A DNA stretch of 40,203 bases, taken from a virus (taxonomy: Duplodnaviria > Caudoviricetes). The position numbers and the translations under genes are program-made. The DNA is taken from positions 1 through 40,203 of the IMG/VR virus record IMGVR_UViG_3300005805_000185. The stretch is one strand, 5' to 3'. The notes under the pieces were generated by a model. The model worked only from the letters and a program-made list of their open reading frames with translations, had not been told where the DNA came from and ran no database searches. Below are positions 1-40,203 of this stretch, piece after piece. Positions within the stretch are counted from its first letter, which is position 1. Each line of letters opens with the position of its first letter.

Positions 1-20
1 GTTTTTTCCATTGTATTTTT

Positions 21-464
21 CTATGGAAGCAATACCAGCTCTACATTAGCTTCTTTAAACATCTCTGTTGTATAATGGGCGTTAAAACGCATTGACTGTT
101 CTTCAGTTGTATAATTTTTAGCAATAACTTTTTTTATACCACGTTGTATGATGCTCTTAGCACATTCATTACACGGACACAAAGTGGCATACATAGTGCC
201 TCCTCTAACATCAAGTGGGGCGTTATCAAGGGCATTTCTTTCGGCATGTGCAACAAATCTCAACTTTTGATAGCGGTCTTCATAACGAGATTCAAGGTCT
301 AAAACACCTCTAGGAAACCCGTTGTATCCTAAACTAAGAACTTGTTTAAGATCATTAACTATAACTGCACCTACTTTTGTGCTTGGATCTTTTGACCAGT
401 TTGAAACAAAAAAAGCAAGGTCAAGAAATCTTGTATCCCAATCAGCATTAATTACTTTATTCAT
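21..464 (-). CDS. cd: dCMP deaminase
   Basis: SKDPSTKVGAVI, GYNG, HAE and PCxxC (PCNEC) zinc-deaminase motifs. Confidence 0.93.
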   Translation of the reverse strand: MNKVINADWDTRFLDLAFFVSNWSKDPSTKVGAVIVNDLKQVLSLGYNGFPRGVLDLESRYEDRYQKLRFVAHAERNALDNAPLDVRGGTMYATLCPCNECAKSIIQRGIKKVIAKNYTTEEQSMRFNAHYTTEMFKEANVELVLLP

Positions 465-1246
465 TATATCTCTATAACAAGGTTAGGGTTAAACATTTTA
501 TTAACCTCATAGCTTGCATAACCTCTAGGGTTACATACAACACGAGTAGAGCCTATCATGTAGTCAAATGAGTCATGCGTATGGCCGTGAGTCCATAGTT
601 TAATTTGTGGTCTGTCGAGTATAAATTCGGACAACTCAGAGGAATAAGCTCCGTTTATAAGATTTTCTCTTTCATATCGAGGTTTTAAGGAAAGCCTACT
701 CGGTGCATGATGTCCAACCACAACAACCTTGCCCTGAGGAATATTATCTACTTCTTTTTGAATATAAGATAACGTTTCGAAATGCTCATTAACTACATGG
801 CTAGGGTCAAGAAGACCATATTCAGAATTAGTATTTCGAATAATTCGAAAGTCATTCATCCTTCTTCTGACTTCCCATAGTGTATTTGGATCGTTTTTAT
901 TCATATCCGTCCAAATAGTAGCACCTATAAACATAACATCGTCTATCGTAACAGACTTTTTTTCTAAAATGTGTAAGTTTAGTAAGTGTTCAAGCTCTTC
1001 TTTAAGAAGAGTTTCAGTAAGTGCAAAATCACCATTATAATGTTCGTGATTTCCTAACACATAAATTACTTCTTTAAATTTTGAGCAGACATCATTAAAA
1101 AAATTTAGAAAAAGCTCTCTATACTTAAGAGTGAATCCTTGAGCAACACATATGTCTCCAGAAAGTATAAGTATATCGGCACCATTATTTTCTAATGTAA
1201 TAGTGCCGAACTCTAAATGTAGATCGCTAACTAGTTGGATTTTCAT
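464..1246 (-). CDS. Calcineurin-like metallophosphoesterase
   Basis: SDLH, GD, GNHE, HH and HGHTH motifs; C-terminal NPRGY. Confidence 0.9.
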   Translation of the reverse strand: MKIQLVSDLHLEFGTITLENNGADILILSGDICVAQGFTLKYRELFLNFFNDVCSKFKEVIYVLGNHEHYNGDFALTETLLKEELEHLLNLHILEKKSVTIDDVMFIGATIWTDMNKNDPNTLWEVRRRMNDFRIIRNTNSEYGLLDPSHVVNEHFETLSYIQKEVDNIPQGKVVVVGHHAPSRLSLKPRYERENLINGAYSSELSEFILDRPQIKLWTHGHTHDSFDYMIGSTRVVCNPRGYASYEVNKMFNPNLVIEI

Positions 1247-1253
1247 AACAGCA

Positions 1254-1282
1254 ATTATAAAGAGATATTAAAAAGAGATCAA
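1254..1282 (-). promoter_or_regulatory. Sigma70-type early promoter for the metallophosphoesterase-cd genes
   Basis: Minus strand reads TTGATC-N17-TATAAT, ending 7 nt before the ATG at 1246. Confidence 0.7.
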
Positions 1283-1284
1283 GT

Positions 1285-1292
1285 TATAAATA
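1285..1292 (+). promoter_or_regulatory. T4-type late (gp55) promoter
   Basis: Exact TATAAATA upstream of an AAGGA RBS and the ATG at 1316. Confidence 0.8.
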
Positions 1293-1315
1293 TTTAGTGT
1301 ATTTAAGGAAATAAC

Positions 1316-1867
1316 ATGCAAATCAAAAAGCTAGCAGTAACGCTACTTTTTGTTATGCCTATATTAGCGCAAGCGCAATCTGATGTGATTGTTACGGATT
1401 CAAGAAGTACAAGTACTGTAACAACTAATAGTAACAGCGTTAATGAAACAACTGTTAAATCACCTCCAGCATCTGCTATATCGCCTACTATGACGATATT
1501 AAACAATGACATTTGCACAACAGGTGTCAGCGGAGCAGTTCAAACACAAATATTAGGTTTCTCTGGTGGTACAACGGTACGTGATATGAATTGTGAGAGA
1601 TTAAAGTTAGCTAAGTCATTGTTTGACATGGGGATGAAGGTCGCTGCTGTAGCAACATTATGTCAGGATGATAGAGTGTTTTCTGCAATGATGAATGCAG
1701 GAACTCCATGCCCTGTTGATGGTAAAATTGGTGATGAAGCAAAAAGAGTATGGGAAGATAATCCAAACCGTAAACCAACTCCTATGAAAGAAAAAGACGA
1801 TGCAAGTTTCTGGCAAAAAGTTTCTGCTGGTCTTGGCGCTCTGGCTATCATTCTTCTCCTTTTGTAA
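1316..1867 (+). CDS. Hypothetical exported protein with C-terminal membrane anchor
   Basis: Signal peptide (KK, hydrophobic core, AQA), Ser/Thr-rich linker, 4 Cys, hydrophobic C-terminus; AAGGA RBS. Confidence 0.8.
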   Translation: MQIKKLAVTLLFVMPILAQAQSDVIVTDSRSTSTVTTNSNSVNETTVKSPPASAISPTMTILNNDICTTGVSGAVQTQILGFSGGTTVRDMNCERLKLAKSLFDMGMKVAAVATLCQDDRVFSAMMNAGTPCPVDGKIGDEAKRVWEDNPNRKPTPMKEKDDASFWQKVSAGLGALAIILLLL

Positions 1868-3887
1868 TTCCCAACAGGTCAACACCACTCCAAACTTAAT
1901 TACCAACAGTTGGAGTGGTGTAGTTCCTTATTCTGGAACAGGAGCAGGGTTTTCTGGAGGAAGCGCTCCTGGATACAATTCCTCTACACAAACAATTTAT
2001 TTTGGATATGTTCAATCTACCGTTTCTCAAGCTCATGCAATTAGTTCTGCCTTGAGTGGAAGCGGTATTCAAGTTGGCGGAGTAAATTATGGCTTTCAAT
2101 ATTTCAACCAGGACACTGCAAGAGGTTCTCTCTCAGTAAGAGCTACCCTATATGATTCGTCTGGATCAATACTAAGTAATTATAATCATACGCTTGGACA
2201 AACAACAAGCGGGTGGACAAACTTTAATCAGACACAAACGTTTGCTAATCCATATAGTTTATCTAGTTTAGGTAATGTAACGTTATCAATTACAGGAAAA
2301 GATGATAGATTTTGGGCTGGATTCTATGGACCTCAGGTTAGGAACTCATATCTATCTCTCAATTACACAGTTGATCCTTGTGTAGGAAATCCTCGTTATT
2401 CGCCATCTTGCCCAGGATATAACAGTTCAGATATGTGGTATTCTGGAAATTTAAGTTCAGTTTATGGATCTTCTTTTGCTATAAATCAAGCATTAGGATT
2501 TGGAAACTCAGGTGTTCGTGTACATAGTGTTAATTGGGGATATGATTATAATATTGGAGGAAGATACTGTAGCGGATGGAATTTATTTGGTATTTGTTTT
2601 TTATGGAGCGATAGTGAAGTATCAGGAAGTCTAGACGTGCGTAATAGCGGCAATCAAGTTATATTGTCGGATAATAAAACAACGTCAGGGGAAGATATCT
2701 CTGGAAGTTTTCGTCGTGAAGTTTTGCTAGGAGATAATAGCAGAGACATTTCAACATTAGGAACTGCAAATATAAACCTATCGACTACGGGTATAGCAAC
2801 AGCTTCTCCATATATCGGATTTAACTTCTCGCCAGATATATGTAATACTAATCCTCTAATTAACTCTCAATGCCCTGGCTATGCTCAAGCGCTATTTACA
2901 CAGCAGTGTACTGCTAATCCTTTGTCAGATGTGCTTTGTCCGGGATATGCACAAGCATATTTAAATCAACAATGTTCATTAAGTGCGTTATATAATCCAA
3001 GCTGTCCTGGATACGCTGTTGCGTATTTTAATCAACAATGTACAGTTAGTCCTTTGTATAGCCCACAGTGTCCGGGGTATGCTCAAGCATTATTTACAAA
3101 AACATGCAATGATAACCCACTATCAGATACTAAATGTCCATTATATCAACAGGCGTATTTAAACCAGCAATGTACATTAAATTCTCTTTACTCTACTGAA
3201 TGCCCTTCATACCAGCAGGCTTACTTTAACCAGCAGTGTTCATTAACACCATTATATAATACAGCATGTCCAGGATATGCTGAAGCATTTAGAAGTAAAC
3301 AAATAGCTGACGCCTGTGCGGCTAATCCACAATCAAATCCAAGCTGCAAGGGTTACACAGTACTTCAATCGTCTTCAACGACTACAATAACGACAACAGC
3401 AGTTTCTACATCAGTGCCTTCAATTATCATGCCCGGGTCTGATCCTGTTACATCAATTACTCAACCTAAAGTAGTTGATGATACGGTTGTCAACCAACTA
3501 ATTGAAAAACCGCAACAAAAAGCTGAGACATCTTTTCAAGTATCCCCACAAGTACAATCACAGCAAACGCAGGGTCCAAGACAACAAGCAAGAGCGACAC
3601 AGCAAACAAGATCACAACAAAACTCAACGTCCAGATCAAATATTGCATCACAGCCTCGTGTAGTAACAAGTGAAGAAAAGAAAGAAGAAGATAAAATGGC
3701 AGCGCTTTCTAGTATACCAGGTTTCTCTGCTTATGAAAATGCAAGACTTCCAGATGTAACCTTTTATAAGGTAGAGGATATTTATAAGCGTGCATCTATT
3801 TCTGATAATGTAAGAGCGCAGAGACTTTTAAATCAACGATCAGATAGATTACATAGGGAGATGGTAGATGAGCAGTACAGAAAATAA
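1800..3887 (+). CDS. Hypothetical exported Cys-rich repeat protein (exact start uncertain)
   Basis: 695-aa ORF with a signal-like N-terminus, two related beta-rich domains, 22-aa Cys repeats and a Thr/Gln-rich tail. Confidence 0.85.
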   Translation: MQVSGKKFLLVLALWLSFFSFCNSQQVNTTPNLITNSWSGVVPYSGTGAGFSGGSAPGYNSSTQTIYFGYVQSTVSQAHAISSALSGSGIQVGGVNYGFQYFNQDTARGSLSVRATLYDSSGSILSNYNHTLGQTTSGWTNFNQTQTFANPYSLSSLGNVTLSITGKDDRFWAGFYGPQVRNSYLSLNYTVDPCVGNPRYSPSCPGYNSSDMWYSGNLSSVYGSSFAINQALGFGNSGVRVHSVNWGYDYNIGGRYCSGWNLFGICFLWSDSEVSGSLDVRNSGNQVILSDNKTTSGEDISGSFRREVLLGDNSRDISTLGTANINLSTTGIATASPYIGFNFSPDICNTNPLINSQCPGYAQALFTQQCTANPLSDVLCPGYAQAYLNQQCSLSALYNPSCPGYAVAYFNQQCTVSPLYSPQCPGYAQALFTKTCNDNPLSDTKCPLYQQAYLNQQCTLNSLYSTECPSYQQAYFNQQCSLTPLYNTACPGYAEAFRSKQIADACAANPQSNPSCKGYTVLQSSSTTTITTTAVSTSVPSIIMPGSDPVTSITQPKVVDDTVVNQLIEKPQQKAETSFQVSPQVQSQQTQGPRQQARATQQTRSQQNSTSRSNIASQPRVVTSEEKKEEDKMAALSSIPGFSAYENARLPDVTFYKVEDIYKRASISDNVRAQRLLNQRSDRLHREMVDEQYRK
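2841..3356 (+). repeat. Coding tandem repeat, ~8 degenerate copies of 66 nt (22 aa)
   Basis: Unit C-x2-(N/S)PL-x4-CPGYAQA(L/Y)(F/L)-x-QQ; first Cys codons at 2841 and 2907 are 66 nt apart. Confidence 0.9.
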
Positions 3888-4503
3888 GGACCTTAATAAA
3901 GAGGTAGAAAAGTTAGAAGGAGCTATGAAGCAGTATGCAAGTAAAGATACTGTTATTAGTATCGGAGGATATAGTTTTACTCCAGCTAAATTAATGATTG
4001 CTTTTGGTATTATATCCTCTGTTATTGGAGGTTTATACGGTGTATTTGAAACATATAAAGATTATATGGGAATGAAAAAGAAAATTGCTGATTATGTTGC
4101 ACCCGACTTTAGTGAATATGAAGCTCGTATTATAAAGTTAGAAGCTGATAACGAAAAGATGTTAGGTTATACTCGCGATGTAAACACAAATCTTAAAAGT
4201 GATATTCGTCGTACCGAACAGGTTTTAGAAGGTGTAGAAAGAGGATCTAAAACTGCTCAGAGAGAAGTTGAGAAAGACGTAAACGACATTCGTCGTCAAA
4301 TTGATTTAGAAATAAAAGAGATACGTCGCAGCGCTGATTCCCAGGTAAGAGAAATGCAAAAACAGGTTGATTCAACAGTACAGAATGTAAATGAAAGAGT
4401 GAATCGTATTGAGCGTGAAACAAATAGTGAACTAAGAGTTATTCGTCGTGAAGTAGATGACAAAATTAAAAAGGCATTAGATAATCCATTATCAAATAAC
4501 TGA
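3868..4503 (+). CDS. Hypothetical single-TM protein with long coiled coil
   Basis: TM segment LMIAFGIISSVIGGLYGVF followed by a charged helical region; GGAG-like RBS upstream. Confidence 0.8.
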   Translation: MSSTENKDLNKEVEKLEGAMKQYASKDTVISIGGYSFTPAKLMIAFGIISSVIGGLYGVFETYKDYMGMKKKIADYVAPDFSEYEARIIKLEADNEKMLGYTRDVNTNLKSDIRRTEQVLEGVERGSKTAQREVEKDVNDIRRQIDLEIKEIRRSADSQVREMQKQVDSTVQNVNERVNRIERETNSELRVIRREVDDKIKKALDNPLSNN

Positions 4504-4510
4504 GGTTAAT

Positions 4511-4909
4511 ATGAAAACATTTAATGATTTTGTTAAAGAAGAAAGATACCCTGAACACCAGCCCATGGAACAAAAATCGGCAAACGATGTAGCTGCAGCC
4601 CTAGGTAAAGCTAAAACCAATGCAATGTTAAATCATGAAGCATTTAGGGAATATCATGGTTTTGAAAAAGCATATAGACATGGTGTTACCCGATCAGGAT
4701 TTCATGAAGTACATGTATTTCCTTACATGCATAGTGTACACAAAACCGAAGAAGGACATATAAGGCCGACCACTATGTTAAAATTTCATTTTAAAGCTTC
4801 CGGAGGTGTTTCTCAAGTACACAAATTTATTCGTAGCGAAAAACCTAACGATGAAGAAAAACAACGCCGGGGAACTGAATGGTCGTTTGTAAAAACTTGG
4901 AAAAAATAA
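4511..4909 (+). CDS. Hypothetical protein, possible internal head protein
   Basis: GAGG RBS; N-terminus MKTFNDFVKEE resembles the T4 capsid-targeting sequence. Confidence 0.7.
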   Translation: MKTFNDFVKEERYPEHQPMEQKSANDVAAALGKAKTNAMLNHEAFREYHGFEKAYRHGVTRSGFHEVHVFPYMHSVHKTEEGHIRPTTMLKFHFKASGGVSQVHKFIRSEKPNDEEKQRRGTEWSFVKTWKK

Positions 4910-4917
4910 TAAATTAA

Positions 4918-5436
4918 ATGGATCCCGTTACACTACTTGGCACAGTTACCGCAGCTTTTAATGGAATTAAGGCTGCGGTTAAGGTTGGTCAAGAAGTAGA
5001 AGGAGTTTATAGACAGCTGGCTAAATGGGCAGATGCAGCAGGCCAGCTACAACAAATGATAAATGATAGTAAGACCGATACCGGAGAACAAAAAGCAGGT
5101 TTATTTGAAAAAATAGGATTTAAGAAAAGTGTTACTGGAGAAGCATTTGATATCATTATAGCACAGCAAAAACTACGAGAGATGGATAATGAAATATATA
5201 ATATGTTTCTTTATGGTGAATTACAAGAGTTAGGAGCAGAAGGTTATAGTCAATTTATTCAGCTCAGAAGAGAAGTAAGAGAAAAGCGTGAACGAATGAT
5301 TCGTGATCAGGCAAGAAGAAGAAAACGATTTATAGAAAATATGTTTTGGGGAACGCTACTTATTATAACATTAGTAATAGCGTTAAAATTCTTTATATGG
5401 ATTTACGACATCGGCAAAGATGCTGGAAAGTGGTAA
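4918..5436 (+). CDS. Hypothetical membrane protein
   Basis: Helical protein; basic patch RRRKR followed by a C-terminal TM helix. Confidence 0.75.
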   Translation: MDPVTLLGTVTAAFNGIKAAVKVGQEVEGVYRQLAKWADAAGQLQQMINDSKTDTGEQKAGLFEKIGFKKSVTGEAFDIIIAQQKLREMDNEIYNMFLYGELQELGAEGYSQFIQLRREVREKRERMIRDQARRRKRFIENMFWGTLLIITLVIALKFFIWIYDIGKDAGKW

Positions 5437-5438
5437 AA

Positions 5439-5741
5439 ATGAAAAAAATATTATTTTTAGCTTTATTTTTATTCAGCACTAAAGCTTTAGCACAAGCGTT
5501 TCTTCCTGTTGATTGTGGAACGATTGCAAACTTATCTGAAGTATTAGTAGAATATGATGAAAAGCCATTTGCAATTGCTGAAACAACAAGAGAGAGTAAC
5601 GGAAGAAGAGCTAATTTTACAGTATTCTTTTTTCTTAACCCTAAAACAGGAACATGGACTGTTGCTGAAAAGGTAAATGAAAATCTTTACTGTATAGTAT
5701 CCTCAGGAAGAAACTTCTTTTTAGTAGAAAAGCCTATTTAA
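5439..5741 (+). CDS. Hypothetical exported protein
   Basis: Start moved to 5439 (MKKILFLALFLFSTKALA, signal peptide), 2 nt after the previous stop; one Cys pair. Confidence 0.75.
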   Translation: MKKILFLALFLFSTKALAQAFLPVDCGTIANLSEVLVEYDEKPFAIAETTRESNGRRANFTVFFFLNPKTGTWTVAEKVNENLYCIVSSGRNFFLVEKPI

Positions 5742-6133
5742 AACCTTCTTCCAATATTATATTTTGCTACTAAGTTCCAATCATCTTTTTCTTTGAACGG
5801 AAGTATTTTTATTGTAGAGATAGGAGCCCTAGGTTCTTTCGTTTTACTTGAATCAATTATAGATACCAGCCCCCACTCAGCAACTAAATTAGCTACTGTA
5901 TTTCTTCTAGCAATATCTTCATCTGTAAAATCAGTAGGCTTGCCGTCTAAAGCAAATAGTTCCTTAAAGTGAACTATGTAATAGCGACCTTGTTTATGAA
6001 GAATGTGGCAGGATTGGTATAATGTTCTATTTTTCTTAGAGGCAACTCCAATTCGTGTTAGAGTTTCCCGGACCTTTAAAAAGTCATCTTCCTCTACTAA
6101 TTTCACTTCAACCAGAGATTCTATATTAGACAT
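5738..6133 (-). CDS. regA: RegA translational repressor
   Basis: DFLKVRETLTRIG, LYQSCHILHKQGRYYIVHFKELF; follows gp62 as in T4. Confidence 0.97.
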   Translation of the reverse strand: MSNIESLVEVKLVEEDDFLKVRETLTRIGVASKKNRTLYQSCHILHKQGRYYIVHFKELFALDGKPTDFTDEDIARRNTVANLVAEWGLVSIIDSSKTKEPRAPISTIKILPFKEKDDWNLVAKYNIGRRF

Positions 6134-6163
6134 AATTTTCTTATAATTATAGTTATAATACTA

Positions 6164-6171
6164 TATTTATA
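6164..6171 (-). promoter_or_regulatory. T4-type late promoter upstream of regA
   Basis: TATAAATA on the minus strand, overlapping the gp62 stop. Confidence 0.55.
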
Positions 6172-6550
6172 AGTTTTTTGTCTTTTCTAAAATTTCATTC
6201 TTTTGTCTATCATTTAAAATATTAGCATATTCTTCAGCGCGTACTCTATTAACTTTAAAATACATGCTAATGCTTTCTATTACTTCATTATTATCCTTTT
6301 TTGCCCACCTTGCAAAACGTTTACCCTGACGTACGCTATGCAGCAAATACTCGTACTGCATTTTATTATCTAAAAATCCATGTCTGTTTATTTCATTAGC
6401 ATAAAGTAAAGTGTCTGTAAAATAGGATAATGACTTATTAACCACATAAGGTATGTAACCCTTTTCGGCTAGCTCGTCATTTTCCGTGTCCTTCATAATA
6501 TTAACTTTAGTGGAATTAATTGAATTCACATAATCAAATACAGAACTCAT
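6167..6550 (-). CDS. gp62: Clamp loader small subunit
   Basis: FDYVNSIN, YIPYVVNKSLS, KRFARWAK; lies between gp44 and regA. Confidence 0.92.
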   Translation of the reverse strand: MSSVFDYVNSINSTKVNIMKDTENDELAEKGYIPYVVNKSLSYFTDTLLYANEINRHGFLDNKMQYEYLLHSVRQGKRFARWAKKDNNEVIESISMYFKVNRVRAEEYANILNDRQKNEILEKTKNL

Positions 6551-7485
6551 TTAAACTCTACCTGTACCATAATTTCAGCCAGACATGCTGCTAGATTTAT
6601 TTCAGGGTCGGCAACAAATGCAGCCTTGTATTGATAGTCTGCTAGGGTTAGGACGAGTTGCGGTATGCTAGAAGGTTTAAGCTGATCTGATAACAGGTCA
6701 TACAACGTTCTAAAAAATACTGCGGTGTCTACGTCAGAATTCTCACCTACCCACTTCCTTACATTAGTAAAGTTTTTTGACTTAATGTAATCAAATAACT
6801 CATTAAATGTTTCTTCTTTTTTATTAGCAAGTATACCTGAATCAATAGCACCGGTGGCTGCATAGCGCTGTAGTTCATTTAATGTGCGTCTGAAATCAGG
6901 AAAATGTTTTGAGATTACACCTGCGACAGCTTTAGGATCAAACTGTACCCCTTCCATTTCAAGTATGCTGTATACTCTTGAGTAAAAAAACTTAGCGAGT
7001 GCCGGACGCTCCTCTTTTGGAATTTTAAATTCAATTACACTGCATCGAGAGTGCAAAGGTTCAATAATACGATTTTTAAAATTACACGTAAGAATAAAAC
7101 CGCAGTTCTTACTGTACTCTTCCATAAAATTACGAAGAGCAGGTTGAGTACTATTAGGATTGAGATAATCAGCTTCATCAAGAATTACATACTTACGACC
7201 GCCAGACAATGATACAGACGATGCAAATGTCTTGATCTCATTTCTAAGTGTGTCGATGTTACCGTTAAGGCTCCCATTGATAACAATGTAGTCTGAACCA
7301 AGCTCATCTAACAATGCACGAGCTACGGTTGTCTTTCCAATGCCTGCTCGTCCACAGAGTAAGAGATTAGGTACAAACTTATCTTCTACAAACTTACTGA
7401 AGACCTGTTTAAGGTCGGTAGTGAGTGCTGTATGCTCAATACAACGTGGACGATATTGTTCAACCCAAAGCGTTTGTTCACGCAT
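6547..7485 (-). CDS. gp44: Clamp loader AAA+ subunit
   Basis: LWVEQYRP, GxxGxGKTT, DEAD, LHSRC (RFC-type motifs). Confidence 0.96.
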   Translation of the reverse strand: MREQTLWVEQYRPRCIEHTALTTDLKQVFSKFVEDKFVPNLLLCGRAGIGKTTVARALLDELGSDYIVINGSLNGNIDTLRNEIKTFASSVSLSGGRKYVILDEADYLNPNSTQPALRNFMEEYSKNCGFILTCNFKNRIIEPLHSRCSVIEFKIPKEERPALAKFFYSRVYSILEMEGVQFDPKAVAGVISKHFPDFRRTLNELQRYAATGAIDSGILANKKEETFNELFDYIKSKNFTNVRKWVGENSDVDTAVFFRTLYDLLSDQLKPSSIPQLVLTLADYQYKAAFVADPEINLAACLAEIMVQVEFK

Positions 7486-8146
7486 CTTGTTCCTTGTAAG
7501 TGCTTGCCGATTCAGTAGCTACCCAATACTCTACATCTCCGCCAGTAAAATGAGCAATACCTTTTGATGAGATCTCGACTCTATAATCCTCGTTAAGCAT
7601 TTTAATGTTTTCAGAAAGAAAAATCATCTTAAAAGTAGCGTTAGTAGTACCTACCTCAACACTAAACTTATCGCTCGTTGGATTTTTAGAATCAATAGCC
7701 TGCACAGACATGACTCCATCTTCACCATTTATAGCTAGCTCGGGCAAACCAAGCACGCCCATAGCTTTAAGAACACTTTGCAGTACTTCAGCTTTTAAAT
7801 CAAGCTCAATATCTACACTTGGAATCTTAACTTCCTTGTCACCGGGAGTGACTATAAGCTTGGGATCGGCGTATGTATATTGTACATGTCGACCTCCGCC
7901 GCTGATGGTCAAGAACCTTTCTTCAAGTGTAAGTGTAGGAGATTCGAACAAGGATAGGATACCTAAAAACCTCGACAAATCGTAGATAGCAAAAGTATGT
8001 GGGATATGCTCTTTAATAGCAGCTTTTGCCATCATAGTTTTATTAGGTGAAATTGTGGTAATAAAGCTACCCTGTTTAAACTGCAAGGATGGATTAATAG
8101 ATGCAAAATTCTTCAATATCTGAAGAGTGCGCCCTTCTAGCTTCAT
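7478..8146 (-). CDS. gp45: Sliding clamp
   Basis: LKNFASINPS, FAIYDLSRFL, YWVATE; upstream of gp44. Confidence 0.95.
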   Translation of the reverse strand: MKLEGRTLQILKNFASINPSLQFKQGSFITTISPNKTMMAKAAIKEHIPHTFAIYDLSRFLGILSLFESPTLTLEERFLTISGGGRHVQYTYADPKLIVTPGDKEVKIPSVDIELDLKAEVLQSVLKAMGVLGLPELAINGEDGVMSVQAIDSKNPTSDKFSVEVGTTNATFKMIFLSENIKMLNEDYRVEISSKGIAHFTGGDVEYWVATESASTYKEQDA

Positions 8147-9096
8147 TTGCTGCCTTTCTTTTTAATTTTACTTACATCAGCTGTTGCTGATGCACCAATT
8201 GTAGCAAGGTCTATCAAGCTACCGCCAAAGATATAACTACCGACGTGCTGGAGCTTCATCCAAGGACACAAATAGCCACGACCACCCATCTTAGCTACAT
8301 TATAACAAAACATATAATCTTCAGACAAGTAACGCTTAGATGCTCCTTCTTTCTTATCCAGCATCTCTTTAGCACGATCCTGAAGACCTTCGACACCATT
8401 AGCGACATCATCAAGAAGCTGATGTAGTGTCTCATCACCGTAGCCGCGATCCACTACGCAGTCAAAAAAGGCATGTATTTCACGAGAACCATCAAATGCC
8501 TCTGTACGTACATGATCGGGCTTGTAGCTAAGATGGGGGTAGGCTTTTTTATAATCTTCAAATACCTTACGTCTAATCATCATAAAACCAGTACCAAGCT
8601 CTAATACCTCTACAGGCTCACCTAGAGGAATCTCTCTCTGACCTGACTTAGGATTAAATACATAGTCTCCTACAAACTTATCTAAGTCATTAGGGTTATC
8701 ATCAGCAGCCCCTTTGTCTACAGCCTGTTTAATCTTTTCCCAAGAGATACACTTCTTTGGATAAGGGCCTCCAAGAATATCATAGGGTGATTCATCAGAC
8801 ATTAATGCTAGCATGGCTACCACATCATGTGGATTAAAGCCAATATCGCTATCGATGAACATAAGGTGAGTAGCATCTGACCGAAGAAATTCATCTACAC
8901 AATAATTACGTGCACGAGTAATCAATGACTCGTTAAACAGATAGTACAATTGAAGGGGGACCTGATACTTTGCAAACAATGCTGACATATCAGCAATAGA
9001 TTTAGTATACATTCCAGCGCACTGGCCACCATACATTGGCGTAGCTAGAAATAACTTCTTTTTTCTTAGTTCTTCAATACTAATTTCAATCTTCAT
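8143..9096 (-). CDS. GT-A fold glycosyltransferase-like protein
   Basis: LATPMYGG, LITRARN, FIDSD (DxD), GTGFM, YLSEDY, HVG. Confidence 0.75.
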   Translation of the reverse strand: MKIEISIEELRKKKLFLATPMYGGQCAGMYTKSIADMSALFAKYQVPLQLYYLFNESLITRARNYCVDEFLRSDATHLMFIDSDIGFNPHDVVAMLALMSDESPYDILGGPYPKKCISWEKIKQAVDKGAADDNPNDLDKFVGDYVFNPKSGQREIPLGEPVEVLELGTGFMMIRRKVFEDYKKAYPHLSYKPDHVRTEAFDGSREIHAFFDCVVDRGYGDETLHQLLDDVANGVEGLQDRAKEMLDKKEGASKRYLSEDYMFCYNVAKMGGRGYLCPWMKLQHVGSYIFGGSLIDLATIGASATADVSKIKKKGSK

Positions 9097-9111
9097 TACG
9101 TGCTCCGTTTT

Positions 9112-9630
9112 TTAGTTATGATATTTTTTTTCATCTTCTTTAGGCTTACCAGTATTATCAAAGCCATATGAGCCGTCATATTCATGAAGCATTTCAGCAT
9201 CAAAGCTTAGATATTGACCAATCCTTGTACCTTTTTTAATTCTAGCAGCTCCAATCGTTACATGAAGTACCGCGGCCATAGTACCGTGGTAACCGCTATC
9301 GTAGAGACCAGATGTAAGAAAAAGCCCATTACGGTTAAGAGTGCTCCTCGTAATAACCCAACCAGCTTCATTCTTACCTACATTAATAATATTTTCCATC
9401 ACTACTTCATAGTGCCCCGGTTCAAGCGTAAAGTATCCATCTTGACTAGGTTTAATCTCATACTCTGTGCCGCGATGCTTCTTTTCATCATTAGAGATTT
9501 GAAAATAGTCGTTCTTAATTTTAAATACTTTATCCAACCGAAGGTCAACAGCATTAGGTTGACAATCACCGTCTTTTACTTCAGTCAAAGTAGTCCCTGA
9601 ACCAGGTCCGAGTACATGTTTCATATTCAT
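9112..9630 (-). CDS. dUTPase / dCTP deaminase family protein
   Basis: QPNAVDLRL, RSTLNRNG, DSGYHG, RIGQ, YDGSY trimeric dUTPase-fold motifs. Confidence 0.85.
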   Translation of the reverse strand: MNMKHVLGPGSGTTLTEVKDGDCQPNAVDLRLDKVFKIKNDYFQISNDEKKHRGTEYEIKPSQDGYFTLEPGHYEVVMENIINVGKNEAGWVITRSTLNRNGLFLTSGLYDSGYHGTMAAVLHVTIGAARIKKGTRIGQYLSFDAEMLHEYDGSYGFDNTGKPKEDEKKYHN

Positions 9631-10256
9631 TCAGCTCCAAAATAATATGGATTATTCACTGTCTTAAAAGAAAAGCCAGTCTTGTTTAGACGTTTATGAT
9701 TAAAATCAATCTCGAGTATACACTCTGATGGTGTTTCTACACTACCAGTAAATTTAGTAGATGAAAGGTTTAGCTTATCATCGTAAAACATAGGGCTAAT
9801 ATCATTCCTAAAAAGATAAGCTCCAAAACCATCATAATACAAACAACTAAAAGATCCGTCCATGAGGCGAAGCTCAGAAACAGACCGGTTGATAGATCTG
9901 AGAAGAAGTTCCGTATCCCATTCAATATCTTGTCCATAGCGTTCCTGAAGCTGTTTAACATAGTTAGCTTTAATAATGCCATTATGCCATAGCCTAGTAT
10001 TATTTTCCATAGCTGGATGAATGTTACCTGCTTCTTTAGCTTCTGTAGTAGGAGCTTGTACGTGAACTATTCCGTATCCATTGTTTGGTATCTCTATTAT
10101 ATCTGGATTGATAGTTCCTAACTCTCTGGCATGAATCCGAAGACCGTTAACACTATCGTAGGTGGTAAACGAATATGAATGACTGCCACGATAGCTGTTC
10201 AACTCAATAAGTTCTAAGAGTTTATCTCTATTAAAGCTTGCAACGATGGCACACAT
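9627..10256 (-). CDS. Stand-alone class II glutamine amidotransferase (Ntn) domain
   Basis: N-terminal Cys (MCAI), RG, HP, HNGII, DTE, GSFS; abuts queC. Confidence 0.82.
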   Translation of the reverse strand: MCAIVASFNRDKLLELIELNSYRGSHSYSFTTYDSVNGLRIHARELGTINPDIIEIPNNGYGIVHVQAPTTEAKEAGNIHPAMENNTRLWHNGIIKANYVKQLQERYGQDIEWDTELLLRSINRSVSELRLMDGSFSCLYYDGFGAYLFRNDISPMFYDDKLNLSSTKFTGSVETPSECILEIDFNHKRLNKTGFSFKTVNNPYYFGAE

Positions 10257-11005
10257 TATTTAATTAAATTATCCCAAGGAATGTCAATGCTGTACGGAAT
10301 AGGATCTTTAATACCTGCTTTTGCAAAATTTGCAATACGTTCGCTACAGGAAGGACACTTACCACAACTCTTACCCTCAACATCTGGATTGTAACATGTA
10401 AGAGTACACTCAAACAACACGTTACCGAGCTCCTGTGCAATTAGAATCTCTTCATATTTGGAAAGATGACTAAATGGAGCTTCCATTCTTACTTTATGAG
10501 AGCGATTTTGATCAGCTACAGCGTTCATTGAATCTACAAAACGTTGGGTAGTATCCCAGTACCCGTACTGATCATGTACTTGCAACCCAGTAAATACGTG
10601 ACTTGCCTTATTTGATTCAGCGAACGAAAACGCTAACGAATTTAAGATCATATTCCTAAACGGGACATAAGTCTTAGGTTGAGGATCTCCAAGCACATCT
10701 TTAATAGTAGGCATACTAACATTTGTACCGCCGATGTTAGCTGACACCTCTTTCACTATTTCACCTAGAATAGCCAAATCAAGAACTTTATGCTTCACCC
10801 CCAACCAACTACAAGAGGCACTTGCCATTAAAAGTTCGCGCTTTTGTTTCTGTCCATAATCATAGGACAAAGCATACACTCGTTCCTTACCGTACTTCTT
10901 TACTAGGATGTACGTAAGAATTGTAGAATCAAGACCGCCGGATAGTACTGAAACAACATTGTGTTCAGTCTCGGGCAGTTTTGCTAGTGCTTGTTCTAAG
11001 TTCAT
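10256..11005 (-). CDS. queC: 7-cyano-7-deazaguanine (preQ0) synthase
   Basis: SGGLDS, YGQ, TYVPFRN, CY...CGKCPSC zinc site. Confidence 0.95.
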   Translation of the reverse strand: MNLEQALAKLPETEHNVVSVLSGGLDSTILTYILVKKYGKERVYALSYDYGQKQKRELLMASASCSWLGVKHKVLDLAILGEIVKEVSANIGGTNVSMPTIKDVLGDPQPKTYVPFRNMILNSLAFSFAESNKASHVFTGLQVHDQYGYWDTTQRFVDSMNAVADQNRSHKVRMEAPFSHLSKYEEILIAQELGNVLFECTLTCYNPDVEGKSCGKCPSCSERIANFAKAGIKDPIPYSIDIPWDNLIK

Positions 11006-11177
11006 CTTTTAACCTTTCAACATAAACAGCTGCATCAAGTAGTTCTTCTTGTAGGTGCTGTAACCAACCAAGCAGATCGATATCTGTTCTTTCTGTTGTA
11101 ACACCGTACTTTGCATATCCTCTTTGCATTCGTTCAAGTAATGATTGACGAATGGCTTCAACATTCTTATCAATCAT
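10965..11177 (-). CDS. Small all-alpha NTP pyrophosphatase (MazG-like) candidate
   Basis: KYG...WLQHLQEELLDAAVY with EExxD; start at 11177 overlaps the queF stop (ATGA). Confidence 0.6.
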   Translation of the reverse strand: MIDKNVEAIRQSLLERMQRGYAKYGVTTERTDIDLLGWLQHLQEELLDAAVYVERLKDELRTSTSKTARD

Positions 11178-12100
11178 TGTCTTGGAGTCTTTTCGCAAAA
11201 ATGACTAGCATCAGTAATCTTACAGTTCTCCCATACCACATCAAAGCTACTACCACGTACAGGGTTAATATCAATACCACCTCGACGAGTGTACAAGCAT
11301 GTAACTAATAGCTCTTCAGGACTTAGAAGATCGTGCAACCTCTTGTAAATTACTTCACAAATCTCTTCATGAAAATGATTCTCTTTACGCATGCTTACAA
11401 TATACTTAAGAAGAGACTCTGGTGTAACGGCTTTATCACCCTTAATATGAATATATACATCGCCCCAATCTGGCTGATTAGTAACTCTGCAGTTCGAACG
11501 CAGACTGTGTGAACGCCAACGTTCATATCTTCCTATGCTCGGTACCACTTCGAGAATGTTAGCACTTTCGTTATAGATATTAAACTGCATCTTCTCTACA
11601 TTACAGTAACGTTCAAGCGAAGTATAATCACCGATCATTGGTCGAACAGTATCGACGTCACCGATAGAAATACACACATCAACCCATTTGCCTACTGCCT
11701 GTTCGAGGTCTTGAGCAATGCGTTCTTCAATGTACGAAATCTCATCCACAGAATCGATCAGTCGTGCCATATTGTAGCTGTTAAGATAAAGCTTAACCGA
11801 CTTAGATTCTACAATGTTAGGTGAATCAGATGGGTAGACAAATTTAAGCCAACCACTGACAGGGAATCCGTTGGTGAGGAGGGTAGAAAATTCATAAGCG
11901 TTCCAAGCATCGATGCCATCAAAAGGAAGATCATTATCATGAATATCGTAACCAACACGGTTAAGAGAACGAGGAACAGCAACAAGAAGAGAAGGATCCA
12001 CGTCATCAGGCGTAACGTACGGTTTAACAACAGTTCCATCACCAGCCTTTCCTAAATGTTGACTTACAAGCTTGTTAAGTAGTTCTTGATTATCCATCAT
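11174..12100 (-). CDS. queF: NADPH-dependent preQ0 reductase, bimodular type
   Basis: QueF motif ESKSVKLY, catalytic SNCRVTNQPDWG, FHEE, TRRGGIDINP. Confidence 0.95.
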   Translation of the reverse strand: MMDNQELLNKLVSQHLGKAGDGTVVKPYVTPDDVDPSLLVAVPRSLNRVGYDIHDNDLPFDGIDAWNAYEFSTLLTNGFPVSGWLKFVYPSDSPNIVESKSVKLYLNSYNMARLIDSVDEISYIEERIAQDLEQAVGKWVDVCISIGDVDTVRPMIGDYTSLERYCNVEKMQFNIYNESANILEVVPSIGRYERWRSHSLRSNCRVTNQPDWGDVYIHIKGDKAVTPESLLKYIVSMRKENHFHEEICEVIYKRLHDLLSPEELLVTCLYTRRGGIDINPVRGSSFDVVWENCKITDASHFCEKTPRQ

Positions 12101-12630
12101 CTTCCTTCTAATAAGTCCATAATAATGTTCACTCTGTTACGCACAGTACCCTTAACTCTGCGTACAGGTAGCTTTTTCCTATCAATAGTATTTTCAAATA
12201 TTTCGAGTACTTCATCTCTAAAAATAACATCGGTACTGCGCGTTCCATCATCAACAATATCGAATTCAGGCTCAATGTAGAACATGTGATCGTAATGTTC
12301 CCATACCTTATTAAAAACATCATTTACATACTTAAGAGTGCTTTGTTCAATCTGTGCGTGCTTGTACAAGTACGTAGAATATACAAGCCCGTCTAGCGCG
12401 GTTCTATCTGCAAGCATATTATCGTACATAAAAACATTTACAATATGCTCATTCATGATAAGACGCTGTGTTATATCCGTACCCTGCTCGTTTATAGGTA
12501 ACCCATAACTCTTTACCCGTCTTGTTACTTCATCACAAACAGCATAGGTTTGAAAAAACTTTTCTGAACGTAGCGCATTTAAAAGTGTTGTTTTGCCAAC
12601 AGACTGTGCACCGGTAATACCAATACGAAT
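12097..12630 (-). CDS. P-loop nucleotide kinase / AAA_28-like ATPase with probable ATT start
   Basis: Frame stays open upstream of the tracked ATG (12456) and reads IRIGITGAQSVGKTTLL (Walker A); also DRTALD and DDGTR; GAGGTG RBS before the ATT at 12630. Confidence 0.8.
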   Translation of the reverse strand: MRIGITGAQSVGKTTLLNALRSEKFFQTYAVCDEVTRRVKSYGLPINEQGTDITQRLIMNEHIVNVFMYDNMLADRTALDGLVYSTYLYKHAQIEQSTLKYVNDVFNKVWEHYDHMFYIEPEFDIVDDGTRSTDVIFRDEVLEIFENTIDRKKLPVRRVKGTVRNRVNIIMDLLEGR

Positions 12631-12639
12631 TTTACACCT

Positions 12640-13260
12640 CTACACTAAGTTGATTTGTTTAAGTGCAAACTGCCATGCAGTAAGAGATGTCATTTTAAGT
12701 GACGTGTAGACATCATCTAGTGAATAGCACCTATTTGAAACATGTACAGATTTTATAATATCCCCTTCATCAACACCAGCTGTCACTTTATGTACTACGC
12801 TACCTATAAATGGATATTTTTCTTTGTTATCCCACGTTCTCTCTTGTGGATCCTTACCTTTCAGCTCCGGATACAAATCGATGGCAGCAGGATGACCATT
12901 GTATATGGTATACTTGTCACATACATTAGGAGGAATGATTCGAAGGTAGCCATGAAGTGTAATAATAGTTCTTTCAGGGTGAAAGAAGTTACTATTGCTA
13001 AAATAGTCCATTAACTGTTGATGAGTACCATACATAACGACCTTACTGTATTGTTTTAAACTAGGACTAATCTTGTACTTGTCTTCTTTAGTATTGTTAG
13101 TTACAGTAAGATCAGGTTTACGACCTAGCAGTTTACTAAGCTCGGCTATCTCCGAACCAGTTTGACTAAAGAACGCAATCCAGGACTTATCGTACGATTT
13201 GTTTAAACCAGTCGATGTTTCTTCTAATCGTAGCTCTTGTTCGTTCATCGATATATTCAT
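12640..13260 (-). CDS. dpdN: PurN-like formyltransferase, probable preQ1 formyltransferase (start 13260 or 13248)
   Basis: FSQTGS, LHGYLRI, NGHP, GSVVHKVTAGVDEG; adjacent to dpdA and two genes from queF. Confidence 0.78.
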   Translation of the reverse strand: MNISMNEQELRLEETSTGLNKSYDKSWIAFFSQTGSEIAELSKLLGRKPDLTVTNNTKEDKYKISPSLKQYSKVVMYGTHQQLMDYFSNSNFFHPERTIITLHGYLRIIPPNVCDKYTIYNGHPAAIDLYPELKGKDPQERTWDNKEKYPFIGSVVHKVTAGVDEGDIIKSVHVSNRCYSLDDVYTSLKMTSLTAWQFALKQINLV

Positions 13261-13972
13261 TAATAAGAGTAAAAAGTTTAACTGAAGGTTTGTCTTCTAA
13301 TCCGCACACACCATCGTATTCTATACCTTTAATTCCTGCTACTACAGGGTTAGAAGTGTCAAGACTATCAATCCACTCATATCCCTTATACGATTTAAAC
13401 TCTTGAGGTAAGCCGCATCCAAGCAGATGATGAGGTTTACTTGTATTAATTATGTTATTATACAGCAGTCGATGTATAAGATCGTCGCGACCGAACATGT
13501 AATAGTGAAACTTAGTAGGCAAGTTACCATACTGATCCGCATCGATAAAAAAACTATAGTCAAAAGAGATAGCCACTTTATCAACATGAGGTTCTATCTC
13601 TTTATAACACCACTCCATTTCATCATAATTTTTACCTTGAACAACTCCGATAGACTTACAGCCGGCTACATGTTGCCACTCTTTTACATTCTTAACAGTA
13701 ACTTGAGCATCTTCCAATTTGTCAGGAATAATGTACCAAGTAGGTTGAAGGCGTTCTATCCAAGGATAAAACTTATCAGCACTAAATGCTTCACCTAGCT
13801 CAAAAATAGAATTATCGAGAATAATCTCTCGACCCTTCCCTTTAGCTTGTACAAACTTATCCCAATACTCATCGTTTTCTTCAAACAAGTGTACTAGCGC
13901 GTAATCATAGTCGGTAAGATTCTGCACTTCATCAAAAATACTAAGAGGTGCTTCATGAGCAATTTTAGTCAT
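13187..13972 (-). CDS. dpdA: TGT-like 7-deazaguanine transglycosylase (DpdA family, possibly DpdA3-type)
   Basis: ILDNSIFE, IPD, GVVQG, HLLGCG and SLDTS follow the TGT barrel motif order; que-gene context. Confidence 0.8.
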   Translation of the reverse strand: MTKIAHEAPLSIFDEVQNLTDYDYALVHLFEENDEYWDKFVQAKGKGREIILDNSIFELGEAFSADKFYPWIERLQPTWYIIPDKLEDAQVTVKNVKEWQHVAGCKSIGVVQGKNYDEMEWCYKEIEPHVDKVAISFDYSFFIDADQYGNLPTKFHYYMFGRDDLIHRLLYNNIINTSKPHHLLGCGLPQEFKSYKGYEWIDSLDTSNPVVAGIKGIEYDGVCGLEDKPSVKLFTLINEYIDERTRATIRRNIDWFKQIVR

Positions 13973-14376
13973 TCTATACCCTCAAAAGCATGTTCAACAG
14001 CCCCAATGGCACGTGCTTTTTCACGTTTCTGGTAATACGAAGTGCTAAGTCGTTTAAAAGAATGTATGATATGGTTGACCTGGGTATGATCATTAAATTC
14101 TACAATCTCTGTAACGCCAGATATCTTTTCATTAAGCCAAAGATTTTTTGGGTAAATAGCTTTTAGCGCTTCTTCTATTCCAATCATCTGCTCCATAGGA
14201 CCATACACAGTACACATTATTTTAATGTCCCACTTACTGTACTGCTCTGGTTCATACTTGAAACGATCCATAGCATCATAGCTTTTAGTGTGACCGAACT
14301 TATAAAATACTTGCTTGGTCTGCTTGTCAGTAAACCTAGCAAAGTAAACCTTACCGTTCTCAGTATCATTCTTCAT
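13969..14376 (-). CDS. GIY-YIG / T5orf172-like endonuclease candidate
   Basis: VYF...YKFGHT...DR...E...GVTE pattern; start moved to MKNDTENG. Confidence 0.55.
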   Translation of the reverse strand: MKNDTENGKVYFARFTDKQTKQVFYKFGHTKSYDAMDRFKYEPEQYSKWDIKIMCTVYGPMEQMIGIEEALKAIYPKNLWLNEKISGVTEIVEFNDHTQVNHIIHSFKRLSTSYYQKREKARAIGAVEHAFEGIE

Positions 14377-14614
14377 ACAGTTTTCTCTGTTTAAATGACT
14401 TCTCTTGTTTAGTTTCTTCTTTAAAGATTTTCCTAGGGCTTGCACAAATTATGCATTTAGGATTACCGCAGTCCATAGCATGATGTTTATTATAACGATG
14501 TTCTTCTTTTACATCTAGACCATGAGACTTAGCAATTTCAGCCTGTTTGTGAGCTGCGGCTTCATCTTTATGTCTACGCTTTGAATGTTTAATTTTAGTA
14601 TCTTCACTACTCAT
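14366..14614 (-). CDS. Hypothetical basic protein with putative zinc site
   Basis: HH-x3-C-x4-C-x2-C; GAAGGG RBS. Confidence 0.7.
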   Translation of the reverse strand: MSSEDTKIKHSKRRHKDEAAAHKQAEIAKSHGLDVKEEHRYNKHHAMDCGNPKCIICASPRKIFKEETKQEKSFKQRKLYEE

Positions 14615-14627
14615 AGTGACCCTTCAA

Positions 14628-15077
14628 TTAATGATTTTCTACCTTTTCACCTTCTTTAGTAAAGAAAGCATTAATTTTTTTATCCTTGGTCCAGCTCCTG
14701 GTGTAGTCATTATCTTGATCGCAAATCTCTATTGCTTCTTCTTCTGTAACAACTCTATGACTAATAATTTGGTTGCCTAGGAACTTTTGACTAAATTCTT
14801 TAGCCTCTTCCATTACAACTGTGTCAAGTGCCCAATCAGCTTTTCCTTTAGGAACCTGAACCATAAACCTCATTCTAAACGTTTCAACTGTTTCAACTAA
14901 TACCCATTCCTTATCTACTTCAGATTCCTTCTTAGAAAGTACGTAAGAGTCGCCTTCCTTACTCCAAACGACTGTATCGCCTACTTTCCATCCTACTTGT
15001 TCCATTAGTTCATCGGGAAAGGTAAGAATAAGTTCACCATTAAGATCTTCTACAACATTACCAGTGTAAGTGCTCAT
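14628..15077 (-). CDS. AbrB/MazE-like DNA-binding domain fused to an unknown domain
   Basis: ELILTFPDELMEQVGWKVGDTVVW swapped-hairpin signature; GGAG RBS. Confidence 0.65.
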   Translation of the reverse strand: MSTYTGNVVEDLNGELILTFPDELMEQVGWKVGDTVVWSKEGDSYVLSKKESEVDKEWVLVETVETFRMRFMVQVPKGKADWALDTVVMEEAKEFSQKFLGNQIISHRVVTEEEAIEICDQDNDYTRSWTKDKKINAFFTKEGEKVENH

Positions 15078-15101
15078 GTTATCTCCAAGTTATGGACGTT
15101 A

Positions 15102-15130
15102 ATAATATAATTAACCTACTTCCTAATCAA
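15102..15130 (-). promoter_or_regulatory. Sigma70-type promoter upstream of the AbrB-like gene
   Basis: TTGATT-N17-TATTAT on the minus strand. Confidence 0.55.
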
Positions 15131-15793
15131 GGACATGAATTCAGCACGACAATCAGGTTCGTTCCTAAAACATCCTCCGAGCTTGGCTGTCATAGTATAC
15201 GATGAACTATCTTCTACCCCTCTACTTTTCACGCAGTAATGAGTGCCTTCAATCACTACAGCAACATCTTCCGTATCAAGAATATAAGAAAGCGCATGAT
15301 AGACTTGCTCGGCAATCCTCTCTTGTACTTGAGGTCGACGAGCAAAATACTCAACAATACGATTAAGCTTAGATAATCCTAATACCTTATTCTTAGGAAT
15401 GTATGCAATATGAGCCTTACCGTCAATTGTGACGAAATGATGCTCGCAGTTACTTAGAAGGGTAATGTCTTTCTCCACTACCATTTCATCATAGCCCATT
15501 TTATTATCAATGACAGTGATCTTTGGAAAGTTCTCTGGTTTTAAACCCCAAAAGAACTCATTTACAAACATTTTAGCAACGCGTTTAGGAGTATCTACCA
15601 ACGAATCATCGTCAAGATCGAGTCCAAGGGCTATCATAATATCCCTGAACTTGTGCATAATATACTCGATCTTAAATTCGTTTGAAGCTTCAAGCTTAAC
15701 TGGAATGGTAGGAGTATGTACTCCTTTACTACGAAGATACTCTTCTACTTCAAATCCAAGATTAGCGTCTACCTTTTCTTTTTGAAAAGACAT
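15116..15793 (-). CDS. folE: GTP cyclohydrolase I
   Basis: TPKRVAK, CEHH, GLSKL, RRPQVQER, HYCVKSRG. Confidence 0.97.
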   Translation of the reverse strand: MSFQKEKVDANLGFEVEEYLRSKGVHTPTIPVKLEASNEFKIEYIMHKFRDIMIALGLDLDDDSLVDTPKRVAKMFVNEFFWGLKPENFPKITVIDNKMGYDEMVVEKDITLLSNCEHHFVTIDGKAHIAYIPKNKVLGLSKLNRIVEYFARRPQVQERIAEQVYHALSYILDTEDVAVVIEGTHYCVKSRGVEDSSSYTMTAKLGGCFRNEPDCRAEFMSLIRK

Positions 15794-15802
15794 ATAAAAT
15801 CC

Positions 15803-16465
15803 TTATACGTTATGTTTTGCGTTTTCGTTAGTAGGAGCAATCGATACTAGAGGTGTAAGTGCTAAAATTACTGCAAGTTTAAACAATGTTGAACCTGAAA
15901 CGATTCTAGCTATGGCAGTACTCCAATCCATAGCATTTCCGCCAAGTACCATAGGAAGAGTGACAAAAGCAAGTACAACAAAGATAACAGCATCAACTGG
16001 GAGACTAAACAAGTTAGATACAAACGTCCTCATCCAAGAACCATACTCCCTATCCCATAGCCACTGATATACTTTTGTGTTGACCCATTGAGATACAATG
16101 GTTGCTACTTCAGATCCAATAACAATGCCAAGTGACATTTTAAATACGGCATCGAAATTAATGCTAGGTCTAAATGAAGGTGAAGGAATAAATGTCATAA
16201 CGTACATGAACAGCGCTACTGCGACATTTAGCACAACACCAAACAATATGATACGATTTACAAATGCAGCACCGGCGAGCTTGTGAAGCATGTCCCTAAC
16301 TACAAACACTACAGCAAATAGCAGAGCACCGGCCGGGGTGACTACGTAACCCAGATCCAAGAATTTAACAGCAGCAAAATCAGCTACTGTCATAGCCATA
16401 ATTAAAGTAGAAGCAAGTGCAGCAATCCAAAGATTATTTCTGTTATCAATAATAGTTGAGTTCAT
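15803..16465 (-). CDS. yhhQ: Queuosine-precursor (preQ0/preQ1) transporter, VUT family
   Basis: About 6 TM helices; AVK, PAG...F...D, RTFVSN motifs; lies between queD and folE. Confidence 0.82.
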   Translation of the reverse strand: MNSTIIDNRNNLWIAALASTLIMAMTVADFAAVKFLDLGYVVTPAGALLFAVVFVVRDMLHKLAGAAFVNRIILFGVVLNVAVALFMYVMTFIPSPSFRPSINFDAVFKMSLGIVIGSEVATIVSQWVNTKVYQWLWDREYGSWMRTFVSNLFSLPVDAVIFVVLAFVTLPMVLGGNAMDWSTAIARIVSGSTLFKLAVILALTPLVSIAPTNENAKHNV

Positions 16466-16475
16466 TTATATCTCC

Positions 16476-16940
16476 TTATTCATTAATCCACATAGCTGAA
16501 TTTGATGGTGTCTCCATAACTTTCACTACTCGTAACTTAACCCTGCCATCTCCGTAACCGTTTTCAGGCATCCAAATTTCTTGAATGTAGTCGGCTAAAA
16601 ACTTGGAGAGACCTTCGCAGCCAACCCTATCTACCACCACTAGTTTAAGTAATTTTCGGTTGTGGAGGTCTTCCCAAGTCTTTAGTTCTGGATCATCTTG
16701 AGCCGAGAGAAACGTATGATCAAACCAATCATCTAGTTTTTCTTTGAGCGTCTTATAACCGCCAAAGTCAACACACCAATTACGAGCATCCAAATCATTT
16801 TCATCACACTCAAATTCAAAATGAAAAGCTAAAGCATAACCATGAATCATATTACAATGAGTATCGGCTTTCCATTGACGATATGCAACGGCGTACCCTC
16901 TTTCGTGACCATAAGTTTTTGTACTGATAAACTTACCCAT
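16476..16940 (-). CDS. queD: 6-carboxy-5,6,7,8-tetrahydropterin synthase
   Basis: C-x3-HG, VDFG, FDH, C-terminal ETPSN (PTPS T-fold). Confidence 0.88.
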   Translation of the reverse strand: MGKFISTKTYGHERGYAVAYRQWKADTHCNMIHGYALAFHFEFECDENDLDARNWCVDFGGYKTLKEKLDDWFDHTFLSAQDDPELKTWEDLHNRKLLKLVVVDRVGCEGLSKFLADYIQEIWMPENGYGDGRVKLRVVKVMETPSNSAMWINE

Positions 16941-17937
16941 TAACTAACTCCTTAAATACTCTGTTTACTTCCTTAGTAAATCTTTCTTTTGATCGTAGTT
17001 GTCTTAAATTGTCCGTACAGTTAGCAAAAGTGTTTGATATATGATGTACCTTGTATACCCTTTCAAAATCTTTACCGTCGTACAATTCTGTATAGTAGTC
17101 CATCATTTTGACAAACGTTACTACATCATTATAGTCTACCTCAGTAAAAATAGGCTCGTTAAAGTAGTATCTGCTCCCTATACCACTATACCCGATAACC
17201 TTGCATCCGGAAAGTGCAGCCTCCATTGGAGGTAGAGCACTACCTTCACCCAATGGAGTGCAAAGGAAGGCAAAAATTTTTGCCCTTGACATTTCTTCAG
17301 CTACTTGTCTATGGGACATGTTTTGAATAATCTTAACATTCCAGTTCGGATAACGCTCATTAAAAATTTTAATAAGCATATGTGATACTACGTTGCCCGG
17401 TTGCTTATTCATCACCAGGATAGTGTTTTCTTTCTCACCTGGAATAAAGTACTCATCGATAGGATTCTCAATATGAAAGATCTTATCAGGTGTTATCTTA
17501 AACAAGGTGGTTATACCTTGGGTAATGTAAGGTGAGATAGTAATGAACCCTTCACAGCGTTCATATACTCTCTTGGCATAACTGTATGAAATGTTTAATC
17601 CTACATTATCAGTGAGAGTGGAGGTAAGTCCTTGATGAAGCATAAACATTCGAGGATCATTAGTTATAAGGTGATCAAAGCACCAAATGCCTTCTTCATG
17701 AATTATAACAATATCATCTTTAGTAATTATTCGAACATCATCATAAACGGGTACGTTGGTCTCAAACCAAGATGGCTTGTAGTCTTTAGGGCAATCATTT
17801 GGATATAGGTGAGCTCCAGGTATTAAAATACTTGCGTCATAACCACCATTAATTAGAGCTTGAGCATACTCGAATAATACTTTAACACCACCATTTGGAG
17901 TTTTAGCTCCTATATGGCAAAACACGTATACCTTCAT
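16933..17937 (-). CDS. GT-B (GT4-like) glycosyltransferase
   Basis: N-terminal NGGVKV and EX7E motif EGSALPPMEAALSG; start moved to 17937 (TAATG overlap with queE). Confidence 0.82.
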   Translation of the reverse strand: MKVYVFCHIGAKTPNGGVKVLFEYAQALINGGYDASILIPGAHLYPNDCPKDYKPSWFETNVPVYDDVRIITKDDIVIIHEEGIWCFDHLITNDPRMFMLHQGLTSTLTDNVGLNISYSYAKRVYERCEGFITISPYITQGITTLFKITPDKIFHIENPIDEYFIPGEKENTILVMNKQPGNVVSHMLIKIFNERYPNWNVKIIQNMSHRQVAEEMSRAKIFAFLCTPLGEGSALPPMEAALSGCKVIGYSGIGSRYYFNEPIFTEVDYNDVVTFVKMMDYYTELYDGKDFERVYKVHHISNTFANCTDNLRQLRSKERFTKEVNRVFKELVNG

Positions 17938-18788
17938 TAAGTTCCCCAAGCGTTTTTAAAGAGAGGGATCTGCAAACGATCTGAATACCGGTACCCCTTT
18001 CGCATTGCGAGTTCTGCAACTGATTTATTATTAAGATGGTACAGCTGCTCAGTACCGCCAACAGGCATAAGGTAAACAGGACCACTAAAACCTTTTTTAC
18101 GATATGCATTAACAGCCTCCTCTGCTTCATCAGCATCTTCCTGGCTAGCAATAACAAATTTAAGATAGGTATAACCAATAGATTCATAGTCAACAATTAT
18201 CTCTGGCTTTATTGCATCATCCCATTTTTCACCACTTACGCTCAGTTTAGGTGATACAGAGAATGTTAGCTCTCTAGGACGTCTGACAGCATTCCAATCT
18301 AGCCAATCTTGCAAATAGAGATAAAATTCATCACTAAGCTCTTGAGTTCCATTTGTCTCAAACGTAAGTTCTTTCAACCCTTCCATTTTTTTATTCTCAA
18401 GCAAGTCAGGATAAGACCTTTGCCAACCAAGTAACGGTTCACCGCCAGTAATTACCAGATGTTCGTCTTTCCATTCCTTGTACGGTAGGATATCCACAAT
18501 TGAATTGGCCAATGAATTACAATCCAATACAGGGCTAAGATGCTTAAACCTAGGATCCCACGAAGCATATGAATCACACCCGGTGTGTACGAGTGGGAGG
18601 TCGTTGTACTTGGTGTAGTTTTCTGGGACGATTTTAAGATGTTCTTCACTCTTTTGTCCTTTTGGCATTCCAAAACCGCTACAAGTAAAATTGCAGCCAA
18701 ATGTACGAAGGAAGATACTAGGTGCACCCATGTACCTACCTTCACCTTGAATGGAATAAAATAGCTCGGCTACTTTGAGTTTAGACAT
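17937..18788 (-). CDS. queE: 7-carboxy-7-deazaguanine synthase (radical SAM)
   Basis: ELFYSIQGEG, FLRTFGCN, ITGGEP, ETNG, SVSPK. Confidence 0.94.
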   Translation of the reverse strand: MSKLKVAELFYSIQGEGRYMGAPSIFLRTFGCNFTCSGFGMPKGQKSEEHLKIVPENYTKYNDLPLVHTGCDSYASWDPRFKHLSPVLDCNSLANSIVDILPYKEWKDEHLVITGGEPLLGWQRSYPDLLENKKMEGLKELTFETNGTQELSDEFYLYLQDWLDWNAVRRPRELTFSVSPKLSVSGEKWDDAIKPEIIVDYESIGYTYLKFVIASQEDADEAEEAVNAYRKKGFSGPVYLMPVGGTEQLYHLNNKSVAELAMRKGYRYSDRLQIPLFKNAWGT

Positions 18789-18867
18789 AGGGGATTACCA
18801 TAATAAAAAATTTCATTGAAAACATTTAATATCCTAGTTTGTTGAAGCGTGGAAGGGCACGCTGTGT

Positions 18868-19365
18868 TTATTTAGCAGCCCGGTCGTGCTTTTTCTTTTT
18901 ATTCATTGCACGTTGGTAATGAATATTATTAGCTCGTTTAGTATAATCTACTCCATCTAAATGATCAAGCTCATGCTGAAATATTCTTGCGGTCATACCT
19001 GTAAACTTTTCTGTATGTACGACTCCGTCCATGTCTTGAAATCTAACTTTTATGCTTTTTGAACGTTTAATTTTAATAAAGAGATTAGGGTAAGATAGAC
19101 AACCTTCATCAAGCAGAACTTGTTCTGTTGTTTGATCTACAATTCTTGGATTAAATACAGCAAGAGGAGGATTGGCTGCCATGACAAATACTCTATAAGG
19201 TAGTCCGACTTGATTAGCAGCTAACCCTAGACCGTTTTCTTCTAACATTTTCTGAGCTAGAGCTGCAGCAAGTTCATGCGGATTAACAGGTGGATCGCTA
19301 AAACTAAAAGTAGGGGTAGGCGTTTTAAGTATAGGATCACTACAGTGTACTAATTTTAATTCCAT
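18868..19365 (-). CDS. def: Peptide deformylase
   Basis: GLGLAANQ, EGCLS, QHELDH; start moved to MELKLV. Confidence 0.95.
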   Translation of the reverse strand: MELKLVHCSDPILKTPTPTFSFSDPPVNPHELAAALAQKMLEENGLGLAANQVGLPYRVFVMAANPPLAVFNPRIVDQTTEQVLLDEGCLSYPNLFIKIKRSKSIKVRFQDMDGVVHTEKFTGMTARIFQHELDHLDGVDYTKRANNIHYQRAMNKKKKHDRAAK

Positions 19366-19576
19366 TTTGCCACGTCTCCGTCCATCCTTTTCCACAAGAA
19401 AAACATCGTTTGTTTACGGTAATAATATTGTTGTCAGGTTTCTTAATTATAACACCATCCTTATTATACATTGAAATATAGTGGGCAAGAGTTTGTGTAT
19501 TATTAAGTTCAGAAATCATACAATCATCTCTCGAGCAATCAGGACCTCCATCAATAAATTCTTGTATTAGCGTCAT
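19340..19576 (-). CDS. Hypothetical zinc-ribbon protein
   Basis: C-x4-C ... C-x2-C; ATGA overlap with the gp46 stop. Confidence 0.6.
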   Translation of the reverse strand: MTLIQEFIDGGPDCSRDDCMISELNNTQTLAHYISMYNKDGVIIKKPDNNIITVNKRCFSCGKGWTETWQNGIKISTL

Positions 19577-21285
19577 GCTGCTATCCTCGAAAAATTTTTA
19601 TGTTTTTCAAACTTGACAATATGTTCGAACTTATCAAAGAGCGTGTCACCTTTATGACTTATAATGAATACATTAGTATCGCCCGTAAGAGTATACAGGA
19701 TTTTTAAGAACTCATCGGTACCGTTGCTATCTAATGAGCTATCAAATACTTCATCCATGATTAACAAATTAGTACTTGCACTATTACGTAGCTTGGCTAT
19801 TGCACGCCAGGTAAAAAGAAGAGCAAGATCAATCCGCATCTTTTCACCCTCGCTGAATGATTCGTAACTAAACTCATCCCTATGACGTGACTTAATTTTT
19901 TCTTCAAAATTCTCGTTCAGTTCAAAGTTAACAAAAAAGTCAAGTGAGGCTAGATACTTGTTAATAAGTTTATTCATAACAGGTACGTACTGCTTTATAA
20001 TCTTCGTTTTAATACCGCTGTCACGTAGCAAGTTAGAAGCTACATCAAGCACGCCCTTATCCTTCAGTAACTCTTCCTTCCCTAAAATAAAGCTTTTTAA
20101 CTCAGTCTGAAACTGTCTAAGATCAACGTTGTCAGATTCAGTCTTTACTGACTTTTTTAGATCCTCGATCTCATTCTTTAGACCCTCTACAAATTTTGAC
20201 TTCGTTTCTATTTGAGCATTTAGATTAGTAACATTTTTACCTAGCTCGGCTATCTCTAAACTTATAGTATTAATAATTTCAAGACGTTTTTGTGACGCAA
20301 GCAAATCGTCTTCAAGTTTTTGCAGCCCTTCTGTTACTTCGATCATTTGATCGTTGTTTCTCTTTACGATTTGCGACTTATGTTCATGATCGATACCTTG
20401 TCTGCAGGTGGGGCAGTCGTTATGATCGGTAAAGAATTCGATCTCCTTTTGTACTTTGGTCAGCTTGGCTTGTAGCTGTCCTTTGTATATTCCAAACTTA
20501 GAGATCTTGGTATTAATTTTATCTTGGTCGGCGATTTGATTATTTTTTTCGGTTATAAGTCTAAACAGATCGTTAACCTCGCTAGTAGCTGTTCCTATTT
20601 CACCAATCAGTTCAGTAATTTTGCCTGTCTTTTGAACGATAATGTCGTCATTATTTTTGTTTAGCTCTTCAAGATGTTTTTTATGCATCTCTATCTTGCT
20701 AGCGGTTAGTCTTATATTATGATCTACCTCGACCAGGTCACCTTTATTCTTTGATACTTTCTCTTTTAAGAGATTGTTCATCGTTGAAAATATTTGAATA
20801 TCAAGCAAATCTTCAATAACCTCACGCCTGTGAGCAGCTGGTAGTTGCATGAAAGGAACAAACGAAGCACTACCAAGTACAACTATCTGACAAAACGATT
20901 TATGATTAAGTTTGAGAATGTTTCTTTCAAACATCTCCTGATACTCTTTTGTTTCAGAGTCTTGATTAATAAGTTTGCTGTCTTGATATATTTCAAATAA
21001 GTTTGGCTTGAGACCTCTTACAACTTTATAGCGTCTTTTACCAATACTAAACTCTAGTTCAACTAACAGCCCTTTACCGTTAATAGCATTTACAAGCTGG
21101 GGCTTGTTTATTTTACGAAAAGGTTTACCGTACAAAGCAAACAGCAGTGCATCGAGTATGGTACTCTTACCTGCACCGTTTTCGCCTACAATAAGAGTTG
21201 TCTTGTTTCTTTTAAAGTTAATTTCTGTAAATGCATTACCAGTACTGAGAAAATTGCGCCATCGAATCACGTCAAAAATAATCAT
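19573..21285 (-). CDS. gp46: Recombination endonuclease ATPase subunit (Rad50/SbcC-like)
   Basis: GENGAGKS, CPTC zinc hook, FSEGEK, DEVFD. Confidence 0.96.
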   Translation of the reverse strand: MIIFDVIRWRNFLSTGNAFTEINFKRNKTTLIVGENGAGKSTILDALLFALYGKPFRKINKPQLVNAINGKGLLVELEFSIGKRRYKVVRGLKPNLFEIYQDSKLINQDSETKEYQEMFERNILKLNHKSFCQIVVLGSASFVPFMQLPAAHRREVIEDLLDIQIFSTMNNLLKEKVSKNKGDLVEVDHNIRLTASKIEMHKKHLEELNKNNDDIIVQKTGKITELIGEIGTATSEVNDLFRLITEKNNQIADQDKINTKISKFGIYKGQLQAKLTKVQKEIEFFTDHNDCPTCRQGIDHEHKSQIVKRNNDQMIEVTEGLQKLEDDLLASQKRLEIINTISLEIAELGKNVTNLNAQIETKSKFVEGLKNEIEDLKKSVKTESDNVDLRQFQTELKSFILGKEELLKDKGVLDVASNLLRDSGIKTKIIKQYVPVMNKLINKYLASLDFFVNFELNENFEEKIKSRHRDEFSYESFSEGEKMRIDLALLFTWRAIAKLRNSASTNLLIMDEVFDSSLDSNGTDEFLKILYTLTGDTNVFIISHKGDTLFDKFEHIVKFEKHKNFSRIAA

Positions 21286-21290
21286 AGGCA

Positions 21291-22349
21291 CTATTCCACT
21301 GTTAATGCTTGATGGTAAAGATCTCTTAACAATGCATCCAGCTTGGTTTTATCTGCTTTAATTTCTAACTGATCAACGTATTTACTCAAAATAGTTAGCG
21401 TATCCTCAGCTTCATTAACAATATCATTGTCATCTTCAAGATTTAAATTAAGGTGATCTTCTACTACTTGCAGATCTATAACCCCACTTCTTTCTAGCTT
21501 TTCAACATACATGTCAAACCAAACGGTATTAACTTTATTTTTAATAATGAGCTTAACCATTGTATCTCTATACTGTTCAAAGTCAAGCCCAAGAACTTCA
21601 TCCATTGAACTGGCACTGTCATCATACCATAGTTTATGAAACATAAGGTAGGGATTACGTACAAATGCCAACTCTCTTGTTTCTGTGTCAAAGATATGAA
21701 AGCCTTTTGGATCGTCAAAATCTGACCAAGTGATTTCGTAAGGAGTACCTGTATAGGTAATATTACCGCTAACCGAGCGTGTATGAAAGTGTCCGGAGAT
21801 GACCATATCAAACTTATCAAAGATATTAGGGTTTACACCATCTTCACAATAAGCACCCCTGTACATTTGAAAACCTTCGATTTCAAAATGACCCATAACG
21901 ATTTGAGCCTTAGATGTTTTAAGTGCATTGTAACACAACTGTGCATTTTCTTGACATATCCAAGGCATTAAAAGTATATTCACCCCTTCGAATTCAAGTT
22001 CGATAGGTTCATTTATACAATTAATATTAAGATACTCACCTAGAAGTAGATCGGGTGAGTTTACATCATTTGTGTTCTTGAAATAAGTATCGTGGTTGCC
22101 AGTAAGTAACCACCCAATATAGTCGTTATTAAGTTTGTCAAAAAAGTATTCTTTAGAAAGCTTTAATGAGTTAAAGTTAATAAATTTACGTCTGTCAAAA
22201 ACATCTCCCAGCTGTATAACATGTAGTATGTTATGTTCTTTTAGATATGGAAAGAACACATTATCGTAGAAGCGTTTAAAATAACTGTGAAAGTATGGAC
22301 TGTCACCTCGTGCTCCAACATGTATGTCACCTAATATCGCTATCTTCAT
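21291..22349 (-). CDS. gp47: Recombination endonuclease nuclease subunit (Mre11/SbcD-like)
   Basis: GDIH, GDVFD, GNHD, SGHFH. Confidence 0.95.
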   Translation of the reverse strand: MKIAILGDIHVGARGDSPYFHSYFKRFYDNVFFPYLKEHNILHVIQLGDVFDRRKFINFNSLKLSKEYFFDKLNNDYIGWLLTGNHDTYFKNTNDVNSPDLLLGEYLNINCINEPIELEFEGVNILLMPWICQENAQLCYNALKTSKAQIVMGHFEIEGFQMYRGAYCEDGVNPNIFDKFDMVISGHFHTRSVSGNITYTGTPYEITWSDFDDPKGFHIFDTETRELAFVRNPYLMFHKLWYDDSASSMDEVLGLDFEQYRDTMVKLIIKNKVNTVWFDMYVEKLERSGVIDLQVVEDHLNLNLEDDNDIVNEAEDTLTILSKYVDQLEIKADKTKLDALLRDLYHQALTVE

Positions 22350-22938
22350 CTTCACCGTCCTCAATAAGTTCAGGAACTAGATCGACTGCTTCTTCCTGCT
22401 CTCCTTGCATAAACTTTTCTACGCCCTGTTTACGTTTCTTTCTTTTTTTGTCAAGGTTTATTTCGAACGATTTAATAAAATCAGACATATTTTCATTATC
22501 AAGATCGCTGGTAGATATTTTATACTCACCGTCATCAAGTTCCCCCTGATCGAACAGCTCATTTAGCAGAACTGAATTCTCTAGAGCTTTGTGTTTAATA
22601 TATAACTGCTTTTTTTCTTTCTGTATTCTTCTCAAAAAGGCAAAGTAAATAATTTGAGTAAAGTATGCAAAAGGATTATCGTAACGATCTGGATCATAAT
22701 TATCGAAATAACAAACACAATTCTCAATACCGTCAGATATCATTTCTTCACGGTAAGGATAATTAACAAAGTTCGGCTTAGTGGATAGTCGTTTAGCAAT
22801 CAACAGCATACAATCCCCAACATACCGAGGAATAGGTGGTCTCTCTATACCATCTTGTTTAGCTTGTTTAATTACTTTTCGATATTCAACAATCGCTAGA
22901 TATAGTTTTTTATTGTCAACGTAATGCGCATTAGTCAT
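22327..22938 (-). CDS. gp55: Late transcription sigma factor
   Basis: HYVDNK, NFVNY, EMISDGIEN, NPFAYFTQI...FLRRI. Confidence 0.95.
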   Translation of the reverse strand: MTNAHYVDNKKLYLAIVEYRKVIKQAKQDGIERPPIPRYVGDCMLLIAKRLSTKPNFVNYPYREEMISDGIENCVCYFDNYDPDRYDNPFAYFTQIIYFAFLRRIQKEKKQLYIKHKALENSVLLNELFDQGELDDGEYKISTSDLDNENMSDFIKSFEINLDKKRKKRKQGVEKFMQGEQEEAVDLVPELIEDGEDEDSDIR

Positions 22939-22941
22939 ATA

Positions 22942-23334
22942 TTAATTGAGAATTGGTTTTCTTGATGCCTTTTCAAACATTGCTCGTTTAACCTCTTCTT
23001 CTTCGTCCTCATTATAAAATTTAGCTGCTTCCTGTAATTCGTTATCCACACTAGTGTCAACACTCGTTTTTATAGCATTAAGTGTAGCTGCATAGTATAC
23101 TACAAGGCCAGGTAAAGGAACACTGTAACTTAATACGTGGTCATCTCTAATAGTATGATCTGTATTCATTGCGAAAGGAATAAATCTATGTAAAAACACG
23201 GTAGGAGGTGCCATATCCATACGCTGTCTGTAGTTTATTTGTAACGGATCTCGAACAGTTACCGTCTCATTTTCCTGGTTAATAATGTCACCTATGATTT
23301 CTGTACCGTTTGTAAGCTTGATTAGTGATATCAT
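22942..23334 (-). CDS. Conserved hypothetical protein (Sm-like pattern)
   Basis: IKLTNGTEIIG...PL...FIPF; occupies the usual slot between uvsW and gp55. Confidence 0.7.
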   Translation of the reverse strand: MISLIKLTNGTEIIGDIINQENETVTVRDPLQINYRQRMDMAPPTVFLHRFIPFAMNTDHTIRDDHVLSYSVPLPGLVVYYAATLNAIKTSVDTSVDNELQEAAKFYNEDEEEEVKRAMFEKASRKPILN

Positions 23335-24786
23335 TTAGTCTCCTAAACTGACATTATAGATTTTATAATCAAACTTTTCATCATCGTACATTTTTACTCG
23401 TTCTATAAAATGAAGTATTGTGTGATTTTTCTTTGACTTCCACGACAGATCATCAGCAATGTCATATAGTGTAGCGAACTCTTTATTAGTACCTAGCCTT
23501 AAACTGCGACCTATAGACTGTAAGGTTTTAATTCTTGACTTACTGGGGCTAGTAAATATAACATTATGTAGGTTTCGTATATTAACGCCAGTGGAGAACG
23601 TACCTAATGAGGCAACTATAATAGCATCCTTTTCTTCTTCTACGGCTTTACGTATATCTTCTCGAATTAATCCATCAATATCACCGTCCACATAGAATAT
23701 CTTTCTTTGGCCGCATCGTGCTTGAATTAGATCATATAGTAGCTTACCATGGCTTTTAAGCTTAAATAATACTAATGTATTTTGTTTTAGTGACAAAACT
23801 AAATTGGTGATAAATTTATTTCTAGGGCTATGGGTGACGATAAAGTCAATTTCACTTTGATAGTCAATACCCTTGTACATTTTTCTATACTCATCATTAT
23901 AAGAAAGAGTAATAGCTTTTATTCGTAATTGTGTAATATGTTTTTGTTCCATAAGTTCGGCAGTAGTAGTTACTTTACGAACTTGTCCGAACAACCCCTC
24001 TAATACCAGCTTATGTGTTTGTGTCCCATCAAGCGTGCCAGTAAATCCAAATTTATATGGACAAGTCAACAGCTTGGTCATCATTGTTTTTAAACTATTG
24101 GCTTTAAAAAGGTGCGCTTCATCTCCAATAGCACAGTGAAATTGTGCATACCAGGTCTTGGGTAGTTTGTATACCGATTGCCATGTTGTTATGACGAAAG
24201 GAGCATCAGTTAATTTTTCCTGACCGGAAAAAATTTTATGAATGTATTCTGAAGGGCATCCATAGCTAATAAAGTCAGATGCCATTTGATGAACAAGCGA
24301 GGTTGTAGGTACTACTATTAAGATCTTGTCAGGGTCAGTTCTATAGAATCTAGAAAGCAAGTATATAATAAGTGACTTGCCTGAAGCCGTTGGTGAGAGA
24401 AGTAATGCTCGTCTTTTACGAACAGCGTGTACAAATGCCTCAATCTGATAATCCCGTGGTCGTTTATCTTCAGGTAGATTGAGTTTGCTTATAAAGCGAT
24501 GTGATTCATCGAGAGAAAAATTAGTATCAGCAAAACTATTGTCGGTGAAATTAACTTCATAATCACGCTCTTTAGCAAAGATCTGCAAATAAGGGACAAG
24601 ACCACCATATATGTAATGGGTAGCGGCTGAAAATAATCTTATTTTACCGTCCCACACCTTGTTACGAAATGCAGGTGAGAATTTAGCACCAGGAACGTTA
24701 AAGGTAAAATAAGCATTTAGCTCTTGAGCAACATCACTGTCGCAATGGACCTTGACGTGGACGTCATCAACTCTTTCAACTATCAT
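23335..24786 (-). CDS. uvsW: UvsW SF2 helicase
   Basis: PRDYQ, PTASGKS, DEAH, TGT, QSIGR; start at 24786 overlaps the uvsY stop (ATGA). Confidence 0.96.
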   Translation of the reverse strand: MIVERVDDVHVKVHCDSDVAQELNAYFTFNVPGAKFSPAFRNKVWDGKIRLFSAATHYIYGGLVPYLQIFAKERDYEVNFTDNSFADTNFSLDESHRFISKLNLPEDKRPRDYQIEAFVHAVRKRRALLLSPTASGKSLIIYLLSRFYRTDPDKILIVVPTTSLVHQMASDFISYGCPSEYIHKIFSGQEKLTDAPFVITTWQSVYKLPKTWYAQFHCAIGDEAHLFKANSLKTMMTKLLTCPYKFGFTGTLDGTQTHKLVLEGLFGQVRKVTTTAELMEQKHITQLRIKAITLSYNDEYRKMYKGIDYQSEIDFIVTHSPRNKFITNLVLSLKQNTLVLFKLKSHGKLLYDLIQARCGQRKIFYVDGDIDGLIREDIRKAVEEEKDAIIVASLGTFSTGVNIRNLHNVIFTSPSKSRIKTLQSIGRSLRLGTNKEFATLYDIADDLSWKSKKNHTILHFIERVKMYDDEKFDYKIYNVSLGD

Positions 24787-25217
24787 GCGCCCACTTTGAA
24801 CTTTTCCCAACTTATAGCTGCATTAATCTGATAGCCTCTAGCTGGTAAATTTTTAATAATAGACTCTAAAAAGTCTACCTTCTCTTTTTGCATTTCAATA
24901 CGCAGGCCAAGCTTATTAAGATCGACGTCTGCTTGTAAATAGACAGGAATATCTGACTTAAGTATTTTAAGTGCAAAAGGTTCCCAACCATTAGTTCTAA
25001 GCTCGTCTTCACTTAGAGTACCATTATAATACTCATACTTAACGCGGTTCATTTCTCTTAGCTCTACCTCAAGCTGACGTAGTGCCATACGTTCATGAGA
25101 GAACATAACATAGTACTTTGAGTGTAGAGTGGGAATTCTTAGACTCTCTTCGCCAAGCTCGGTCCTATCAATCTTTGCATCAGCCAGCCACATCTCTTGT
25201 ATTTCAGATAGTTTCAT
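24783..25217 (-). CDS. uvsY: Recombination mediator UvsY
   Basis: DAKID...IPTLHSKY...YYNG...RGYQINAAISW; adjacent to uvsW. Confidence 0.92.
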   Translation of the reverse strand: MKLSEIQEMWLADAKIDRTELGEESLRIPTLHSKYYVMFSHERMALRQLEVELREMNRVKYEYYNGTLSEDELRTNGWEPFALKILKSDIPVYLQADVDLNKLGLRIEMQKEKVDFLESIIKNLPARGYQINAAISWEKFKVGA

Positions 25218-25245
25218 AATAAAGGTCTCGGTAAACAACAGCAGT

Positions 25246-25274
25246 ATTATATACTGTTCTTATAGACGATTCAA
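25246..25274 (-). promoter_or_regulatory. Sigma70-type promoter for the uvsY-uvsW region
   Basis: TTGAAT-N17-TATAAT on the minus strand. Confidence 0.7.
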
Positions 25275-25808
25275 GGTGAAGGAACGATAGGCAAAGGTTA
25301 CACTACATTCTACATAGTCGACATCGGTACTCTTCGTGTCAAACATTATTTCAGATATCTGAATAGGATAAAGATCTTTAAATTGAAATTCTATTATAGG
25401 TGCTCTAACGGAATTAAGTACTATTAAAGAAGCATCTGAATAGATACCATCCCCAGAGGTCGGTGAGGTCACTAATCCGCCAAACTTACCTCTGGCAGTA
25501 GCGATTGCATTATGCTGATCAAAATTATCCGGAAATCCAAGCGCTATAATCCAGTCATATACCTCTTGATAATTTTTCATATCTTCGTCTATTCTAAAAG
25601 CAAGACTAAACGTACCGAAGTCTATGTGATCACCAGGAAGAGGCAACTTTACAAAAGGAGTTTGTACATCGGCTTGACCCAGACCAATACTAGGCACTGC
25701 AGCTGACTGCACAAAGAAGTTTACATTAGGGCACTTCTTAATTGAGAAAGTGAATCCTAATGGAGATAAGAAGTTCTTATTCGATGGTAAAGTTGATATA
25801 GCTGTCAT
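25260..25808 (-). CDS. gp3: Tail completion / tube terminator protein
   Basis: NFLSPLGF, FFVQ...P, IDEDMKNY, SDASL; lies between gp23 and uvsY. Confidence 0.85.
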   Translation of the reverse strand: MTAISTLPSNKNFLSPLGFTFSIKKCPNVNFFVQSAAVPSIGLGQADVQTPFVKLPLPGDHIDFGTFSLAFRIDEDMKNYQEVYDWIIALGFPDNFDQHNAIATARGKFGGLVTSPTSGDGIYSDASLIVLNSVRAPIIEFQFKDLYPIQISEIMFDTKSTDVDYVECSVTFAYRSFTLNRL

Positions 25809-25813
25809 AAGAG

Positions 25814-25821
25814 TATTTATC
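25814..25821 (-). promoter_or_regulatory. Variant late promoter for gp3
   Basis: GATAAATA just downstream of the gp23 terminator. Confidence 0.5.
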
Positions 25822-25828
25822 TACGCAT

Positions 25829-25855
25829 AAAAAAAGGGGCTCCGAGAGCCCCTTT
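25829..25855 (-). terminator. Rho-independent terminator after gp23
   Basis: GGGGCTC-TCG-GAGCCCC followed by T7 on the minus strand. Confidence 0.9.
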
Positions 25856-25882
25856 AAAGACATCATATTTTTTGTTTTACTA

Positions 25883-27235
25883 TTACATGATGTTATTAAC
25901 GCGAACTCTTCTGTAGTATACGTTTGTATCTTCAGCAAGAGCACCGGTACCAGCAGCTGTTGAACCATCGTTAAATGGGTTGGCAACCATACCGTAACGG
26001 GTTTTAAATCCAATCTTAGGTTGGAATGTGTCAGGATCAACAGCACGAACCATCTGGAGAGGAACATATGGGCAGTAGAAGAGACCAGCATCAAATGGGC
26101 TCGAACCTTTGTAGCCCATGACGAAGTAGTTTCCACCAGCATATGGATCGATGTAAACACGGATGCGGCCGTTAAGAACACCGGCAAATGTGTTACCAGT
26201 ATCATCGATCTGGAGGTTGTTGCTGTTAAGGGCAGGAGCGTAGTCAAGAACACCGGCCATCTGAAGAGCAGAAGCTACATCGCTCGAGCAGATAACGATG
26301 TTACCTTTTCCTCTACGAGTGTCTTTTGCAATTTGATTGGCTTCTCTTTCGAGTTGGAACATAAGACCTTTAAACTTCTCAACCGACCAACGACCGTTGG
26401 AATCGGTGTCAAGGTCAAACACACCGGTTGTGGTTGTACCAGATGTGGCGCCAATTTTGGCTGTTACATAGATCGAACGAACAACTTCGCGGTTGATCTC
26501 TGTAAGGATCTCGGACGAGAGGATGTTGCTGAGCTCTGTTTCAGCGTCAAGACCGTGAACGGCGCGAAGGTCTTGGGCGAGTTCCATCGAGTACTCAGCT
26601 TTAAGAGCACGGCCCTTGGCTGTTACTGTAACCTTCTCAATCGAGAAAGCCATCTGAGGGAACGTAATTGTACCGTTACCAAATCTCTCAAGCTCGTTTG
26701 TAGAAACACCGGTAGCATAGTTAACTTCGGTGTTAGTAGCGAGTTGGGTAAGGTTGGCTCCAGCACCTGTCGAACCAACGTGGTTATTACCAAGAGCAGC
26801 CGAGTTCTTATTGTAGCTGGAAAACTCTGTATTGGCTTCGTTGTAGAAGGCCTCGTCACCAGACTGATTGGTATAGCGCGAACGCATTGCAAAAATAAGG
26901 CCTGTTGGACCAGTCATGGGCTGAACACCGCAAATGTCATAAGCCATAAGGTTAGGCATAGAACGGCGAACAAGACTAATAAGAACTGGATCAAAAATAT
27001 CTACAGCACCGTCACCAGCTGTGGAGCTCGAAGCACCCATAGCGTTGGTGGGGTTGTTAGCTTCAAACAAGCGCTGGCTACCACGAACCTGATACTCAGC
27101 CTCACGTAAAGCACGCTCGGTATTCTCAAGAATCTGAGCTGTTACAGCACGCTTGTGAGAGTCTTTAATAGGCTCAAGGTCAGCATGTTCAAGAACAGGC
27201 TTCCACTTGCTTTGAATCTCTTCATTTAAGTACAT
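25883..27235 (-). CDS. gp23: Major capsid protein
   Basis: GVQPMTGPTGLIFAMR, RALKAEYS, EINREV, YCPYVPL, FKTRYG. Confidence 0.98.
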   Translation of the reverse strand: MYLNEEIQSKWKPVLEHADLEPIKDSHKRAVTAQILENTERALREAEYQVRGSQRLFEANNPTNAMGASSSTAGDGAVDIFDPVLISLVRRSMPNLMAYDICGVQPMTGPTGLIFAMRSRYTNQSGDEAFYNEANTEFSSYNKNSAALGNNHVGSTGAGANLTQLATNTEVNYATGVSTNELERFGNGTITFPQMAFSIEKVTVTAKGRALKAEYSMELAQDLRAVHGLDAETELSNILSSEILTEINREVVRSIYVTAKIGATSGTTTTGVFDLDTDSNGRWSVEKFKGLMFQLEREANQIAKDTRRGKGNIVICSSDVASALQMAGVLDYAPALNSNNLQIDDTGNTFAGVLNGRIRVYIDPYAGGNYFVMGYKGSSPFDAGLFYCPYVPLQMVRAVDPDTFQPKIGFKTRYGMVANPFNDGSTAAGTGALAEDTNVYYRRVRVNNIM

Positions 27236-27272
27236 AGGTTTCCCCTTCCTTGGTTAAAATAAAAGTTAATAT

Positions 27273-27280
27273 TATTTATA
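27273..27280 (-). promoter_or_regulatory. T4 late promoter for gp23
   Basis: Exact TATAAATA. Confidence 0.85.
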
Positions 27281-27284
27281 AGAA

Positions 27285-28280
27285 TTATTTCTTAACCGAT
27301 CTAGAAATAGCGTGCACGTAGTTAGCTACAGAAGGGGAAAGCTTAGGTTGCTCTTTTGAACTATCCTCTACTGCTTCTTTAACTTCTTCTTCTACAATAT
27401 CGCTACCGGTTTTAGTATCTTTAAAGTAGCTTTCCTTAACAATGTTGAGCTTCTTTTCGTAAGTTTCTTCATCAGTAAACTCAACACCTTCAGCCATAGT
27501 TGCAAATTTTTCTTTCTGGGTAATCGTAAGACCTTCAGCAACTTGGGCTAAGATACTTTCTTTAGCAAAAGCTTTTACTGTGTGGGCAAGTTCGATGTTA
27601 TCATCAATAGACTCGTTAAGCTTTTGTTCAAGCTCTTCTACACGAGCGGCAAGACCTTCTAATACATCAAACTTATCTTCTGGAATTTCGATATAGTTTT
27701 CAGCAAAGAGTTTTCTCATTCCATCGATAAACTCTTCTGTAATCTCTGTACGCAACGACGATTCAATTGCAATCTCGTTTGCTTCCATCCACTGCTCGGC
27801 AACGTAAGTAATGTACTCGTCTACTTGTTCGGAGAGCTTGGATGTGAATTCGGCTACAGACTCTTCTAACCTTTCCTGATATTCAGCTTGAAGCTCTTCT
27901 GTAACGGCTTGTACTTTAGCACTGACAGCAGCTTCAAAAATTGTAGAGGCTTTTTCTTTAAACTCTTCAGAGAGTTCTTCACCCTCAAAAGCAACCTCAA
28001 TAGTAACTTCCTCTTGCTTGACTTTGGCAGTTACATTAGCAGCTGAAGCATCGGATGGTTTCATGTTTAATGTAGCCTTATTAGAAGCGGCTGAGTCGTT
28101 ACCACCAGACTGAGGAGTCTTCTGCTCAACTTCAGAAGCAGTATGGACTGGGTTGGTCTTCTCGCCTTGGTCTTTAGAATTTGGAAGGGTTGCATTTTTA
28201 GGGGCAGGATCAGCAATAATCTCGTCACCATTTGCACCTAATTTATTTACAACCTTTTCAAGTAATTTTTGTTTAGCCAT
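27285..28280 (-). CDS. gp22: Prohead core scaffold protein
   Basis: LSEEFKEKASTIFEAAV, YVAEQWMEANEIAI; acidic; lies between gp21 and gp23. Confidence 0.93.
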   Translation of the reverse strand: MAKQKLLEKVVNKLGANGDEIIADPAPKNATLPNSKDQGEKTNPVHTASEVEQKTPQSGGNDSAASNKATLNMKPSDASAANVTAKVKQEEVTIEVAFEGEELSEEFKEKASTIFEAAVSAKVQAVTEELQAEYQERLEESVAEFTSKLSEQVDEYITYVAEQWMEANEIAIESSLRTEITEEFIDGMRKLFAENYIEIPEDKFDVLEGLAARVEELEQKLNESIDDNIELAHTVKAFAKESILAQVAEGLTITQKEKFATMAEGVEFTDEETYEKKLNIVKESYFKDTKTGSDIVEEEVKEAVEDSSKEQPKLSPSVANYVHAISRSVKK

Positions 28281-28310
28281 TTTTGTAGAGCTCCTTAAAA
28301 CTTATATTTT

Positions 28311-28318
28311 TATTTATA
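28311..28318 (-). promoter_or_regulatory. T4 late promoter for gp22
   Basis: Exact TATAAATA. Confidence 0.85.
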
Positions 28319-28321
28319 AAA

Positions 28322-28981
28322 TTATTTACGTGACAAATCGTTGAAGAAAGATTCAAAGACTTTTACCTTTGCTTCTTCTAATCTCTTTAAAGGAGCCTTT
28401 TTAATTGTATTCTTATAAGACTCAACAGTCTGTTGCTTTAGTATACCATTATCCCAGATCCACTCAACACCCTCCATAATACCTCTTACAAACGCATCAG
28501 GAGCAGAAGGGTCAGCAACTATGTCAGCTGCAGTAGCAAGATAAAAGTCATCTTGAACTTCCATTACACCATTTTTATTTTCTTTAAGGCTACCCATACC
28601 ACGCGAAGAAACACCTAACTGAGCTCCTTCACTAATAAGATTCTTTACAATATTACCGTATGGAGTGTCTAGTACTTTAGCCTTACCGATGAAATCAGTA
28701 CCCTCTTTTTTAAGAGATCTGATGATGTGAGAGGCTCTTTCTAGGTTAATGGTAGGGCCTTGAGGATGACCTAGCTCACCAAACGCTCTATTCTTGTTTA
28801 CATATTCATTGTTATAGCGTTCAACTTCTCTACCTAATAAGTCAACATTATAGATTCTATTGTTTCTATTCTGTTTATCACCTTGTAGAAAAACGCCTTC
28901 GATGTAGAACTCCTTCTTACCAGGAGTCTTTTCTTCTACTAGGTATCTAACTTCTTCTGTCAGTTCGCTTATTAGTTTCAT
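28322..28981 (-). CDS. gp21: Prohead protease
   Basis: IEGVFLQ, NRNNRIY, GELGHP, GVSSRGMGS, DIVADPS. Confidence 0.97.
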   Translation of the reverse strand: MKLISELTEEVRYLVEEKTPGKKEFYIEGVFLQGDKQNRNNRIYNVDLLGREVERYNNEYVNKNRAFGELGHPQGPTINLERASHIIRSLKKEGTDFIGKAKVLDTPYGNIVKNLISEGAQLGVSSRGMGSLKENKNGVMEVQDDFYLATAADIVADPSAPDAFVRGIMEGVEWIWDNGILKQQTVESYKNTIKKAPLKRLEEAKVKVFESFFNDLSRK

Positions 28982-28989
28982 TGTTGACC

Positions 28990-29268
28990 TCAATAAAATC
29001 CTATTGAAACACCGTAGACGAGATTCGAGCTAGCCGTGTCAGACTTAACCGTATCGGTTGGTTCTTTCATTAAATCAATACACGAACCGTCAGCACCGCT
29101 GCCCGGTAATACTATTGTACCAATTGCTATACCGTTTGCATACGAATGAGTAATAAAATGAGCAGCAGTATCTATATTTACAAGCCTGACCAGACTTGCA
29201 CTGGATACAACATTAGCAGTAGTCGTAATTGAAATGGTGTTAGCTAGAAGTTTAATAGAGTCAGCCAT
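28990..29268 (-). CDS. Hypothetical small protein in the head module
   Basis: GAGG RBS; beta-rich 92-aa ORF overlapping the upstream stop. Confidence 0.7.
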   Translation of the reverse strand: MADSIKLLANTISITTTANVVSSASLVRLVNIDTAAHFITHSYANGIAIGTIVLPGSGADGSCIDLMKEPTDTVKSDTASSNLVYGVSIGFY

Positions 29269-30085
29269 TATCTTCCTCGCTTTCTACCTGTTCAAATATC
29301 TCTTTATCTACTCCGTTCTCAATCATTTCAGCCATAATTTGTCTTTCTTCATCGTCAAGAGTAGCAAATAATTCTAAAAGAGATACATCTAATTCTCCTA
29401 GCTCTATCTCTTCTTTTGCTAGATTAGTTGCTCTACCATACATTACAGACATAGCGTCAGCACCATAACGTTGTTTAAATCCTTTCAAGCCCTTCTTCAT
29501 ACCTTTAACAATATCTTCACGCCTTTTCATTTCATCAGATGTCAGAGTGCGTTCATCTAATTCTAGTTCTTCTTTAGTGACTAAAGGCTTAGCATATTCA
29601 CCTCTCTGCATTAGACTATCATGAAGATCCTGAAGTTCGTTATGAATATACTTTATGTCACCAACATGACCCCAATGTGCTTTACCACCTTTTTTGACGT
29701 TGTCGTGGTGCTTTTTTAAGCCTTTGTGAATATCATCTAACATTTTGGTAACATCACCGTGATACTTTAAGTAGCGAGCATGTGCTTCATCGCTTTCAGA
29801 CAAATCAAGTTCTTCTTTAACAGCTAGTTGCATTTTTGTTCTAGCATCGTAAGCCTTTTTAGCTTCTTCATCGTCATAGCCATGACGCTCTTGCTTACGA
29901 TTAATAGGCTTAACGCTCATACCTTTAAAAATAGCATCATCGTTACCGTTTGCATCATCCACTACTTCAATTTTATGCATATCAAAAAAGCGCTGCTCGT
30001 CACCGCCCTTTGGACGGTAGGCAGTTGTACCGGTCTCTCCTTGAGCCTGACCGATTTGTCGCTTAAGCTGGTTGAGCGTTTTCAT
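29261..30085 (-). CDS. Hypothetical protein, probable prohead core/internal protein
   Basis: Sits in the gp68 position between gp67 and gp21; repeated KEE(L/I)xLxE segments. Confidence 0.65.
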   Translation of the reverse strand: MKTLNQLKRQIGQAQGETGTTAYRPKGGDEQRFFDMHKIEVVDDANGNDDAIFKGMSVKPINRKQERHGYDDEEAKKAYDARTKMQLAVKEELDLSESDEAHARYLKYHGDVTKMLDDIHKGLKKHHDNVKKGGKAHWGHVGDIKYIHNELQDLHDSLMQRGEYAKPLVTKEELELDERTLTSDEMKRREDIVKGMKKGLKGFKQRYGADAMSVMYGRATNLAKEEIELGELDVSLLELFATLDDEERQIMAEMIENGVDKEIFEQVESEEDNG

Positions 30086-30284
30086 CTTCTGCATTTTGGA
30101 CCTCTGGTTCGGTATCTTCTTGCTCTTGCTCGCTATCAGAGAACATAGAAGCAGCTAACTCTCGTTTTCTAGTCTCTAATGCGTCCATAATTTTTTGACC
30201 TATAAGTTGGTCAAATGCCGTTTGAACCTTAACAGGTTCTCCGTCTACTGTTGCATCTAAAATATCTTGAAGTAAAGGGTTCAT
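30063..30284 (-). CDS. gp67: Prohead core protein (gp67-like)
   Basis: Small acidic protein directly after the portal; KIMDALETRKRELAASMF. Confidence 0.7.
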   Translation of the reverse strand: MNPLLQDILDATVDGEPVKVQTAFDQLIGQKIMDALETRKRELAASMFSDSEQEQEDTEPEVQNAEDENAQPA

Positions 30285-30297
30285 TTTATCTCCGAAT

Positions 30298-30305
30298 TAT
30301 TTATT
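30298..30305 (-). promoter_or_regulatory. Variant late promoter for gp67
   Basis: AATAAATA at the gp20 stop. Confidence 0.55.
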
Positions 30306-31855
30306 TATTGATCACTTGCTGGAGGTACGACTTGATCAGATCCTTGACCGGGATCTATTTTTTGATACTGAGGAACATTAAGCTCCTGCTCGATTTCTAC
30401 ATCTATCTGCTCAATATCTTCATCAGTCTGTCTCATTACATTCTTTCTAACCCAGGCATGTGAGACGTACTTACCAGCAAAGGGATCAATCTCTAAAAGT
30501 ACATTAAGTCTCTCTTTAAGCATTTCGATGCCTTTAAGTTCTGCAAAATAATTATCTTTTGCATAATCGAACTTAACGTCTTGTACGATGTCTTCCCACT
30601 CTCTTAGAGTCATAACACCTTTAAGCACTAGTTGTTTCTCTAAAGACTTAATAAAGAGCTGGGAAAATCTAAGCCTTATTCTATTAACAAACTTAGAAAA
30701 CTTTACTTCATCTCTTTGAATTTCTGTCGAGCGGCCTACATTATAGGTTGACTCTACTTGCATTCTAGATTCTGGTACGTTAAGAGCACGATACAGTTTT
30801 TTCTGAAAGTAGTTTACATCTGTCATTTCACCAAGATTTTGACCGCCTGGAAGTGTGGTAATTTCAGTACCTTTGTTACCTTCTCTTCTGGGAAACCAAT
30901 AATCTTCTAACATAGTCATAAATTTTCTATCGTCACGTACCTCACCTGTAGTTGCATCATACACTACTCTGTTTTTGTGACGAATCATCATATCTCTAAG
31001 ATATTGCTCAGCTTTCATTTTAGGAAGATTGCCTACATCAATATAAAATATTCTTCTTTCAGGTGCTCTTGAAATTCTATAGATTACTGTAGCATCTTCT
31101 AAAGTTCTTAGCTGATTAAGAACTTTGATAGCCTTATGCAAATAAGATAGGACAACGGTATTATTCTTGTCCATTAAACCTGATGTAACATGAATAACGC
31201 TATCTTTTGCTATTCGTATACCACCAGTCACGGAGCCTGTTTGACTATAATTACCATTACCGGCACCATAATAACCCTTATCACTATAAAGAAAATATTC
31301 ACGTTCTTTCTTTTGAAGTGTAGCGCCTGTAGCTTGATCTTTCTTTTTAGATATTTCTTTTACTTTTCTTATTCTTCTTGGATCAATATAGCGTAACTCT
31401 TTAATACCAGCCCTAGGATCCTTATCATCTAGTATAGCGTGATAGTATAAACGCCCATCAACATAAAAACGTTTAAATATTTCATACGACTGACTATTAA
31501 AATTAAGTATCTTTTTTATACCTTCAAACTCAGTCTGAATAATTTTTTTTATGTTGTTAGGTATATTTACATCATCAAGATTGATCTGAACAATTTCTTC
31601 TTCTGTTTCTGAAACAATAGCTTCATTAATAACATCATCAACAGCCGAATCTACCTCCGGGTGCTGCATCATGTCTCTATATTTTGTTACTAGTTCGGCC
31701 TCGGTTTTGGCAGAACCTTCCAAATCAACATAGGTACCATAAACACCTCCAGCAGCAACCATCACCGCGCCATCGTCTTCCACGGGCGGAGTAAACGAAA
31801 TAGGTTGTTGTTCCTCTTCTTGTGAACGCTTTATTTCAAAGCCAAAAAATCTCAT
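30305..31855 (-). CDS. gp20: Portal protein
   Basis: YRISRAPERRIFYIDVGNLP, MLEDYW, GTEITTLPGG. Confidence 0.98.
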   Translation of the reverse strand: MRFFGFEIKRSQEEEQQPISFTPPVEDDGAVMVAAGGVYGTYVDLEGSAKTEAELVTKYRDMMQHPEVDSAVDDVINEAIVSETEEEIVQINLDDVNIPNNIKKIIQTEFEGIKKILNFNSQSYEIFKRFYVDGRLYYHAILDDKDPRAGIKELRYIDPRRIRKVKEISKKKDQATGATLQKKEREYFLYSDKGYYGAGNGNYSQTGSVTGGIRIAKDSVIHVTSGLMDKNNTVVLSYLHKAIKVLNQLRTLEDATVIYRISRAPERRIFYIDVGNLPKMKAEQYLRDMMIRHKNRVVYDATTGEVRDDRKFMTMLEDYWFPRREGNKGTEITTLPGGQNLGEMTDVNYFQKKLYRALNVPESRMQVESTYNVGRSTEIQRDEVKFSKFVNRIRLRFSQLFIKSLEKQLVLKGVMTLREWEDIVQDVKFDYAKDNYFAELKGIEMLKERLNVLLEIDPFAGKYVSHAWVRKNVMRQTDEDIEQIDVEIEQELNVPQYQKIDPGQGSDQVVPPASDQ

Positions 31856-31870
31856 ATTTTCCTTTAATGG

Positions 31871-31894
31871 AAAGGGCGGGCTTGTTAGCCCGCC
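31871..31894 (-). terminator. Hairpin / weak terminator between gp19 and gp20
   Basis: GGCGGGCT-AACA-AGCCCGCC followed by CTTT. Confidence 0.65.
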
Positions 31895-31903
31895 GTATCA
31901 TAA

Positions 31904-32455
31904 TTAAGCGCCGCCGGCGTTACCGGTAACTCCACCGGAAACTTCCCACCAGTCGTATTGAAATGTAACAGAAAATTCTTCAATCGTATCTACAGCGTTC
32001 CAATCAAGGTCGATAGGAGCAATAGCTGTAGGAAATATTCCATTAAACGTATAAATTCTAATAGGTATACCAGTTTTTGAAAACTGAGTTACTTGTGCAT
32101 TAGCTTTATAAAGCGAGGGTGATGAAGCACCAAATGTACGAAGGTTACCTCTTAAAGAATTTATTTGATTGGACCACTGCTCCATTGCATTTCTAATTAA
32201 AAAATCTTCATCATTAATAACCGTTACTGTCCAATCAGCGAACGTTCTATCTCCAGCAAGCTTGATCTTGCGACCAAAGTAAGGTACTTCAATTAATCCT
32301 AGATCGCTTGAAGGTATCTGAGCTGTTCGAACCATAAAGGGTAACTTAATATCAGCAACACTATTAGCAGGATTTTGAAACTGCACCTGGAAGAGCGTGT
32401 TGCGCGCTCCTCCAAATGTAAGTTGACTTCTAATTTCGTTAACTGAAAAAGCCAT
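31904..32455 (-). CDS. gp19: Tail tube protein
   Basis: GGAR, GRKIKLAGDRTF, WTVTVIND, IEEFSVTFQY. Confidence 0.96.
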   Translation of the reverse strand: MAFSVNEIRSQLTFGGARNTLFQVQFQNPANSVADIKLPFMVRTAQIPSSDLGLIEVPYFGRKIKLAGDRTFADWTVTVINDEDFLIRNAMEQWSNQINSLRGNLRTFGASSPSLYKANAQVTQFSKTGIPIRIYTFNGIFPTAIAPIDLDWNAVDTIEEFSVTFQYDWWEVSGGVTGNAGGA

Positions 32456-32476
32456 ATTGATTCTCCTTGTCTATTT

Positions 32477-32484
32477 TATTTATT
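32477..32484 (-). promoter_or_regulatory. Variant late promoter for gp19
   Basis: AATAAATA upstream of an AGGAG RBS. Confidence 0.6.
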
Positions 32485-34600
32485 AGAACTGTCCGACGAC
32501 TTCGGAGAACTCAACACCTGTTCTTACAGCGACGAAGTTAAGCTGTATGAAGTTAATAGAACGAGCTGGCTTAATATAGATATCACCAACAAATTCGTTT
32601 CTGTCTATAACTTCAGCAGTGTTGTTAGTCTCATCGCAAACTACCCTGAAGTCAGTAATACCTCTTCTACCCTGTACATCTCTTAAGAACGGCTCGATAA
32701 GATTTTTAAACTGAGCACGTGTAAATTCATCGTTAAACTCAAACAACGTAAACTTAGCAGCAGTAGAGATAGCTTTTTCAAGCACAATAAACAGACGTCG
32801 TACGTTAATTCTATCAAATGCCGATGGTTTGTTAAGAAGCGTCTTATCACCAAACAGTAAAGTACCCTGGCCGGGGAATGTTACTATTGGATTAATTCCA
32901 TTCTTATACAGAGCATCGCGCTGGGCTTTGTTAGGATTAAATGCAAGCTTAATAGTATTTTTAATTACACCTCTATTAAATCCTGCCGGGGAGTACCAAG
33001 GGTCTCTTGTATCGTCTGTTCTAACGCAAAGACCGGCCACATCTCCATTAAGAGGTACGTATCTATAAACATCATTGTACTTGTCGTATTGATATTTGTA
33101 CCCGCTATCAAGCACACCGTAAGACGTAGAAGTAATACTGTTTCTAAAAGTAATAATATCATCAGCTTCATCAGCTGCTGAGTTATTAACAACGTCATCT
33201 TTATCAGGAGAAATAAACACTACGCAGTCTTTTCTTACACTTGCAATATTGTCTATTAAATGATTTGCAAGCTGAGCACCATTAGTCAGACCTCTTGCTT
33301 TACCTTGAAGTATAAGAGAAATATCTACATCTTCAGCTGATTTAAAGAGATCGTATCCACTAATAAGCTCACTAATAGCTACTTCAGATTCATCTTTACC
33401 GTCTGATCCAATCTGCATGGAAAGGGTCATTGGTTTTGTATTTGCAAAGCTCGCAATAGTAGCAGCATTTGCAGTGTAGTTAGCTGATCTATTGTTACCG
33501 TAATAGATGTAATTAGAATTTTGATTTATAACATCTTTGACAAAAATCGTTGCACCTTCAGCTGTCTTAGCGTTGTTAGCTCTGGAAAGACCGGAAAATA
33601 CTTCGAGAACAGTTCCAGGAACACCGGTAAACAATCCATCCTCATCAGCAACCACTACATGTATTTCATCTTTAGCAACAGTATTGCCAAACTCAGCCAC
33701 GTACGTCGATGTATTTGGAGCAGCGTCGACTGCATCCTTATATTCCCAGTGACGTTTTAAGTATCCAGTGGTGGTAGTTAATACGTTAGCAACAGCTATG
33801 TTACCAATATTTGCAAGTCTAAACTTATCTTCAGCAGTGATAGTAAACTGTGCACGAGTAGCAGTGTTAGTAACACCACTCACGGCGCTTACTTTCATAA
33901 ACTGAGTACCAATTGTGCTGTTACCTACTTCTATTAAATCTCCAATCACCAGAGTGTTAGCAAGTGCAGTAGCTCTTGTAACGGCTTCACCAATAGTACC
34001 AAGCGCACTTTGGCCGATAAAGACTACAACGTTTGTTGTGCCTGTGTTAGCTACAACACAGGTAAGCTCACCGTTAGATGATAAATTTGCATCACCGCCA
34101 GTAAGACTTGTATTAGTAAAAAATGCATCTTCTGTATCACAGACCGAAATTTTAAGAGAGTTACCTAATGCACCAGGATATCTTGCAATATATAAAACGT
34201 TTGTTTCACCAGTAATACTAGATTGAACTGCACTATCATCAATAAGATCATCGTTTTTAACAATAACAGCAGCGTTAGAAGTTAGAGCGCCAGTATTAGC
34301 TACTGCAGATAATACGCCATTAGCACCTGTACTGTCGGTAGTATTAGCTGTTCTTACAACATACAGCTTGTTACCATAAGATAAAAAATTAGCAGCTGTA
34401 AAAAAAGTTTCTGGATTATGATTAGTAGGCTTGCCAAAGCGACTAACTAGGTTATTTTCTGAATCAACTAACACTCGCTTGTCAACTGGACCCCAACGAA
34501 ATACGCCAGAAATGGCACCTTCAGTTGTTGAAACGGCCGGGACAACGGTGGTCAAGTCAATCTCAGTTACATTAACTCCTGGACTTACTTGGAATGGCAT
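32483..34600 (-). CDS. gp18: Tail sheath protein
   Basis: MPFQVSPGV, FRWGP, WYSPAG, FDRINVRRLF, IKPARSINFI. Confidence 0.97.
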   Translation of the reverse strand: MPFQVSPGVNVTEIDLTTVVPAVSTTEGAISGVFRWGPVDKRVLVDSENNLVSRFGKPTNHNPETFFTAANFLSYGNKLYVVRTANTTDSTGANGVLSAVANTGALTSNAAVIVKNDDLIDDSAVQSSITGETNVLYIARYPGALGNSLKISVCDTEDAFFTNTSLTGGDANLSSNGELTCVVANTGTTNVVVFIGQSALGTIGEAVTRATALANTLVIGDLIEVGNSTIGTQFMKVSAVSGVTNTATRAQFTITAEDKFRLANIGNIAVANVLTTTTGYLKRHWEYKDAVDAAPNTSTYVAEFGNTVAKDEIHVVVADEDGLFTGVPGTVLEVFSGLSRANNAKTAEGATIFVKDVINQNSNYIYYGNNRSANYTANAATIASFANTKPMTLSMQIGSDGKDESEVAISELISGYDLFKSAEDVDISLILQGKARGLTNGAQLANHLIDNIASVRKDCVVFISPDKDDVVNNSAADEADDIITFRNSITSTSYGVLDSGYKYQYDKYNDVYRYVPLNGDVAGLCVRTDDTRDPWYSPAGFNRGVIKNTIKLAFNPNKAQRDALYKNGINPIVTFPGQGTLLFGDKTLLNKPSAFDRINVRRLFIVLEKAISTAAKFTLFEFNDEFTRAQFKNLIEPFLRDVQGRRGITDFRVVCDETNNTAEVIDRNEFVGDIYIKPARSINFIQLNFVAVRTGVEFSEVVGQF

Positions 34601-34639
34601 ATCGGTCTCCCTCAAAAGGTTTATTTAGCAACTTACTAA

Positions 34640-34647
34640 TATTTATA
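34640..34647 (-). promoter_or_regulatory. T4 late promoter for gp18
   Basis: Exact TATAAATA. Confidence 0.85.
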
Positions 34648-34658
34648 AAAGTAGAAAA

Positions 34659-36290
34659 TTATGCTCGCATCCATTCCTCAAATGACATGTTCTCGAGATC
34701 TACAATCTTAGGTTCTTCAAAAACATAATTATCACGTCCATTATCTATTAAACCGAATGGAGTAAGATTATCCTCCATTCTTCTTTCATTTTCTATTGCA
34801 AGTCTTCTTCGAAAATCTAGGCTTGTAAGTTCTTTAAAGTAAAGTTGATCTGTCATCCAAGAAAATAAAACACAGCACATAACACAATCGTCATTACCCT
34901 CTTCTGCTGCAAAGCTTGTTCCCTTATGTATAAAGCGAAACATTTCTTGAAGAGTGTTATAGTCATTTATTAAAAGCTTATCGTTTTCAATTAAAGTTTT
35001 AAAGTTTGAACAACCTAGCTTTTTAGTTGAATTAGTAGTTCTAAGTCCAGCATGAGAGTTGCCTTTGAATCCTGCAGTAAGTCTTGTACCTTCTTTAGAC
35101 TGATTATCAGTAAAGAACATATTTTCATATTCAAGATCGTGAAATAATATGTCGGCGACCTGCTGACCTATATCGTTTACTTCGACAAGAATATACGAAT
35201 TATTATAGTGTTTAGCAACAGGAAGGATTATTTGAGGAAATAAAATTGGATCAATTGTATTGCATCTATATGTTGCGACATCTTTATATGGTAAAGTAGT
35301 TACATCAAACACTTTAAAAACAGAATAATCACCTTCTGTACCGCGAGCGGTATCCACCGTCATTACATATATGTGTTCTTTTTCAGGTTCTGAATATATT
35401 TTTAAAAATCCATCTTCTTTAATAGGATTACTAAAGGTTAACATCTTTAACTTTGAACCTGATATTAGTGTAGACGATGAACCTAAAAACTCACAATCAA
35501 ATTCTTGTCTAAACTGCTCCTCAGATGTATTGCGTATTGTGGTGGCTTTCCACTCTTCATCTCTACCGGGTACCTGACTCCAATGAACCTCTATTCTTTT
35601 ATATTCGTTTCTATTTTCTTCCGAATCTTTCCATAGTTTATAAAATAAGTTAAGACCTTTTGGAGTAGAGGTAATAATTACTTTAGTTGTTTTACCTGAA
35701 GAGATGGTTGGATATACTGAAGCAAAGAATTCTTCTTGAATATGATTTGGTACAAATGCGAACTCGTCTAGATAAATTAAGTTTTGCGAAGTACCTCTGA
35801 TAGCAGAAGATGCTGTTGAGCTTGCAACAATTTCAGATCCATTTTCTAATTCTACTGAACCTTCATTCCATTTAATGATGCCCTGTTGTAGCCACTTTGG
35901 AAGTGCTTCATATGCAAGCTGTATTCGTCCAAGTATTTCTCTAGCCTGCTCGGCCTTATGTGCTAGAATAGCTACGGAATAATGTTCATTAAATAGTACA
36001 CTATGAAGTATAAATGATGCAATTGTAGTAGTCTTACCTACCTGTCTGGGTAGCTTGCATATTACAAATCGTTCTTTTTCTGCTAATCTTAGTATGTCTT
36101 CTTGGAAATCCCATACGGCAAAAGGAACCAAGCCATGATCAACATGTACTATCTTAATATAATTTTTTATAAAATAAACGGGATCCTTAGCACATTTAAT
36201 ATATTCCTGGACCATATCAGTGGTCCACTCAATGCTAACATCACCTCTTTTTAAATTTCTATTACCTAGATAGGTATCACTTTTATTCAT
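34659..36290 (-). CDS. gp17: Terminase large subunit
   Basis: PRQVGKTT, YLDEFAF, STP, VDTARG...DYS, NDDCVM; no intein or insertion evident. Confidence 0.97.
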   Translation of the reverse strand: MNKSDTYLGNRNLKRGDVSIEWTTDMVQEYIKCAKDPVYFIKNYIKIVHVDHGLVPFAVWDFQEDILRLAEKERFVICKLPRQVGKTTTIASFILHSVLFNEHYSVAILAHKAEQAREILGRIQLAYEALPKWLQQGIIKWNEGSVELENGSEIVASSTASSAIRGTSQNLIYLDEFAFVPNHIQEEFFASVYPTISSGKTTKVIITSTPKGLNLFYKLWKDSEENRNEYKRIEVHWSQVPGRDEEWKATTIRNTSEEQFRQEFDCEFLGSSSTLISGSKLKMLTFSNPIKEDGFLKIYSEPEKEHIYVMTVDTARGTEGDYSVFKVFDVTTLPYKDVATYRCNTIDPILFPQIILPVAKHYNNSYILVEVNDIGQQVADILFHDLEYENMFFTDNQSKEGTRLTAGFKGNSHAGLRTTNSTKKLGCSNFKTLIENDKLLINDYNTLQEMFRFIHKGTSFAAEEGNDDCVMCCVLFSWMTDQLYFKELTSLDFRRRLAIENERRMEDNLTPFGLIDNGRDNYVFEEPKIVDLENMSFEEWMRA

Positions 36291-36660
36291 TCTGTTGTTT
36301 TAATAGCTTTTGTAACTCTGCTGTACTACCAACAAATAAATTATTATTAATTGTCTTTGGACCGCCGATATTACCATCAAGCTCTTGTTTCTTTTTTGAT
36401 AGCTCTAACAGGTCTTTATTAGCAGCTGTAAGTGAATTTATAAGAGTAGCAACAACTTCAAAACCTCTAGGGTGTTGGGACATGCTAGCAACATCCAATA
36501 TACCATTGAGCGCTTCTTGACCTTTTTCAATAATGCTTATTAAATTTCCTCTTGCATATTGAAAATCATCATCAGTCTTATTAATTATTACCTCACTCAC
36601 TTTAGTAGAATCACTTAGAGAGGTAAGGTCAAGTGCTTTACTGATAGGATCATCATTCAT
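36283..36660 (-). CDS. gp16: Terminase small subunit
   Basis: DFQYARGNL, HPRGFEV, NNLFVGSTAELQKLL. Confidence 0.92.
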   Translation of the reverse strand: MNDDPISKALDLTSLSDSTKVSEVIINKTDDDFQYARGNLISIIEKGQEALNGILDVASMSQHPRGFEVVATLINSLTAANKDLLELSKKKQELDGNIGGPKTINNNLFVGSTAELQKLLKQQNE

Positions 36661-37465
36661 TGTTAATCGTTTCTATGCTTACAATATAATTAAAATTGCT
36701 ATTTGCAGTTATTAATGATTTATCTATTGTAGCTAGTGCATTAGTAGTACCGGATCCATTAGCTAATAAGCCAGGAATAACAGTAATTCTTTCCTCCGGC
36801 TCGTCATCAAAATCCATTGTCGTCACAAAATTAATATTAGCAAGTTTAATTTGTTCTGATTTCTTAACCGGTCCGTAAATATAACCTTTCATAGTAAAGT
36901 CAAGAGTCCATATAATAGCTCTTCTTGTTATATAATCACCTTCATAACTATCTTCAGAGTTTACGTCTAATAAAACAGTTGGTATGTCATGCTTTATGTC
37001 TAACTCTGGTATCAAATTAATAGTTGCAGTCCACTCAGGAGTGAAGTATGGTAATATTTGTTCTAGTATTCTGGTACCATCTTCAGCATTCTTAACTGCA
37101 ATGTATAAGGTAAAATTAAGATTATAAGGAACAGGGTTATAAACATACTTAAGCTGATTACTATCAGCACTATTTTGTAAAACAGTATTCTTTTTTACAG
37201 TAGATAGTTTTCTTAAAGGATCATAGGTTATTGAATTAAGCTCAAAACTCATTCTAGGTAAAACTATTGCAAATGGTTTTTTTAGCTCTGGATCGCCTTC
37301 TACTCTTGCTAGCATCTTGTCTTTTGGACCATAAGAAATAGGTACCTTTATTGTGTCATAAATTGTACCGTCTTTCTCTCTGTTAATGTAGATATTATTA
37401 AAGAGTGTGCCAAAAAGTATGACATACTTTCTCATATGTCCGTGATAGAATGTTTGCTTAAACAT
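36653..37465 (-). CDS. gp15: Tail sheath stabilizer / completion protein
   Basis: FGTLFNNI, VPISYGP, LPRMSFE, EQILPYFTP. Confidence 0.93.
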   Translation of the reverse strand: MFKQTFYHGHMRKYVILFGTLFNNIYINREKDGTIYDTIKVPISYGPKDKMLARVEGDPELKKPFAIVLPRMSFELNSITYDPLRKLSTVKKNTVLQNSADSNQLKYVYNPVPYNLNFTLYIAVKNAEDGTRILEQILPYFTPEWTATINLIPELDIKHDIPTVLLDVNSEDSYEGDYITRRAIIWTLDFTMKGYIYGPVKKSEQIKLANINFVTTMDFDDEPEERITVIPGLLANGSGTTNALATIDKSLITANSNFNYIVSIETINNE

Positions 37466-38193
37466 TAAACCACTCCCTCGCTAAAGGGATCCACTTCACT
37501 GAAATCAATAAATGAATCCCCTTCTGTTTCAAGCTCTTCGTTATCCGAGTTAGGATCAACCGTTTCTAAGTCTACGGATTCATTAGTAAGCGGATACCCG
37601 TCTTCATCTAATAGGATGTAAGGATTGGCATCTTCAGTAGTAATAGCTTGTGCAGCAAAGCCTGGACTATATAACGGCTGCAAATTATCAATTTCAGGAA
37701 TACCTGTCTTAAGTTTTTCTCCACTATATTCAAACAATTCACATACTAGGTCATAGGTTTGAAGAGTTCCTAGTTGATAAAAAAATGCAGTGCTGTCAAC
37801 ATACTTTATTTGAAAGATTTTTCTATTTAATGGGAAATAAATTAAGTCACCTTCATTAGGGCGTTCCAAGCCTTGTTGTGATCCTATTTCTTCATAAAAA
37901 ACTCTATTAGCTAGCGTGAGAGTTATTTGATCTCTAACTTCTATTCCAAACTTACTAAAGAATTTACCATCGCCTTCAAATCCTTCAACATTTTTAATAT
38001 ACATTTCTATTAAAATAGGGTTAGTATACTCAACCGATGGGTCTTCTAGATATACATCATCTTTTGATCTGAAGCTTTTTGGTATATAAAATACTTCATG
38101 ACCATAGATTTTTATAGATTCAATAATAAGATTTTCAAGAAGTAGTTGTTCTTGACTGGCTGAAAAATTATTAAAGTAGAAGTTAGTGGACAT
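37465..38193 (-). CDS. gp14: Neck protein
   Basis: ESIKIYG, SKFG, RPNEGDLIYFP, FYQLG, DFSEVDPF. Confidence 0.93.
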   Translation of the reverse strand: MSTNFYFNNFSASQEQLLLENLIIESIKIYGHEVFYIPKSFRSKDDVYLEDPSVEYTNPILIEMYIKNVEGFEGDGKFFSKFGIEVRDQITLTLANRVFYEEIGSQQGLERPNEGDLIYFPLNRKIFQIKYVDSTAFFYQLGTLQTYDLVCELFEYSGEKLKTGIPEIDNLQPLYSPGFAAQAITTEDANPYILLDEDGYPLTNESVDLETVDPNSDNEELETEGDSFIDFSEVDPFSEGVV

Positions 38194-38194
38194 C

Positions 38195-38938
38195 TTAACC
38201 TATCATATCCATAACAGGAAGTGAATAAGAACTAATCATTTCTTTTTCAAGTTCGTCTAGCTCTTCCTTAGCTTCGTCGTAAATTTTTTGCCCGTTAAAA
38301 GATAATCCGCCTGGAAGTTGCATGCCTTCAAATTTCTTTAAATTGGTACCCCATTGAAGTTTAATCTTAGCAGTGGCATATTGTTGTAGCCATCTATCTC
38401 CCCATGCATCAGTCCATACATCAGGATCAACTATTTCATAAGCTTCAATAAGTAAGTATTCACCAATCCTAAGATCTGTCCAATCTGTATCAATAAAACA
38501 TCTGTTCCTATGTCTGTTATATCTTATAGGTTGCTGTCCTACTAATACTTGTTGAATTAAAGCTAAGTGCTCCATGACCATGTAATATGGTACCATAGAC
38601 ACAGATGTTAGTGTATATAAGTCGTTTAGTGCTATTTGATATCTTATATTAAATAAATCATCGGAGCTGATCATAGGATCGCTAACAGGAAATATTCTTA
38701 TAGCGCCTATAATATTTTCAGGTAAAGTAATATACTTATTGTCAACATCAGTTTGTGTAACTTGATGCTTTACGTATACTCTCTCCGTACCATCAAAATG
38801 GTAATCCCAATAGTACCTTAGTGATTCATCAATTCTGTCTTCAATTTGATCATCATCTACATTTATTTCGATGACTGGCTTTCCAAGCTTTCTTAAGCAC
38901 CATTCTTTAAATCCAGATCTTGAAGTAGGTATAGCCAT
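38195..38938 (-). CDS. gp13: Neck protein
   Basis: LRKLGKPVIEINVDDDQ, QWGTNLKKF, LPGG. Confidence 0.94.
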   Translation of the reverse strand: MAIPTSRSGFKEWCLRKLGKPVIEINVDDDQIEDRIDESLRYYWDYHFDGTERVYVKHQVTQTDVDNKYITLPENIIGAIRIFPVSDPMISSDDLFNIRYQIALNDLYTLTSVSMVPYYMVMEHLALIQQVLVGQQPIRYNRHRNRCFIDTDWTDLRIGEYLLIEAYEIVDPDVWTDAWGDRWLQQYATAKIKLQWGTNLKKFEGMQLPGGLSFNGQKIYDEAKEELDELEKEMISSYSLPVMDMIG

Positions 38939-38957
38939 AAATCCCCCTATATTTGAG

Positions 38958-38965
38958 TATTTATA
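38958..38965 (-). promoter_or_regulatory. T4 late promoter for gp13
   Basis: Exact TATAAATA. Confidence 0.85.
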
Positions 38966-38983
38966 GCTACTTGAATTACTACA

Positions 38984-39832
38984 TTATAAGCCCATGGCTT
39001 TTCTAATATTAGTAGCAGAAATAGAATGTATTTCGTCAGTAAATACTTCTTGATCTATCTTGTATCCTACGTCTCGTCCATAAGTAATATTAACAATGTT
39101 AGGGACAACCTGTATCGTATACATTCCTTGATATTGTAGATCTAGATCTCTCTTTATGTAATTTTTGACTTGTTCAATAGCAAAGGGATTTGTTCCTTGC
39201 CACCCCTGACAATCTCGAATTTGAATAACTACTTGACCTGTCTTTTTAATAGCGCGCTCAAATAATGCACGATGACCGGCATGCCAAGGCTGCCACCGCC
39301 CTAGCATTTGTACAGTCTCTTTTTTCCAGTCAAATATTGGTCTTCGTTTATTTTTTAAGATATGATCACCGATAAAGATAACCCATTTCTCTGCATTCAT
39401 TTCATTGATCCTAAAATCATATACTTCTGGCGGAATGAACGCTTTATTAGTATCTTCAAAGCGACCTGAATCTATTGTATCCATCCATATTGTCCAGTCA
39501 GCTTTAAAGTTGTTTCTCATTTCAATTAATGGTGCAACAAAATCGCATATGACATAATCTGTATTTGAAGTAAGAGCGAACTCGGCCATTCTAAGACTTT
39601 GTCTTATTCTACCTTCATGGCTGAAATCCCAGTCGTTATATTTCTTACGAACTTCATCAGCATTGAACCACTTAACCGTTGCATTAGCATTTTCAGATAA
39701 ACGTTCAAGGGTAGTAAGCCTTAAATTAGATATGTTGCTTACCGTACTGTTTTCTTCCAAGTAGGTTTTAAGACGTTCAGCAAAATAAGTCTTACCGGAT
39801 CCCGGTAGACCCATAATTAAAATCTTTATCAT
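38984..39832 (-). CDS. Adenylylsulfate-kinase-like domain fused to a HIGH-family nucleotidyltransferase
   Basis: GLPGSGKT, NADEVR, DFSHEGRIRQ; C-terminal GRWQPWHAGH and ISATNIR. Confidence 0.78.
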   Translation of the reverse strand: MIKILIMGLPGSGKTYFAERLKTYLEENSTVSNISNLRLTTLERLSENANATVKWFNADEVRKKYNDWDFSHEGRIRQSLRMAEFALTSNTDYVICDFVAPLIEMRNNFKADWTIWMDTIDSGRFEDTNKAFIPPEVYDFRINEMNAEKWVIFIGDHILKNKRRPIFDWKKETVQMLGRWQPWHAGHRALFERAIKKTGQVVIQIRDCQGWQGTNPFAIEQVKNYIKRDLDLQYQGMYTIQVVPNIVNITYGRDVGYKIDQEVFTDEIHSISATNIRKAMGL

Positions 39833-40203
39833 ATTTTTCTATTGCTCCAAAAGTTTTAGACATGTCTGCACAAGTATATTTCTGATAACTGTTCTTTAGA
39901 TTGTCGGGCATGGGTATGTACTTAATCTTACTATTATATTTTTTAGAAACTTGTAATGCTACATCTTGAAATGATGTAGGTTTACCAGTACCAATATTCC
40001 AAATTCCTGATTCAGGAATATTTAAAAATGTATTTTGAATAAGAAATATATCTTCAACGTTAATAAAATCTCTTAAATACTTATAGCTATCTTCAAACAA
40101 CTCTATCGTGCCTGTATCAAGTGACTGTTTTTTAAACTTAAAATATGGGCTAGGTTGAATTTTATTTTCTTCTCCTGTATCACCCCATACATTAAAATAT
40201 CTA
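39792..40203 (-). CDS. NAD-dependent sugar epimerase (HldD/RfaD-like), 3' part only, cut by the window edge
   Basis: Frame is open to the window end: RYFNVWG...RDFINVED...NIGTG...YQKYTCAD. Confidence 0.85.
   Translation of the reverse strand, partial: RYFNVWGDTGEENKIQPSPYFKFKKQSLDTGTIELFEDSYKYLRDFINVEDIFLIQNTFLNIPESGIWNIGTGKPTSFQDVALQVSKKYNSKIKYIPMPDNLKNSYQKYTCADMSKTFGAIEKYDKDFNYGSTGIR

Follow-up and report, generated by a model that had tools for sequence, protein, structure and literature searches.

A complete DpdA3/DpdN gene cluster in a T4-like phage and a possible guanine exchange on free nucleotides before replication

Published replacement of guanine in DNA reaches 100% for enzymes of the DpdA3 type, compared with at most 30% for DpdA1, DpdA2 and the bacterial bDpdA. 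These proteins have the TGT fold and a pattern of catalytic aspartates in common. DpdA3 differs from DpdA1 and DpdA2 in being shorter (median length 264 aa, versus 308 and 421 aa, respectively) and in its kinase and pyrophosphatase neighbours, which the other two nearly lack. The DNA of Flavobacterium phage immuto_2-6A contains 100% fdPreQ1 (PMC10516641). Z-genome phages have Dut-like enzymes that convert dGTP to dGMP by hydrolysis, and their DmtZ exchanges bases at the level of the dNMP (PMC12884076).

The window analysed here, a stretch of 40,203 nt of viral DNA, carries the five genes dpdA3-dpdN-kinase-queF-70-aa gene, all on the minus strand, head to tail and tightly packed. This confirms the run of genes for a TGT-like enzyme, a PurN paralogue, a P-loop kinase, QueF and a 70-aa EExxD protein described in the initial annotation. 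The gene dpdA3 (13187..13972) encodes a minimal TGT-fold guanine transglycosylase of 261 aa matching the DpdA3 proteins of immuto_2-6A and CP220, and dpdN (12640..13260; start uncertain, 13260 or 13248) a PurN-like formyltransferase (PF00551, E 4.8e-8). The 5′ end of dpdN overlaps dpdA3 by 62-74 nt because there is no ATG nearer. They are followed by a P-loop deoxynucleoside(monophosphate) kinase gene of the AAA_28 type with a likely ATT start (12097..12630; PF13521, E 2.8e-16; phrog_2107, E 1.7e-24), by queF, encoding a bimodular preQ0 reductase (11174..12100; PF14819, E 2.3e-29; PF14489, E 1.1e-19), and by the gene for a two-helix 70-aa protein with an EELLD motif, at most a putative NTP-pyrophosphatase (10965..11177). 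The ATG of this last gene overlaps the queF stop and its 3′ end overlaps queC by 41 nt. Beyond it, also on the minus strand, lie queC (preQ0 synthase; 10256..11005; PF06508, E 1e-52), a conserved queC neighbour present in 34 related IMG/VR loci (9627..10256; phrog_12378), whose product we take by motif to be amidotransferase-like, and a gene for a dUTPase/dCTP-deaminase-fold protein (9112..9630; PF22769, E 9.3e-15; PF00692). On the other side of dpdA3, the minus strand encodes folE (GTP cyclohydrolase I; 15116..15793; PF01227, E 3.2e-61), a Vut_1/YhhQ-type transporter (15803..16465; PF02592, E 5e-28), queD (16476..16940; PF01242, E 7.1e-16) and the radical SAM gene queE (17937..18788), which has a weak PF04055 match and is homologous to the annotated QueE of related loci. 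FolE, QueD, QueE, QueC, QueF, DpdA3 and DpdN are all encoded within 10256-18788, as expected of an fdPreQ1 system. The 40-kb contig showed no recognisable polymerase gene.

The dpdA3-dpdN-kinase-queF order was found again in immuto_2-6A and in many IMG/VR loci, and the arrangement is therefore not due to chance. Identity to the immuto_2-6A proteins amounts to 54% for DpdA3 (YP_010114477), 45% over 179 aa for DpdN (YP_010114479) and 36% for the kinase (gp203), and both phages have the full FolE-QueD-QueE-QueC-QueF set. They differ in backbone, immuto_2-6A being a PolA-type Immutovirus and the window phage being T4-like. Moreover, in place of the PRA-PH hydrolase that immuto_2-6A encodes upstream of dpdA3, the window has the dUTPase-fold and 70-aa genes; it also has the Vut_1 transporter and no PRTase. 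The window DpdA3 is also 38.5% identical to CP220 YP_009169190; this protein and YP_010114477 are both classed as DpdA3 in DS1 of Cui 2023 (PMC10516641). Similarity to listed DpdA3 proteins is joined by a TGT barrel with catalytic aspartates: the structure model (pLDDT 93) has the TGT fold (Z 17.6 to arcTGT 1iq8, rmsd 2.9, 231 aligned), and D53, D84 and D205, which by motif order probably correspond to Asp95/130/256 of bDpdA (PMC10164549), are present in 84/84 DpdA3 homologues. Among proteins of 491-2000 aa, five long DpdA3 fusions were found (three with QueF, one intein, one unnamed) and none with a kinase. Surface charge was rejected as a sign of a non-DNA substrate, since the acidity of DpdA3 (median pI 5.16) is shared by DpdA1 (5.57) and DpdA2 (5.86). 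Taken with the 100% fdPreQ1 of immuto_2-6A, which has the same gene set, the similarities of DpdA3 and DpdN support the DpdA3/DpdN assignment and the prediction drawn from it, namely that this T4-like phage, encoding a full immuto-type cluster, replaces all guanine with formyl-preQ1.

As no ATG, GTG or TTG precedes the P-loop of the kinase, an ORF finder gives only a 119-aa fragment; the frame is open from an ATT (12630-12097) that sits 4 nt after GAGGTG. TAG read-through joining DpdN to the kinase was rejected because most homologues have their own ATG there (exactly at the ATT offset in 42/70 rows, and 1-2 codons upstream in most others) and because L154, a separate and independent contig from IMG/VR, carries the same ATT there. 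Sequencing error was likewise discarded, both odd junctions being matched letter for letter by contigs from three runs of one study, possibly including the source sample. As in AAA_28/phrog_2107 kinases, presumably of dNK/TMK type, the protein has a P-loop at its N-terminus and a DR motif, with G7, G12, K13, D75 and R76 kept in 98-100% of 60 homologues, and is 30% identical to CP220 gp057. Members of this subfamily are also present in 89 records of Streptomyces phages, the one checked having no DpdA3 match.

The profiling of kinase genes against DpdA subtypes that the initial annotation had proposed reveals a strongly DpdA3-bound association. Of 84 dpdA3 loci, 83 have a kinase-type gene at a distance of at most 2.5 kb, compared with 0/85 DpdA1 and 4/85 DpdA2 loci, in a DpdA3 sample dominated by two lineages and with controls that are lineage-biased too (DpdA1 amounts to 7 clusters at 70% identity); after 90% dereplication the figure for dpdA3 is 66/67 clusters. 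Within that distance, 58 loci have a P-loop kinase, 24 a DUF3310 gene, one both and one neither, this last locus carrying a DpdL-kinase fusion at 2.7 kb. The search profiles for kinases and pyrophosphatases were built from DpdA3 neighbours. A Pfam scan of 135 control neighbour clusters turned up the one DUF3310 cluster only; it took in roughly 941 of the 1221 genes without a label and did not pick up the MazG annotated close to dpdA1 of BcepGomr. The kinase is thus well supported as a likely member of the pathway.

The slot beside dpdA3 is filled almost exclusively by unrelated families: AAA_28, phiST-type, DUF3310 and T4-gp1-type dNMP kinase. DUF3310 occupies the position between dpdN and queF, and in RHph_I1_18 it is fused to DpdA3. 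T7 gp1.7 is a DUF3310 protein (E 4.5e-23) and phosphorylates dTMP and dGMP (PMC11897194). On the DpdA3 tree at least 5 kinase/DUF3310 changes are needed, 4 of them forced by starred branches. Two genomes opened after the pattern had been set, Ahp1_CNU-2021 and D479, have a PF21448 dNMP kinase together with the dUTPase-fold gene directly behind dpdA3; in a third, Bakedbeans, a similar-looking P-loop kinase, read from motifs, comes after dpdA3. A P-loop kinase is found beside dpdA3 in all three phages for which 100% replacement was measured or cited by Cui 2023: gp203 in immuto_2-6A, gp057 plus the HD-kinase fusion gp055 in CP220, and CGPG_00066 (PF13238, E 9.4e-7) in phiST. CP220 (dADG) and phiST (dDG), the latter with a MazG in its cluster as well, differ from the window in their predicted base and in having no QueF or DpdN, and the phiST kinase comes from another subfamily. 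CGPG_00066 was set aside by Cui 2023 (PMC10516641), and the word 'kinase' has 0 occurrences in the text and supplement searched of that paper. No kinase was seen in 7.4 kb around PA5oct QCG76197, a DpdA3 per Cui that has no match to the DpdA3 profiles used; Phosso (DpdL) and Teutsch (kinase) have no DpdA3 match. PRTase was dropped as support for a nucleotide-pool route: it is not DpdA3-specific, since the window lacks it and 51/85 DpdA2 loci have one no farther than 2.5 kb from dpdA2.

Pyrophosphatase-type genes show a similar distribution, with one present within 5.5 kb in 57/59 DpdA3 loci versus 0/65 DpdA1 and 0/85 DpdA2 loci; CP220 and BSP7 have no matching pyrophosphatase within 5.5 kb of dpdA3. 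The dUTPase-fold gene alternates with PRA-PH/MazG genes in DpdA3 loci, with only one overlap, and the 9112-9630 protein is matched at E<1e-6 in 4/50,697 phage records, all four of which encode DpdA3. This gene is the best candidate for the conversion of dGTP to dGMP and PPi and a better fit than the 70-aa protein; alternatively, it may be an ordinary dUTPase.

We estimate a probability of roughly 0.6 that the window holds a full DpdA3/DpdN cluster with complete formyl-preQ1 replacement in which the swap takes place on free dGMP before replication. That several unrelated kinase families fill the slot beside dpdA3 suggests that free nucleotides are the likely substrate. Cleavage of dGTP to dGMP by a pyrophosphatase, most likely the 9112-9630 product and perhaps with assistance from the 70-aa protein, would both remove dGTP and supply the dGMP substrate. 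DpdA3, a stripped TGT barrel with catalytic aspartates, would trade the guanine of dGMP for preQ1 or formyl-preQ1, with DpdN, by its function predicted in the literature, formylating the base or the nucleotide. The kinase would then turn the modified monophosphate into the diphosphate, leaving the last steps to an NDP kinase of host or phage and to the phage polymerase. A literature search, mostly at the level of abstracts, returned no proposal of pre-replicative DpdA3 action, and the idea may already be in print.

Under the published model, every G is swapped once the DNA has been replicated, with DpdA3 acting as a DNA transglycosylase of very high efficiency and with the kinase and the pyrophosphatases serving general nucleotide supply or the salvage of modified nucleotides from turned-over DNA. 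This is the conclusion of Cui 2023 (PMC10516641), the sole paper on DpdA3. The initial annotation had credited the literature with a probable nucleotide-level action of DpdA3; that paper instead proposes post-replicative modification in all these cases, and a pre-replicative exchange therefore contradicts it. The retained TGT fold and catalytic aspartates are in line with the published model, as are the exchange of bases in duplex or plasmid DNA by bacterial DpdA (PMC10164549), the frequent clustering of nucleotide-metabolism genes in phages and the occurrence of the kinase family without DpdA3. However, it accounts neither for the nearly exclusive filling of one slot by several unrelated kinase families, nor for the DpdA3-DUF3310 fusion, nor for the fact that DpdA1 and DpdA2 have almost no such genes beside them, and DpdA3 tests in E. 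coli failed (PMC10516641). We therefore judge it unlikely and, from gene content and neighbourhood, favour base exchange on dGMP before replication with some confidence. A pre-replicative exchange on the nucleoside, with DpdA3 acting on deoxyguanosine and a deoxynucleoside kinase making the monophosphate, would agree with the best PDB sequence match of the window kinase, a deoxynucleoside kinase (E 0.0086), with the free ADG nucleoside in CP220-infected cells cited by PMC10516641, with NT5C-like phosphatases in 12 related loci and with the HD domain beside CP220 dpdA3. It appears very unlikely, as the replacing families are monophosphate kinases (T7 gp1.7 type, PF21448) and the linked hydrolases come from dNMP-releasing families.

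Quite unlikely, too, is the proposal of the initial annotation in its full form, which made the 70-aa protein the main dGTP-removing MazG of a pre-replicative pathway. Its E44, E45 and D48 are invariant in 13/13 sequences and kept in 95-98% of 92, and nine further residues, polar or aromatic, hardly vary across these 92, giving an enzyme-site-like pattern (R-G-KYG-TER-D-W-H-EExxD-Y) whose EExxD we take to be a metal-binding motif. A MazG-domain fusion occurs in 3/79 relatives, the gene is translationally coupled to queF, and it stands directly behind queF in 18/19 que-context loci. On the other hand, among its 80 best IMG/VR relatives, 61 are without any que/dpd gene in the surrounding 4-10 kb, and the family extends to 224 GenBank records, mostly siphoviruses, including the DpdA1 phage NP1, where the copy lies about 20 kb from dpdA. 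Profiled against DpdA subtypes, the gene is present in only 17/59 DpdA3 loci, each time alongside another pyrophosphatase-type gene, and a link to the resident 317-aa gene family is seen in seven T4-like loci that lack dpd genes. Like the all-alpha MazG/PRA-PH pyrophosphatases, the protein is all-helical in its model and has one EExxD; unlike them, it has a single acidic helix, no second ExxE helix being seen, and its own KYG-TER-D-W-H pattern. No Pfam match to MazG, MazG-like, PRA-PH, DUF550, DUF5664 or dUTPase_2 was obtained at E<=2 with 40 domain sequences and the NP1 homologue, nor at E<=0.5 with the window protein, and hhalign probability against six shallow local alignments was <1%. The model, of the monomer only, is a two-helix hairpin (pTM 0.53; best fold match Z 4.2), and Pfam, PDB sequences, BFVD, VIA-align wide and ESM Atlas returned unnamed viral relatives only. 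The label 'MazG-like' thus applies at the level of the motif. Of the earlier idea of pre-replicative G replacement, the kinase half is well supported and the MazG half is weak.

If exchange on free dGMP is the correct reading, the pathway would resemble that of the Z-genome phages (PurZ with MazZ/DUF550/DutZ/DUF5664, DatZ and DmtZ; PMC8342488 and PMC12884076) in its full base replacement, its conversion of dGTP to dGMP, its use of unrelated folds in one role and its base exchange on a dNMP, as by DmtZ. It would differ in replacing G, in relying on a TGT barrel for the exchange and in having a dedicated kinase. Among the window proteins scanned, neither a PurZ nor an NDT-fold protein was recognised, the contig representing 40 kb of the genome. 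Judging from gene neighbourhoods, we lean slightly towards a pre-replicative 'G-genome' pathway in three parts, DpdA3 acting on dGMP plus a dGTP pyrophosphatase and a dNMP kinase that are both interchangeable, with the 70-aa protein founding a very widespread, as yet unnamed viral family of minimal dNTP pyrophosphatases.

Going by the neighbourhood evidence, the likely missing parts are a dNMP kinase together with a dGTP pyrophosphatase, and the question of 100% guanine replacement becomes testable with three small proteins. If true, this would mean that a transglycosylase acts on a free nucleotide and that nature has a second way of arriving at full substitution of a purine in a genome, with guanine as the counterpart to the Z-genome. 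It would also offer an enzymatic way to 7-deaza-dGTP analogues and nuclease-resistant DNA.

The 40,203-nt window, which is an entire contig, comes from the genome of a T4-like phage and encodes gp23, gp20, terminase, gp44/45/62, gp46/47, gp55, UvsW and UvsY. Between gp46 and gp45, the minus strand carries a 7-deazaguanine island whose genes are, in order, queE, a glycosyltransferase-like gene, queD, a Vut_1 transporter, folE, three small genes, dpdA3-dpdN-kinase-queF-70-aa gene, queC, a 209-aa gene and a dUTPase-fold gene. The five-gene run described in the initial annotation (10965–13972) is indeed complete and tightly coupled, comprising dpdA3 (13972–13187), dpdN (from 13260 or 13248 to 12640), an AAA_28-type P-loop kinase (12630–12097), queF (12100–11174) and the 70-aa gene (11177–10965). 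dpdN has no ATG where one is normally found, at the stop codon of dpdA3, and has to begin 62–74 nt inside dpdA3 (13187–13260). The kinase frame opens not at a common start codon but at ATT (12628–12630, start 12630) behind GAGGTG; this start is common to the independent contig L154 and was confirmed in contigs from three runs (one study, possibly the source sample).

The 261-aa protein shares 54% identity with immuto_2-6A YP_010114477 and 38.5% with the protein of CP220, both tabulated as DpdA3 (Cui et al. 2023, PMC10516641, supplement sheet DS1). Its structure model (pLDDT 93) resembles TGT barrels (Z 17.6), and three of its aspartates are conserved without exception in 84 homologs. Sequence and model together identify it as DpdA3, and 4173 relatives were found at E ≤ 1e-5. 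The formyltransferase shares 45% identity with immuto DpdN, and immuto_2-6A shares the gene order of the window, dpdA3-(small gene)-dpdN-kinase-queF. Since dG is fully replaced by fdPreQ1 in immuto_2-6A DNA (PMC10516641), fdPreQ1 is the base predicted for the window phage; the system is already known, and the window cluster is a newly found member. Among related proteins (P0121, P0123, P0124, P0125, P0122) there are three DpdA3-QueF fusions, one DpdA3 that contains an intein and one that has an unnamed N-terminal domain of 320 aa.

Several other minus-strand genes deserve mention. A GT4-like gene between queE and queD (16933–17949), found in few related loci (2), and, adjoining gp45, a phrog_1574 gene for a 317-aa protein (8143–9096) make an additional sugar modification possible. 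The transporter is of the Vut_1/YhhQ type (15803–16465), and nine related loci carry other Vut-like genes. In many DpdA3 loci of the T4-like kind, queC is coupled to the unnamed 209-aa gene (phrog_12378; 9627–10256), whose product starts MCAIV and by its motif resembles a stand-alone amidotransferase domain. Immediately upstream of dpdA3, the gene at 13969–14445 belongs to a family present in 20 loci, its position being taken in others by a different, nuclease-looking family; both may be free-standing homing endonucleases. At 38984–39832, a P-loop kinase is fused to a cytidylyltransferase-like domain in a 282-aa protein (phrog_10255). Within the otherwise minus-strand contig, a plus-strand block (1316–5741) encodes a 695-aa protein with no match in Pfam or PHROG.

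A P-loop kinase adjoins dpdA3 in all three fully substituted phages (immuto_2-6A, CP220 and phiST), as well as in BSP7 and MA9V-3. We assembled 91 DpdA3 loci, namely the best 80 of at least 552 IMG/VR matches (30 of 64 database parts), four phiST-like loci, six from GenBank and the window. Seven were excluded before counting: six with less than 1.3 kb downstream (two kinase-positive) and L069, a contig ending just past dpdN (negative). Within 2.5 kb of dpdA3, 58 of the remaining 84 loci carry a P-loop kinase, 24 a DUF3310 gene, one both and one neither, the phiST-like L093 being scored by hand from its P-loop. The sole negative locus has a DpdL-kinase fusion at 2.7 kb; with no exclusions, 85 of 91 loci are positive. 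DpdL-kinase fusions occur in phiST-like loci (L093:5012-5980, L094:2279-3265). In DUF3310-type loci, DUF3310 fills the slot between dpdN and queF, and in RHph_I1_18 it is fused to DpdA3. T7 gp1.7, which contains DUF3310, is described as a dTMP/dGMP kinase (PMC11897194, citing Tran 2012). For 67 dereplicated DpdA3 proteins, a quick IQ-TREE phylogeny requires five changes between the two states, four of them forced by starred branches for DUF3310.

Phages opened after this pattern was set add a further kinase family: Ahp1_CNU-2021 and D479 show the order dpdL-dpdA3-PF21448 dNMP kinase-dUTPase fold, while in Bakedbeans a weakly matching dpdA3 (E 4e-5) is followed by a similar P-loop kinase. The cultured Vibrio phages D479 (L350:2109-3998) and Bakedbeans (L353:92-2846) carry unannotated DpdA3, dNMP kinase and DpdL, and their genomes are candidates for complete dDG replacement. 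Upstream of dpdA3, Bakedbeans also has a DHFR-like gene and another P-loop kinase.

Profiling against DpdA subtypes, proposed in the initial annotation, bore out the kinase link: 83 of 84 DpdA3 loci were positive within 2.5 kb, versus 0 of 85 DpdA1 and 4 of 85 DpdA2 loci. No kinase profile matched the DpdA1 loci (47 clusters at 90%), where two motif-only matches were not kinase-like on inspection; of the DpdA2 loci, which form 33 clusters and in many cases have T4-like neighbours, three had DUF3310 and one a P-loop kinase. Because the kinase and pyrophosphatase profiles were built from DpdA3 neighbours, control neighbours were also scanned with Pfam, using 135 of the 140 representatives listed from a total of 423 clusters; these stand for ∼941 of the 1221 unlabelled genes (≤330 aa). 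Of these 135 representatives, just one, that of the DUF3310 cluster, hit a kinase or pyrophosphatase family; the scan is not exhaustive, as it missed a truncated MazG annotated near BcepGomr dpdA1. Two observations count against specificity. First, 89 records of Streptomyces phages also contain the AAA_28 subfamily. Second, PA5oct QCG76197 (540 aa; L345:733-2355), which Cui et al. (2023; PMC10516641) tabulate as DpdA3, has no kinase within the 7.4-kb stretch examined, though it matches no DpdA3 profile; it may be another DpdA type, in which case partial modification is predicted. Of the DpdA2 loci (L262-L344), 51 of 85 have a PRTase and 68 of 85 a DpdL gene within 2.5 kb of dpdA2; PRTase is therefore not DpdA3-specific, and many aquatic DpdA2 phages may carry dDG. 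Nucleoside 2-deoxyribosyltransferase-like genes adjoin dpdA1 in five loci (e.g., L204:4984-5406, L097:6718-7128).

Pyrophosphatase-type genes follow the same division, being found in 0 of 65 DpdA1 and 0 of 85 DpdA2 loci. Flanks were long enough in 59 DpdA3 loci, of which 30 have a dUTPase-fold gene, seven a PRA-PH gene in or beside its slot (one has both), 19 the immuto PRA-PH and two the phiST MazG; only CP220 and BSP7 have none. The dUTPase-fold gene thus alternates with PRA-PH/MazG genes. In the window, the dUTPase/dCTP-deaminase-fold gene lies outside the five-gene run (9112–9630, minus strand), and its product is matched in only 4 of 50,697 phage records (E < 1e-6), all four encoding DpdA3. 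Z-genome phages rely on Dut-like enzymes to convert dATP and dGTP into monophosphates, and on DmtZ for base exchange on dAMP (PMC12884076). The 9112–9630 protein could be a plain dUTPase, yet it is the best dGTPase candidate, better than the 70-aa protein for which a possible dGTP-depleting, MazG-like role had been suggested. The latter has many viral relatives, which form an unnamed family (224 GenBank records; 5756 clusters at 50%) with strongly conserved polar residues. Pfam, profile, Atlas and fold searches returned no match to MazG-type enzymes, and 61 of its best 80 IMG/VR relatives lie outside a que/dpd context (19 within); three are fused to a MazG domain. Its gene occurs in 17 of the 59 DpdA3 loci, only in the T4-like lineage and always with another pyrophosphatase-type gene. 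A role as a nucleotide hydrolase is plausible, though not a specific one; that it would be the main dGTPase of a pre-replicative route seems improbable.

The coupling of three functions (dGTP to dGMP, base exchange, dNMP kinase) makes a pre-replicative route the simplest reading. From the observed gene identities and neighbourhood counts we infer that dGTP would be cut to dGMP, DpdA3 would exchange the base on dGMP, DpdN would formylate it, the kinase would phosphorylate the modified monophosphate and the polymerase would incorporate the analogue into DNA. We put this dGMP-level route at roughly 0.6. Cui et al. (2023) propose a post-replicative origin for all these modifications, report failed DpdA3 tests in E. 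coli, mention the phiST MazG/dUTPase without assigning a role and set aside CGPG_00066, the phiST kinase adjoining dpdA3 (PMC10516641); given the neighbourhoods described here, we regard post-replicative replacement as unlikely. The same paper cites free ADG nucleoside in CP220-infected cells. A pre-replicative route at the nucleoside level appears more doubtful still. The nucleotide-level DpdA3 proposal that the initial annotation attributed to the literature is absent from the main-text passages and supplement terms searched in PMC10516641, and the relevant passages of PMC11373665 contain nothing on kinase function. The dpdA3 neighbourhoods, which favour the dGMP-level route, constitute a well-supported and testable challenge to the published post-replicative mechanism.
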